The position numbers and the translations under genes were made by a program. Shown one piece after another: positions 1 through 64,000 of a DNA stretch of 64,000 nucleotides. The DNA comes from Candidatus Sericytochromatia bacterium (lineage in GTDB: Bacteria > Cyanobacteriota > Sericytochromatia > S15B-MN24 > UBA4093). The stretch lies in NCBI GenBank assembly GCA_036676495.1, contig JAKFCT010000038.1:1-64000 (forward strand), read 5' to 3'. The notes under the pieces are model-generated. The model did no database searches and had not been told where the DNA came from. It saw nothing but the letters and a program-made list of their open reading frames with translations. The number at the start of each line of letters is the position of its first letter. The stretch's first letter is position 1.

Positions 1-8605: not shown

Positions 8606-11017
8606 TTACTCGGTGACGGGAGTCTTCCGAGTCCGGGTGGAGGTCCGGGTGGACCGCCGGCGCGCCGGGGTCGCGGGAGCCTCTTCCGCCGCGGGAGCGG
8701 CCTCGACCGGCTCGGGCTGCGGGGCTTCCGCCGGCTCCGCGGCCTTGGCGGTCTTCGGGGCCGCCTTGGTCGCCGGGGTCCGGGTGGAGGTCCGGCGACG
8801 AGCCGGCGCCCGGCGCTTGGGCTCGGCGGGGGCTTCCTCAGCCTCCGGGGCCGCGACCTCTGCCTCGACGGTCTCCGCTTCGGCGGTCACGGCAGGCGTC
8901 AGCTCCTGAGGAGCCAGCTCCTGCGGAGCCCGTTCCTCGGCAGCGGGTTCGACCGCGGCCGGGGCGGCTGCGGGGATCTCCGCGGCCTCTTCGGCGGCGA
9001 CCAGCAGGCCGGGCGCCACCTCGACGAGGCGGGTCCGGGGGCGCTGGGGAACGCGCGTCCGACCTTCGCGACGGCGCACCGTCGTGGCCGCTTCCGCGAC
9101 CTCGGCCGGAGCCGCCGGCACGGGTGCCGGAGCCACGGGAGCCACAGGCGCGGGGGCCTCGACCCGGGGAGCCGGAGCCGGCTCGAAAGCACGCTCCTCA
9201 CGAGCGGGACGCGCTTCGCGGGCCGGACGCTCCCGGCGGCGATGACGCTGGCGCTCCTCGCGGCCTTCGCGCGCTTCCCGCGCCACCGGCTCGGGAGTCG
9301 GCAGTTCCTCGAGCTCCTCGAGCATCGCGAACTCCTCGGGCTCGGGCAGCTCGCGCACCGGCAGTTCCTCACGAACCGGGCGCTCTTCGCGGAAGGGGCG
9401 CGCTTCGCGGGCCGGGCGCTCCCGGCGCTCGCGGCGACCCTCACGGCCGAAGCGCTCGCGGGGAGCCGCTTCGCGGGCAGCCGGAACCTCGGGAGCCTCT
9501 TCGAGTTCGAAGGGCTCGATCATCAGGCCCTCTTCCTCGAACTCCTCCTCGGTGGTCGTGGCCTCTTCCACGATCAGCCCCGTCTCCGGAGCCTCCTCGC
9601 GGGGTCCCCGACCGCGACGGCGGCGGCGGCGGCGGCGGCCCCGCCGCTCCTCGGCTTCCTCGGTCGTGGTGACGGGCTCTTCAAGGCCCACGTTCTCGAT
9701 GATGGGCTCCTCGACGAGCTCCTCGACCAGGATCTCGGGCTGCTCCTCGACGGTCTCGGGCTTGAGCTCGGGGAGGGGAAGGCGGATCTCGAAGGGCGTG
9801 ACCTCGTTGCGCACGCGACCGAGTCCCGAGCATTCCGGGCAGCGGTGGGTGAGCTGCTCGAGGATGCTCTGGCCCTGACGGCGACGCGAGAGTTCGAGCA
9901 GGCCGTGCTCCGAGAAGGCCGAGGTGATCTGCGGGCGGGACTTGTCCGGGGCCAGGGCCTCGTTGAAGTGGGCGATCACCTTCTGGCGGTCGGCGGCGTA
10001 GTCCATGGAGATGAAGTCGACGATGACGATCCCGCCGATGTCGCGCAGGCGAATCTGGCGGGCGATCTCGACGGCGGCCTCGAGGTTGGTGCGCAGCACC
10101 GTCTCGTTGAGGCTCTTCGAGGACGTGAGCTTGCCGGAGTTGACGTCGATGACCGTGAGGGCCTCGGTGGCCTCGATGACGATCGACCCGCCCGACGGCA
10201 GGCGCACCGTCGGCTTGAGGGCGTTCTCGAACTCCATGGGGATCCGGTACTGCTGGAGCAAGGGGGTCCGGCCGCGGTAGACCTGGAGGTTGCGGACCAT
10301 CTCGGGCATCCAGCCCTGAAGAATGCTCTTGGCGCGCTGGTAGGAGGCTTCCGAATCGAAGACCACGCGCTCGGTGTCCGCGGTGAGGCGATCGCGCAGC
10401 ACGCGGGTCAGGAGGTCCTGGTCCCGGTAAAGGAGCGCGGGCGGCTGGCTCATCTGGGCCTGGTGGAGGATGTCGGTCCAGCGCTCCAGGAGTTCCTGGA
10501 TGTCGCGCTTGAGCTCGGCCTCGGTGGCGCCGGCGGCCTCGGTGCGGACGATCAGGCCGTGGCCGGGGTCCTTGAGCTCGGAGGCGATCGCCCGCAGCCG
10601 GTCGCGCTCCTTGCCGTCGGTGATCATGCGCGAGAGGCAGACCCGGTTGTCATGGGGCACGAAAACCAAAAACCGACCGGGAATCGAGAGGCGCCCCGTG
10701 AGGCGGGCTCCCTTGGTACCGGTCGGTGCCTTGGCAATCTGGACGACGAGCTTCTCGCCGGGCTTGACGGTCGGGGTCTTCGCCTTGCGCTTGGGACCCT
10801 GCACTTGCGGAAGATCCGCCAGGTGGATGAACCCGTTCTTGTCGTGGCCGATGTTGACGAATGCGGCTTCGATAGCGGGGACGACCGATTCGACGCGTCC
10901 GAGGATGATGTCGCCGACCAGCTGGTCGCCTTGACGCATCACGAACTCGACGGCGCGGCCGTTCTCGAAGACGACGGCCAGGTCGTCAGCCTCGCTGAAT
11001 ACGATTTCTCTCTTCAC
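8606..11017 (-). CDS. rne: Ribonuclease E/G with long disordered C-terminal region
   Basis: S1 domain AAFVNIG..KNGFIH, LTVIDVNSG, EIARQIRLRDIGGIVIVDFI, CPECSG Zn-link; Glu/Arg/Pro-rich tail. Confidence 0.93.
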   Translation of the reverse strand: MKREIVFSEADDLAVVFENGRAVEFVMRQGDQLVGDIILGRVESVVPAIEAAFVNIGHDKNGFIHLADLPQVQGPKRKAKTPTVKPGEKLVVQIAKAPTGTKGARLTGRLSIPGRFLVFVPHDNRVCLSRMITDGKERDRLRAIASELKDPGHGLIVRTEAAGATEAELKRDIQELLERWTDILHQAQMSQPPALLYRDQDLLTRVLRDRLTADTERVVFDSEASYQRAKSILQGWMPEMVRNLQVYRGRTPLLQQYRIPMEFENALKPTVRLPSGGSIVIEATEALTVIDVNSGKLTSSKSLNETVLRTNLEAAVEIARQIRLRDIGGIVIVDFISMDYAADRQKVIAHFNEALAPDKSRPQITSAFSEHGLLELSRRRQGQSILEQLTHRCPECSGLGRVRNEVTPFEIRLPLPELKPETVEEQPEILVEELVEEPIIENVGLEEPVTTTEEAEERRGRRRRRRRRGRGPREEAPETGLIVEEATTTEEEFEEEGLMIEPFELEEAPEVPAAREAAPRERFGREGRRERRERPAREARPFREERPVREELPVRELPEPEEFAMLEELEELPTPEPVAREAREGREERQRHRRRERPAREARPAREERAFEPAPAPRVEAPAPVAPVAPAPVPAAPAEVAEAATTVRRREGRTRVPQRPRTRLVEVAPGLLVAAEEAAEIPAAAPAAVEPAAEERAPQELAPQELTPAVTAEAETVEAEVAAPEAEEAPAEPKRRAPARRRTSTRTPATKAAPKTAKAAEPAEAPQPEPVEAAPAAEEAPATPARRRSTRTSTRTRKTPVTE

Positions 11018-11250
11018 AAAGACTTCCTATGTGTCGCTGTGAGCAAGGGCCGGAGAGGGGGGGAACCCTCCAGGAACGACCCATGCCAAAAGGGGGGACG
11101 GGGCCGGCGCTCGACCCGACCGTTCATCGGCCCATCGATCCCAGCTGGGTCTCGATTCTGGGGCCCGCGACGGGCCGGGGAGCAAGGGAAAAACTTTGCC
11201 TCCATCGTAACAAAGTGCTTAACCTGGGTCAAGCTCCCCGGGTCTCCACC

Positions 11251-11279
11251 TTGCCAAGGCCCGCGCGCGCGCCTATCAT
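11251..11279 (+). promoter_or_regulatory. sigma70-type promoter of ruvC (probably leaderless)
   Basis: TTGCCA-N17-TATCAT, 6 nt before ATG 11286. Confidence 0.55.
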
Positions 11280-11285
11280 GAGGCC

Positions 11286-11804
11286 ATGCGCTTGCTCGGC
11301 ATCGACCCAGGGACCGCCACCGTCGGCTACGGCGTCATCGACGTCGACGGGGACTACCACTCCACCATGGTCGCCTTCGGAGTCATCAAAACCCCGCCCC
11401 ACATGCCCATGGCCGAGCGCCTGCGCATCATCTACGACGATGCCCGCGAGCTGCTGGCCCTCTACAAGCCCGGCGTCGTCGTCATCGAAAAACTCTTCGC
11501 CTTTCGCAACGTCACCAACGTCATCACCGTGGCCCAGGCCCGCGGCGTCCTGACCCTGGCGGCGCATCAGGCGGGCTGCAAGCTCGCCGAGTACACCCCA
11601 ATGCAGGTCAAGCAAACCATCACCGGCTACGGCCGCGCCCAGAAGCTCGAAATCCAGGAGATGGTCCGCGACATGCTCGACCTCCCCTCCATCCCCCGCC
11701 CCGACGACGCCGCCGACGCCCTCGCCTTCGCCCTCACCCACGTCCAGTTCCTGCAAGGCGGCGGCGCGCCCGACGAGGACGATCTCTCCCCGGAGCTCGC
11801 ATGA
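11286..11804 (+). CDS. ruvC: Holliday junction resolvase RuvC
   Basis: LLGIDPG..VGYG, EYTPMQVKQTITGYGRA, PDDAADALA. Confidence 0.96.
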   Translation: MRLLGIDPGTATVGYGVIDVDGDYHSTMVAFGVIKTPPHMPMAERLRIIYDDARELLALYKPGVVVIEKLFAFRNVTNVITVAQARGVLTLAAHQAGCKLAEYTPMQVKQTITGYGRAQKLEIQEMVRDMLDLPSIPRPDDAADALAFALTHVQFLQGGGAPDEDDLSPELA

Positions 11805-12406
11805 TCATCTCCCTGAAGGGCACGCTCGCCCACTTCGGAAACGACTACGCCATCCTCGACGTACACGGAGTCGGCTACCAGGTCTTCCTCTCCGCCAGGC
11901 AGCTCCGCGACCTGCCCCCCGAAGGCCAGACCGTCACCCTCTACACCTACCTCGCCCACCGCGAGGACGCCATGCTGCTCTACGGCTTCCCCTCCCTCGA
12001 AGAACGCGAGCTCTTCCTCATGCTCACCTCCGTCTCCGGAGTGGGCACCAAGACCGCGCTGGGGATCCTCTCGGCCATGAGCGCCTCGGACGTGGTCACG
12101 GCGATCGCCACCGCCGACTCCAAGCGCCTCGCCAAGGCTCCCGGCATCGGCAAGAAGACCGCCGAACGCCTGATCCTCGAGCTCAAGGAGAAACTCACCG
12201 CCAAGCGCACTGCCTTCCGCGAAGGCCTCGGCGCCCATGCCCTCCCCGCCTCGGGCCTCAGCACGGAACTGCAGGAGGCCGAGCTCGCCCTGCTCTCCCT
12301 CGGCTACGATCCCGACGAGATTGCCACCGCCCTCGGCCGCATCCCTCCGGGCGCCTCCATCGAAGACGCCATCCGGTCGGCCATCGAACGCCTGAGCGAA
12401 ATCTAA
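11801..12406 (+). CDS. ruvA: Holliday junction branch migration protein RuvA
   Basis: GVGYQV, REDAMLLYGF, VSGVGTKTAL, PGIGKKTAERLILELK; ATGA overlap with ruvC. Confidence 0.96.
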   Translation: MIISLKGTLAHFGNDYAILDVHGVGYQVFLSARQLRDLPPEGQTVTLYTYLAHREDAMLLYGFPSLEERELFLMLTSVSGVGTKTALGILSAMSASDVVTAIATADSKRLAKAPGIGKKTAERLILELKEKLTAKRTAFREGLGAHALPASGLSTELQEAELALLSLGYDPDEIATALGRIPPGASIEDAIRSAIERLSEI

Positions 12407-12510
12407 GCATGTGCTCCCGCGGACCAAGGCCCGCTTGGCTTCTTCGAAGCCGCTTCCTATGCCGCTCGGCAGCGGCAAGGAAGCCTTATTTAGCGGGCCA
12501 GGCCGCTTAG

Positions 12511-14475
12511 CTACGCCGCGGACGGCGGCTCCACCCGGCATGCCGCCGGGACGCCGCGGGGCAGCCGGAACCAGAACGTGCTGCCCTTGCCCGGCTCGCT
12601 GCGCACCCCGATCTGTCCCCCATGGGCCTCGACTTGCGCCTTGCTGATGCTGAGTCCCAAGCCCGTTCCCGCCTTCATCCGGCTTCCGGCCTCCAATTGC
12701 GAGAAGCGCTTGAAGAGCTTGGGGACATCCTCCGGCGCGATCCCGATCCCGGTGTCGCTGACCTCGCAGAGCACGCCGTCCCCATCCTCCTTCAGCCGAA
12801 CCTCCACATGCCCCCCTTCGGGCGTGAACTTGAGGGAGTTGCCGATCAAGTTGGAGACCACCCGCTCGATGCGCTGCGGATCCAGCACCTGCATCACCGG
12901 GGCTTCCGGCATGGAGGCGTGAAGGTCCAGGTGGCGCTCCTCCGCCTGGGGGCGAAGGCTGTCGACGAGCTCCCGGATCCGCCCGGCCAGGTCCGTCTCC
13001 TCGCAGTGCAGCCGGAACGTGCCGGCGTCCAGGCGCGCGACGTCCAGGAGATCGTTGACCATGCCCTCCAGCCGCTTGGAGCTCTTCGTGATCTGATCGA
13101 CGAAGTCATGCTGCGTCGGAGTGAGCGGGCCCCCGAGCTCGTCCTCCAGGAACTCCGCGTAGCCCAGGATCGAGGTCAGGGGAGTGCGCAGGTCATGGGA
13201 GACGGCGTTGACGAAATCGCCCTTGAGCTTGTCGAGTTCCTTGAGTTTCTCGAACTGCTCGCGCAAGGTGGCCTCGAGACGTTTCCGCACGGTGATGTCG
13301 CGCGAGATCACCATGACCCCGATCAAGCTCCCGTCAGAGGCGTAGTAAGGGTACTTGGAGCTGTCGTAGACCCGATCCTCACCTCCCGGAGTGCGAACTT
13401 CGATCTCGTAACTCTGCGGGGCCTCCGAGGCGAGGACGGCCTGGTCGTTCTCCATGATCCGGCGCGCCGTGTCTGCCTCGAAGATCTCGACATCCCGCCG
13501 GCCGAGGATCTCCGGGACCGGCCGCCCCGCCATGCGTGCGAAGGCCGGGTTCGCCAGGAGGTAGCGCCCCTCGCGGTCCCGGATCATGATGAGGTCCGGC
13601 GAGGTCTCGATGAGGGTTCGCAGCGTGGCCTCGCGCTTGCTCAAGGAGGCCTCGACCTGCTCCAGCACTCCGGAGTGCCACCAGAGCAGGGAGGCGGTGA
13701 CGACGACCATGCTCGTCACCATGAACCCGGTCACGAGGGGGGGATCGATTCCCCATGCCCGTCGCGCCCAGAGGCCCATCAGCCCCAGCAAGACCGGAGT
13801 GAGCAAAACCACGGGAAGCAGGCTCCTCAGAATCCGCCCGCCCAGACCCTCGCTGGAGAGCAAGGCCATGAACCCCCGTTCAGGGCGGGCTGCCAGCAGG
13901 CCCGAGGCCAGGATCAGGAACGCCAGGGCCGTGCTCAGGGCCATGGGATGGACCCCCGGCCCCAGGCGGGTGAAGGTGGCCACCTCGAAGAGGTAGCCGA
14001 CGAGCGGAAAGAAGGCGAGAATGGCGGCGCCCAGTGCGAGGACCTGCGACATCCGCTGAAGGCCGGGCGATCGGGCGCCCAGGGCGTACATGCTGGCGCC
14101 GAGCAGTAGCAAGCCCAGGGCCGTATTGGGCGCCACGGGGCCCAGCGGCTCGCTCGCAAGCACGAGCGGCGTGCCCCAGAACCCTCCGCCGAGCACGAGC
14201 CCGCCGATCACGACGGCCGCGACGACGGCCGCCCGCGCGGCGCGGAGGGCCCGCGGCGGAGGGGGATCCGCGCCTTGGAGCCCGAGCGCTCCCCCCAGCA
14301 GCAGGATGGCGACGGCGACCAGCGGATGCATCGCGTCCGCGGGCATGGAGCCGCCGCGTCCGGTCAGGACGGGCAGCCAGGTGAGGAGGACCAGGACGGC
14401 GAGCGCCGAGGCCCCGAGGCTCGCCGCACGGGCGTAGCGGCGAAGATACCGCAGCAGCTGCGGATGGCGTCGCAT
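12511..14475 (-). CDS. Multi-TM PAS-domain sensor histidine kinase (HisKA + HATPase)
   Basis: About 7 TM segments, PAS ([13 protein letters not shown]...ISRDIT), [28 protein letters not shown]. Confidence 0.92.
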
Positions 14476-14610
14476 GAACCCCCGCCCCCTCCCGTTCGAC
14501 TCCTCCTGCCCACGCCGGCACCGATCGGCCGAGACGCGCCGATCCGGCGCCCTCCACCGGCAATTTACCGAAGTCGGGATCGGATCGCCAGGGAAGGCTC
14601 CCTGATGGGG

Positions 14611-15801
14611 CTAGAGTCCCAATTCGGAGACGATCTGCCCGGGATCCTCGGCCACGCGGCGGCGGTAGCACATGCGCTGCAGGATCTGGGGAAGGTCGCG
14701 GATCGGCTTGCCTTGCCGCAAGAGTTCGGCCAGGACCGCGTGGATCTCGCTGAGATCGTAGGATTCCCGGGCCAGCCGGACCACCGCCGGAGCCCGCAGC
14801 GAGACCTTTTCGAGCAGCAGGTCGACCTCGTCGTAGCTGAGGATCTGATGGGCATGGTCCTGGGCCACCGCCCGCAGGTGCTGGAGGATGACCGACTGGG
14901 GCAGAAGGAGCAAGCAGCCCATGGCGGCCGCCTGGGGCGCCATGTCCTCGGGGACCCAGACGGCAGCCCGCCCGCTGAGGGGTTCCTGGGCCGCCAGGGC
15001 CCGGGCGTCGCGGCTCAGCTCCGCAGGCGGATCGAGCGCGAGCACGTAGCCGATGGCCAGGTGCCCACCCGCCACGGGGATACCGCGCACCAGGATCCGG
15101 TACTCGCCGGCCCCCAGGTTGAGGTTGTCGCGGAACTGGACCCCCGGCAGGACGAAGCCGGTCTCCATGGCCAATTCGACCCGCATCTGGACGACCTGAT
15201 CCATGAGGTAGCCGCCCGCGGTGGGCTCCACCAGGGTCACGACGTCGATGCCGAACTCCACCGCCACCGGGGCCAGCCCCAAGAGATCGAAGACGTTCTC
15301 GGGGTTGCGCAGGGCGGGATCGATCGCGCCGACCTCCTCGCCGTGGGCGCGCGGCTCGGGTTCGGCGAAGATCATCGGGATCGGCAAGCGCGGGGCCAAG
15401 GTCTTCGGGATCTGAGCGACCAGGCCTCCGAGACGGCGCAGGCGGCCCATGTCGCCGGGCGGCAGGCCCGGGGGAGCTCCCTTGCGGCGGTAGGCGGCCT
15501 CGGCGAGCTGCTTCAGCTGATCGAACTGGTGAAGGGCCGCATTGGCGTCGAAGCGCAGGCGATCGTCGTTGGCCAAAGCCGCCACGATCCGCTCCACTTC
15601 CTCCGGACATTCCGGCAGCATCCCGCTGGCGTTCGCCTGAGCGAGGAGGCCCTCGGCATGGCGCAGGACCTCCATGCCCGGGGTGACGGTCTGGATCAGG
15701 GTCTCGACGTAGCGAAGGGCCTCGGCGTCGTCCTTGAGGACTTCGAGCTCTCCTTCCGCCGATCCTTTGCCCTCGATCACCGTGAACCGCTCGCGCGCCA
15801 T
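14611..15801 (-). CDS. Soluble FHIPEP/FlhA cytoplasmic-domain paralog with unrelated N-terminal domain
   Basis: [18 protein letters not shown]...[24 protein letters not shown]...AVWV...VILQHL..V...AHQIL...IRDLPQIL aligns with FlhA at 27385-29478; no TM region. Confidence 0.85.
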
Positions 15802-15908
15802 GCTTCACCCCCTCTGAATCGGTTGCCGGGTCCACTATACCCCAACGAGCGAGCGGCCATTCAGGGGGGGACGGCCGCGGGCGGGGCGGTCCCGGATGGA
15901 ACAGTCGT

Positions 15909-15937
15909 TCGACCCCGGGGCGTTCGGATGGTACAAT
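15909..15937 (+). promoter_or_regulatory. sigma70-type promoter of ruvB
   Basis: TCGACC-N17-TACAAT. Confidence 0.45.
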
Positions 15938-15975
15938 GGCCCTGGAGATCCGCCCCGTTCCAGAGGAGACGTCCC

Positions 15976-17040
15976 TTGGCCATCGTTCCGTCCACGCCCG
16001 AGCCGCGGGAAGTGCTCTCGCCGGCGCAGAGCCCGGCAGAGTCCCAGCTCGAAGCCAGCCTCCGCCCGCAATCGCTGGAGGACTACACCGGGCAAGAAGC
16101 CCTCAAGGACGGCCTGAAGATCGCCATCGAGGCCGCCCGGCACCGCCAGGAGCCGCTCGATCATGTGCTCTTCTACGGGCCCCCGGGCCTGGGGAAAACC
16201 ACGCTGGCCGGGATCCTCGCCCATGAGATGGGCTCCCAGCTGCGGATCACCTCGGCGCCCGCCCTGGAGCGGCCGCGCGATCTGGCCGGCTTGCTCGTCG
16301 CCCTCAAGCCGGGCGACATCCTCTTCATCGACGAGATCCACCGCCTCAACCGGCTGGCCGAGGAGATCCTCTATCCCGCCATGGAGGACTGCGCGCTCGA
16401 CATCACCATCGGCAAGGGGCAGACCGCGCGGATCAAGCGCCTTCCCTTGAAGCGCTTCACGCTGGTGGGGGCCACCACGCGGGCCGGAAGCCTCTCGGCT
16501 CCCTTGCGCGATCGCTTCGGCCTGATTCAACGCCTCGAATTCTACCGGCCGCATGAGCTGGCGAGCATCCTGGTGCGCGCGGCGGGGATCCTGAAGGTCG
16601 ACCTCAGCCCGGAAGGCGCCGAGGCGATCGCCAAGCGCTCCCGCGGCACCCCCCGCATCGCCAACCGCCTCCTCAAGCGCGTCCGCGACTTCGCCCAGGT
16701 GCGCGCCAACGGGCAAGTGACCGCCGAAGTGGCGGAAGAGGCGCTCGGCCAGCTTCACATCGACGCCCTCGGGCTGGACCCCACCGACCGCCGGCTGCTG
16801 GAACTCGTGATCACCCAGTTCGACGGGGGACCGGTCGGGATCGAAACCCTGGCCACCGCGCTTTCCGAGGACGTCTCCACCCTCGAGGACGTGGTCGAAC
16901 CCTACCTCCTGCAGGCGGGCCTGTGGCGCCGTACCCCGCGCGGGCGCACGGTCACGCCCCAAGCCTACCGACATCTCGGCCTGACGCCGCCTCAGCAATC
17001 CCTCGCGCTGCCGCTGAGCATGCTGAACGAAAGCAACTGA
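15976..17040 (+). CDS. ruvB: Holliday junction helicase RuvB
   Basis: [41 protein letters not shown]; start set at TTG 15976 after GAGGAG. Confidence 0.96.
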
Positions 17041-17065
17041 CGGAAAGCGAACGATCGATTATAAT
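17037..17065 (+). promoter_or_regulatory. sigma70-type promoter of ilvE
   Basis: CTGACG-N17-TATAAT. Confidence 0.6.
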
Positions 17066-17190
17066 GGGTGTATCGGGGCGACCAACCTAGCTCCCGAGCA
17101 TCTTGGATCGCCAGAAAGCCCCGCCTGGGCTGGTCCCAACGGTGTGACCCCACGGCGCTGACCGCAGCGACCGGAGAGAAAGGTAGCGAC

Positions 17191-18153
17191 ATGGCGCAAC
17201 AGCTCGCCTACTTCCAGGGGGACTTCGTCCCGCTCGAAGAAGCCAATATCAATATCCTCACCCACGCTTTCAACTACGGAACCGGATGCTTCGAAGGCAT
17301 CCGCGCCTACTGGAACGAGCAGAAGGAAGAGCTTTTCGTCCTTCACCTCGAAGCCCATTTCCGCCGTCTGGAGCGCTCCGCCAAGATCCTCCACGCGAAG
17401 CTTCCCCACTCGGTCGAAGAGCTCTGCGCGATCACCATGGAGCTGATCCGCCGCTGCGGGTACCGCCAGGACATCTACCTCCGGCCGACCCTCTACAAGG
17501 CCGATCACGTCATGGGCGTCAAGCTGCACAACCTCACCGACGAGCTCTGCATCTACGTGATCCCCATGGGCACCTACGTCGACATCGATCGCCCCCTCAA
17601 GGTCGGAGTCTCCTCCTGGCGCCGGATCAACGATAACCAGATCCCCGCCCGGGCCAAGATCGTCGGAGCCTACGTCAACTCGGCGTTCGCCAAGACCGAG
17701 GCCAACCTCAACGGCTTCGACGAGGCCATCTTCCTCAACGAGCAAGGCCACGTCTGCGAAGGCTCCGCCGAGAACCTCTTCATGGTGCGCAACGGCGCCC
17801 TGATCACCCCCGGCGAGAACGAGGACATCCTCGAAGGCATCACCCGCGCCTCCGTCATCGAGCTGGCCCAGAAGGAACTCGGCCTCGAGACCGTCATGCG
17901 CGCCATCGATCGCTCGGAGATCTACGTCTGCGACGAGATCTTCCTCTGCGGCACCGGCGCCCAGATCGCCTGGGTCAACGAGGCAGATCATCGCCCGATC
18001 GGCACCGGCAAGATGGGCCCCATCACCGCTCAGCTGCGCGACCTCTACTTCCGCGCCGTGCGCGGAGATCTGCCCCAGTACATGCACTGGCTGGACGCCG
18101 CCTACGGCTCCAACGGCGCGGCCAAGGCCGACCGCGAGGCAAGCCTCACCTAG
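17191..18153 (+). CDS. ilvE: Branched-chain amino acid aminotransferase
   Basis: HAFNYGTGCFEGIRAY, AKIVGAYVNS, EGSAENLF, ILEGITR, CGTGAQI. Confidence 0.95.
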   Translation: MAQQLAYFQGDFVPLEEANINILTHAFNYGTGCFEGIRAYWNEQKEELFVLHLEAHFRRLERSAKILHAKLPHSVEELCAITMELIRRCGYRQDIYLRPTLYKADHVMGVKLHNLTDELCIYVIPMGTYVDIDRPLKVGVSSWRRINDNQIPARAKIVGAYVNSAFAKTEANLNGFDEAIFLNEQGHVCEGSAENLFMVRNGALITPGENEDILEGITRASVIELAQKELGLETVMRAIDRSEIYVCDEIFLCGTGAQIAWVNEADHRPIGTGKMGPITAQLRDLYFRAVRGDLPQYMHWLDAAYGSNGAAKADREASLT

Positions 18154-18191
18154 CGCCCGCCGCACCGACGTGCGCGAAGTCCCATGATCAC

Positions 18192-18222
18192 GAGGTCCCC
18201 GCTGTCGCGGGGACCTCTTTTT
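18192..18222 (+). terminator. Intrinsic terminator after ilvE
   Basis: gaggtccccgc-tgtc-gcggggacctc-ttttt. Confidence 0.85.
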
Positions 18223-18292
18223 AATGCCCACCCCGCCCCTTGCATGGAGCCGCCGATCCCGCGCCGCAGGCTTTACCCAAAGATCCCGATCT

Positions 18293-18363
18293 CTTAAGCC
18301 AGACTTAAGTCTCAGGACGCAAGATCCCCTCCCGAGCCCCCGATAAATAACCTAAGCCAAGGG
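18293..18363 (+). promoter_or_regulatory. TTAA-N7-TTAA box plus sigma28-like promoter
   Basis: TTAA-gccagac-TTAA ... CAAG-N15-CCCGATAA-ataa-CCTAAGCCAAGGG. Confidence 0.55.
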
Positions 18364-18403
18364 ATTAACACCTAGTGAAAAGCTCGGTTCGGAAAGGAAG
18401 TAG

Positions 18404-19768
18404 GTGATCAAGGTGAAAGCACGTCGCACGTTCGGAATCGTTGCGTTGGCGCTGGCCGCATCCTTCCTCGCCGGCTGCGGCAGGCCCTACACCAGCCCCG
18501 ATCCCTACCAGGGCGGGACCGGTGGTTCTGGCTTCCCCCAGACTCCTCAGCTTCCTTCGGGAACCGTCGTGGGTCGCGTGGTCGACTCCCGCACCGGTCT
18601 GGGAGTCCCCGACGTCGAGGTCTCGGTGCTGGGCGTGGTGCCCGCCCGGTCGACCCGTACCAACGGATCGGGCGACTTCACCCTGAACCAGGTTCCCGCC
18701 AACAAGGTCAAGCTTTCCCTCTTCAAGCAGGGTTACACCTACCTCGCCTCCTACGGCGACGTGGTCGTGGACGTCCTCGCCGGCACCACCGTGACCTCCC
18801 CCGAGATCAAGATCGCCCACCAGATGGATGCGGTGCCCAACTCCTTCGTGATGAGCTTCGGCAACCTCAACCGTCCCCGCGGCCTCACCATCGACGACAC
18901 CAACGGCTTCATGCACGTCGTCACCTACGAGTCCTACCCCGTCAACTCCACCATCAACCTGCCCTGGCTGCGGGTCTGGGGCGTCCGCAAGTTCAACCTC
19001 AACGGCGGCCTCCAGAACAAGTTCGGCGGCAACCTCTTCATCAACGACCTCGACGATCCCCAGGGCATCTCGGTCGATAAGGGCGGCAACCTCTTCATCG
19101 CCGATCCCGGCAAGGGTTCGAAGCCCATCCGCCAGTACGACCTCAACGGCAAGTACGTTCCTCAGGCCGCTAACACCAACGAGTTCGCCGGGGTCGACAA
19201 GCCCTACGACATCTCGGTGATGCGGACCGGCATGTTCGGAGTCTCCTCGGCCGGCAACAACCAGGTCAAGTTCTTCGCCCAGGACCGTGCCACCCCCGCC
19301 GTGAACCCCAACAACGGCCAGCTGAAGCTGGAGAGCAGCTTCTCGACCGGCCTGCGCGGCATCGCCGTCGACGGCAACGACAACGTCTACGTGATCGACG
19401 CCAACGCCGGAGCCGGCAAGGTCATCCAGAAGTTCGACGCCTACGGTCGCCTGGTGATGTACTTCGGTTACACCAGCACCAGCCGCGCCGGTGGCCACTT
19501 CTCGAACCCCACCGACCTGGCCATCGACAACCGCAACGGCGAAATCTACGTGGTCGACGCCGGCAACAACCGGATCCAGCGCTTCAACCACGACGGCTCG
19601 TTCCTCTCGGAGTTCGGAGCGATGGGCCAGGCGAACGGCAAGTTCAACTCGCCGCACTCGATCGCCATCGACAAGGAAGGCTTCATCTACGTCTCGGACA
19701 CCAACAACAACCGCGTCCAGAAGTTCGCCCCCTCGCGGATGCAGCAGGTCGGTCAGAGCAACTTCTAA
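18404..19768 (+). CDS. Lipoprotein with carboxypeptidase-regulatory-like domain and NHL-repeat beta-propeller
   Basis: LAGC lipobox; GRVVDSRTG..VPDVEV; repeats FSNPTDLAID..IYVVDAGNNRIQRF, FNSPHSIAID..IYVSDTNNNRVQKF. Confidence 0.88.
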   Translation: MIKVKARRTFGIVALALAASFLAGCGRPYTSPDPYQGGTGGSGFPQTPQLPSGTVVGRVVDSRTGLGVPDVEVSVLGVVPARSTRTNGSGDFTLNQVPANKVKLSLFKQGYTYLASYGDVVVDVLAGTTVTSPEIKIAHQMDAVPNSFVMSFGNLNRPRGLTIDDTNGFMHVVTYESYPVNSTINLPWLRVWGVRKFNLNGGLQNKFGGNLFINDLDDPQGISVDKGGNLFIADPGKGSKPIRQYDLNGKYVPQAANTNEFAGVDKPYDISVMRTGMFGVSSAGNNQVKFFAQDRATPAVNPNNGQLKLESSFSTGLRGIAVDGNDNVYVIDANAGAGKVIQKFDAYGRLVMYFGYTSTSRAGGHFSNPTDLAIDNRNGEIYVVDAGNNRIQRFNHDGSFLSEFGAMGQANGKFNSPHSIAIDKEGFIYVSDTNNNRVQKFAPSRMQQVGQSNF

Positions 19769-19774
19769 AACCCG

Positions 19775-19819
19775 AAACCAAGAGGAAGGCCCCCATCTCG
19801 GGGGCCTTCCTCTTGGTTT
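19775..19819. terminator. Bidirectional terminator
   Basis: Perfect long inverted repeat aaaccaagaggaaggccccc / gggggccttcctcttggttt between convergent genes. Confidence 0.85.
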
Positions 19820-19841
19820 GCCAGGGACATGAAACCGGAAA

Positions 19842-20885
19842 TCAAAGGGAACGGAGCGGCTCCACCGGGCGCCGCAACGCCTCCAGGCTCAAGCCCTCCT
19901 TGAGGGCCAGCAGCATCCCCGCGGCCTCCAGGTAGCTCGACGCCAAGAGGGCCGGGATCCCGAGCATCTCGGGAGTCACCTTGCAAGCCGAGACCCCGGT
20001 CTTCACCGCAATCAGCGGGATGGAGCGCTCGGCAGCCGCCAGCATCGGAATGCCCCCGCAGGCCTCCCACGGAGCCACGATGGCCGCCACGTCGCCGATC
20101 ACCCGATCGTCCCGGGTCGCCTCGGCGACGGTCACGTAGCGCGGAGCCCGCGCCAGCCCCTCCAGGATGCATGGCAGAAACGTCAGCCCGATGGTCTCGG
20201 CGGCGACCCGCGGATCCACGAGCCCCTCCTCCTCGAACGGCTCGTAGGGGGCATGGGCGCACGGCACCATGAGCGCATCGACCAAAAGATGCGAGAGGAC
20301 GGCCTCGAGGCCACCGATCGGATCGGGGCCGGATCCCCGGGAGTAGGCCTCGGCCCGATCGGGAGGAACCTCGGGCATGCGCGCGACCAGGGCGATCGCC
20401 TCGGCCCCCTTTCGCACGGCCTTCCGGGCCGCGTCCAGCAGGACCTCGGGGTTCGCGATCTCTCCATGGGTCGCCCCGAACTCCCCGCCGGTGAGCCGGA
20501 GATCGAGGCGCTCATCGGTGGGCACCCAGCCGATCAGATCCGTCCCGGCCACGGTTCGCGTGGCGTTGGCCGCATTGGTGATCCGGATCATGGCCTGCGG
20601 ATCGTCGGCGACGGCCCGATCGATCACCATGGCGATCCGGTTGGATCGGACGGGGCGGAGGGCCCAGTGGCCCATGGCGAAGCGATCGAGCGCATGGCCC
20701 TCGATGTAGAGCACGTTCGGGCGGGCACGGTACATGACCGCCGCGTTGACGGCATTGGGATGGGTGAGCAAGAGGTCGCACGCCGAAGCCAGCACGTTGG
20801 TGGCCGGGGTGGCGTCGCCCGCATACCCGCCGACCTCGCAGCCGATGCCGGTGGGGACGATCTGGAGCGCGATGAAGGGCTTCAC
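19842..20885 (-). CDS. DUF3326-domain protein
   Basis: IVPTGIGCEVGGYAGDA, LLTHPNAVNAA, DPIGGLEAVLSH, VPCAHAP, DPRVAAE.IG.TFLPCIL.GL. Confidence 0.85.
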   Translation of the reverse strand: MKPFIALQIVPTGIGCEVGGYAGDATPATNVLASACDLLLTHPNAVNAAVMYRARPNVLYIEGHALDRFAMGHWALRPVRSNRIAMVIDRAVADDPQAMIRITNAANATRTVAGTDLIGWVPTDERLDLRLTGGEFGATHGEIANPEVLLDAARKAVRKGAEAIALVARMPEVPPDRAEAYSRGSGPDPIGGLEAVLSHLLVDALMVPCAHAPYEPFEEEGLVDPRVAAETIGLTFLPCILEGLARAPRYVTVAEATRDDRVIGDVAAIVAPWEACGGIPMLAAAERSIPLIAVKTGVSACKVTPEMLGIPALLASSYLEAAGMLLALKEGLSLEALRRPVEPLRSL

Positions 20886-21046
20886 CGGATCACGGCCCCT
20901 TCCACCAGGAAGCGCCCGTCCTGGCAGGCGGTGATGGCCCAGCGCAGCGGACGGCCGTCAAGGGCTTCGGCGAGGTGACGTTCGAGTTCGGAGGCCCGGA
21001 ACCCGCTCGATGGAGCGGGAATCCAGAGGGCGAAGGCCTGGATCAC
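20882..21046 (-). CDS. Small hypothetical protein (54 aa) with PLRWAIT motif
   Basis: GTG start after GAGAGG; stop overlaps DUF3326 start (GTGA). Confidence 0.6.
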   Translation of the reverse strand: MIQAFALWIPAPSSGFRASELERHLAEALDGRPLRWAITACQDGRFLVEGAVIR

Positions 21047-21056
21047 GCTCGGCCTC

Positions 21057-21542
21057 TCAGGCGTCGCGTCGGGGGCGCGACTCGGCGAGCTCCCCGCCAT
21101 GCTCGGCCAGCTCGTCCTCCGAGAAGAGGGTCGTGGGGTCGAGAAGGATGACCAGGCGATTGCCGACCTTCGCCAGGCCCGAGATCGCCATCGAGCGCTC
21201 CCGCAGGGCGTCGGAAGGAGGATCGATCCGATCGGCCGAGAGCGTCAGCACCTGATGAACGCCATCGACCTTCAGGCCGAAAGGCTCGCCCTGGGTCTCC
21301 GCCACCAGGATGCAGTCTTGCTCGTCGTGATGGGACTTGCTCTGAAGCTTGAAGAGGAGGCGCAGGTCGAAGACCGGCAAGATCTCCCCGCGCAGGTTGA
21401 TCAGGCCCACGACGTGCTTGGCCGCGTTCGGCAAGGTCGTCGTGGGGACTAGGCCGAGGATCTCCCGGGCCTGCACCAGGGGGAGGCCGTATTCCTCGGC
21501 CCCCAGATAGAACGTCAGGATTTGAAGCGCGTCATGAGCCAT
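21057..21542 (-). CDS. cheW: Chemotaxis coupling protein CheW
   Basis: TFYLGAEEYGL, GLINLRGEILPVFDLR, GLKVDGV. Confidence 0.93.
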   Translation of the reverse strand: MAHDALQILTFYLGAEEYGLPLVQAREILGLVPTTTLPNAAKHVVGLINLRGEILPVFDLRLLFKLQSKSHHDEQDCILVAETQGEPFGLKVDGVHQVLTLSADRIDPPSDALRERSMAISGLAKVGNRLVILLDPTTLFSEDELAEHGGELAESRPRRDA

Positions 21543-22338
21543 GCGATGCCATCTTCGATCGGTTGCGGGGTTTCTTGCCGCCGTCTTCCACCCCGAGGTA
21601 GCGGTTCAGTTGGGTCCGGAGGCGCAGGGCGGCCTGGGTGTGAAGCTGGCAGACCCGGGACTCCGAGACCCCCATGACGGCCCCGATCTCCTTCAAGGTG
21701 AGGCCTTCGTGGTAGTAAAGGGAGAGCAAGAGACGCTCTCGCTCGGGAAGCGCGTCGATGGCCTGCGACATCTGATCGACGAACTCCGACTCCTCCAGCT
21801 GGGCCACGGGGCCCGGCTTGTCATCGACCTGGGTATCGAGCCATGTGACGCTCTGGCCGTCGTCGCCGACCTGGACCAGTTCGTCCAGGGAGAGAAACGG
21901 GGAGGTCGCTTCCCCCTGGATGGAGTGAAGCTCCATCAGGGTGAGGCCCATGGCCGCCGCGAGCTCTTCCTCGGAGGGCGCCCGGGAGAGCTGGGCTTCG
22001 AGCTGGGAGATGGCCGTGGAGAGCTCGCGCGCCCGGGAGCGCACGGAACGCGGCACCCAGTCCTGGCTGCGCAGCTCATCGATGATCGCCCCGCGAATGC
22101 GGGTGATGGCGAAGGTTTCGAACTTCACCCCCCGCTCGAGGCTGAAGCGCTCGATGGCATGGATCAAGCCGATCACGCCGTAGCCGTAGAGATCGTCCTG
22201 GTCGACCGTCGCCGGAAGGGTGACGGCCATGCGCCCGACCACGTAGCGCACCAGCGGCGCATACTGAAGAATCAGCTGCTCGCGCGCGGAGGCGTCCTGG
22301 GTGGTCTTGAACTTTTGCCAGAGCTCGTTGACGGCCAT
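21532..22338 (-). CDS. fliA: Flagellar sigma factor sigma-28 (FliA/SigD)
   Basis: REQLILQYAPLV, RIRGAIIDELRSQDWVPRSVR, LTLKEIG..MGVSESRVCQLH; start ATG 22338. Confidence 0.95.
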   Translation of the reverse strand: MAVNELWQKFKTTQDASAREQLILQYAPLVRYVVGRMAVTLPATVDQDDLYGYGVIGLIHAIERFSLERGVKFETFAITRIRGAIIDELRSQDWVPRSVRSRARELSTAISQLEAQLSRAPSEEELAAAMGLTLMELHSIQGEATSPFLSLDELVQVGDDGQSVTWLDTQVDDKPGPVAQLEESEFVDQMSQAIDALPERERLLLSLYYHEGLTLKEIGAVMGVSESRVCQLHTQAALRLRTQLNRYLGVEDGGKKPRNRSKMASHGS

Positions 22339-22421
22339 GCTTCTATTGTACCCGCTAGGCTGCATCTATCGCGACTCCGTGCCGCTCGAAAGGGCCTTTC
22401 GGCCGGCGCTCCGAGCCGGGC

Positions 22422-22730
22422 TCAGTCGTCCCGAACCATCTGCTGCACCACCCGGGCCGCCTTCTGGTAGTCGAGGGGCGTGAACTCCTCGGCCGGAGCC
22501 GCCTCGTTGAGGGTGAAGTCGACCATGCGCCCCTTGACGGGCGGAGCCGTCCGGGTCCCCGCGGTCGCGAGCAAGGCGTCGAAGCCCAAGCCCACCACGG
22601 CGCCGACCAGCAGGCCGATGCTGACGCGCAGAATGAAGGCTCCCTCCGAAACGTCGGCGAAGAGGGCCACGAAGGCGGTGGCGAAGCCGCAGAGTACCGC
22701 CAGGACCAGGGTCCAACTGCGCCCGTTCAT
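22422..22730 (-). CDS. Small two-TM hypothetical protein between cheD and fliA
   Basis: Two hydrophobic segments; ATGA overlap with cheD. Confidence 0.7.
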   Translation of the reverse strand: MNGRSWTLVLAVLCGFATAFVALFADVSEGAFILRVSIGLLVGAVVGLGFDALLATAGTRTAPPVKGRMVDFTLNEAAPAEEFTPLDYQKAARVVQQMVRDD

Positions 22731-23215
22731 TCGAGGACCTCTTCAGGCCCCAGGCGGCGGCGAATGAAGAAGCGATCGGTCGCGACCTCGAAGCGGACGG
22801 AGCGCCCCTGGGTGCCCCCGACATCCGAAGCCAGGAGGGGAATCCGAGACGCGGCCAGGGCCTGCGTCACCGCCGCGATGTTGCGCTCCCCGACGCTGAG
22901 GCTCGGGCCGGCCTTGAACATCTGGGCCCCGCCGGCCATCTTGGCGACCAGGGAGGAAGGCTTCGCTCCCCGGGAGACCAGCTCCGTGATCAGGCGCGGG
23001 ACGGCGGTGTCGGCGAACTTGCCCGGAGCGTCGGCCGCGGCGCCCTGAGCGCTATCCGGCAGGAGGACATGGGCCATGCCGGCCAGGCGGCTCTTGGGCT
23101 GATAGATGACCAGCGCGATGCAAGAGCCGAGTCCCGGCACGACGAAAGACGTCTGAGGGGTCTCCGAGAGGCGGATTTCCGACATTCCCACGTGGGCGAG
23201 CGTCCCCGTGGTCAC
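22727..23215 (-). CDS. cheD: Chemoreceptor glutamine deamidase CheD
   Basis: GLGSCI, GMAHVLLP, KFADTA, AKMAGGAQMF, DVGG. Confidence 0.95.
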   Translation of the reverse strand: MTTGTLAHVGMSEIRLSETPQTSFVVPGLGSCIALVIYQPKSRLAGMAHVLLPDSAQGAAADAPGKFADTAVPRLITELVSRGAKPSSLVAKMAGGAQMFKAGPSLSVGERNIAAVTQALAASRIPLLASDVGGTQGRSVRFEVATDRFFIRRRLGPEEVLE

Positions 23216-23832
23216 CGGCCCATCATCCCCATGCCCTGCAAGAGGGTCTCCAGCGAATCCGGCGTGGGCAACATGAACATGTACCCCTTCAGCGGGCCCC
23301 CGTTCTCCGCCGAGAACTCGGTCTCCAGGGCCAGGACCCGATCGGAGGCGACGGCCAGCTCGGCGACCACCGCGTCGAGCACCGCGCCCACCATGTCCGA
23401 GGCCAGGTGCGGAACCGAGACCTGCATCTCCAGCTTGGTCAGGCCGCCCAGGGCCACCAGGTAGCTTGCCGTGAGGACGTTACCAACTTCTCCCAGGATG
23501 GAGGTGCCCATCTCGTCGATCTCGGGGGTCTTGCCCAGGGGGTAGCCCATGACCAGGTCGACCAGCAGCGTGGCGTGATCGTAGGGCAAGAGGAAGAGCA
23601 TGTGGCCGTTGACCTGGCCTTCGATCTGGAGGTAGATCGCCCAGACGAGCGTGTCGGGCCCTCCGACCATGATGTTGACCTGGGTCAAGGGCATGACGGA
23701 GGCCTTGGGCACCGCCATGAGGATGCGCTGCCGCAAGAGCTTGGAGAGGGCGGTCGCCGCATGCCCAGCCCCGATGTTGCCGGCCTCGCGAAGCGCGTCC
23801 AGCTGCAGCGTACTGAGGGCCGTGATGTCCAT
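23212..23832 (-). CDS. cheC: CheY-P phosphatase CheC
   Basis: DALREAGNIGAGHAATALS and SILGEVGNVL (two ExxN sites). Confidence 0.94.
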   Translation of the reverse strand: MDITALSTLQLDALREAGNIGAGHAATALSKLLRQRILMAVPKASVMPLTQVNIMVGGPDTLVWAIYLQIEGQVNGHMLFLLPYDHATLLVDLVMGYPLGKTPEIDEMGTSILGEVGNVLTASYLVALGGLTKLEMQVSVPHLASDMVGAVLDAVVAELAVASDRVLALETEFSAENGGPLKGYMFMLPTPDSLETLLQGMGMMGR

Positions 23833-23840
23833 GTGGCCTC

Positions 23841-25895
23841 CTAAACCAGCGTGGCCGCGTCCAGGATAAGCGCCAAGCGCCCATCTCCGAGGATCGCAGC
23901 CCCGCTCAGGTGATTCAATTTCCCCACTAGCCGGCTAATGGGCTTGATGACAACTTCTTGCTGCCCTAGCAATTTATCTACCACCAAGCCCGCCTTTTTA
24001 CTCCCGATCCGGACCACGACCACGGCTTCTTCCGCCGTCGAGGGGGCTGCGTTCAGCCCCAAGGCCTGGTCCAAACGGATCAAGGACAGCGATTGCCCGC
24101 GCAGGACGACCATCTCGGAGTCTTGCACCCGCTGCACGGACAGTTCCGCGAGATCGATGGCCTCCTCGATGAACGAGAGCGGGAGCGCGAGGATGGCCTC
24201 CCCCACCTCGACCAGCATCGCCTGGATGATGGCCAGCGTCAGCGGCAGCATGACGGTCACGGTCGAGCCGGCCCCCAGGGTGGAGTCGACATCGACGGCC
24301 CCCCCGAGACTCAGGACCTTGCTCTTCACCGCATCCATACCCACCCCGCGCCCGGAGATGGCATTGGCGGTCTCGCGGGTCGAGAAGCCGGGAGCGAAAA
24401 GCAGATCGTAGGCTTGCTTCTCGCTGAGGCGCGCGCCCTCCTCCTCGGTGAGGAGTCCCTTGGAGACGGCGCTGGCGATCACCCGCTCCGGGTCGATGCC
24501 GCGGCCGTCGTCGGAGACCTCGATGATGACGTGGTTGCCTTCATGGCGAGCCGAGAGGCGGACCGTCGCGGTCAGCGGCTTGCCGGAGGCCGCGCGATCC
24601 GCCGGGTCCTCGATGCCATGATCGATCGCGTTGCGCAGCAAGTGAACCAGCGGCTCGCCAATCTCGTCGATGACGAGGCGATCGAGCTCGGTATCCTGGC
24701 CCTCGATCTGGAGGTGGACGTCCTTGCCGAGCTCCCGCGAGAGGTCCCGGATCATGCGGGGAAAACGGTTGAAGACGCGCTCGACGGGAGTCATGCGCAG
24801 CTTCATGGCGACGTTCTGAAGCTCGGAGATCACCGATCCGATGTGCCGGATGGTCTCGGAGAGCTCGGGAACCTTTCCGCCGTTCTCGACCAGGCGGTTT
24901 CGATCGATCACCAGCTCGCCGACCAGGTTGACCAGCCGATCGAGGCGATCGGTGGGAACGCGGACCGTCTGATTGGTCTTGGGGGCAGGCGCCTCGGGAG
25001 CCTTCGCCTCTGGCTCCGGGGACGGTTTGGCGATCGCCGGCCGCCCCGCCGGGGACGGTTGCGGCGCCTGGGGCTGGGGGGCCTGCGGCTCGGGAGCCTG
25101 AGCTACAGGAACCTGCAACTCCAAGGCGGGAGTCGCGACGGCCGGGGCTTCGGGCGGCAGCTCGAGCACCTCGCAGACCTCGACGCTCTCGATTTCCGAA
25201 ACGTCCAGGACCCGCTCCTTGAGCTTCGAGGCGTCCTCCTGGCTGACCACCACGAGCGCGAAGTCCTGGTCGAAGCGCTCCTCTTCGAGCTCCGGCACCG
25301 ACGGAGACGCCTTGATGATCTCGCCGGCCTGCTCGAGCGCGGTGAGCACCATGTAGGCGCGAACGCCCTTCAACAAGCAGCCACCCTCGAGGCGCACCTT
25401 CACCCAGTAGGCCCTGAAGCCCTTGGCCTTGGCCTCTTCGAGCACGGTTCGCTCGAACGAGTCGAACTCCGGCAAGGCCTGGCTCACGCTGTCAGAGGGC
25501 GTCTGGCGCTCCTCCGCGGGGAGCCCGGCGACGCGGGCCGTCAACGCCGGGTCGACCGTGTCGGGGCCTCCGGCGGCGACGGATTCGAGCGAGTGCGTCA
25601 GCGCGTCGACGCAGGCGAAAAGCAGGTCGATCACATCGCCGTCCAGCTGCAGCTGCTCGCTGCGCAGGGCATCGAGCACTCCTTCCATGGCATGCGTCAG
25701 CTCGGCGATCCCCTGGAAGCCCATGGTGGCGGACATGCCCTTCACGGTGTGCGCGGCCCGGAAGATCTCGTCGAGCACGGCGCGCGGGTGGTCCCCGACC
25801 TCGAGCAGGAGGATCTTCTCGTTGAGGGTGGCCAGGTTCTCCCGCGCTTCCTCGATGAAGAGGCTCAGGTACGGGGAGGGATCGATCGGGTTCAT
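23841..25895 (-). CDS. cheA: Chemotaxis histidine kinase CheA
   Basis: IFRAAHTVKG (P1), P2, HLLRNAIDHG, GFST..SGRGVGMD, C-terminal CheW-like domain. Confidence 0.96.
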   Translation of the reverse strand: MNPIDPSPYLSLFIEEARENLATLNEKILLLEVGDHPRAVLDEIFRAAHTVKGMSATMGFQGIAELTHAMEGVLDALRSEQLQLDGDVIDLLFACVDALTHSLESVAAGGPDTVDPALTARVAGLPAEERQTPSDSVSQALPEFDSFERTVLEEAKAKGFRAYWVKVRLEGGCLLKGVRAYMVLTALEQAGEIIKASPSVPELEEERFDQDFALVVVSQEDASKLKERVLDVSEIESVEVCEVLELPPEAPAVATPALELQVPVAQAPEPQAPQPQAPQPSPAGRPAIAKPSPEPEAKAPEAPAPKTNQTVRVPTDRLDRLVNLVGELVIDRNRLVENGGKVPELSETIRHIGSVISELQNVAMKLRMTPVERVFNRFPRMIRDLSRELGKDVHLQIEGQDTELDRLVIDEIGEPLVHLLRNAIDHGIEDPADRAASGKPLTATVRLSARHEGNHVIIEVSDDGRGIDPERVIASAVSKGLLTEEEGARLSEKQAYDLLFAPGFSTRETANAISGRGVGMDAVKSKVLSLGGAVDVDSTLGAGSTVTVMLPLTLAIIQAMLVEVGEAILALPLSFIEEAIDLAELSVQRVQDSEMVVLRGQSLSLIRLDQALGLNAAPSTAEEAVVVVRIGSKKAGLVVDKLLGQQEVVIKPISRLVGKLNHLSGAAILGDGRLALILDAATLV

Positions 25896-25926
25896 GGAAG
25901 TCCTCCGCTCACGGCTGGTCCTCGGC

Positions 25927-26718
25927 TCATGGTTTCAGGTAAAAGAAGGGGCGTGGCTGCAGGAAGCCCATCTCTCGGAAATCGAGGATTCGCTCGGTTC
26001 CCCCGATGAACAGCATGCCGCCAGGCTCCAGCCCCTGGTAGAAGGCACGATAGAGCTTGTCCTTGCTCTCCTGGGTGAAGTAGATGACCACGTTTCGGCA
26101 GAGGATCAGGTGGCAGCCCGAAAGCGGCGGATCCTCCAGGAGGTTCTGGGAGCGGTAGGAGAGGTGGCGCAAGAGCTCCGGGCGTAGCCGCACGCTGCCG
26201 GCCTCAGCGCCCCGCACCTCGACGGGAGTGAAGTAGGCCTCCAGGTCGCGGGGCGAGAGGTTCTTGGTCTCGTAGGCATGGTAGAGGCCCTCGCTGGCGC
26301 GCTCCAGGATGCCGCGGTCGATGTCGGTCCCGATCAGCTCGACCCGGTCGAGGGCCTTGAGGCGATCGAGCAGGATGGCGACCGAGGAGAGCTCGGCACC
26401 CGACGAGCAGCCGGCACTCCAGATGCGCAGGCGATCGAAGCGGGAGAGCAGCTCGGGCAGGATGAGGCGTTCGAGTTCCTCGAACTTCTCGGGGTTGCGG
26501 AAGAACTCCGAGACGTTGATGGTCAGGCCGTCGATGAACTCCTGCAGACGGTTGGGATCGGCGCTCAGGAGATCGTAATAGGCGTCCAAGGAGTCGAGCT
26601 TCGCCCGGGCCATCATCGAGCGGATGCGGCGCTCCATCTGCCGGGGCTTGTACTGATCCAGATCCAGCTTCACCCATGGCGCCATGCGGCGTTTGAACTG
26701 AAGAAACTCGTCTTGCAC
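25927..26718 (-). CDS. cheR: Chemoreceptor methyltransferase CheR
   Basis: TINVSEFFRN, IWSAGCSSG, LILCRNVVIYF. Confidence 0.94.
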   Translation of the reverse strand: MQDEFLQFKRRMAPWVKLDLDQYKPRQMERRIRSMMARAKLDSLDAYYDLLSADPNRLQEFIDGLTINVSEFFRNPEKFEELERLILPELLSRFDRLRIWSAGCSSGAELSSVAILLDRLKALDRVELIGTDIDRGILERASEGLYHAYETKNLSPRDLEAYFTPVEVRGAEAGSVRLRPELLRHLSYRSQNLLEDPPLSGCHLILCRNVVIYFTQESKDKLYRAFYQGLEPGGMLFIGGTERILDFREMGFLQPRPFFYLKP

Positions 26719-27372
26719 TCAGCGCACCCGATGCTTCAAGCGAATGACCTCTTCCCGGTGCTTGTTGAAGACGAACTTCACCAGGCGATCGCGATCGCGC
26801 TCGGCGATCGGATAGAACTCCACCGCCACGTGCCAGCGCCCGCTCTGGCGGCGCTCGGCGGGCGTCGCCCGCACGATCCGGCCCGTGATCTCCATGAGGC
26901 CGTAGGTCTCCATGGAGAGATGCACCCGGATGACCGTGCCCGCAGGGAACTCCTCGTTGAGCAGCAGCAGGCACCCCCCGCCGGAGAGATCCTGAAGGAG
27001 CCCCTGGCGCAGGCGGGTGAACTTGCCGTCTCGGGCGACCTGATAATCCATGGGCATGGTCATCGCCACCCGGAGGTGCTCACGGCGCTGGATCCGCTGG
27101 ATCTGTTCCGGTTCGGGGAAGCCGAGGTCGATCCGCATGGAGATGGTGGCCTGCACGGGGCAGTCCAGCGTCCAGATGGCGTTGCCGCGCGGGAAGGTGA
27201 CCCTGAGGTGCTTGCCGACGGGAATCGGCTTGCCGTCCTGCATGGGACGGAAAAGGGCAAAGCCCTTGGGGCCGACCTCGAGGATCCGGCTCGAGAGTCG
27301 CGCCGTAGCATCGCCCGACTCCAAGAGGATGTCGACAATCTGGCCGGGGTTGAGTTCAGGCGTCACGACCAC
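26719..27372 (-). CDS. YcgR/PilZ c-di-GMP-binding flagellar brake protein
   Basis: QRREHLR (RxxxR) and DLSGGG (DxSxxG). Confidence 0.9.
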   Translation of the reverse strand: MVVTPELNPGQIVDILLESGDATARLSSRILEVGPKGFALFRPMQDGKPIPVGKHLRVTFPRGNAIWTLDCPVQATISMRIDLGFPEPEQIQRIQRREHLRVAMTMPMDYQVARDGKFTRLRQGLLQDLSGGGCLLLLNEEFPAGTVIRVHLSMETYGLMEITGRIVRATPAERRQSGRWHVAVEFYPIAERDRDRLVKFVFNKHREEVIRLKHRVR

Positions 27373-27384
27373 TTCCCCCCATGC

Positions 27385-29478
27385 CTAGAGCGTGATGACG
27401 CCCAGGGAGCGCACGTCCAACGAAGGTGGAATCACCTCATTGTAGGCCATGACCGTCAAGTTGGGTAGTTTACGCTCGATCAGGCGCCTGAATACCAGGC
27501 GGACCTTGGAGGAGCACAGAACCACCGGCTGGTGCCCCTGTGCCATGAGGCGCTCGACGACTTCAGCGGCGTTGCGAACCAGCTTGCCCGCCGCTCCGGG
27601 CTCCAGGGCGACGAAGGCGCCCTGCTCGGTGTGTTGGATGGCGTTGCCGAGGATCATCTCGAGGTTGGGGTCGAGCGTGATGACCGGCAACGAGCCGTCC
27701 GGAGCGAGCACGGACTTGCAGATGGATCGCGCCAGCGCCTGGCGCGTGTGCTCGGTCAGCGTGTCGAGATCCTTGGTGAGGCGCGCATGGGTCGCGAGCG
27801 CCTCCATGACGGGCAGCAGGTCGCGGATGGAGACCCGCTCGGCCAGGAGGTTCTGCAGCACCCGCTGCACGTCTCCGATGCCGAGGAGATCCGGGACGAG
27901 TTCGCTCACGACCGCCGGCGACTCTTCCTTGAGGTTGTCCAGCAAGGCCTGGGTGTCCTGACGGGTGAGGATGTCGGGGGCATGCGCCTTGATCACCTCG
28001 GTGAGGTGCGTGGCGATGACCGAGGAGACGTCGAAGACGGTGTAGCCCGCCATCTCCGCGCGCTCCTTCTGATCCTCGGTGATCCAGACGGCAGGCAAAC
28101 CGAAGACCGGCTCGGTGGTGGGGATTCCCTCGATCTCCTCGATGGCCATGCCCACGTTCATCGCCATGTAGTGCTCGATGTGGACCTCTCCGCGCGCGAT
28201 CTCGACCCCGCGCAGGTTGATCCGGTACTCCTTGGGCTTCAGCTGCAGGTTGTCGCGGACGCGGATCGGCGGCAGGACCAGGCCCAGCTTGAGCGCCGTC
28301 TGGCGGCGGATCATGGTGACCCGCTCCAGGAGGTCTCCGCCCTGGGAGGCGTCGACGAGGGGGATCAGGCGGTAGCCGATCTCCAGCTCCATCGGGTCGA
28401 CCTTCAAGAGGCTCATGACGTTCTCGGGGCCCTTGGGAGTGGTATCCGGCGTCCCGGCAGCCGACTGCGCCGCCGCCGCGGCCCTCGTAGCCGCCTCCTT
28501 CTGGGTGCGCTGGAGCACGAAGGCCAGGGCCCCGACTCCGCATCCCACGATCATGAAGGGGAGGGTCGGGAGGCCCGGGATCACCGAGAGCCCCACCAGC
28601 ATGGCCGAGGCGATCATGAGGGGCTTGGGGTTGGAGATGACCTGCTTGGAGATGGCGGAGCCGAGGTTGTCGTCGGAGGCCGCCCGGCTGACCATGATGC
28701 CGGTGCCGGTCGAGATCAGCAGCGCCGGGATCTGGGTGACCAGGCCGTCGCCGATGGTGAGGAGCGTGTAGGTCGTCAGCGCCTGCGAGATCTCGATGCC
28801 GCGCTGGAAGACTCCGATCAGGATGCCCGCGACGATGTTGATGGCCGTGATGATCAGGCCCGCCACCGCGTCGCCCTTCACGAACTTCGAGGCGCCGTCC
28901 ATGGTGCCGTAGAAGTCCGACTCGCGCTGGATCTTCTTGCGCCGCTCCTTGGCCTGCTCCTCGTTGATGAGACCGGCGTTGAGGTCGGCGTCGATCGCCA
29001 TCTGCTTACCGGGCATGGCGTCCAGGGTGAAGCGGGCGGCGACCTCGGAGATGCGGCCCGCGCCGTTGGTGATGACCATGAACTGGATCACGATCAGGAT
29101 CAGGAAGATGATGACGCCGACCACGTAGTTGCCCTGAACCACGAAGTTGCCGAAGGCCTCGACGACGTGCCCCGCATCTCCCTCGCTGAGGATGAGGCGG
29201 GTGGTCGAGACGTTGAGCGCCAATCGGAACAGCGTCAGGATCAGCAGCAGCGACGGGAAGGTGTTGAACTCCACCGGCTCCATGACGTAGAGGGTGATGA
29301 GCAGCATCAGCAGCGAGCCCGTGATGTTGACCACCAGGAGCACGTCCAGCAGGCCCGCCGGGATGGGGATGATGAGCATCAGCACCACCGCCACCATCAT
29401 GACGGCGAGCACCATGTCGCTCTGCTTGAGGAGGCGGGTCAGCGCGGATTCGGCCTGGGGCACGGTCTGGGTTGCCAA
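27385..29478 (-). CDS. flhA: Flagellar export gate protein FlhA
   Basis: RISEVAARFTLDAMPGKQMAIDADL, FYGTMDGASKFVKGD, GYRLIPLVD. Confidence 0.97.
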   Translation of the reverse strand: MATQTVPQAESALTRLLKQSDMVLAVMMVAVVLMLIIPIPAGLLDVLLVVNITGSLLMLLITLYVMEPVEFNTFPSLLLILTLFRLALNVSTTRLILSEGDAGHVVEAFGNFVVQGNYVVGVIIFLILIVIQFMVITNGAGRISEVAARFTLDAMPGKQMAIDADLNAGLINEEQAKERRKKIQRESDFYGTMDGASKFVKGDAVAGLIITAINIVAGILIGVFQRGIEISQALTTYTLLTIGDGLVTQIPALLISTGTGIMVSRAASDDNLGSAISKQVISNPKPLMIASAMLVGLSVIPGLPTLPFMIVGCGVGALAFVLQRTQKEAATRAAAAAQSAAGTPDTTPKGPENVMSLLKVDPMELEIGYRLIPLVDASQGGDLLERVTMIRRQTALKLGLVLPPIRVRDNLQLKPKEYRINLRGVEIARGEVHIEHYMAMNVGMAIEEIEGIPTTEPVFGLPAVWITEDQKERAEMAGYTVFDVSSVIATHLTEVIKAHAPDILTRQDTQALLDNLKEESPAVVSELVPDLLGIGDVQRVLQNLLAERVSIRDLLPVMEALATHARLTKDLDTLTEHTRQALARSICKSVLAPDGSLPVITLDPNLEMILGNAIQHTEQGAFVALEPGAAGKLVRNAAEVVERLMAQGHQPVVLCSSKVRLVFRRLIERKLPNLTVMAYNEVIPPSLDVRSLGVITL

Positions 29479-29481
29479 AGC

Positions 29482-30543
29482 TTACGCCCCCACCTTTCGA
29501 TTCGCGCGCTGGACGGCGACCAGGATCTCGGCCACCGCCGCGTAGAGCTCGGGGGGAATCTCGTCCCCCACTTCGACTTGTTTATAGAGGGCCTGCGCGA
29601 TGGGCTTGTTCTCGATCATGGGCACTCCGGCCTCCTGGGCCACCTCGCGAATGCGCTTGGCGACCAGGTCGGTCCCCTTGGCCAGCACCACCGGAACCTC
29701 CATGGCGTCGCGCTCGTACTTGACCGCCACGGCGAAGTGCGTGGGGTTGGTGATGACCACCGACGCCTTGGGAACCTCGCTCATCATGCGCTGCTGGGCC
29801 ATCTTGCGCTGACGCTTCTTGATCTCGCTCTTGACCTCGGGGGAGCCTTCGGCCTGCTTCCACTCGTCCTTGACCTCCTGCTTGGTCATCTTGAGGCCCT
29901 TCTCCCATTCGAAGCGCTGGTAGGCGTAATCGACCAGGCCGAGGATGACCAGGGCCAGCATGACGCGCCAGGCGATGCTCCAGGCGGTGGTTCCGAGCAG
30001 GGTGCCCAGGCCCAAAAGGCCCGTGCCGTAGGCCGTGGCGAGCTCGACGTAGCGATCGCTGATCACCCCGTAACAGATCCAGCCGATCAAGGCGATCTTG
30101 GCCATGCCCTTGATCGCCTCGACCGTCGAGCGCAACGAGAAGAGGCGCTTGAGACCGTTGATCGGATTGAGCTTCTCCAGCTTCGGCTTGATCGTCTCGA
30201 AGGTCACGAGGTTGCCCACCTGGGCGTAGTTCACGGCAATGCCCACGATCAGCAAGGAGAGCAGAATGGGCGCCAGCGCGACGCCGACGGAGCTCGCGAT
30301 CTGGGCGGCCAGCAGCGTGAGGAGGTCGAGGGTGAGGTCCTGCTGAGGGAAGTGAGCGAGACGCTCGGTCATCATGTTTCTCAGGAGGGCGGCGATAGGC
30401 GGCCAGTTGAAGTAAAGCAAGACGCTCGCGGTCAAGAGCACCGCGGCGTTGTTCATGTCCGAGCTCTTCGCGATGTTGCCCTTCTTGCGGGCATCCGAAA
30501 TGCGCTTGGGTGTGGGTTTCTCGGTCTTCGAGGGATCCGCCAA
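29482..30543 (-). CDS. flhB: Flagellar export switch protein FlhB
   Basis: KTEKPTPKR, KMTKQEVKDE, NPTH cleavage motif. Confidence 0.96.
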   Translation of the reverse strand: MADPSKTEKPTPKRISDARKKGNIAKSSDMNNAAVLLTASVLLYFNWPPIAALLRNMMTERLAHFPQQDLTLDLLTLLAAQIASSVGVALAPILLSLLIVGIAVNYAQVGNLVTFETIKPKLEKLNPINGLKRLFSLRSTVEAIKGMAKIALIGWICYGVISDRYVELATAYGTGLLGLGTLLGTTAWSIAWRVMLALVILGLVDYAYQRFEWEKGLKMTKQEVKDEWKQAEGSPEVKSEIKKRQRKMAQQRMMSEVPKASVVITNPTHFAVAVKYERDAMEVPVVLAKGTDLVAKRIREVAQEAGVPMIENKPIAQALYKQVEVGDEIPPELYAAVAEILVAVQRANRKVGA

Positions 30544-30554
30544 GCCTTACCTCC

Positions 30555-31334
30555 TCACCGGAACATGCCCAACAGGCTGGGGCCGAACCGGTCGAAAACA
30601 ACCCTGAGATACCCCCCCAACAGGGGAAGCGTGGCCGCGAGCGTCACGAGCCCCAGCATGATCTTGACCGGAAAGCCCGCGACGAAGACGTTCATCTGCG
30701 GCATGATCCGGCTCATGATGGCCAGCGCCAGTTCCGCGAGCATCAAAACGCCGATCACCGGCAGCATGAGGGTCAAGGCCACGTCGAAGATCCCCGTAGT
30801 CGCCATGAGAACGTGCTCTATTATACCCCCCGATAGCCCGAATCCGCCCAAGGGGACCGCTTGAAAGGACTTCCAGACCCCCAAAAGCAGCCAGTGATGG
30901 CCGTTCATGGCCAAGAACGTGACCGTGGCCAGCTGGACGAAGAGCACGCCGAGCTGAGAGGTCTGGTTGCGGGTGTTGGGGTCGAGCATCATGCTCATGC
31001 CGAGGCCCATCTGCATGGCGATCATGTGGCCGGCCAGCTGGATGCCATGGAAGAGACACGAGGCCACGAAGCCCATGGTGACCCCGATGGCGAGCTCCGA
31101 GACCAGGGCGAAGGTCACGTCCAGCGGGCCCTCCATCGCGGGGGCCGACCAGTCGAGCGCGCTGGGAAAAACCAGGGCCGCCAGCAGGACGGCGAGACCG
31201 ACCCGGAACCGGACCGGCACGACGGCATTGCCGAAGACCGGCGCGATCAGGAAGATGCCTGAGAAGCGGGTGAGCACCAGGAGGAAAATCGCGAGGCCGT
31301 TCGGGGACAGGCCCAGAAGCGCGGCGAGATCCAT
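30555..31334 (-). CDS. fliR: Flagellar export protein FliR
   Basis: APVFG, QMGLG, RIMPQMNVF..GFPVK. Confidence 0.95.
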   Translation of the reverse strand: MDLAALLGLSPNGLAIFLLVLTRFSGIFLIAPVFGNAVVPVRFRVGLAVLLAALVFPSALDWSAPAMEGPLDVTFALVSELAIGVTMGFVASCLFHGIQLAGHMIAMQMGLGMSMMLDPNTRNQTSQLGVLFVQLATVTFLAMNGHHWLLLGVWKSFQAVPLGGFGLSGGIIEHVLMATTGIFDVALTLMLPVIGVLMLAELALAIMSRIMPQMNVFVAGFPVKIMLGLVTLAATLPLLGGYLRVVFDRFGPSLLGMFR

Positions 31335-31342
31335 CCCGCACC

Positions 31343-31612
31343 CTAATGCGCGTAGCGGGGGAGCTCGATCAGGATCGCCCGCATGAAGTCGAGCATGGTC
31401 CCCACCATCCAGGGTCCCAGCAAGAAGAGCACCAGCGCGCTGGCCACGATCTTGGGAATGAAGGTCAGCGTGGCCTCGTTGATCTGGGTCACCGCCTGGA
31501 AGATCGAGATCAGGAGGCCCACCACCAGGCTCACGGCGAGGACCGGTCCGGCGACGATGGCCATCAAGCCGAGGGCGCGCTGGGCGAGTTCGAAGAAGAC
31601 GGTCTCGTTCAT
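31343..31612 (-). CDS. fliQ: Flagellar export protein FliQ
   Basis: ISIFQAVTQINEATLTFIPK. Confidence 0.96.
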   Translation of the reverse strand: MNETVFFELAQRALGLMAIVAGPVLAVSLVVGLLISIFQAVTQINEATLTFIPKIVASALVLFLLGPWMVGTMLDFMRAILIELPRYAH

Positions 31613-31613
31613 C

Positions 31614-32342
31614 TTACTGGAAGCTCGAAACCAGGGCGCGGCTCAAGAGATGCCAGCCGTCGACCAGGACGAAGAGGATCAGCTTGAAGGGCAGCGAGAT
31701 CATGATCGGAGGCAGCATCATCATGCCCATGGACATCAGGATGCTGGCGACCACCATGTCGATCACCAGGAACGGCAGGTAGATGACGAAACCGATCTGG
31801 AAGGCGGTCTTGAGCTCCGAGATGATGAAGGCCGGGATCAGGACGTGGGTCGGGATGTCGTCGGGGCGGCGGGGCCGCTCCATCTTGGCCATGGAGACGA
31901 AGAGCGCGAGGTCCTTCTGACGGGTCTGCTTGAACATGAACTTGCGCAGCGGGCCCTGGGCCCGGTCGAGGGCGACCTGCTGCGTGATGGCTCCCTGCGC
32001 GTAGGGCTGCAAGGCCGTCTGGTTGATGTCTCCGATCACCGGGGCCATGACGAAGAAGGTCAGGAAGAGCGCAAGCCCGACGATCACCTGGTTGGGCGGC
32101 ATCATCTGGGTCCCGATGGCCTGGCGGACGAAGGAGAGGACGATGACGATGCGGGTGAAGCTCGTCATGAGCATGAGGATCGCCGGCGCCAGGGTGAGCA
32201 CCGTGAGCATGGCGAGGATCTGGAGGCTCGCCGCGACGTCCTGGGGTCGGTCCGTGAGCGGGATCTGGGGGACCTGAAGCTGGGCGTGGGCGGCTCCGGC
32301 GCTCAGGAGGAGAAGGGCGATCGCCCCAAGTACCTGCCTCAC
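31614..32342 (-). CDS. fliP: Flagellar export protein FliP
   Basis: MTSFTRIVIVL, PPNQV, SELKTAFQIGF, LPFKLILFVLVDGW. Confidence 0.97.
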   Translation of the reverse strand: MRQVLGAIALLLLSAGAAHAQLQVPQIPLTDRPQDVAASLQILAMLTVLTLAPAILMLMTSFTRIVIVLSFVRQAIGTQMMPPNQVIVGLALFLTFFVMAPVIGDINQTALQPYAQGAITQQVALDRAQGPLRKFMFKQTRQKDLALFVSMAKMERPRRPDDIPTHVLIPAFIISELKTAFQIGFVIYLPFLVIDMVVASILMSMGMMMLPPIMISLPFKLILFVLVDGWHLLSRALVSSFQ

Positions 32343-32899
32343 GCGCGCTCCCCCTTCTTTCGGATCATCACCTGGCGCAAGGTCGCATCCACCAGCGCAT
32401 CGAAGCCCTCTTGCTCGGTTTCGGCCTGGGCGAGGTGCGCCTCGAAGGCTTCCTTACCTTGCTCCGGGGAGAGCTCTCCCAGGGGCACGAGCATGTCCTT
32501 GCCGTTGGATCCGACGACCCAGACCCGGTCTCCGACCGAGACCAGATGGACCGTCTGGGCGCCGCGCAAATGGGTCGAGCCCAGGGCCCGGACCCGGAGG
32601 CCCGTCGAACCGGACGTGCCGACGCCGCCCGCGAGGGCGGGACCGCCCATGCGCTTGTAGACCCAGAAGACGCCATAGATCAGGCCGATGACTCCCCCGA
32701 ACTTGACCAGGAAGCCCAAGGCGTTTCCGGCCGAAGACGGGCGCTCCGTGGCGGGATCCTGGTACTCGGGGAGAAAGAAGGTGTCGCCGCTCGCGACGTC
32801 CGAGGAGTCGGGAAGCGAGGGTTCGGATGCGGTCTGGGCGAAGCTCGGAGAAACCCCGAGCGTGAGCAGCAGCGCGAGGAGGAGCAGGCTCCCGCGCAC
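32339..32899 (-). CDS. fliO: Flagellar biosynthesis protein FliO/FliZ
   Basis: Position between cheY and fliP; signal peptide, TM, then LRVRALGSTHL...VHLVSVGDRVWVVG; GTG start 32899. Confidence 0.75.
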   Translation of the reverse strand: MRGSLLLLALLLTLGVSPSFAQTASEPSLPDSSDVASGDTFFLPEYQDPATERPSSAGNALGFLVKFGGVIGLIYGVFWVYKRMGGPALAGGVGTSGSTGLRVRALGSTHLRGAQTVHLVSVGDRVWVVGSNGKDMLVPLGELSPEQGKEAFEAHLAQAETEQEGFDALVDATLRQVMIRKKGERA

Positions 32900-32900
32900 G

Positions 32901-33263
32901 CTATTTGAGCGCTTTGTTGACGGCGTCGATGACGCGCTCCGCATCGAAGGGCTTGACGATGAAATCCTTGGCACCCGATTGAATGGCCTCCAGCACCATG
33001 GCCTGCTGGCCCATCGCCGAGCAGACGATGATCCGAGCGTCCGGATCGAACTCCCGAATCTTCTTGATGGCCGTGATGCCGTCCATGTCCGGCATCGTGA
33101 TGTCCATCGTGACGAGGTTGACCTTGATCTTCTTGTAGAGGTCGACGGCATCCGCCCCATTGGCCGCCTCGGCAACCACCGAGAAGCCGTTCTGGGTGAG
33201 GATATCCTTCAACATGAGGCGCATGAAGGCCGCATCATCGACCACTAGAATGTTCTTGGTCAA
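32901..33263 (-). CDS. cheY: Chemotaxis response regulator CheY
   Basis: ILVVDDAAFMR, MDITMP, CSAMGQQAMV, FIVKPF. Confidence 0.96.
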   Translation of the reverse strand: MTKNILVVDDAAFMRLMLKDILTQNGFSVVAEAANGADAVDLYKKIKVNLVTMDITMPDMDGITAIKKIREFDPDARIIVCSAMGQQAMVLEAIQSGAKDFIVKPFDAERVIDAVNKALK

Positions 33264-33275
33264 GAGTTCCTCTCT

Positions 33276-34412
33276 TTAGGCACGGAACGAGCTGAAACGC
33301 TCGGCAGGGCTGACGATGTCCGTGACCCGCACGCCGAAGTTCTCGTCGATGACGACGACCTCCCCACGGGCAATCAATTTTCCGTTGACGAGCAAGTCTA
33401 CTGGCTCGCCTGCGAGTTTGTCAAGCTCAACCACAGAGCCCTTCCCCAGCTCCAGGACGTCCCGGATCTGCATGCGGGTGCGCCCGAGCTCGACGGTCAC
33501 CTTGAGGGGCACGTCCAGGATCAGGTCCAAGCCGCTCTGGGTCGCCGAAGCGGCGGCCGGGGCCAAGGGAGCGAACTGCACGGTCTGGGCTGCGGGCTGC
33601 GGAGCCATCGTCTTGGCGACGGCGGGCATGGCGGCCGCGGGCGCTGCGACGGGCGCAGCAGGAGCCATCGGCTGCGCCACGGGAGCCGGCGCTTGGACCG
33701 GGGCCGGCGCGGGCGCCGGAGCAGGAGCCGTCGTGCTCTGCGGCTGGTTGGCGGCAGGCGCGGGAGGCGCCGGCTGAACCGTCTTCTCCGCCTGCTGCGG
33801 AGCGTCTCCCTGGCCTCCGGAGACCTGGGAGGCCAGACTCTCCGCCCCCATGCCGGAGTACACCTGGATCAAGTAGGACTCGACCAGACCCTCGATGCTC
33901 AGCCGATAGGTGAGCGCCACCAGGACACCCTCATCGAACGAGGCCCCGAGCGTCAGGTCATCCGGGTGGTCCACCACCTGGGCCTGGGGAGGCGAGATCT
34001 CGAACTTCTTGCCGTAGGTCGTGCTCATGGCGTTGGCGGCCATGCCCATCATCTGGTTGATGGCCTCGGAGATGGCCGAGAGCTGGAGATCGTCGATGAC
34101 CGTGGACGGAGGCTGGCCCTCGCCCCCCATCATCAGATCCGTGATGATGGCGGTGTCCGCCTGGGTCAGCATGAAGTACATCTCGAAGCTCGTGCCGAAG
34201 CGGCAAGGAACCTCGATGGCCACCGCCGGATCCTTGAGCACTCCTCCCAGCTCCGCGACGGAGAGGACGGAGACCTCCGGCTGGGTGATGCTCACCTGCT
34301 TGTTCAACAGGATGGACAGGGTCGAGGCCCCGGCCGTCAGTGCAACCGACCCACTTTCGACGAGGGCTTGCCCCATCTCAGGGGGCAACGCGCCACCCGG
34401 CTCGATCATCAT
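33276..34412 (-). CDS. fliY: Flagellar switch protein FliY (CheC-like + FliN domain)
   Basis: [13 protein letters not shown]; C-terminal [18 protein letters not shown]...[15 protein letters not shown]. Confidence 0.9.
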
Positions 34413-35437
34413 TCCTCCCCTTCCTTGTCATCCAAGACTTCACTGATCTGGATGGCCATCTTGTTTCTAACCGTTCCCGGACGCCCCGTGAACTTGCGCC
34501 GCTCGCCGACCAGAACGGCGAGGTCGTCTCCCACTGAGGCATCCAGGGTGAGCACATCTCCGACTGTCAAGGATAGCACGTCCTCCACGGAAACGACGCT
34601 CTCTCCCAAGACCACCTGAACGGGCACCTGGGTGGCGACCACCCGATCCTTGAGGCCCACGCGGTGGGACTCGCTCTGCGATTGCCGGGCCGTCGCGAAC
34701 ATCGCCTGGGCCGAGATCTTGCCCATGATGGGCTCGAGCATGATGTAAGGGATGCAGAGCGAGAGAGGGCCCGTATTCTCGCCGAACTTCGCCTCGAACG
34801 TGATCAGCACGATCGGATCGGAAGGCGGCACGATCTGGATGAAGCGCGGGTTCATCTCCAGGGTCTCGAGCTTGGGCGAGAAGTTGATGACGTTCTGCCA
34901 GGCCTCGGAGAGCGCGCTCAGAATGCGCAAGGTGACGCTGGAGATGAGCGTCCGCTCGATGTCGGTGAGGTCCCGGCGAATCCGGGTCACCCGCCCCGGT
35001 CCGCCCAGCATGCGGTCGATGATGGCGGAGGTCAGGTCGATGTTCACCTCGAAGAGCGCCGTGCCGACCAGGGGCTCCATCGAGAAGACGTTGAGGATGG
35101 TCGGCGAGGGCAGCGAGCGGGAGTACTCGTCGAAGGTCAACTGCTCGACCGAGACCACCTCCACCTGCACCAGCATCCGGAGCTGGCCCGAGAGCGTGGT
35201 GCTCAGGATCCGCGCGAAGGCCTCGTGGATCATCGAGAGCGTGCGGATATGATCCTTCGAGAACTTGTTCTGGCGCTTGAAGTCGTAGACCTTGATCGTC
35301 CGCTTGACGCTCTCTTCCTCGGGCATCGTCGCGAGCGGCGAGGCGCTCGAAGAGGCCGGCTTGTCAGGCGCAAGCTCACCGCTCGAAAGAGCGGCGAGCA
35401 GCAGGTCGATTTCGGATTGTGAGAGGATCTCGGCCAA
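34409..35437 (-). CDS. fliM: Flagellar switch protein FliM
   Basis: [28 protein letters not shown]. Confidence 0.95.
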
Positions 35438-35466
35438 CGGCCACCTCGCTTACTGGTAAAAGACGC

Positions 35467-36021
35467 TTACTGGATAACGAAGTCGGTGAAGTAGACGTCC
35501 ATCACGGTCTTGCCGGGGACCCGCTGGTTGAGGGCGGCCTTGAGTTCTTCCTTGAGGGTGTTGCGGCCCCCGGGAGCGTTGATCGCGGCCACCGTCTGGC
35601 GGGCCAGCGTCGTGATGATGGCATCCTTGTACAGGGGCTCGTACGGAGCCATCTCCGCCTTGATCGCCGCCGAGGCATCGGCCCCGCCGCCATGGTCCCC
35701 CGAGCCGCCCTTGCCCGAGGCGTGCTTGTCGTCGCCGGCCACGCCCATCTGCAGCACCACGCTCGTCTTCAAGTAGCGCCGGCCCGGATCGGAGAGGTTG
35801 ACGATGAACTCGCCCACCGGATAAACCGGCCCCATGACAGGTTCCTTCGGGTCGGCCTTCTCGCCCTCGACCTCCTGGATATGCTTCTCCACGATGATCT
35901 GCTGGGGCATGGCGAGGCGGATCGCGACAAACGAACTGACGCCCGAAATTACGGCGATGACGACCGCCAAGACGACCAGCTTGATGTTCAAGCCGTTTCC
36001 GCCCGGTTGATTATTGGCCAT
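35467..36021 (-). CDS. fliL: Flagellar basal body-associated FliL
   Basis: Single TM; EFIVNL, RYLK, VYFTDFVIQ. Confidence 0.92.
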   Translation of the reverse strand: MANNQPGGNGLNIKLVVLAVVIAVISGVSSFVAIRLAMPQQIIVEKHIQEVEGEKADPKEPVMGPVYPVGEFIVNLSDPGRRYLKTSVVLQMGVAGDDKHASGKGGSGDHGGGADASAAIKAEMAPYEPLYKDAIITTLARQTVAAINAPGGRNTLKEELKAALNQRVPGKTVMDVYFTDFVIQ

Positions 36022-36817
36022 GGGATCTGGGAGCCTCCTGATGCGTCGAAACCTTCGCGCCTTGCGGTTCCTGGCCGGTCAATGCCGAGCGCAGGACCAC
36101 GATGTCAACCCTCCGGTTGAGCGCGCGATTGGCTTCCGTGGTGTTTCGAACCCGTGGGTAGTATTCCCCGTACCCTGCCGCCGATAACCGCGACGGGGGG
36201 AAATCATGGCGTTCCACCAGGAACCGGACCAGCGTGGTGGCACGCACGGCCGACAGCTCCCAGTTGGAAGGATAGCGCCACGTGCGGATCGGGGTGTTAT
36301 CGGTATGCCCCTCGATCCTCACGTAATGCGGATCCGCCTTGAGCACCCGAGCCACCCGATCCATGACCGGAACGATCTCGGGCCGCAACGCGGCCTCGCC
36401 CTGCGCGAAGAAGGCCGTGTTGGAGATCGAGACCACCAGGCCCCGCTGCTCCATCCGCGTGGTAATTTCCTGCTCCAGGCCCTCCTCCCGGGCCAAGGTA
36501 TCGATCTGCTTCTCAAGCTGCGTCAGCGACAGCTGCTCCGCCTGCATGAACGGCATGGGCACCACCGTGTCGTTCTCGCCGCCGTCTCCGATGACGTGCG
36601 GGGTCTTCCCCGCCCCCTCGATGGGAACGTAGCGGATCGACGTCTGGAGCGATTTCTTGAGCTCCTCGTACTTGGCCTTGTCCACCTGACTCAAGGCGTA
36701 CATGATCACGAAGAAGACCAGGAGCAGCGTGATGAGATCGGCATAGGTGATGAGCCAGCGCTCCGAAGCGCCGTGCCCGCCGCCTTGATGGCGCCCCCTC
36801 CGCCGCGACCCCGCCAT
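36011..36817 (-). CDS. motB: Stator subunit MotB
   Basis: WLITYADLITLLL; OmpA-like IEGHTD, NWELSAVRA, NRRVDI. Confidence 0.95.
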   Translation of the reverse strand: MAGSRRRGRHQGGGHGASERWLITYADLITLLLVFFVIMYALSQVDKAKYEELKKSLQTSIRYVPIEGAGKTPHVIGDGGENDTVVPMPFMQAEQLSLTQLEKQIDTLAREEGLEQEITTRMEQRGLVVSISNTAFFAQGEAALRPEIVPVMDRVARVLKADPHYVRIEGHTDNTPIRTWRYPSNWELSAVRATTLVRFLVERHDFPPSRLSAAGYGEYYPRVRNTTEANRALNRRVDIVVLRSALTGQEPQGAKVSTHQEAPRSHGQ

Positions 36818-36819
36818 GG

Positions 36820-37602
36820 CTACCTGACGGCCTCTTCGGCCTGCAAGCCACCGCGAAGCTTCGGAGCCAGGAAGCCCTTGAGCTTGTCTTCCACGATCTG
36901 CGGATTCTCACCCGCCTGGATGGCCAGGATTCCCGTCACCATCATCTCGCGAGCCAGGATCTCCTCTTCGGAGCGGCGCTTCAGCTTGGTGGCCAGGGGA
37001 AGCCAAAGCAAGTTGGCGGTCCAGACCCCGTAAAGGGTGGCCACGAAGGCGACGGCGATCGCCGAGCCCAGCTTCGACGGCTCGCTCAGGTTGCCCAGCA
37101 CGTGAATCAGCCCCATGACCGTCCCGATGATGCCCATGGTCGGAGCGTAGCCCCCCATCGCCTCCAGGATCCCGAAGGAAGCCGCGTGCCGGCTCGCGAT
37201 GAAGGTCAACTCCGTCTCCAGCAGCTCCCGAACCGTGTGGGCGTCGATCCCGTCGGCGACCATCTGCAGCCCCTTGCGAAGGAACTCGTCATCCGCTCCG
37301 GCGAGCTCCGACTCCAGGGCCAGCAGGCCCTCGCGCCGCGCCTTGTCCGCATAGGTCGAGAGCTGGGGAATCAAGGCCGCCGGATCATAAGGGTTCTTCT
37401 GGAACGTCAAGGCGATGATCCGCGGCAGGTTGAGCACGTCCTTCAAGGGGAAGGAGATGAACGTCGCCCCGAGGGTGCCGCCCACCACGATCAGAAACGC
37501 GGTGAGCTGCCAAAGGCTCGAGAGGTGGCCCCCCTCCAGGGAGTTGGCCACGAACATCACTCCCCAGCCCACGAGCAAGCCAATCAGCGTTGCGAGTTCC
37601 AT
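36820..37602 (-). CDS. motA: Stator subunit MotA
   Basis: ARREGLLALE, GGYAPTMGIIGTVMGL, AFVATLYG. Confidence 0.96.
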   Translation of the reverse strand: MELATLIGLLVGWGVMFVANSLEGGHLSSLWQLTAFLIVVGGTLGATFISFPLKDVLNLPRIIALTFQKNPYDPAALIPQLSTYADKARREGLLALESELAGADDEFLRKGLQMVADGIDAHTVRELLETELTFIASRHAASFGILEAMGGYAPTMGIIGTVMGLIHVLGNLSEPSKLGSAIAVAFVATLYGVWTANLLWLPLATKLKRRSEEEILAREMMVTGILAIQAGENPQIVEDKLKGFLAPKLRGGLQAEEAVR

Positions 37603-37605
37603 GCG

Positions 37606-37821
37606 CTAGTCCCTTCCCCCGTCGGTCACGTTCCGGACTCCCGGATGGCAGCGCCGCCGGTAAGCCTCGATTCGCTCGAGAAGCTCGTCGATCGACTCCT
37701 TGACCACGAAGCGATGCTCGTTGGTCAGGGTCACGATGGTATCGGGCCGCTCCTCGATGGTCTCGATCAGATCGGCGTTGAGCACCAACTCCGAACCATT
37801 CAGCCGGGTCACCTTGATCAC
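37606..37821 (-). CDS. flbD: FlbD/SwrD-family flagellar protein
   Basis: MIKVTRLNG..LVLNADLIETIE..PDT. Confidence 0.92.
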   Translation of the reverse strand: MIKVTRLNGSELVLNADLIETIEERPDTIVTLTNEHRFVVKESIDELLERIEAYRRRCHPGVRNVTDGGRD

Positions 37822-38117
37822 GGTTTGCCCCCCTTGTCCTTTGCCGCGCCGCGGGCGCTGTCCACCCGCCGGACCCAGACCAGGACCTCGGCCACCACCG
37901 GGTACAACTCGGCGGGAATCTGCTCTCCCAGGTCCAGCGCCGCCAGCGCCGAGACCAGGCCCGGATTCTCCTGGATCGCGACGCCGGCCTCGCGGGCCGT
38001 CTCCACGATCCGCTCCGCGACCCGGCCGGAACCCTTGGCGACGACCTCCGGGGCCTCGTCCGCTCCGTCGTCGTAGCGAAGGGCGACCGCCTTCTTCGGA
38101 GGCTTCGCGTCACTCAT
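37818..38117 (-). CDS. FlhB C-terminal-only paralog (FlhX/YlqH-like)
   Basis: AVALRYD..APEVVAKG, IPAELYPVVAEVL; no TM, no NPTH; ATGA overlap with upstream gene. Confidence 0.9.
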   Translation of the reverse strand: MSDAKPPKKAVALRYDDGADEAPEVVAKGSGRVAERIVETAREAGVAIQENPGLVSALAALDLGEQIPAELYPVVAEVLVWVRRVDSARGAAKDKGGKP

Positions 38118-39700
38118 AGCCATACATCCACCTGGCGCAGGGCGTCGATCGACGCAGCCGGCGCCTTGGGCTGGACATGCTTGACCCCGAGGGCGTTCAC
38201 ATGAAGGCCCGTCGCCTCCAAGGCCTCCTGCAACTCCGGCAAGTGCTGGCGAAGCGCCTCGGCGATCGCCTGATCTTCAACGGCGACCTGACAGTTTAGC
38301 TGCTTTCGTCCCAAAAGTAAATCGACCCGGACGCGCTGTAGATGAGTGGTATCCAGGGTCACGACCACCCGCGTCTCCTCCGGATTGCCACCCTTGCGCC
38401 CCTTCCCTTCCTTGGCCTGGTACTGGACCCGGATCTCCCCGGATCCGCCGTTCCACCAGAGGGGCATCGCCACGGAGCGATCCGCCGCGGCATGCTGGGG
38501 ATCGATCGCAGCCGCGTTCACCACTTGCCCGAAGCGGACCTCGGCCAGCGCCTCGCGTATCGGCTCTCCGCCGTCCCCGCTGCGGACCGCCCGCTCCAGA
38601 ACCGCGGTCAGCGCCTCCTGGATCTTCACGAGCGGCTCGGCAAGAGGCCGGCCTGCTACCGCGGAGCGTGCCGCTTCCGCCTGAGGCGCCGCCCCTTGCC
38701 GGGGGGAGGCTTCCGGGCGTTCCGCCGGGGCTTTCGGGGTCTCGGCCCTTGGGGTCTCGGCCCTCTGGGTCTCGGCCTTTTGGGTCTCGGCCAGCGAGGC
38801 GGCGTTGCCGGCCTCCGGGAGCGTCACAGCGGGCTTGAGCGCGGCGGCCTCCGGCGCGAGCAAGGCCCGCGCGATCCGAGCCTCCGGCGGAGTGAAGGCT
38901 CTGGCGAGCTTGAGCAGATGCTCCGCGGTCTCGGCGGCATCCCCTTCCGGCAAGGCCAGATCCATGAGGGCTTGAGCGGCGGGAGTGGACGGTTCGGGGA
39001 TCCGGCGGGCGATCGCCGCCAGCCGCTCCCCCGGCGTCGAATTCGCTTGCATGCGACCCGAGACCCAGTCGACCGCCTCCTCCGTGACCGGAAGCCCCTT
39101 GGACACCAGAAACGCCGCCGCCTCCATGACCTTGACCGGCACGGGCAGCTTGGCCGCCGACGCGGCCGCCGGTGTCGCCGCGGGCGTGGCAGAGCGCGAG
39201 CCCGCCGGATCGGTCTCTTGCGATCGCGCCGCGAGGCGGTTCAGGGCATCGCCAAGCTGCGTCATCGCCTCCCGGCTCACGGTCCCCGCATGGCGCAGCA
39301 GCGCCCGCGCCATGGCCTGGTGCTTGGGATCTGTCGGCAAGCTCATTTCTTGCAACTGAGCCGCCAGGCGCTCGGGCTTCAGGGGAGCGGCCGGTTCGTG
39401 GCGAATCTCGGCGATCCTCAAGCGCAGCGGGTCGCTGCTGCCCTCGGGCCGGGGCTCGACCACGGCCGTGAAGACGTCTCCGGCCCGCAAGGGAGCCTCG
39501 GTGCGGACCTTGGCCGATCCGAGGTCGAGGAAGTCGAGCAGGGCCGTCTGGTTGAGGACCTGAAGGACCCTGGCTTCGACCTTGCCGGCCTGGATGAGGG
39601 CCTTGAGCAAATCCCCCTCGATCTTCCCTGCGCCCCCGGTGGGGAGGGCGACGACGGTGCCCGGTGTCGGGACCCGCAGGTTGGGATCGAGGGGGATCAT
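38114..39700 (-). CDS. Second FliK-like (YlqG-like) protein
   Basis: C-terminal VVVTLDTTHLQRVRVDL...LRQHLPELQEALEATGL and terminal VDVWL; paired with FlhX-like gene. Confidence 0.7.
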   Translation of the reverse strand: MIPLDPNLRVPTPGTVVALPTGGAGKIEGDLLKALIQAGKVEARVLQVLNQTALLDFLDLGSAKVRTEAPLRAGDVFTAVVEPRPEGSSDPLRLRIAEIRHEPAAPLKPERLAAQLQEMSLPTDPKHQAMARALLRHAGTVSREAMTQLGDALNRLAARSQETDPAGSRSATPAATPAAASAAKLPVPVKVMEAAAFLVSKGLPVTEEAVDWVSGRMQANSTPGERLAAIARRIPEPSTPAAQALMDLALPEGDAAETAEHLLKLARAFTPPEARIARALLAPEAAALKPAVTLPEAGNAASLAETQKAETQRAETPRAETPKAPAERPEASPRQGAAPQAEAARSAVAGRPLAEPLVKIQEALTAVLERAVRSGDGGEPIREALAEVRFGQVVNAAAIDPQHAAADRSVAMPLWWNGGSGEIRVQYQAKEGKGRKGGNPEETRVVVTLDTTHLQRVRVDLLLGRKQLNCQVAVEDQAIAEALRQHLPELQEALEATGLHVNALGVKHVQPKAPAASIDALRQVDVWL

Positions 39701-39731
39701 GCTGGCCTACCTTTTGCGATTGCCGCAGGCG

Positions 39732-41405
39732 CTAGCGCTTGAGGCTCATCAACTCCTGGAGGACTTCGTCCGAGGTCGAGATGATCCGGGAGTTCGACTG
39801 GAAGCCGCGCTGGGCGACGATCAGGTCCGAGAAGGTCTGCGCCAGGTCCACGTTGGAACCTTCGAGGGCCCCGGACTGCAGGGTGCCCCGGCCGCCGACC
39901 CCGGCGATGCCGATCTGGGCCTCGCCCGAGTTGTTGCTCTGGACGTAGACGTTGTCACCTGCCGAGGCCATACCGGCCGGGTTGGTGAAGTTGGCGACGG
40001 CCACCTGGCCCAGGGTGCGGGTCCGGCCGTTGGTGAAGGTGCCGGTCACCGTGCCCGAGCTGTCGAGGGAAACGCCCGAGAGCTCGCCCGCCGAGTAGCC
40101 GTTCTGGTCGGCCAGGACCGCCGAATCGGGGTTGGCGAACTGGGTGAAGCCGAGGGCCTGGCCCACCTGGCCCACATCGATCTTCATGGTCATGGACCGC
40201 GCGCCGAGATCCGGGTTGAGCGTGAGGTCCTGAATCGAGTTCGAGCTCAGGATGCCCCGATCGTCAAAGGTGATCTTGCCGGTGAGGTACAAGGGGGACT
40301 TCTCGGTGTAACCGCCGTTGTGCTCGAAGCGCGCGGTCCACTCGGTGGTCGAGAGGCGCGTGAAGACCATGGTGCCGCTGCGCTCGTTGCCCAGCGAGTC
40401 GAACATCTTGGTCGAGATGGCGACCTCGTTGATGTCCATGGCCACCGTGCCGGTCGGCGAGGTGGTGGCCGAGGCGGTCTGGGTCATCAGCGCCGGATTC
40501 AGCTTAAACTCGAGGGGCACGGATGCGGTGGTCGCGGGCACCCGAGTGAGGGCCACGTTATCGATGGTCGAGTTCGTGGCGTCAAAGGCCCCCGTGGTGG
40601 GATTGAAGCGGAGGGTTCCAAGAGGGGCGGAGGGAGCGAAGTCGACGAGCGGCGTGACGCCGTCACGGGCCGTGCCGGGGAAGACCGATTGCATGGTGAC
40701 GTCCCAGGTATCGGCCGCCGTCTTGTTGTAAACGATTTGCCCCTGGCTCGGCTTACCGTCCGACCCAATGAACTCCAGGATCGGGCCGTTGACGGTGGTA
40801 CCCACGGGATCGGCCGACGAGAGGTTGCCGGTCACCGCGTAGCCGGGGATCTTGCCGTCCGAGCTCATGTTGCCGCCGAAGACCAGGACATCCGTAGCCT
40901 TGGGGGGGATCGACGTGCTCTTGGGAACCGTGATGGGCTCGGGAGGCCGCGAGGTGACGACCGTGGGCACGCCGTTCACTTCCTGAGCGTTCCAGCCCAT
41001 GACCCGGAAGCCGTTGGAGGTCTTGACCAGGTTGCCCTGCTTGTCGAAGTCGAACTGGCCGTCGCGGGTGTAGACGTTCTGGATGCCGTTGTTGAGGACG
41101 AAGAAGCCCTCGCCGCTGATGGCCAGGTCCGTGGGCTTGCCGGTGATCTGAAGGGCGCCCTGGCTCATCTGGAGGTCGATCGAGCCGACGGTCATGCCGA
41201 GGCCGACCTGGGAGGGGTTGGTGCCGCCCAGGTTACCCGAAGGAGCGGCGCCGCCGCGCATGGTCTGCGAGAACTGGTTCTGGAAGTTGACCCGCTGGCT
41301 CTTGTAGCCGACGGTGTTGACGTTGGCGATGTTGTTGCCCAGGACGTCGATGCGCACCTGGTGGTTACGCATGCCGGAAACGCCCGAGTTCATGGCACGA
41401 AGCAT
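39732..41405 (-). CDS. flgE: Flagellar hook protein FlgE (557 aa)
   Basis: GNNIANVNTVGYK, TDLAISGEGFF, YTRDGQF, LEGSNVDLA..QRGFQSN; ATG 41405 after GAGGAGG. Confidence 0.95.
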   Translation of the reverse strand: MLRAMNSGVSGMRNHQVRIDVLGNNIANVNTVGYKSQRVNFQNQFSQTMRGGAAPSGNLGGTNPSQVGLGMTVGSIDLQMSQGALQITGKPTDLAISGEGFFVLNNGIQNVYTRDGQFDFDKQGNLVKTSNGFRVMGWNAQEVNGVPTVVTSRPPEPITVPKSTSIPPKATDVLVFGGNMSSDGKIPGYAVTGNLSSADPVGTTVNGPILEFIGSDGKPSQGQIVYNKTAADTWDVTMQSVFPGTARDGVTPLVDFAPSAPLGTLRFNPTTGAFDATNSTIDNVALTRVPATTASVPLEFKLNPALMTQTASATTSPTGTVAMDINEVAISTKMFDSLGNERSGTMVFTRLSTTEWTARFEHNGGYTEKSPLYLTGKITFDDRGILSSNSIQDLTLNPDLGARSMTMKIDVGQVGQALGFTQFANPDSAVLADQNGYSAGELSGVSLDSSGTVTGTFTNGRTRTLGQVAVANFTNPAGMASAGDNVYVQSNNSGEAQIGIAGVGGRGTLQSGALEGSNVDLAQTFSDLIVAQRGFQSNSRIISTSDEVLQELMSLKR

Positions 41406-41505
41406 GAATCCTCCTCGAAAGTGAGGCGGGCCTGGACCAGTCGGGTCCAGGGCGGGCTCTCCCGAGAAGGGTCCGAGCCTTGCCGCCAGTGAAGCCGTAA
41501 ACCGT

Positions 41506-41889
41506 TTAGACGATGACCGCCGAATCGATGTTGGTGAAGACGTTCTCCTTGAGGCTAGCCCCATCGACCGCCGTGATGACCGTCCGGTTCTTGACCGAGA
41601 CGATGACCGCGAGGTCTTCCATCAGCACGAGCGACTCCTTCGCGCCCTTGCTCGCCGCACGATCCACGGCTTCCGTCAGCTTGGCCATGCGCGCCTCGTT
41701 GAGCTCGATGCCCCGGCTCTTCAGCCGGGCCTGCGCATGGGCCGAGATCTTGATCTCCCGGGTCTTCGCGTCGAAGAAGTCCCCGAAGGCGGGACCGGTA
41801 GTTCGGGCGACCGAGGTTCCTGGCTTGGGTCCGGTCGGCCCGACCGGACCGATGGGCCCCGGCGGAAAACCAATGCCTTCAAGCGTCAT
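41506..41889 (-). CDS. Flagellar operon protein (TIGR02530-like)
   Basis: KISAHAQARL..RGI, KGAKESLVL, NRTVITA, NVFTNIDSAVI. Confidence 0.88.
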   Translation of the reverse strand: MTLEGIGFPPGPIGPVGPTGPKPGTSVARTTGPAFGDFFDAKTREIKISAHAQARLKSRGIELNEARMAKLTEAVDRAASKGAKESLVLMEDLAVIVSVKNRTVITAVDGASLKENVFTNIDSAVIV

Positions 41890-41891
41890 GG

Positions 41892-42335
41892 TTATCCCTC
41901 CTGCTTACCATCATCGGCAGGCTTGCCCTCGGCTTGAGGGGCAGCGACCTGCTGAATCGCCTCGAGATCGTAAGCCTTGCCCCCCACCATCACCTTGATC
42001 TCGCCTTCGATCCGGCGGACTTCGTCCACGGTGCCGGCGAAGTGCTCGTCTTCGGTGCGGATGGCCACCGTCTTGCCAAGCAAGGACGACGCCTGGGTGA
42101 GCTGGTTGAAATCGGACATCGCCGCGAAGCTCTTGTTGAGCCCGCGCATCTCTTCGAGGGCGTTGAACTGCGCCATCTGCGCGATGAACTCCTTGTCCTC
42201 CATGGGGTTCATGGGGTCCTGGTAGCGCAGCTGTGCGACCAGCAGCTTCAGGAAGTCGGCCTGGCCGAGATTCTGCTGTTTGCTGGCGGAGGGGGTCTCG
42301 AAGCCGGACCCATTGGATACGGAATTGGTCTGCAT
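41892..42335 (-). CDS. flgD: Hook cap protein FlgD
   Basis: FLKLLVAQLRYQDPMNPM..EFIAQMAQF. Confidence 0.95.
   Translation of the reverse strand: MQTNSVSNGSGFETPSASKQQNLGQADFLKLLVAQLRYQDPMNPMEDKEFIAQMAQFNALEEMRGLNKSFAAMSDFNQLTQASSLLGKTVAIRTEDEHFAGTVDEVRRIEGEIKVMVGGKAYDLEAIQQVAAPQAEGKPADDGKQEG
41911..41937 (-). promoter_or_regulatory. sigma28-type promoter inside flgD 3' end
   Basis: TCAA-N15-GCCGATGA upstream of the TIGR02530-like gene and flgE. Confidence 0.6.
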
Positions 42336-42392
42336 GATGCTTCCTCGCTAAGCGATCCCCGCCCCCGGCCTGGGGGCGGGACCGCAAGATAA

Positions 42393-43817
42393 TCAGGCCT
42401 GCGCGTCGAAGCCGGAATTGGCGATCGCCTCGGCGACCGGCAATTCCTCGGTCTCGCCCGCAGACCAGGCCTCCCAGCCCAGTTGCGCGGAGTGACCCGA
42501 GCTCTGCTGGCCGGAGGGATCCCGCTGGGGCTCCTGACCGAATGCCTGACGACCGAACTCGAACCCGGCGGCGGCTTGCTGGTCGCGCGGACCCTGGTTG
42601 TTCACGCTCACCTCCAGGCGATCGATCTTGATCCCCTGATCCGCCAGGGTCGTCCGTAGCGCGGCGAGCTGGTTCTCGACCAGATCCCGCACTCCGGCAT
42701 GCTCGACCCGGATGACCGCGCTCACCGCGCCTTGGTGGGCCTGCACCCGCACTTCCATGCGGCCGAGATGCTCGGGAGTGAGCTGGAGCCTCAGCTCCGA
42801 CGGGCGATCGGGAGTCTTCTGCGCCTGGACGAAGGTCTGCGTGATCGCTTCCTTCACCGGCAAGGGCTCCGCCTTGACAGCTTGGGTCTCGGACCTGACG
42901 ACCGACGGGCCGGAGACCGGAGTTCCGGCCGCCGCCCTGACGGGCTCAGCGATCTCCCAGGGCTTCACCGCCCCGGTTTCTGGCGCAGCCTCGTCGATGA
43001 CCGCGGCGGTCACCTCGTCGAGGCTGGCCGGCATCGGGCGGGATTCGGCGCGTGCCGGGGCGGGGGTCGTCTCGGTGCGAGGAGCACCGTCCAACGATTC
43101 CCTCAGGGACGTCAGCCCTTTCACGGCATGCAAACCATCCAGCGAACTCGGGACGGACGGGCGCGCGACCGGCTTGACCGGCAACGCGGCCTTGGCGGCT
43201 TCGGGGGCTTCGGGGGCCTCGGCCTCCTCGGCTTCCTCGGCAGGCACGACCGGTTCCTCGGTCTTGGAAACCGCTTCCTGCTTGCCCTGCGGTGCCACCG
43301 TCTTGACGAGCGCCGCAGCGACCACCGGATCGTCTGCCAGGGCGACCTCTTCGGTACCGGTCGCCACCACGGCGGTCGCCGGCGTCGGAAGCGCCTCGTC
43401 CGCTCCGGAAGCGTCAGGTCCAGCAGGCATCGCCACGGGAGCCTCCGGCACGGGAACCGACGCGGTCATGACCGCATAGCTCGCCAGTTCGGAGACGGGG
43501 GCCGGCGGAACGGCAGCCGGCATGGCCGAAGCCTGCTCGGCGGGATTTCCCTCGGGGTTCTCGGCCGTCGCGTCCTTGGTCGGCTGCTCGCCCTTCGGCG
43601 AGGCCTCCGCGGAGGCTTCGGGGGGGACCTCAGGCGCGTCCTGAGGCTTGGTCTCGGCCACTCCCTTGGATGTCGATCCGGGCTTGGCCTCTGCACGGTT
43701 CAGCCGCTCTTCGAAGGAAGGACCTTCCTTGCGGCCTCCCGCACGAGGCATCTCGCGGGGCGCGTATCGCGTATCCGGGGCGGGAGCGGCCATGGCCACC
43801 ATGGGATTGGGGGACAT
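42393..43817 (-). CDS. fliK: Hook-length control protein FliK
   Basis: Ala/Pro/Glu-rich N-region; LRLQLTPEHLGRMEV...LRTTLADQG. Confidence 0.9.
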   Translation of the reverse strand: MSPNPMVAMAAPAPDTRYAPREMPRAGGRKEGPSFEERLNRAEAKPGSTSKGVAETKPQDAPEVPPEASAEASPKGEQPTKDATAENPEGNPAEQASAMPAAVPPAPVSELASYAVMTASVPVPEAPVAMPAGPDASGADEALPTPATAVVATGTEEVALADDPVVAAALVKTVAPQGKQEAVSKTEEPVVPAEEAEEAEAPEAPEAAKAALPVKPVARPSVPSSLDGLHAVKGLTSLRESLDGAPRTETTPAPARAESRPMPASLDEVTAAVIDEAAPETGAVKPWEIAEPVRAAAGTPVSGPSVVRSETQAVKAEPLPVKEAITQTFVQAQKTPDRPSELRLQLTPEHLGRMEVRVQAHQGAVSAVIRVEHAGVRDLVENQLAALRTTLADQGIKIDRLEVSVNNQGPRDQQAAAGFEFGRQAFGQEPQRDPSGQQSSGHSAQLGWEAWSAGETEELPVAEAIANSGFDAQA

Positions 43818-43857
43818 GGATTCCTCCTTGCTAGGCGCTTTGCTGCGCCTTCCCTGA

Positions 43858-43884
43858 TCATCGACCGGGATCGGAGGAAGTTTA
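43858..43884 (-). promoter_or_regulatory. sigma28-type promoter of fliK
   Basis: TAAA-N15-GTCGATGA. Confidence 0.65.
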
Positions 43885-43906
43885 GAGCGAATTCTCGAGG
43901 AAGCGC

Positions 43907-44185
43907 CTACCGGGCTCGGACCTGAACGGTCTCGCGGCGCAGAACGCCCGCGGCGTCGAACTCCCGGATCATGGCCTGGGTCGCCCGCTCGGGATCGGCG
44001 GGCTCCCCCTCCGCGTCCACGAGCAGCCGGACCACCCGGACGATCGGAACGATCTCGTCCGCATCTTCGGGGCGCGCGACCATGACCCCCTCGCGCAGGT
44101 AGACCTCGCGGTTGGCCGGCGGGACCTCCGCGACGGGAAGACGCTGGATCACCGTGTTGGTGTTGCCGTCGACGAACTCGATCAT
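43907..44185 (-). CDS. Small hypothetical protein (92 aa)
   Basis: ATG 1 nt after peptidase stop (TAG-C-ATG); no signal peptide. Confidence 0.65.
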   Translation of the reverse strand: MIEFVDGNTNTVIQRLPVAEVPPANREVYLREGVMVARPEDADEIVPIVRVVRLLVDAEGEPADPERATQAMIREFDAAGVLRRETVQVRAR

Positions 44186-44186
44186 G

Positions 44187-45227
44187 CTAGCCAACCTTCG
44201 GCCGCGCCGCCTGGCGCCCCCCGACCTTGAACTTGGCGTCGAATTCGCGCTGGTAGATGGCCTCCAGGATCCGGGCCCGGTTCGGATACTTCTCCTGGAA
44301 CGCCTTCAGGGCCTCGGGCGTCCGCCGGGCCTCCTGGTAGTAGCGCCAAGCCTCCGCGAAGTCCTCGTTGGGGTTGTTGGAGCCGTACGTCGAAATCTGG
44401 TTGCCGTCCGCCTTGAGGGCCTCTTCCCAGCCCGGCGGGATCATCTCCGCGTGCCGGGTCCGGCTCGTCGAGTAGCCCGCGCCGAAAAGATGCGCCATCT
44501 CGTGGTTGAACGTACCCTCGATGAGGTTGTACGGGTTCTCGTCAAGGTTCCAGAAGGTGATGTTCCCGCCGCCCGCCGTGGCCGCCGAGGAAAAGGTATC
44601 CCGTCCGTAGATCTTCGCCCAGTAGGCGTCTTCGGGGTTCGCCACGGTCTCGAGCTGGATCGACTTGAGGGCCGGCCGCAGATGCGCCGGCACCTCCGCG
44701 TAGTACGCGATGACCTTGGCCAGTTGTTCCTTGGGGTCGAGGCCCTTGGCCACTCCCACGTCGAAGGACAGCCCTTCGATCGTCAGGCGGAACTGCTCAC
44801 GGTCCGCCGCATCAGCATTCGCCTTCGAGGCCTCCGGGCGGGCAATCCTCACGACGACCGGCTCGCCGACCTGACGCGGGAAGGCCGTGATCTGCCCGGC
44901 GATCGCCTTGGAGACGGCCTCTTCCTGGGCCAGCACCGCCGGGGACTTTCCAGCGAACGGCCGCCGGGCGGGCTTCGGCTCCGGCGTCACCTCGGGGGTC
45001 GTGGTCGTCTTCGCCTGACGCGCCTTCTCCGCGATCTCGGAAAGCTCTTTCTTGGGTTCGGTCGGGAAGCTCAAGTCCAGACGATCCAGGCGGATCAGAT
45101 CCGGCGGGAGGCCCTGATCGGCGACATGCTTCGCGAGAGTGGCGTCGAAACTCGGCTCAAGGCGGTTCTTCCCCAGAAGAGTCGCCGAGAGATCGATATT
45201 GGTAGAGGCCTGGCTTCGTATGGACAC
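44187..45227 (-). CDS. Zinc metallopeptidase (HEXXH + EDFAE)
   Basis: TFNHEMAHLFG ... ISTYGSNNPNEDFAEAWRYY ... YPNRARIL; AGAGGA RBS; no signal peptide. Confidence 0.8.
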   Translation of the reverse strand: MSIRSQASTNIDLSATLLGKNRLEPSFDATLAKHVADQGLPPDLIRLDRLDLSFPTEPKKELSEIAEKARQAKTTTTPEVTPEPKPARRPFAGKSPAVLAQEEAVSKAIAGQITAFPRQVGEPVVVRIARPEASKANADAADREQFRLTIEGLSFDVGVAKGLDPKEQLAKVIAYYAEVPAHLRPALKSIQLETVANPEDAYWAKIYGRDTFSSAATAGGGNITFWNLDENPYNLIEGTFNHEMAHLFGAGYSTSRTRHAEMIPPGWEEALKADGNQISTYGSNNPNEDFAEAWRYYQEARRTPEALKAFQEKYPNRARILEAIYQREFDAKFKVGGRQAARPKVG

Positions 45228-45333
45228 GTTTGAATCCTCTGGGTCGCCGCTGCATGGAGGTTATACCCTGCTTGCCGGCGTTTCGTGCTTAGAAACGTGA
45301 GGCCCGTTTCATTTCGTGGGAGCCCCGCGGGCG

Positions 45334-45780
45334 CTAGGTCTTCCGCACGTGCCGGAGGGTGGCGATCTCGTCGAGATCCTTGGCCTCGATCCGGTCCGCC
45401 GCCTTCAGGTACTCGGCCTTGGCTTGATCCTTCAATTGGTCGAGAACCTGCTTGGCCCGCGCCGCCGCGATCAGGGCCGCACGACGCTGGTCGACGACGC
45501 CCTCGGCCTGGGAGATGCGCTGTATCTGCTCCCGGATGGCCGCCGTCAGGCCCATGGAATATGTCTGGAACCACTGGATCGCCTGAACGTCCAACCGGCC
45601 TTCCTTCTGGAGAAGATGGTACTCGGCGAGCGCATTGGCCTCGAGAATGCGCAACTCGGTGAGCTTGTCCTTCTCGGCTCCGAGGGCGCCGATGGCCTCG
45701 GCCAGCTCGCGCCCGCGGGCCTCCTCGTCGCGCTGCCGCATGTCGAGGACGGTCTGAAGGCGGAACGCGAAGGCCTTCAT
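45334..45780 (-). CDS. fliJ: Flagellar export protein FliJ
   Basis: FAFRLQTVLDMR, coiled coil, EAKDLDEIA; follows fliI. Confidence 0.9.
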   Translation of the reverse strand: MKAFAFRLQTVLDMRQRDEEARGRELAEAIGALGAEKDKLTELRILEANALAEYHLLQKEGRLDVQAIQWFQTYSMGLTAAIREQIQRISQAEGVVDQRRAALIAAARAKQVLDQLKDQAKAEYLKAADRIEAKDLDEIATLRHVRKT

Positions 45781-45783
45781 GGC

Positions 45784-47097
45784 TTAGACCCCGAGGCCTT
45801 GCAGGGAGGCGATCGCCTCCGCGTAATCGACCCGCTCGTTCACCGCCTGCTTCAGGAAGGCGTTGATCTTGGGGACCAGGGCGATCGCCCGGTCGATCTG
45901 AGGGTTGGAGCCCGGCTGGTAGGCTCCGATGTTGACCAGATCCCGGGCCTCCCGGTAGACCGCGAGCATCTCGCGCAGGCCGCCGGCGGCTTGCAGGTGC
46001 TCGGGGGGGACGATCTCGGTCATGACGCGCGAAACCGAGCCCAGGACGTCGATGGCCGGGTAGTGGTTCTGAGCGGCGAGATCGCGCGAGAGGACGATAT
46101 GCCCGTCGAGGATGCCTCGGACCGTGTCGGAGATGGGCTCGTTGGTGTCGTCGCCTTCGACCAGGACGGTGTAGAGGGCGGTGATGGCCCCCTGTTCGGC
46201 GGTTCCGGCGCGCTCCAGGAGCTTGGGGAGCATGGCGAAGACCGAGGGGGTGTAGCCCTTGGTCGCAGGCGGCTCCCCGATGGCCAGGCCCACCTCGCGC
46301 TGGGCCATGGCGAAGCGGGTGACCGAATCCATCATGAGGATGACGTTGGCGCCCTGGTCGCGGAAGTGCTCGGCGATCGCCGTGGCCACGAAGGCTCCCT
46401 TGAGGCGCTGCAGCGCGGGTTGATCGGAGGTGGCGACCACCACCACCGAGCGCGCCAACCCTTCCTCGCCCAGGTCCCGCTCCAGGAACTCCCGGACCTC
46501 GCGGCCACGCTCCCCGATCAGCGCGATCACGTTGAGATCCGCCTGGGCCTCGCGCGCGATCATCCCCAAGAGCGTGCTCTTGCCGACTCCGGAGCCAGCG
46601 AAGATGCCGAGCCGCTGCCCCTGACCGCAGGTCAGGAGGGCATCCATGGCGCGCACGCCCATCGGCAAGGGCTCGGTGATGCGCTGGCGGGTCAAGGGAT
46701 TGGGAGGAGGAGCTTCGAGCGGAGCGCGGCGGGCATGGACGATGGGCCCCTTGCCGTCGATGGGGTTGCCCAGGCCATCCAGGACGCGGCCGAGCAGTTC
46801 GGAGCCGACGGGGACATAGAGCTGGCGGCCGGTGGCCACGACGGGGCTTCCGGGCTTGATCCCCTCCATGGTCCCCAGGGGCATCAAGAGCAGGCGATCC
46901 TCGCGGAAACCGACCACCTCGGCGGGCACCACGCGCCCCGCGCCGCACTCGATGTGCGCCAGCTCGCCGAGACTGGCCGGAGGGCCGAAGGACTCGACCA
47001 CCAGGCCGATGACCTGTGCCACCTTGCCCTCATGGCGCAGCGGCCGGCAGGCGCGCGCGCGCTCCAGCGCGGAGGAGAGGTCTAAACGGGTTTCCAT
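45784..47097 (-). CDS. fliI: Flagellar export ATPase FliI
   Basis: GIFAGSGVGKSTLLG, LIGERGREVREF, MDSVTRFAMAQRE. Confidence 0.97.
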   Translation of the reverse strand: METRLDLSSALERARACRPLRHEGKVAQVIGLVVESFGPPASLGELAHIECGAGRVVPAEVVGFREDRLLLMPLGTMEGIKPGSPVVATGRQLYVPVGSELLGRVLDGLGNPIDGKGPIVHARRAPLEAPPPNPLTRQRITEPLPMGVRAMDALLTCGQGQRLGIFAGSGVGKSTLLGMIAREAQADLNVIALIGERGREVREFLERDLGEEGLARSVVVVATSDQPALQRLKGAFVATAIAEHFRDQGANVILMMDSVTRFAMAQREVGLAIGEPPATKGYTPSVFAMLPKLLERAGTAEQGAITALYTVLVEGDDTNEPISDTVRGILDGHIVLSRDLAAQNHYPAIDVLGSVSRVMTEIVPPEHLQAAGGLREMLAVYREARDLVNIGAYQPGSNPQIDRAIALVPKINAFLKQAVNERVDYAEAIASLQGLGV

Positions 47098-47849
47098 GCG
47101 GGCTCCGCAGCCGGGATGGTCACCTCGAGCGGCGCTTCCAGCTCGGAGACCAGCGGGGCGAGAACCGGATCCTCCTCAGGATCGGTCAAGAGCACGGAGG
47201 ACGCGAGCTCCCGGAACTGGGTCGCGAACCGCCCGTCCACGCGTCCGGTCAGCGTCTCGACGATCACCCCTCCGAGGCCGATCGCCGGATCGGGCTTGAT
47301 CTCGACGCCCGGCAGGTTCAGGTAGCCCGCGAGGCCCGAGGCATCGGCGGGATGCACCCGAATGCGGACGATCGCCGCATCTCCGAGGTGTTCGAGGGTC
47401 CCGTGAATCAGGGAGACGAGCATCCCGCGGTCCCGCGCTTCCCGGTGAAGGATGCGCTCAGCCGTGAGGAGAGCGAGCCGGATGACGTCGTCCTCCGACT
47501 CCTGCAGCCAGGCCTTGCGGCTGGCGACCAGGGCGCGAGTCTCCGCGACGAGGGCCTGAACCTGATCTTGCCACTGGCTGCGCCCCTCGGCATCGCCCTG
47601 AGCGAGGCCCATCTGGTAGCCTTCCTGGCGAGCGGCCTCGCGGATGCGCTCGGCCTCGGCATGGGCGCTTGCCAGCACGCGCTCCGCTTCGGCCTGCGCC
47701 TCGGCGAGCAGGGCCCCGAGATCGACCTCGGGCTCCACGGCGAGAGTATCGGGCTCCTCGAGGACGGCGGGAACCACCTCGGTGTCCTGCGGAGTCGGGA
47801 GCACCCACTTGCCGTCGCGCAGCTGCGCGCCCTTGAGGATGCGACCCAT
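47082..47849 (-). CDS. fliH: Flagellar assembly protein FliH
   Basis: AxxxG repeats (ARQEGYQMGLAQGDAEG), IRVHPAD, GGVIVET..GRVDG. Confidence 0.9.
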   Translation of the reverse strand: MGRILKGAQLRDGKWVLPTPQDTEVVPAVLEEPDTLAVEPEVDLGALLAEAQAEAERVLASAHAEAERIREAARQEGYQMGLAQGDAEGRSQWQDQVQALVAETRALVASRKAWLQESEDDVIRLALLTAERILHREARDRGMLVSLIHGTLEHLGDAAIVRIRVHPADASGLAGYLNLPGVEIKPDPAIGLGGVIVETLTGRVDGRFATQFRELASSVLLTDPEEDPVLAPLVSELEAPLEVTIPAAEPAWKPV

Positions 47850-47852
47850 GGC

Positions 47853-48863
47853 CTACCCGACCAATTCGTCGCCCGAGCCGCGGGAAACGATGATCTCGCC
47901 CTTCTCCTCGAGGGAGCGGATGGTGGCCACGATCTTCTGCTGGACTTCTTCGACGTCGCGGACGCGCACCGGCCCCATGAACTCGATCTCGTCGCGGACG
48001 ATCTTGCCCATGCGCTCGGACATGTTCTTGAAGATCCGGGTCCGGACGTCGTCGTTGGAGCCCTTGAGGGCGATCGCCAGCTCCTTGGTGTCCACGTCGC
48101 GGAGGATGCGCTGAATCGACCGGTCGTCGAGCACCACGATATCCTCGAAGACGAACATGAGCTTCTTGATTTCCTCGGCGAGATCCGGGTTCTGCTCCTC
48201 GAGGGATTCCAGGATGGTCTTCTCGGTCCCGCGGTCGACCCGGTTGAGCACGTCGACCAGGGCCTTGAGGCCGCCGGCGTTGGTGAAGTCCTGATTCATG
48301 ACCGCCGAGAACTTCCGCTCCAGCACCTTCTCGACCTCGCGCAGCACGGCGGGAGTCGTCCGGTCCATCTGGGCGATTCGGGTCGCCACTTCGGTCTGCA
48401 AGTCGGAGGGCAGGCCCGAGATCACCATGGCCGCCTGCTCGGCCTTCATGTAGGCCAGGATCAGGGCGATGGTCTGGGGATGCTCGTTCTGGATGAAGTT
48501 GAGGATCTGCGAGGCGTCCGCCTGGCGGATGAACTCGAAGGGCAGGGTGGTCAGCGACTCGCTGAGGCGCTGCAGGATCTCCTCGGCCTTGTCCGGACCG
48601 AGCGCCTTCGACAGGAGCTCGCGGGCGAAGTTCACGCCGCCGGTGGAGATGTACTGGTTGGCCTGGAGCGTGTGGTAGAACTCCTCGAGCAGCTCCTCGG
48701 AGGCCTCGTTGGAGAGCTTGCCGAGGTTGGCGATCTCGAGCGTGAGAGTCTCGACCTCCTCGGTATCTCCCAGGGCCTTGAGGATCATGCTGGCGGTGTC
48801 GGGGCCGAGCGCCACCAACAAGGCCGCCGCTTTCTGCTTGCCGGAAAGATTCTTCACCTTCAT
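47853..48863 (-). CDS. fliG: Flagellar rotor protein FliG
   Basis: KAAALLVALG, EHPQTIALIL, MFVFEDI, GPVRVRDVEE. Confidence 0.97.
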   Translation of the reverse strand: MKVKNLSGKQKAAALLVALGPDTASMILKALGDTEEVETLTLEIANLGKLSNEASEELLEEFYHTLQANQYISTGGVNFARELLSKALGPDKAEEILQRLSESLTTLPFEFIRQADASQILNFIQNEHPQTIALILAYMKAEQAAMVISGLPSDLQTEVATRIAQMDRTTPAVLREVEKVLERKFSAVMNQDFTNAGGLKALVDVLNRVDRGTEKTILESLEEQNPDLAEEIKKLMFVFEDIVVLDDRSIQRILRDVDTKELAIALKGSNDDVRTRIFKNMSERMGKIVRDEIEFMGPVRVRDVEEVQQKIVATIRSLEEKGEIIVSRGSGDELVG

Positions 48864-48866
48864 GGG

Positions 48867-50453
48867 CTATTCGTCCTCCAGCATCCAGGAGCGCACGAGA
48901 CGGGCCACCTCGTCGGGCTGGCTCTTGATGACCTTGGAGATCTCGCGCTGGAGGTGGGTCTTGCGGTCCTCTTCGCCGATCTGACCGATTTCCGCCAGGT
49001 CCTGCTTGACGGTCGACTCGAGGGTCAAGGGGGCGAGATCGGGCAGCTCCTCTTCCTGCGGCTTGCCCCGCAGGCCGCGCCGCAAGAGGATCAAGGCCAC
49101 GATGCCCAGGATGAGGGCGGCCGCCACCTTGAGGTAGAACTGGGTCTGCTCCTGCTGCTCCGCCTTGGCGAAGGCCTCTTCCTGGGCCTTGGCCACGGTG
49201 TCGTTGAACTTGAGGGCCGAGACCACGACGGTATCCCCGCGCAGCTCGTTGACGCCGGCCGCCGCGGAGATCATCTGGCGCAGGTCGGCGATTTGCTCCT
49301 CTTCGAGCTCGCCGTTCACGGCCACGGCCACCGAGAGGCGCTTCAGCTCCGCGGGAGGCTTGATCTTGCGCTGGACCGACTTGTTGACCTCGTAGTTGCG
49401 GGTGTGGTCGAGCTTCTCGTAGGCGCCAGGTCCCGCGGCCGTCGAGGAAGAGGCCTCGTAGGTCGGGATGTTGGTGGCGGTGCCGGGCACGCCTCCGCTC
49501 TGGCCCTGGGTGCCGTCCCAGCGCTCATGGAACTCCCGCTCGGAGCGCAGGATGCCCGAACGCGTCCCGTCCGCGGCGGTGACGACCGGCTCGAAGGTCT
49601 CCTGGTTGGTCTCGAGCTGGCTGAAGTCCATCTCGGCCACCACGTTGACCACCGCGCCGTTGGGGCCGAGGACCCGGTCGAGCATGCCCTGGAGGTTCTT
49701 GCGGATGCCCAGCTCGGTCTGGCGCTTCAGCTCCAGCTGCTTGAGGCTCTGCTCGGGAGAAAGGGGATTGTCCTGGCCGAGGGCCAGCTCGTCGGAGTAG
49801 TTGCGGCCGTTGACGTCGGTGATGACGACGTTGGAGGGCGTGAGGCCCTTCACGGACTTGGAGACCAGGTGAACGATGGTCTTGGCCTGCTCGGGGGAGA
49901 ACTTCGAGGTGGGGTAGAGCTTGAGGACGACGGCGGCGGTCGGGCTCTCGGCGGTATCCGTGAAGAGGTCGGGCTCGGGAATCACGAGGTGGACCCGCGC
50001 CTGCTCGACGCCGTCCATGGTGGAGATGGTGCGCGACAGTTCGCCCTGCAGGGCCCGCTGGTAGTTGAGCTTCTGGACGGCCTCGGTCATGCCGAAGGTG
50101 TTCTTGTCGAAGATCTCGAAGCCCACCTCGCCGCCAAGCGGCAGGCCCTGGGCCGCCATCTGGAGCCGCAGCTCGTGCACCTGGCTGCGGGGGACCATGA
50201 TGGACTTGCCGCCCGCGGCGATCTCGTAGGGGACCTGGGCGTCCTTGAGCTTCTGGACGATCTGGCCCGCGTCGGCCTCGGTGACGTTGGTGTAAAGCGG
50301 AGCCCACTCGGGGGAGCGCGCCCAGACGAGCAGCAGCACGATGGCCGCGATGGACACCGCGGACACCGCCCCGAAGAGGATTTGTTGGGTTCGGCTCAAG
50401 CCGGACCAAATCCGGCCGATATCAGATTGTAGCTGGCGCAGGAACTCGTTCAT
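48867..50453 (-). CDS. fliF: MS-ring protein FliF
   Basis: GFEIFD..FGMT, RALQGELSRTI, ARVHLVIP, RLSVAVAVNG. Confidence 0.96.
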   Translation of the reverse strand: MNEFLRQLQSDIGRIWSGLSRTQQILFGAVSAVSIAAIVLLLVWARSPEWAPLYTNVTEADAGQIVQKLKDAQVPYEIAAGGKSIMVPRSQVHELRLQMAAQGLPLGGEVGFEIFDKNTFGMTEAVQKLNYQRALQGELSRTISTMDGVEQARVHLVIPEPDLFTDTAESPTAAVVLKLYPTSKFSPEQAKTIVHLVSKSVKGLTPSNVVITDVNGRNYSDELALGQDNPLSPEQSLKQLELKRQTELGIRKNLQGMLDRVLGPNGAVVNVVAEMDFSQLETNQETFEPVVTAADGTRSGILRSEREFHERWDGTQGQSGGVPGTATNIPTYEASSSTAAGPGAYEKLDHTRNYEVNKSVQRKIKPPAELKRLSVAVAVNGELEEEQIADLRQMISAAAGVNELRGDTVVVSALKFNDTVAKAQEEAFAKAEQQEQTQFYLKVAAALILGIVALILLRRGLRGKPQEEELPDLAPLTLESTVKQDLAEIGQIGEEDRKTHLQREISKVIKSQPDEVARLVRSWMLEDE

Positions 50454-50755
50454 CGAACCCTTATCACAGTACCGTCATCCCCGAGACCGCCCTCATGGAT
50501 TCTCCTGAGCAAGCCGTCCTTGGCTGCTGTAGCCGGTTGTCGCCGGCGGACCGCCGGAGGGCCGCGTCGTGATGCCCCCGGGGAGCCCTTCCTTCCGGCC
50601 AACCCCTCACGCTCTCTTCACCTTGGAAGCATAACACGGTTTGGGGCACGGCCAAAGCCTAGCTTAGCACAACGAAAGGAACCTCCGCTCCTATTAATGA
50701 GCGGATATTCGTCCGCTCTTGCTCGGGAAACGAGCTTGAAGCGCGGCCGCAGCGG

Positions 50756-51253
50756 CTATACCTGCATCCTCATGACTTCTTGGTAGGATTCCACCAATTT
50801 ATTTCGAATCTGCATGGTGAGGTTCACCGCCACCGAGGCCTTCTCGGCGGCGATCATCACGTCGTGAAGCTCCACGTCCTTGCCCATGGCCAGATCGCGC
50901 TGCTTGGAGTCGGAGGTCTGGGCGAGCTGGTTGACAGAGCCCAGGTAATTGCCGATCGACTCGAAGACCGGCTCGATGCCGAGCCCCGTACGGGCGGCCC
51001 GCGGACCCATCACGCTCTCGGCTTGCGTACCGGCGTCCGGACCCAGTCTGGGGGCTGCCAGGCTCTGGGCGGGAGGCACGATCGCCGAGGGCTGGCCGCT
51101 CGGAGCGAGCGGCACGGTGGCCGCCGGGCCTTGCGCCTCGGAGCGCGAGTCGAAGATCGCCCCGAAGTCCGGGCGCGGGATCCCGGGAAGGGGGATGCCG
51201 GGAACGCCGGGAAGCGGGGCGCCCATGGGGCCGATGGGGGGCAGAAAGGGCAT
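50756..51253 (-). CDS. fliE: FliE with long Pro-rich N-terminal extension
   Basis: C-terminal LHDVMIAAEKAS..QIRNKLVESYQEVMRMQV. Confidence 0.9.
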   Translation of the reverse strand: MPFLPPIGPMGAPLPGVPGIPLPGIPRPDFGAIFDSRSEAQGPAATVPLAPSGQPSAIVPPAQSLAAPRLGPDAGTQAESVMGPRAARTGLGIEPVFESIGNYLGSVNQLAQTSDSKQRDLAMGKDVELHDVMIAAEKASVAVNLTMQIRNKLVESYQEVMRMQV

Positions 51254-51254
51254 G

Positions 51255-51662
51255 TTAGATCTCCAGGGCCTTGTTGGCGGCGGCCTTCAGCGACTGAATG
51301 ACGGTGACGTTCGCCTCGTAGGAGCGGGTGGCCGAGATCATGTCGGTCATCTCCGTGACGGGGTTGACGTTGGGATAGGCCACGTAGCCCTCCGCGTTGG
51401 CGTCCGGGTGCGCGGGATCGTGGACCAGGCGGAAGGGAGACTCGTCCTCGATCACTCCCGAGACGCGGACTCCGTGGGTCGGGATTCCGGTCGGGCGCTC
51501 GGAGGGGCGCGACTCGAAGACCACCATCTCGCGGCGGTAGGCCTCCCCCTTGTCGGTCCGGGTGGTATTGGCGTTCGCCAGGTTGGAGGAGATCACGTCC
51601 ATGCGCAGGCGCTGGGCGGTGAGCGCCGAGGCGGCGGTATTGAGCGCGTCGAAAAGTCCCAT
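51255..51662 (-). CDS. flgC: Basal-body rod protein FlgC
   Basis: AQRLRMDVISSNLANANTTR, DPAHPDA..GYV.YPNVN, RSYEAN. Confidence 0.96.
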   Translation of the reverse strand: MGLFDALNTAASALTAQRLRMDVISSNLANANTTRTDKGEAYRREMVVFESRPSERPTGIPTHGVRVSGVIEDESPFRLVHDPAHPDANAEGYVAYPNVNPVTEMTDMISATRSYEANVTVIQSLKAAANKALEI

Positions 51663-51686
51663 CGTCTACTCCCTGCCAAAAAGCGG

Positions 51687-52097
51687 CTATGAGCCGCGGA
51701 TCACGTCCTTGAGGCCCGTCATCTTCCGCTTCATCAGATCGGCGACGGCGCTGTAGGTGAGGCTGGTCTGCGCGAGGCGCGTCATCTCGACGTCGATGTC
51801 CACGTTGTTGCCGTCGTTGCGCAGCGTGGAGTCCTCGGCACGGCGCAGCTCGGGGCGGAACTGCGAAAGCCCCTGGGGGCCGAGGCTGAGGTGGCCGGCA
51901 TGGGTCAAGGCCAGCGGAGCCCCGCGCCCGCCTTCGACCGCCGCTTGAAGCTGGGCCTCGTAGGAGACCTCGAAGCGTTTGTAGTGAGGGGTGTCGGCGT
52001 TGGCGACGTTTTCGGCGAGAGCGCGCTGACGCTGACCGAGGCCGGTCAAGCCGGCATGGAGCACGTCGGTGGTTCCACCGAAAAGCTTGTCCAGCAC
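51687..52097 (-). CDS. flgB: Basal-body rod protein FlgB
   Basis: NVANADTPHYK, DGNNVDIDVEM. Confidence 0.95.
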   Translation of the reverse strand: MLDKLFGGTTDVLHAGLTGLGQRQRALAENVANADTPHYKRFEVSYEAQLQAAVEGGRGAPLALTHAGHLSLGPQGLSQFRPELRRAEDSTLRNDGNNVDIDVEMTRLAQTSLTYSAVADLMKRKMTGLKDVIRGS

Positions 52098-52135
52098 GCG
52101 TTCTCTCCTCCTGAAAAGCCCCGCGGGGGCCGCCT

Positions 52136-52193
52136 CACTATACCCCTGACGGGGCGCTTCTAATCGTTATCGGCGCAGCCGGCCGGATCTGAA
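52136..52193 (-). promoter_or_regulatory. Two candidate promoters for flgB operon
   Basis: TTCA-N15-GCCGATAA (52193-52167, sigma28-like) and GGGGTATAGTG (52146-52136). Confidence 0.55.
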
Positions 52194-52879
52194 GGGCTGG
52201 CAGTCGTCCCTTCTTCGCGCGAGCGTGCGATCTCGAGGACCCGCTCGACCACTTGTTCGCGCGTCAGCGTGTCCGTGTCGACGCGAACGGCGTCCGGTGC
52301 TTCCTTCAGGGGGCTCACCGCGCGGTTGGAGTCGTAGGCGTCCCGGCGGGCGATCTCGTCGGCGAGCTCGGGCAAGTCGACCGCGTGACCCTTGGCCTCC
52401 AGGTCCTTGGCCCGGCGGCGCGCCCTCTCCATGGGGGAAGCGACGAGGAAGATCTTGACCGGGGCCTGGGGGAAGACCACGGTGCCGATGTCACGGCCCT
52501 CGGCGACCACTCCGCCGTCCTTGCCGAGTTCGCGCTGGCGGTCGACCAGGACCTCCCGGACGCCGGGATGAGCGGAGACCTGGGAGACGTTCCGGGTGAC
52601 CTGGGGGTCGCGGATGGCCTCGGTGACGTCCTGGCCGTCGATGAGGACGCGGTCCCCGGTTTCCGAGGGAAGCAGGACGATCTCGGCTTCGCGCGCGAGG
52701 CGGGTCAAGGCGTCGGCGTCGTCGAGGGGGAGGCCCTCCTGCATGGCCTTCCAGGTGACGGCGCGGTACATGGCTCCGGTGTCGAGGAAGAGGAGGCCGA
52801 GGCGGCGGGCGACCGCCTTGGCGACGGTGCTCTTGCCGGCCCCGGCGGGGCCGTCGATGGCGACGATGAGGCGGCTCAC
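52160..52879 (-). CDS. cmk: Cytidylate kinase
   Basis: AIDGPAGAGKST, LDTGAMYRA, AEGRDIGTVVFP; GTG start overlapping panC stop. Confidence 0.95.
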   Translation of the reverse strand: MSRLIVAIDGPAGAGKSTVAKAVARRLGLLFLDTGAMYRAVTWKAMQEGLPLDDADALTRLAREAEIVLLPSETGDRVLIDGQDVTEAIRDPQVTRNVSQVSAHPGVREVLVDRQRELGKDGGVVAEGRDIGTVVFPQAPVKIFLVASPMERARRRAKDLEAKGHAVDLPELADEIARRDAYDSNRAVSPLKEAPDAVRVDTDTLTREQVVERVLEIARSREEGTTASPSDPAGCADND

Positions 52880-53760
52880 AGGGAAGCTCCTTCCAAGAGG
52901 CTGGCGAGTCCTCGGTCCGGCGAGTCCGGGGCGAGGAGGGCATTGTCGATGAGGCGGGTCTTGCCCAGCTTGGCGGCGATCGCCATGACGGCGGGGGCCG
53001 CGAGGGCGGAGACGGGGTGGAGGGTGTCGGCGTCGCGCAGGTCGAGGTACTCGAGTGCGAGTCCGGAGAGCTCCGGGCGGGCGGCGGCCAGCAGGCGATC
53101 GGCCGAGCGTTCTCCCGCCAGGTAGGCGCGCATGGCCTGAGCGAGGGCGCGGGAGAGGGCGCGGGCGCGGAGGCGCTCGTCGGGGGCGAGGTAGGCGTTG
53201 CGCGAGCTCAAGGCGAGGCCGTCGGGCTCGCGGACGATGGGGACGCGGACGACTTCGACGGGCAGGGCGAGGTCCGAGACCATCTGGGCGATCACGCGCC
53301 ACTGCTGGAAGTCCTTCTGGCCGAAGAAGGCGGCGTCGGGGCGAACGAGGCCGAAGAGGCGGGCGACGACGGTGGTGACGCCGGCGAAGTGGCCGGGCCG
53401 GGATTGGCCGCAGAGGGGGTCGGTGAGGCCCGCGACCGAGACTTCGGTGCGGAAGCCGGGGGGGTAGACGACCTCGGGCGTGGGGGTGAAGAGCAGGTCG
53501 ACGCCTTCCTGTTCGCAGAGGGCCTGGTCGCGCGCGAGGTCGCGGGGGTAGCGATCGAGGTCTTCGTTGGGGCCGAACTGCTTGGGGTTGACGAAGATCG
53601 AGACGACGACGCGGTCCGAGGCGTGTCGGGCGCGTCGGATGAGGCTGGCGTGACCCTCGTGGAGGAAGCCCATGGTGGGGACGAAGCCGACGCGGGCGTC
53701 GCCTTGGCGGAGGCGAGCTAGGGAATCGCGGAGCTCGGCATGGGAGGAGACCCGGATCAC
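52876..53760 (-). CDS. panC: Pantoate-beta-alanine ligase
   Basis: VPTMGFLHEGH, SIFVNPKQF, RPGHFAGV, FGQKDFQQ, LSSRN, RLIDN; GTG 53760 after AAGGAG. Confidence 0.96.
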   Translation of the reverse strand: MIRVSSHAELRDSLARLRQGDARVGFVPTMGFLHEGHASLIRRARHASDRVVVSIFVNPKQFGPNEDLDRYPRDLARDQALCEQEGVDLLFTPTPEVVYPPGFRTEVSVAGLTDPLCGQSRPGHFAGVTTVVARLFGLVRPDAAFFGQKDFQQWRVIAQMVSDLALPVEVVRVPIVREPDGLALSSRNAYLAPDERLRARALSRALAQAMRAYLAGERSADRLLAAARPELSGLALEYLDLRDADTLHPVSALAAPAVMAIAAKLGKTRLIDNALLAPDSPDRGLASLLEGASL

Positions 53761-54092
53761 AGGAGCGCTCCTTTCGGTCGGAATCAGGCGCAGGGCGGGC
53801 CATACGCGCGGGATCCATTCTAGCACAGCGGCGACCGTGGGTCGCGCGGCGGCTCATGAACCTTGTCGATCGGGGCCATGCCGATGCCGGGGGGTCCGGG
53901 TAGGATCGGGGGGCATGGGGTTCGATCACTCCAGCGTCAACGCCATCAATGGGGATGGAACCTGGCTCCGGATGACGCCACGCAAGGGCCGAGCGCCCAT
54001 TTTTCCCCGGAGAGGCCGGGGGAGCGCCGAACCGGGCCCGTCGGGTTCGACGGGTTCGCCGAGGTGTTCCGAGCGTAAGGAGCGACGCCGCG

Positions 54093-54626
54093 ATGAGACC
54101 CTTGGACTTCGATCTACTGGGTTGTCCCGTGACCGATGTGGAGACTGGCGAGGTGGTCGGGCGGGTCAAGGTGGTGGTGCAGTCCCCGACGCCGGGTCGG
54201 ATTGCGCAGCTGGCGTTGGAGCGGCTGACGGATGGCTGGGCGCGGGAGGCCATGGGGGCGACTCCGGTGATGGGCGAGCCGCTTTACGATGGGCGCGGGG
54301 CGCTGTTGGGGTGGGCGGTCGGGATGGCCGAGAGCCTGCCGGGCGGGGGGATGAGGCGGCTGGGGGAGGCCGGGTCCTTCGCGGGCGGGACGCGGTTCCT
54401 GCTGGTGCGGGAGCAAGCGGAGGGGGAGGGAGCCGTGATCGACGGTCACGATCTTGGCGAGGGCGACTCCGCCCATGGAGACTACATGGTCGGCCAGACG
54501 GCGGCATGCACCCTGATCGATCCGCAGGGCCAGACCGTGATCCGCCAAGGCGAGGTGATCACGGCGGACGTGCTGGAGCGGGCGCGTCGGCTGGGGCTGC
54601 TGCACCGGCTGGAAGCGACCTTCTAA
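54093..54626 (+). CDS. PRC-barrel-like protein
   Basis: LLGCPVTDVETGEVVGRV; C-terminal GEVITADVLERARRLGLL; AAGGAG RBS. Confidence 0.6.
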   Translation: MRPLDFDLLGCPVTDVETGEVVGRVKVVVQSPTPGRIAQLALERLTDGWAREAMGATPVMGEPLYDGRGALLGWAVGMAESLPGGGMRRLGEAGSFAGGTRFLLVREQAEGEGAVIDGHDLGEGDSAHGDYMVGQTAACTLIDPQGQTVIRQGEVITADVLERARRLGLLHRLEATF

Positions 54627-54630
54627 GCGA

Positions 54631-54654
54631 AAGGGGCGCCCGTGGGCGCCCCTT
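54631..54654. terminator. Bidirectional terminator-like hairpin
   Basis: aaggggcgccc-gt-gggcgcccctt between convergent stops. Confidence 0.65.
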
Positions 54655-54658
54655 CGAG

Positions 54659-56092
54659 TTACTTGAGCTTCTGGCCGAGAACCGAGTGCCGGACTCCGTA
54701 GAGGAAGTAGACTCCGATGCCGATGGCCATCCAGATGAGGAAGCGCTGGATGGTGACATGGGGCAGGGAAATCATCAGGTAGCCGCAGCTGAGCACGGTG
54801 CCGATGGCGACCACCGGGATGAAGGGGATCCGGAAGCCCCGCTTCCATTCCGGACGGGTGAAGCGCAGGACCCAGGCGCCGATGGCCACGCAGACGAAGG
54901 CGAAGAGGGTGCCGATGTTGGCGAGCTCCGCCACCGAGGAGATCGGGGTGAGGCCGGCCAGCACCGCCACGGCCACGCCGGTGAGGAGGGTGGTCAGGTG
55001 CGGGGTGCCGAAGCGCGGATGAACCGCCGTGAAGACCTTGGGCATGAGCCCGTCGCGCGCCATGGCGAAGAAGATCCGCGGCATGCCCATCAGCATGACC
55101 ACCAGCACCGAGGTGATGCCGGCCACCGCGCCGACGCTCAACAGCGCCGCCGCCCAGCCCTTGCCGATGTACTCGAGGGCGTAAGCCAACGGAGCCGCGT
55201 TGTTCACCAGCTCCGGGTAGAGGCGCTGGGGGATGATGCCCGTGAAGATGGCGCCGACCGCCACGTAGAAGGCCGTGCAGATGGCGAGCGAGGCCAGGAT
55301 GCCGATGGGCAGGTCGCGCTGGGGGTTCTTGGTCTCTTCGGCGGCGTTGGAGACGGCGTCGAAGCCGATGAAGGCGAAGAAGATCGTCGCCGCCCCGGTC
55401 ATGACCCCGCCGAAGCCGTTGGGGAGGAAGGGGTCCCAGTTGCCCGGGTTGATATGCCCCAGCGTGATGGCGATGAACATCAAGAGCACCGCCACCTTGA
55501 CGAAGACGAAGAGGGTGTTGGTGTTGACCGACTCGCGGATGCCACGGACCAAGACCAAGGTGACGCCCAGGGCGATCAGGATGGCGGGGATGTTCATGAC
55601 GGCCCCCGGCGCCGTGCCCGGGGCGTTGACCCACATGGCCGGCAAGTCGAGGCCGATGTTATGGAGGATCTTGACGAAGTAGCCTGACCATCCGATCGCC
55701 ACCGCCGCGGTGGCCACGACGTACTCGAGGATCAGGACCCAGCCGATCACCCAGGCGATGAACTCTCCGAAGGCGGTGTAGGCGTAGGTGTACGCCGAGC
55801 CCGACGCCGGGATCATGGAGGCGACCTCGGCGTAAGCCAGGGCCGCGAAGGCGCAGGCGAGGCCCGCGAAGAGGAAGCTCAGGATGATGCCCGGCCCCGC
55901 GTACTTGGCGGCGGCGGCCCCCGTGATGACGAAGATGCCGGTTCCGATGATGGCTCCCACTCCCAGGGACGTCAGGTCAAGGGCCCCCAGGACCTTCTTG
56001 AGGCCCGAATCTTCTGCGCCGGGAAGGGGTTTGCGAACCATGAGCCTGGCAAGCAAGCCAGCTCGGGAGCGTTCGTCGGTCACGGTGCTCAC
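54659..56092 (-). CDS. APC-family amino acid permease
   Basis: GVGAIIGTGIF, SGSAYTY, FFAFIGFD, AEETKNPQRDLP, MARDGL. Confidence 0.95.
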   Translation of the reverse strand: MSTVTDERSRAGLLARLMVRKPLPGAEDSGLKKVLGALDLTSLGVGAIIGTGIFVITGAAAAKYAGPGIILSFLFAGLACAFAALAYAEVASMIPASGSAYTYAYTAFGEFIAWVIGWVLILEYVVATAAVAIGWSGYFVKILHNIGLDLPAMWVNAPGTAPGAVMNIPAILIALGVTLVLVRGIRESVNTNTLFVFVKVAVLLMFIAITLGHINPGNWDPFLPNGFGGVMTGAATIFFAFIGFDAVSNAAEETKNPQRDLPIGILASLAICTAFYVAVGAIFTGIIPQRLYPELVNNAAPLAYALEYIGKGWAAALLSVGAVAGITSVLVVMLMGMPRIFFAMARDGLMPKVFTAVHPRFGTPHLTTLLTGVAVAVLAGLTPISSVAELANIGTLFAFVCVAIGAWVLRFTRPEWKRGFRIPFIPVVAIGTVLSCGYLMISLPHVTIQRFLIWMAIGIGVYFLYGVRHSVLGQKLK

Positions 56093-56303
56093 GCATGTCT
56101 CCTCTATCGTTGGGGAAGCGTTCAGTCAAGCAATATCCTAACGTTAAACCCGCTTATGAAGCAACCCACCGAAGCCCCCTGTCCGTTTCGCCGAAGGCAG
56201 GCGAGGCTTTCCGCCGTAGACTCTTGCTCGTCACCCACGGCTTGCTGGCCCGGCGCGCATGCGAGCGGGAAGCAGCCCTTCGACGGGCAGGGGAGGGACG
56301 GCC

Positions 56304-57059
56304 ATGCGCGGGACCTGGGGGCTGGGCATTGCCTTGGGCATCGTCCTGGCGCTACAACTGCCGGCTTGGGGCACGCTCGGAATGCGTGCGAGCGAGCTCG
56401 AGCTCCGCTACGCCTGGGAGGCGGGCCCGGAGGGGACCCGGCTCTACCAGCTGGGTTCGGCGATCTTCAGCCCGATCCTCTCGGAGGGACGGATGGTGGG
56501 GGCGATCGCCGAGCTTCCCGCCGACGCCGGCAAGGCCGGCATCATGGCCCTGCTCGCGGCGATGACCCCCGGCTTGCGCCAGGAGCCCGCCGTCGAGCGA
56601 GGCAGCCTCGACGCCGACACCTGGAAACGCGTGACCCCCGACTACCTGGCCATGGCGATGCACGAAAACGGCAAGCTCTTCGTGCTCGTCCAGCAGCTCG
56701 AACCCCAGGACGAGCCCCGGGGGGGCGAGCTCGAACCGCCCCCCGAAGCCACGGTCGAGGACCCGTACTACCGGGCGCAAAACGACCTCGACATCCTCCG
56801 CATGGCCCTCGAATCCTACCGGGCCCGCCATTACTTCCGCTACCCCGAGGTCCGTAACGTCGACGAGCTGATCCGGGCGTTGAAGCGCGCGGAGGTCCTT
56901 CCCGAGGAGTTCCAGCTCCAGGCGCCGCTCACCGAGTTCGGCGTCTGGCGAACCGGCTACCGGATCACCGTGCGGGCGGGCGGACGTCCCCTCACGATCC
57001 GAGAGCCGGAGCGCTACGATCCCTTCTGGGTCTTCTGGCAGATCCGACCCTTCCCTTAG
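56304..57059 (+). CDS. Secreted hypothetical protein with pseudopilin-like helix
   Basis: GGAGGG RBS, signal peptide; AQNDLDILRMALESY...YP motif. Confidence 0.6.
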   Translation: MRGTWGLGIALGIVLALQLPAWGTLGMRASELELRYAWEAGPEGTRLYQLGSAIFSPILSEGRMVGAIAELPADAGKAGIMALLAAMTPGLRQEPAVERGSLDADTWKRVTPDYLAMAMHENGKLFVLVQQLEPQDEPRGGELEPPPEATVEDPYYRAQNDLDILRMALESYRARHYFRYPEVRNVDELIRALKRAEVLPEEFQLQAPLTEFGVWRTGYRITVRAGGRPLTIREPERYDPFWVFWQIRPFP

Positions 57060-57137
57060 TGAGTCGCGTAGTTTCTCCCCTGCCTCCATGGCGGATGAAG
57101 ACCTACCATGGGCTCGCTCGTCTGAGGGAGGTTTGGC

Positions 57138-58019
57138 ATGAGGGAGCCCTACTGCCTGGTGACCGGTGCGACTTCGGGCATTGGCATGGCGATCGCCATC
57201 AGCCTGGGACGCCAAGGAGCCCACGTGGGCATCGTCGCCCGCACGGCCCAGCGCGGCCGGATCGCGCAGAAGCTCATCGAAGACGCCACGGGACGGCCCG
57301 TTTCCGTCTTCGTGGGAGACCTCTCGTCCCAGGCCTCCGTCCGCATGCTCGCCTCCTCGGTGCTCGGTACATGGGATCGCCTCGACGTGCTCATCCACAA
57401 CGCCGGCACGTACGCGACGAAGCGGCAGCTCACGCCGGACGGCCTGGAGCGGACCTTCGCGGTCAATTATCTTTCCCGCTTCCTGCTGACCCAGCTCTTG
57501 CTCGAGCGCCTCGAGGCCAGCGCCCCGGCCCGGATCATCCACGTGGCCGGCGCCTACCACGCCAAGGGCAGCATCCGCTTCGACGATCTTCAATTCGAGC
57601 GGGACTACGACGGCATGCGCGCCAACAACCAGAGCAAGCTCGCCGACATCCTTTTCACCTATGAGCTGGCCCGCCGCCTGGAAGGCAGCGGCGTCACGGT
57701 GAACGCCCTTCACCCCGGAGCGGTCGCCACCGATCTCGTGCTCACTGATCCGGACTTCCCCCGCTGGCAGAAGGCCCTCTACCGGCTTTGCCGGCCCTTC
57801 ATGAAGACGCCCCGGCAAGGAGCGGAGACGCCGGTTCACCTGGCCCTCTCTCCCGAGGTGGCCGGAGTCACCGGGCGTTACTTCATCAACAAACAAGCGG
57901 TCCCCTCAGCCCCGGCCACCTACGACCGCGAGCTGGCCCGTCGGCTCTGGGACGTCAGCGCCGCACTATGCGGGCTTGCGGCCGAGGCCCGGCCCGCGGC
58001 GCTCAGCCCCGTGTCTTGA
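57138..58019 (+). CDS. Short-chain dehydrogenase/reductase (retinol dehydrogenase-like)
   Basis: VTGATSGIG, HNAG, FAVNYL, SKLA, ALHPGAV. Confidence 0.92.
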   Translation: MREPYCLVTGATSGIGMAIAISLGRQGAHVGIVARTAQRGRIAQKLIEDATGRPVSVFVGDLSSQASVRMLASSVLGTWDRLDVLIHNAGTYATKRQLTPDGLERTFAVNYLSRFLLTQLLLERLEASAPARIIHVAGAYHAKGSIRFDDLQFERDYDGMRANNQSKLADILFTYELARRLEGSGVTVNALHPGAVATDLVLTDPDFPRWQKALYRLCRPFMKTPRQGAETPVHLALSPEVAGVTGRYFINKQAVPSAPATYDRELARRLWDVSAALCGLAAEARPAALSPVS

Positions 58020-58542
58020 GGCCCTCGAGCAGGCTCTTCAGCGATTCGAGCAAGCGTAGATCCGCTTCGAGGTGCTCCCGGCCGTTGGCGAACATCAAGC
58101 GGGCGTAGGCAGGAAGGTAAGGGGCCTTCAGCTCCTCGCCAGCGTTCCAGCGGGCGATTTCCTGCACGAGCGCCGAGATCTGAGCCTCGACCCCCGGCAG
58201 GATCTCCTCGGGAGGCAGGGCCTCGAGGAAGGTCATGGCCGTGTAGAGCCCGGTGGGAAAAGCCTTGGGGGGCAAGGTCCAGGTCTCGCGCAGCAGGCGC
58301 CTGAACTCGACCTGACCCGCCTCGGTGATGGCATAGGTGGCCTTCTGGCGAAAGCCCGTCTGTTCGGTCGCATGGACTTCGAGCAAGCCCTCGGCGGTCA
58401 TCTTCTTGAGCGCATGGTAGATGGACCCGGGTAGGACGTCCGCCCAGACGTCGGCACGGCTCACCTCGAGGGCCTTCTGGATCTCGTAGCCATGCATGGG
58501 GGACTTGCTGAGAAGCCCCAGGACCATCAACCGCGTGCTCAC
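58003..58542 (-). CDS. PadR-family transcriptional regulator
   Basis: LGLL..PMHGYEI, PGSIYHALKKM..EGL, YAITEAG. Confidence 0.92.
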   Translation of the reverse strand: MSTRLMVLGLLSKSPMHGYEIQKALEVSRADVWADVLPGSIYHALKKMTAEGLLEVHATEQTGFRQKATYAITEAGQVEFRRLLRETWTLPPKAFPTGLYTAMTFLEALPPEEILPGVEAQISALVQEIARWNAGEELKAPYLPAYARLMFANGREHLEADLRLLESLKSLLEGLKTRG

Positions 58543-58553
58543 GCTAGCCCCTC

Positions 58554-59240
58554 CTAGGAAACCGAAACCACTGGCAGCTCAGTCATCTCGCCCACGCGGC
58601 TGAACCGGAAGACGCAAAGCGAGCCGCCTTCGCCCAGCGTCTCGGGGCGATCGAAGCGGAATCCCAGTTTAGACGGATTGATGGCATCCGACCAGTTGTT
58701 GTCCTTCTGGCAGAACAAGGGCATCAGCTCTAGAGCTCCGTTGGCGACAAAGAAGGAGTGGTAGAAGCATGTCCGGATCACCATGGAGTAGGCCGCTTCG
58801 TCATCCTGGAGCACGTCGCGCTCGAAGGCCTTGCCGTAGTAAGCCGCCTGCTTGGACTTGGAGATCGTGACCATGAAGCGGAAGGGATCCCGCGTGACCA
58901 GCGGCATGAGGCTCATCATCCCCTCGGAGCCCTTCTTGCCCGTGTCCAGGAAAGGCCCTCTGAGCATCTCCTGGGCGATCGCCTCATCCTGGGTCGCATC
59001 GGAAAGCACCCGGTAGCTTGCCAATAGCACGCACGTGAGGAAGAGGTGCGAGGCGGAAGCCTTGTCGACCACCATGCCGCGATTCGCGTCGATCAGCGCT
59101 TGCGCCTGGGCTTCGATCCTCCCGTAGAGCGCCGCGGAACGCCCCGGCAGGCTGCGCTCGATCTCGAGCTTCAAGCGCTTCGCATACCCTTTCAGGAAAA
59201 GCCGGTCCATCCAGTTCTGCTTCGAGAGATTCAACGCCAT
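58554..59240 (-). CDS. L-2-amino-thiazoline-4-carboxylate hydrolase-like protein
   Basis: TCFYH.FF..NG..EL...FC..D, RPETLGEGG..C.FRF Cys pattern; ATG 59240 after AAGGAGG. Confidence 0.75.
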   Translation of the reverse strand: MALNLSKQNWMDRLFLKGYAKRLKLEIERSLPGRSAALYGRIEAQAQALIDANRGMVVDKASASHLFLTCVLLASYRVLSDATQDEAIAQEMLRGPFLDTGKKGSEGMMSLMPLVTRDPFRFMVTISKSKQAAYYGKAFERDVLQDDEAAYSMVIRTCFYHSFFVANGALELMPLFCQKDNNWSDAINPSKLGFRFDRPETLGEGGSLCVFRFSRVGEMTELPVVSVS

Positions 59241-59262
59241 CCTCAGACCCTCCTTCGATTCA

Positions 59263-59293
59263 ATACTCAACTTTGATTATACAATATTGTATA
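59263..59293. promoter_or_regulatory. Overlapping palindromes, candidate PadR operator
   Basis: ATACTCAA-ct-TTGATTAT (59263-59280) and perfect TATACAAT-ATTGTATA (59278-59293). Confidence 0.6.
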
Positions 59294-59306
59294 GCTACCC
59301 TATCGT

Positions 59307-59339
59307 CAAGCCCCCGCGTCGGAGGGACGCGGGGGCTTG
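59307..59339 (-). terminator. Hairpin after DUF2339 gene
   Basis: caagcccccgcgtc-ggagg-gacgcgggggcttg. Confidence 0.55.
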
Positions 59340-59362
59340 GCGATGGCTGAGAAGGGAGGTGG

Positions 59363-61420
59363 TTAGTTCGGATCCCGCTGGAGCCCATACCGGCTGTAGA
59401 GCCAGGAGATCCCGATGAGGACGATCCCCAGACCGCCGAAGGAGAGGATGCGCAGGGGAGTGTCGAGCGAGGAGAGGTCGAAGAGGAAGACCTTGAGGGC
59501 CGTCACGCCGAGCACGCCAAGCGCCAGCAACCGGAACCAGCGGCTCTTCTGGCGGACGCCGTAGGCGAGCAGCCCCGCTCCCGAAACCGTCCACCAGAGG
59601 GAGATGCCGAGCTGGGCGGGACGCTCCCAGTTCGGGATGGCCGAGTGCTGGAAGGCCGAGAAGGTCTCGAGCGTGAGGACCCAGATTCCGAGCAAGGCGG
59701 CGGCGGGCGGCACGAAGGCGAGCAGCCTCCCCTCCGACTCGGGAAGCCGGTGACGGGTCGCCGCCATGAGCAGCAGCGCCGCGATGACGACGCCATACGC
59801 CGCGAAGCGCAGGTTGAGGACGGGCCTCAACTCCCCCCACGGCCCGGTGAGGATCACCCCTCCGAGCGCCAGGGCGAGGAGTGAAACGCTCGCGAGCCGC
59901 AGAGCCGGCACATCCAGTCGAAGGCCAAGCCTCTGGCCTGCCGTCGCGACCAGGGCCCAGAGGCTGAACGCGACGAGCCAGGGCTCACGGGCATGGTTCC
60001 AGGGACCGAGCGCGAAGAGCTGGTGGGCGATCAAGGCGGCGAGCCCCAGCATCCCCAGCCAGGAATAGGTGGCGATCGCCCAACCGGCGGGTTTCCAGCG
60101 CGCGGACCAGTAGACCAGCCACCCTGCGGCAAGCACGCCCAGCGCCAGCGACATGCCGCGTTCGATCCCCTCGAACGGCACGGGACTCGGCAAGAAGACC
60201 CCGACGAGCGTCACGGCGTAAAGAAAGAAGACCGCCTGGCCCGAACGGCGAAACAACGGGCTGCCGAAACGAATGCCGATGGCCTCCAGGAGGGCGGCCT
60301 CGGCAGCCCAGGCGGCGGCCAACCAGCCCGCCTCGAGCTGGATCGGAGCGGCGAGGGTCAGGAAGAATAACCCCAGCCCCGTGCAGACGTTCCGGAACGC
60401 CAGATCGGACGGAGCCAGGCGGGACGCCCCCCAGGAGACGCCTCCGAAAAAGACGGCCAGCGCCACGGGAAAAAGCGCTCGGAAGGCTCCCAGGGGCTCC
60501 GGGACGAGGGCGTAACCGGCCAGAGCGTAAAGCAGCGCGGCCAGGCACGGCAAGAAGAGATCCTCGGCGGGCGTCGGCTCCCGGCGCCTCAGGCTGTATA
60601 CGCACGAGGCCCCGAAGAACTGGGCGAAGTAAAGGGTCACGAAGGCGAACGTCACGCCGTGAAGCGACTCCAGGCGACCTGCGAACAGCATGGCCAGGAG
60701 GAGCAGGATCGTGCCCACGAAGCTCAAGCCGACAGGCAGCTTCCAGTGCTTGAAGAGCGCGGTGGCGACGATACCGGTGTTGAGGACGGCGATGTAAAGC
60801 ATGAGCGGAACCGGATCGAAGCGCCCTCCGAGCACCAGGGGAGTCATGAAGCCCCCCAGGGTGGCCAGCGAGATCAAGCTCACGGCCCCCAGGCGCACGG
60901 CCAGGACGGCCCCGACCAGGGTGGTGGCGATCATCATCGCGAAGGCAGCCTCCCCTCCGAAGACGGCGCTGCGCTGGAAGCCGGCCCAGGTATTGAGGTA
61001 GAGGATGGCGAGCCCGGCTCCCATGAGGCCGACGCCGAACCAGCCCTGCGCGCGCGTCCGGGTGAAGGCGCCCAAGGCCATCACGCCGGCGCCGAGCAGG
61101 AATCCCGCCACGGTTCGACCGGAGGGTCCGAGGAACTGCCAGGCATAGGCCAGGAAGAAGGCGACGGCGAGGAAGAGCGCGGCCGAGCCGACCCACAAGG
61201 CGCCCTGGCCCCCGATGAGCGCCTCCCAGTCGAGGCGGGGCAGTCCGGGCCGCGGGAGGCGGACCATGGGCCGGAGCGGCGCGGCGGGCTCCGGCTCGGT
61301 CGGAAGGTTCCCAGGGGCCTCCAGGCGATCGAGTCGTTGGGACAAGGACGCGACGGCCCGCTCCAGGCGTTCGAGGCGCGCCTCGAGGGTGGAATCCGAG
61401 GGTTCCGAGGATGCCGTCAC
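59363..61420 (-). CDS. DUF2339-family multi-pass membrane protein
   Basis: N-terminal coiled coil, WEALIGG..LWVG, many TMs, C-terminal KVFLFDLSSL...RILSF. Confidence 0.85.
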   Translation of the reverse strand: MTASSEPSDSTLEARLERLERAVASLSQRLDRLEAPGNLPTEPEPAAPLRPMVRLPRPGLPRLDWEALIGGQGALWVGSAALFLAVAFFLAYAWQFLGPSGRTVAGFLLGAGVMALGAFTRTRAQGWFGVGLMGAGLAILYLNTWAGFQRSAVFGGEAAFAMMIATTLVGAVLAVRLGAVSLISLATLGGFMTPLVLGGRFDPVPLMLYIAVLNTGIVATALFKHWKLPVGLSFVGTILLLLAMLFAGRLESLHGVTFAFVTLYFAQFFGASCVYSLRRREPTPAEDLFLPCLAALLYALAGYALVPEPLGAFRALFPVALAVFFGGVSWGASRLAPSDLAFRNVCTGLGLFFLTLAAPIQLEAGWLAAAWAAEAALLEAIGIRFGSPLFRRSGQAVFFLYAVTLVGVFLPSPVPFEGIERGMSLALGVLAAGWLVYWSARWKPAGWAIATYSWLGMLGLAALIAHQLFALGPWNHAREPWLVAFSLWALVATAGQRLGLRLDVPALRLASVSLLALALGGVILTGPWGELRPVLNLRFAAYGVVIAALLLMAATRHRLPESEGRLLAFVPPAAALLGIWVLTLETFSAFQHSAIPNWERPAQLGISLWWTVSGAGLLAYGVRQKSRWFRLLALGVLGVTALKVFLFDLSSLDTPLRILSFGGLGIVLIGISWLYSRYGLQRDPN

Positions 61421-61479
61421 GTCATGTCCTTTCGCGGGAGGGAAGTGAGCAAGCGTTTTGTACCCGGAATAGTTGAAAG

Positions 61480-61513
61480 GCTGACGCCGGCTCCTTCCGG
61501 AACCGGCGTCAGC
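61480..61513 (-). terminator. Terminator after phosphomannomutase
   Basis: gctgacgccgg ... ccggcgtcagc, with ctttc following on minus strand. Confidence 0.6.
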
Positions 61514-61532
61514 GTTCGAGAGTACTTCGGAG

Positions 61533-62900
61533 TTAGTGCTGGTGAGCGGGCTGCGGGGCGCCCTTGCGGATGATCCCCAGCAGTTCGTCGCGCAGCTTCT
61601 CCATCTCCTCGCGGGTCTTGCCCTCGCAGTTGAGGCGCAGGAGAGGCTCGGTGTTGCTCTTGCGGATGTTGAACCACCAGGTGTCGCCGAAGACGCTGAG
61701 GCCGTCGAGCGTGATCACCTTGCCCTTGCTGCCGTAGCGCTCCTGGATCTCGGCCATGATGGCGTCGGGATCGGCGACGGTCGAGTTGATCTCGCCCGAG
61801 ACGTGGTAGCGCTTGGTCTCCTGCATGGCCTCGGCCAGGCTCTGCTTGGCGTCGGTGAGCTGCTTCAGCAGGACCAGGACCGTGAGGTTGCCCGAGTCGA
61901 AGTAGGCGTCATGGTGGCGGAAGTAGTAGTGGCCGGAAACCTCGCCGCCGAACTCGGCGCCCAGCTCGCGCATGGCGGTCTTGGCGAAGGCGTGGCCGAC
62001 CTTGACCATCTCGGCGCGGCCGCCGCCCTGGGCGACGACGTCCCGGACGTAGTTCGAGCAGCGGACGTCGTAGGTGATGATGGCGCCGGGATGCTTCTTG
62101 AGGATGGGCTTGGCCATCAGGCCGAGGATGAAGTCGCCGTCGCAGAACTCGCCGTTGCCGTCCACGAAGAAGGCACGGTCGCAGTCGCCGTCCAGGCCGA
62201 TGCCGAGGTCGGCGCCGATCTCCTTGACCTTGGCGACGAGATCCCGGCGGTTCTCCTCCAGGAGGGGGTTGGCCTCATGGTTGGGGAAGTTGCCGTCCGG
62301 CTCGAAGAAGAGCTCGGTGACCTCGACCTTGGAGCCCGCCATGAGCTTGGGCATGATCATGCCGCCCATGCCGTTGCCGGCGTCGATGACGACCTTGATC
62401 GGAGCGAGCTCCGAAGGCTTCACGAAGGAGTGCATGAACGCCACGAAAGCATCCAGGACGTTCTTCTCCTCGACCTTGCCGGGCGTCGCCGCGACCGTGC
62501 CGATCGTGCCGGCGCGGATCAGGTCCTCGATGTCGCTGAGGCCGGAGTCGAGGCCCATGGGGATGGCCTTGGCCCGGGTGAACTTGAAGCCGTTGTACTG
62601 GCCGGGGTTATGCGACGCGGTCACCACGATGCCGCCGTCCGCTCCGGAGTCGATGACGGCGAAGTAGAGCATGTCGGTGGAGGCCATGCCGATGGAGATG
62701 ACGTCACAGCCCGCCTCCGTCAGTCCGCGGATGAGCTCCTTGGAGAGGGGCACGGACGAGGGGCGCATATCCCAGCCCACGACGACCCGCTTGGCGCCCG
62801 TGTAGGCGACGTACGCCCGCCCGAGCTTGTAGGCGAGGTCCTCGGTCACGTCCTGGCCGTAGATGCCGCGCACGTCGTAGGCTTTGAATGGAGCTGCCAT
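61533..62900 (-). CDS. Phosphomannomutase/phosphoglucomutase
   Basis: FKAYDVRG, TASHNP, DGDCDR, GEVSGHYYF, RKSNTEP; ATG 62900. Confidence 0.95.
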   Translation of the reverse strand: MAAPFKAYDVRGIYGQDVTEDLAYKLGRAYVAYTGAKRVVVGWDMRPSSVPLSKELIRGLTEAGCDVISIGMASTDMLYFAVIDSGADGGIVVTASHNPGQYNGFKFTRAKAIPMGLDSGLSDIEDLIRAGTIGTVAATPGKVEEKNVLDAFVAFMHSFVKPSELAPIKVVIDAGNGMGGMIMPKLMAGSKVEVTELFFEPDGNFPNHEANPLLEENRRDLVAKVKEIGADLGIGLDGDCDRAFFVDGNGEFCDGDFILGLMAKPILKKHPGAIITYDVRCSNYVRDVVAQGGGRAEMVKVGHAFAKTAMRELGAEFGGEVSGHYYFRHHDAYFDSGNLTVLVLLKQLTDAKQSLAEAMQETKRYHVSGEINSTVADPDAIMAEIQERYGSKGKVITLDGLSVFGDTWWFNIRKSNTEPLLRLNCEGKTREEMEKLRDELLGIIRKGAPQPAHQH

Positions 62901-62987
62901 ATCTACCTCTTCCTCTTTTGATGGGACCGGAGGCTCGCCCTCCGGCAACGATGCTTACTGTATTCTACCGGGAGATGCGGGGTTGCA

Positions 62988-63776
62988 TCAAAGCTTGCCG
63001 AGCAAGCCCTTGAGATCCAAGCGGCCCTGCACGGACACGGAGTCCGAGGCCAGGACGACATCGAAGAGACTGAAGCCGACCCCCTGCGGCAAGGTCAGCT
63101 TGGCCAGGTCGAGCACGGGCTCCTTCAGGGCCGGAGCGAGCAGCGCGGGGTCGACCGGCCCTCCCATCATGCTCGCCTGCGGCTCGGCGATGAAGAGCCG
63201 GCTGGGCGGAGCCACCACCGGGCGCCCCGAGACCTGGAAGGGGAAGCTCACCCCCGAGTTGAGCATGACCACGCCCGTGACCTGAAGGCGTCCCTCCTGG
63301 ACATCGACGTCCTGGGGAACGATATCGACCTTCTGGGTGATGGACATGCCGGGGAAGACGCTGAGCTGGACGGGCAAGCCCTTGAGCTGGCGGGTGACGA
63401 TCGGCTGCTGGATCAGCGTGTCGAGGCCGGCCTCGGAGAACGTGATCGAGGCGATCGCCCCCGTGGGCTTCGCCAGGTCCACTTCCCGCGCCCAGAGCAG
63501 CCGCCCCGTGTTGAGGGCGATCGCCTCGGACCGCAGCGAGAAGTCCGCCACCGGGATCCCCTCGACCTTGAAGCCCTTGGCGTCGATCCGCAATTGATCG
63601 ACCTCACCCTGCGCCACCCGGAAGGGGGGATCCGTGATCACCTTGACGTCGAGCGACTCGAAGGGGCCGTAGCGCTGCTTCAACTCGTCCTTGAGCCGGT
63701 CCTGGGCAAAGGGGGCCACGGAGGACCCCAAGGCGTAAACGATGAGCAGAAGCAGTGCGGTGATGAAGCCGACCAT
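62988..63776 (-). CDS. DUF2993/LmeA-like protein
   Basis: N-terminal TM; LDVKV..P..GEVDQLRIDAKG, ITFSEAGL pattern. Confidence 0.6.
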   Translation of the reverse strand: MVGFITALLLLIVYALGSSVAPFAQDRLKDELKQRYGPFESLDVKVITDPPFRVAQGEVDQLRIDAKGFKVEGIPVADFSLRSEAIALNTGRLLWAREVDLAKPTGAIASITFSEAGLDTLIQQPIVTRQLKGLPVQLSVFPGMSITQKVDIVPQDVDVQEGRLQVTGVVMLNSGVSFPFQVSGRPVVAPPSRLFIAEPQASMMGGPVDPALLAPALKEPVLDLAKLTLPQGVGFSLFDVVLASDSVSVQGRLDLKGLLGKL

Positions 63777-63779
63777 GAT

Positions 63780-64000
63780 CTAGAAGGTTCCTCCCACTCC
63801 CGCCGACAAGCCCTGCTGGATCTGCCGGCCCGAGGCATCGTAAAGCATTCCCAGGAAGCCCTGGTAGTAGAGGCCCGCGCTCAGCGTGCCGCTGCCCATC
63901 GGCATGATCTCGTATTCGACTCCGGCCTGGTAGCCGAGCCCCCCGCGCAGCCCCATCGCGGAGCCCGCGCTCAGGCTGTAGCTCTGGATGATCACGGGGT
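63780..64000 (-). CDS. C-terminus of a probable beta-barrel/outer-membrane protein, truncated by window edge
   Basis: GLGYQAGVEYE...LSAGLYYQG...GLSAGVGGTF with terminal Phe. Confidence 0.45.
   Translation of the reverse strand, partial: PVIIQSYSLSAGSAMGLRGGLGYQAGVEYEIMPMGSGTLSAGLYYQGFLGMLYDASGRQIQQGLSAGVGGTF

Follow-up and report, generated by a model that had tools for sequence, protein, structure and literature searches.

FlhA stands at the centre of the flagellar type III export gate, of which it is the best-studied part; its cytoplasmic ring selects the substrates and couples this selection to proton-driven export. Overexpression of the cytoplasmic domain (FlhAc) may have a dominant-negative effect, to which no weight is given in the conclusions below. 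An export-gate cytoplasmic domain that is encoded alone has been described for FlhB: FlhX of Helicobacter pylori is a stand-alone FlhB C-domain, and YlqH of Bacillus subtilis is comparable to it. According to the accessible part of the report on FlhX (HP1575), this protein partly substitutes for FlhB function (bioRxiv 10.1101/2021.08.29.457346). For FlhA, no description of a stand-alone cytoplasmic domain was found in the searchable papers, including the listed ones with the term 'FHIPEP', as judged by titles and the beginnings of abstracts.

The contacts that build the FlhAc ring in Salmonella are described in the accessible part of PMC5916509. In the C-terminal part of the linker, the residues E351, W354 and D356 touch R388, R391, K392 and K393 in D1 of the neighbouring subunit, and this part of the linker also contacts a pocket of the neighbour formed by D1 and D3 residues. 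Mutations in the C-terminal part of the linker or in R391-K393 inhibit ring formation. The same source places the docking of chaperone-substrate complexes at a dimple between D1 and D2 that includes D456, F459 and T490 (PMC5916509).

The window analysed here is a stretch of 64,000 nucleotides with a GC content of 66.7%, derived from a Candidatus Sericytochromatia genome of 4.14 Mb (106 contigs, 91.9% complete, 6.7% contaminated). The original prediction, made from the sequence alone, had proposed a stand-alone paralog of the FlhA cytoplasmic domain in this window without stating its strand; the gene lies on the minus strand (Table 1). The search with the Pfam family FHIPEP (PF00771) bore out the proposal and gave the domain limits: residues 163-391 of the target protein aligned with positions 317-545 of the 657 in the profile (E 7.4e-43), and the score of 147.4 bits, well above the gathering cut-off of 29.1, places the protein within the family over a part of the profile. 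The NCBIfam model TIGR01398 (FlhA equivalog) gave 142.1 bits (E 1.9e-41), below its cut-off of 772.1, and the match was limited to profile positions 332-560 of 678. The BLASTP comparison with the full-length FlhA of the window (FlhA1) showed 33% identity over 230 aa (E 9e-34) and reproduced the alignment of residues ~165-396 with FlhA1 from PENV onward that had been proposed by eye (46 protein letters not shown), including EFGIDV in the place of EIGYRL. The closer relative of the target is a second full-length protein, FlhA2, which is encoded on another contig. For the FlhAc part of the target, the identity to FlhA2 is 43%, compared with 33% both for FlhA1 and for PAR2, the second membrane-less copy in the genome.

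The AlphaFold2 (AF2) model of the full-length target, based on an alignment of 65 rows, had a mean pLDDT of 84.1 and a pTM of 0.56, a value at which the placement of the N-terminal domain relative to FlhAc is not fixed by the model. Residues 157-396 were superimposed by VIA-align on residues 347-580 of the Salmonella FlhAc (3a5i) with Z 21.7 and an rmsd of 2.1 A over 231 aligned residues, covering D1, D2 and D3; the next matches were FlhAc of Vibrio, Helicobacter and Bacillus (Z 18-21), among them the B. subtilis structure 3MIX with Z 18.1. In sequence, the 3mix chain matched the target with E 4e-33, and the PENV motif of the linker and the arginine corresponding to R391 (R207 of the target) were retained. 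The limits of the subdomains follow Salmonella as given in the accessible part of PMC5916509, and the numbering was transferred through phmmer alignments to FlhAc chains (36hw_A2).

Table 1. Features of the target gene, its neighbours and the related loci of the genome; positions refer to the window unless a contig is given.
Feature	Position	Strand	Basis or remark
Whole CDS, soluble FlhAc paralog	14611..15801	-	ORF list and translation; 396 aa + stop, ATG start
Predicted N-terminal helical bundle, residues 1-146	15364..15801	-	AF2 full-length model
Low-confidence connector, residues 147-160	15322..15363	-	pLDDT <50 for residues 147-158
FlhA linker C-terminal segment and first part of D1, residues 161-250	15052..15321	-	alignments to FlhA1 and FlhAc chains
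D2, residues ~251-300, dimple positions E273 and S276	14902..15051	-	phmmer alignment, Salmonella numbering
Second part of D1, residues ~301-320, Q307	14842..14901	-	phmmer alignment, limits from PMC5916509 (accessible part)
D3, residues ~321-396	14614..14841	-	VIA-align to 3a5i
Histidine kinase, downstream same-strand neighbour	12511..14475	-	Pfam; hydrophobic segments
ruvB, divergent neighbour	15928..17040 (start approximate)	+	Pfam RuvB_N, AAA_lid_4, RuvB_C
FlhA1	27385-29478	-	697 aa, FHIPEP 1-653
FlhB_C-only ORF, FlhX-type	37818-38123		homology to FlhB C-domain
FlhA2	contig C45		704 aa, directly after second fliF
PAR2, second membrane-less copy	C47:3173-4627		484 aa, ends after D3

FlhA proper has an 8-helix membrane domain, an N-terminal part of the linker and D4, whereas the target lacks all three. 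The polytopic N-terminal membrane domain with its FHIPEP loop is absent: no phmmer match of the target to FlhA1 residues 1-335 was obtained, and the only hydrophobic 19-mer (residues 170-188) was not read as a membrane helix because it lies inside the stretch that aligns with the end of the FlhA linker and the start of D1. Both results agree with the predicted lack of transmembrane helices. Likewise, the protein was expected to end before the last subdomain of FlhA, and its stop falls at about Salmonella residue 580, with no phmmer match to D4 (Salmonella residues 584-682); a hidden frameshifted D4 is ruled out because the next gene begins only 135 bp beyond the stop. As judged from the alignments and the model, the target is the end of the FlhA linker followed by D1-D3, without a membrane domain and without D4.

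The cytoplasmic domains of the injectisome proteins SctV (YscV/MxiA/InvA/SsaV) belong to the same superfamily and have the same fold (Z 13.2-16.5), but they are far more distant from the target in sequence, as shown by the NCBIfam models hrcV (E 6.9e-15) and FlhA (E 1.9e-41); none of the genes noted in the window belongs to an injectisome. FlhX and the target follow the same logic and have different parents, FlhB and FlhA, respectively, so they are analogous and not homologous. In agreement with this, the target matched only FHIPEP and not Bac_export_2, the family that marks FlhX-type proteins. Moreover, FlhX is encoded together with flagellar genes, whereas the target lies outside them and carries an extra domain. 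An ORF consisting of the FlhB C-domain alone is part of the flagellar context of the window, where it lies in the flagellar operon.

The extra domain corresponds to the unrelated helical N-terminus of the original prediction. Residues 1-146 are predicted by AF2 to form helices at 25-59, 67-78, 80-105, 115-129 and 131-138, with block-mean pLDDT values of 69-92 across residues 21-140 of the full-length model; when modelled alone from an alignment of three rows, the domain reached a pLDDT of 50.9. Its structural matches were generic or designed helical bundles only, and the best of them (Z 8.1) is below the level that VIA-align treats as meaningful for helical proteins. No Pfam family matched the domain at E<=0.1, no NCBIfam match fell outside the FlhAc part, and the ESM Atlas search with the domain gave no usable match. 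Among the 150 matches listed by phmmer in a search of 1.84 billion representatives, residues 1-71 were covered only by the target's own cluster; of the listed rows outside this cluster, five start at residues 72-110 and the remainder at 129 or later. A match that covers the N-terminal domain (residues 1-394 or more) was present in 3/3 genomes of the genus and in 0/38 other genomes of the class, so, by sequence search, the putative helical bundle has been found only in this genus.

Two possible origins of this domain were considered. Descent from the membrane domain of FlhA, as a relic of it, was rejected: hhalign aligned only seven residues (GLVAQIP with GLVsQIP, P 0.013), and an HMM of FlhA N-terminal domains scored -2.0 bits against the target, a value reached by 17 of 300 shuffled sequences. 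The N-terminal domain of a group of soluble paralogs of 559-635 aa (group A) gave 118 collinear columns in hhalign (P 0.013, 3.4% probability), with controls scoring as high in 1 of 60 column-shuffled comparisons (hhalign) and in 33 of 500 shuffles (HMM). The similarity is weak and not significant; a kinship of the two N-terminal domains is suggested by this alignment, although it is not established.

The elements that contact the neighbouring subunit in the Salmonella ring are largely recognisable in the target. R207 aligns with R391, and linker residues L164-L174 (11 protein letters not shown) do not vary among the 13 sequences of the target family described below. V208 and E209 stand at the positions of K392 and K393; these two residues tell neither way, because FlhA2 also appears, by eye, to have V and N there. 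The dimple is altered as well, with E273, S276 and Q307 at the positions of D456, F459 and T490. At the F459 position, F or Y occurs in 50 of the 62 rows with a membrane domain and S or T in 9, while the 38 membrane-less rows with a long N-terminus have F, Y or W in 26 and S or T in 12 (five of these 12 being the target clade), in a sample biased toward relatives of the target. The change in the target is suggestive and not diagnostic, because the 9/62 rows of membrane-domain FlhA also carry S or T. Compared with the FlhAc of the export gate, the target further differs in the unrelated 146-aa bundle that precedes this part, in having E/S/Q in place of D/F/T at the dimple and in the location of its gene outside the flagellar operon.

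When the target and FlhA2 residues 335-704 were modelled together as two chains, the score was 0.47 in the median run and 0.00 in the best of three controls, which the tool terms 'weak support' and which, according to its own caveat, is more often wrong than right at such scores unless the pairing is likely beforehand. The runs agreed in at least 75% of the contacts, and the partner pLDDT was at least 75. Of the solved complexes, 58 of 80 pass the mark that was passed here, as do 2 of 110 mismatched pairs; a score of 0.60 or less while passing was seen in 7 of the 80 solved complexes and in both passing mismatches. Because FlhAc rings have already been solved, the pass of the pair may reflect likeness only. 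The original prediction had suggested that the protein could co-assemble into the FlhA ring as an adaptor or inhibitor or could form a separate ring, roles that are treated as hypothetical here.

The reading that we tentatively favour, with a little less than an even chance of being correct, is that the target works in the cytoplasm through contacts of the FlhA type, as an accessory or a regulator of type III export by the flagellum. The target is a soluble two-domain protein composed of a predicted, genus-confined helical bundle and a reduced FlhAc. With the retained ring-contact elements (the invariant linker segment and D3), it would dock beside the cytoplasmic domain of FlhA2 or self-associate; the altered dimple and the missing D4 would speak against the usual docking of chaperones and gating, and the N-terminal bundle would bring a different partner. 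Both the binding to FlhA2 and a regulatory effect on export are proposals, as is a possible joint transcription with the neighbouring kinase gene.

The target lies outside the flagellar operon and does not share the location within a flagellar gene cluster that is typical of FlhA: the end of the flagellar and chemotaxis operon, at about position 21057, is ~5.3 kb away. The same-strand gene downstream encodes a histidine kinase in which some seven hydrophobic segments precede the PAS, HisKA and HATPase_c domains (Pfam and hydrophobicity), and ruvA and ruvC converge beyond it. The search of positions 12300-16200 found no minus-strand promoter-like site and no terminator-like site, including in the 135-bp gap between the target stop and the kinase gene. 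The order target-kinase-ruvA-ruvC is also present at the orthologous locus L005, while a further one, L006, ends before the position of the kinase gene. From the short gap, the lack of a terminator-like site in it and the pair in L005, the target and the kinase may possibly be co-transcribed. The synteny carries little weight, because the L005 genome is too close.

This arrangement bears on a different and rather unlikely reading, in which D1-D3 of FlhAc have been reused as a general binding or sensing module in non-export signalling, with the target as a partner or scaffold of the downstream PAS kinase. Such reuse would fit the same-strand kinase gene next to the target, a pair that L005 also has, as well as the surroundings of the other membrane-less paralogs inspected, which are non-flagellar (e.g., lpx genes, an ABC transporter and a DHH-type gene). 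It would also fit proteins from metagenomes, which among the best phmmer matches include fusions of FlhAc to a MerR HTH, a receiver domain, ankyrin repeats with a FliG_N-like part, HEAT repeats (this fusion carries two FlhAc copies) and a beta-helix. However, the pairing with the kinase was seen only among close relatives (84-89% identity), in which synteny tells little, some of the fusions may be assembly chimeras, and one of them, P0028, retains FlhA-like membrane helices. The invariant linker segment, for its part, suggests that FlhA-type contacts have been kept.

The membrane-less FlhAc genes are not restricted to the target. Counting FlhAc matches of at least 150 query residues in open frames shorter than 660 aa and away from contig ends, candidates were found by reading of the match rows in 21 of the 41 genomes of the class: 7/10 in family f1, 8/8 in f3, 5/10 in f6, 1/3 in f7 and none in f2 (0/1), f4 (0/8) and f5 (0/1). 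The extracted examples comprise proteins of ~300 aa with D1-D3 and of 364-405 aa with D1-D4, together with adjoining partners of 578-584 aa. The ~300-aa proteins, which come from sister genera, lack synteny with the target gene. In the phylum-wide sample, all 51 genomes of the sibling-class family f9 had a FHIPEP match, with at least two in each genome listed, and the four genomes examined each carried one full FlhA and one frame of ~490-500 aa whose FHIPEP match is confined to the cytoplasmic part of the profile, from about position 310. One protein extracted from this family has 501 aa, with FHIPEP positions 308-653 preceded by ~150 unrelated residues. Since nearly all genomes of the class carry flagellar genes (40 of the 41 with a match), co-occurrence with flagella is uninformative there.

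Like the target, PAR2, the group A proteins, the ~300-aa proteins and the ~500-aa paralogs of the sibling class are devoid of the membrane domain, and PAR2 and the ~300-aa proteins are also devoid of D4. They differ from the target in the N-terminal domain and in gene neighbourhood. While the fold and the family are well known, the membrane-less and D4-less architecture with its own N-terminal domain, and the wider radiation of such genes, are uncharacterised.

The genome contains four FHIPEP loci, which answers the paralog count proposed with the original prediction: FlhA1, FlhA2, the target and PAR2. Contamination is an unlikely source of the four loci, because both same-genus genomes have at least four FHIPEP matches each. 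FlhA1 lies inside a long single-strand run of flagellar and chemotaxis genes of the window, which were named by tblastn self-matches and some Pfam matches. The ORFs of the cluster around FlhA2 on contig C45 matched FlgB, FlgC, FlgE, FliF and FliA of the window (tblastn) and were taken as flgF/G, flgB, flgC, fliF and fliA, whereas flgA, flgH, flgI and fliE were assigned on this contig from their position and a reading of their N-terminal sequences only. Second copies of fliP/Q/R, fliN, flhB, fliI, fliH and motA/B are present on other contigs. Judged by these gene assignments, the two full FlhA genes belong to two flagellar gene sets, one in each.

The phylogenetic analysis was a quick one, performed with IQ-TREE (LG+G4, SH-aLRT only) on 73 FlhAc rows comprising proteins from outside the sibling class. 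It showed one clade of 39 rows (SH-aLRT 95) that unites the FlhA2 orthologs with all the included membrane-less paralogs of Sericytochromatia, the target among them, and with the included group A proteins. Within this clade, the FlhA2 branches are very short and each soluble group stands on a long stem, the stem of the target reaching 0.72 changes per column. The closest group to the target clade is formed by the ~300-aa D1-D3 proteins from sister genera, a sister relationship with a support of only 81 that is to be read with the program's warning of long-branch joins. We read this topology as a probable duplication in the FlhA2 lineage that was followed by fast change and then by constraint; the tree fixes neither its root nor the sequence of these events.

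The search of 5.8 billion proteins with the target returned 17 proteins at E<=0.001, of which 13, the query included, have 396-400 aa and are 83-100% identical to it over 99-100% of its length. Across these 13 sequences, the N-terminal domain and the FlhAc part are equally conserved. The pairwise dN/dS ratios (Nei-Gojobori) for the sequences of the window, L005 and L006 were 0.108, 0.167 and 0.172 overall, with 0.065-0.18 in the N-terminal domain and 0.14-0.17 in the FlhAc part for the three pairs; the sample is one of three sequences, and the strong GC3 bias may distort dS. Because the synonymous divergence among the three is 0.63-0.75 (dS), the orthologs are not assembly copies of one population. 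The codon-position GC of the ORF (GC1 0.776, GC2 0.418, GC3 0.887) has the pattern of the clearly real genes of the window, which is missing from the long ORFs that overlap it in other frames, and a Shine-Dalgarno-like GAGGGGG precedes the ATG. The target is a real gene under purifying selection, and the existence of orthologs and the low dN/dS, both named as checks in the original prediction, favour a functional gene.

The constraint on the N-terminal domain, as strong as that on FlhAc, would also suit a protein that forms a homo-oligomeric ring or assembly of its own in the cytoplasm, away from the basal body, where the bundle replaces the membrane anchoring and the assembly holds or sorts substrates. 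We regard this as unlikely. Helical bundles often oligomerise, and all the elements that contact the neighbouring subunit in Salmonella (the C-terminal part of the linker, D1 and D3) are present in the target, but the dimple is altered and D4 is missing. The last alternative, a decaying partial duplicate of flhA without function, was rejected on the dN/dS of 0.11-0.17 and is highly improbable, since the truncation at both ends relative to FlhA and the long stem branch that might speak for it are set against an unbroken frame whose length is kept in 13/13 sequences, a gene-like GC3 and the Shine-Dalgarno-like site.

Membrane-less FlhAc genes are conserved and multi-copy across the sampled Sericytochromatia, are present in the four sibling-class genomes examined and include forms without D4. 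If such proteins dock on the FlhA ring or mimic it, they would be naturally occurring probes with which ring assembly, the docking of chaperones and the switching of substrates could be studied separately, and they could help bacteria to keep two flagellar systems apart; if they act outside flagellar biology, the FlhAc fold would have been reused as a general module. A broader proposal, which we consider quite improbable, is that membrane-less FlhAc proteins are a class of flagellar regulators in the non-photosynthetic Cyanobacteriota, serving as decoys or caps that dock on the FlhA2 ring or compete with it and that, where an organism has two flagellar gene sets, choose which gate is served, and that the D4-less copy described here is co-induced with the PAS kinase by an environmental signal. 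Orthologs of the target are carried by two public MAGs, and one public record labels an ortholog 'Flagellar biosynthesis protein FlhA'.

In window 11286-17040, the gene of the 396-aa soluble FlhAc paralog and a histidine kinase gene form a minus-strand pair that splits ruvC/ruvA from ruvB, all three ruv genes being on the plus strand, and the same order was found in the close same-genus relative (L005). The full FlhA gene of the window, flhA1, is directly followed by a YcgR-like PilZ gene; in other bacteria, the position after flhA is often occupied by flhF.

A second paralog without the membrane domain and D4 was found in the same genome (G000). Its N-domain, helical and ~240 aa long, also occurs in metagenome proteins of 559-635 aa, which retain D4 (BLASTP between the N-domains, E 1e-8 to 4e-13). 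The gene is flanked by a putative peptidase-like lipoprotein gene and a putative SNF2-type helicase gene, both named by reading the sequence.

Coordinates of the FlhA-like and neighbouring features (C47, contig of G000; L-numbers, cut-out loci; G011, G013 and G017, class genomes)
Feature	Location	Strand	Domain match
YcgR-like PilZ protein gene	window 26719-27372	-	Pfam PilZNR + PilZ
FlhB C-terminal-domain-only ORF, 101 aa	window 37818-38123	-	Pfam Bac_export_2
Membrane-less, D4-less FlhAc paralog, 484 aa	G000:C47:3173-4627 = L004:1510-2964	-	
FlhAc protein, 501 aa	L036 1063-2568	+	FHIPEP 308-653, unrelated ~150-aa N-terminus ahead
595-aa form, distinct from the L036 protein	L035 958-2745	+	FHIPEP 262-656
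Conserved tandem FlhA-like pair	L027 6171-9059 (G011), L028 7651-10577 (G013), L030 7905-10805 (G017)		

The organism appears to possess two flagellar systems. The tblastn searches with the window's proteins revealed second copies of flgB, flgC, fliF, fliA and flhA (FlhA2) on contig C45 (about 49200-60100), and of fliP/Q/R, fliN, flhB, fliI, fliH and motA/B on other contigs, the second set being scattered over C45, C34, C42, C27/C48 and C57. The flgE-like rod/hook genes on C45 were read as putative flgF/G, and flgA, flgH, flgI and fliE are putative assignments from position and N-terminal sequence. For fliG and fliM, the same search (E 1e-6) gave no second copy.

In family f9 of the sibling class, whose genomes are small (1.6-2.3 Mb; GC 31-35% in the two loci read, L036 and L035), FHIPEP matches were present in 51 of 51 genomes, with at least two in each genome listed. 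In the four genomes examined, one match was a full FlhA, and another lay in an open frame of ~490-500 aa and was confined to the cytoplasmic portion of the profile.

The tandem pair appears to be a third FlhA-like system in rearranged form. One member (578-584 aa) is hydrophobic at its N-terminus, as FlhA is, and matches FlhAc in part; beside it lies a 364-370-aa FlhAc (D1-D4). After the pair comes a gene of ~877 aa whose start is DHH-like.

Among metagenome proteins (P0147, P0028, P0135, P0019, P0021 and P0087), FlhAc is fused to a MerR HTH, a receiver domain, ankyrin repeats, HEAT repeats or a right-handed beta-helix. The ankyrin-repeat fusion also has a FliG_N-like tail, and the HEAT-repeat fusion carries two FlhAc copies. 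Some of these proteins may be assembly chimeras.

The 101-aa ORF, located in the flagellar operon, matches Bac_export_2 positions 258-335 of 335 (E 1.5e-21) and shares 42% identity with residues 257-353 of the FlhB encoded in the window. It is a free-standing copy of the FlhB C-terminal domain, of the same kind as FlhX and YlqH.
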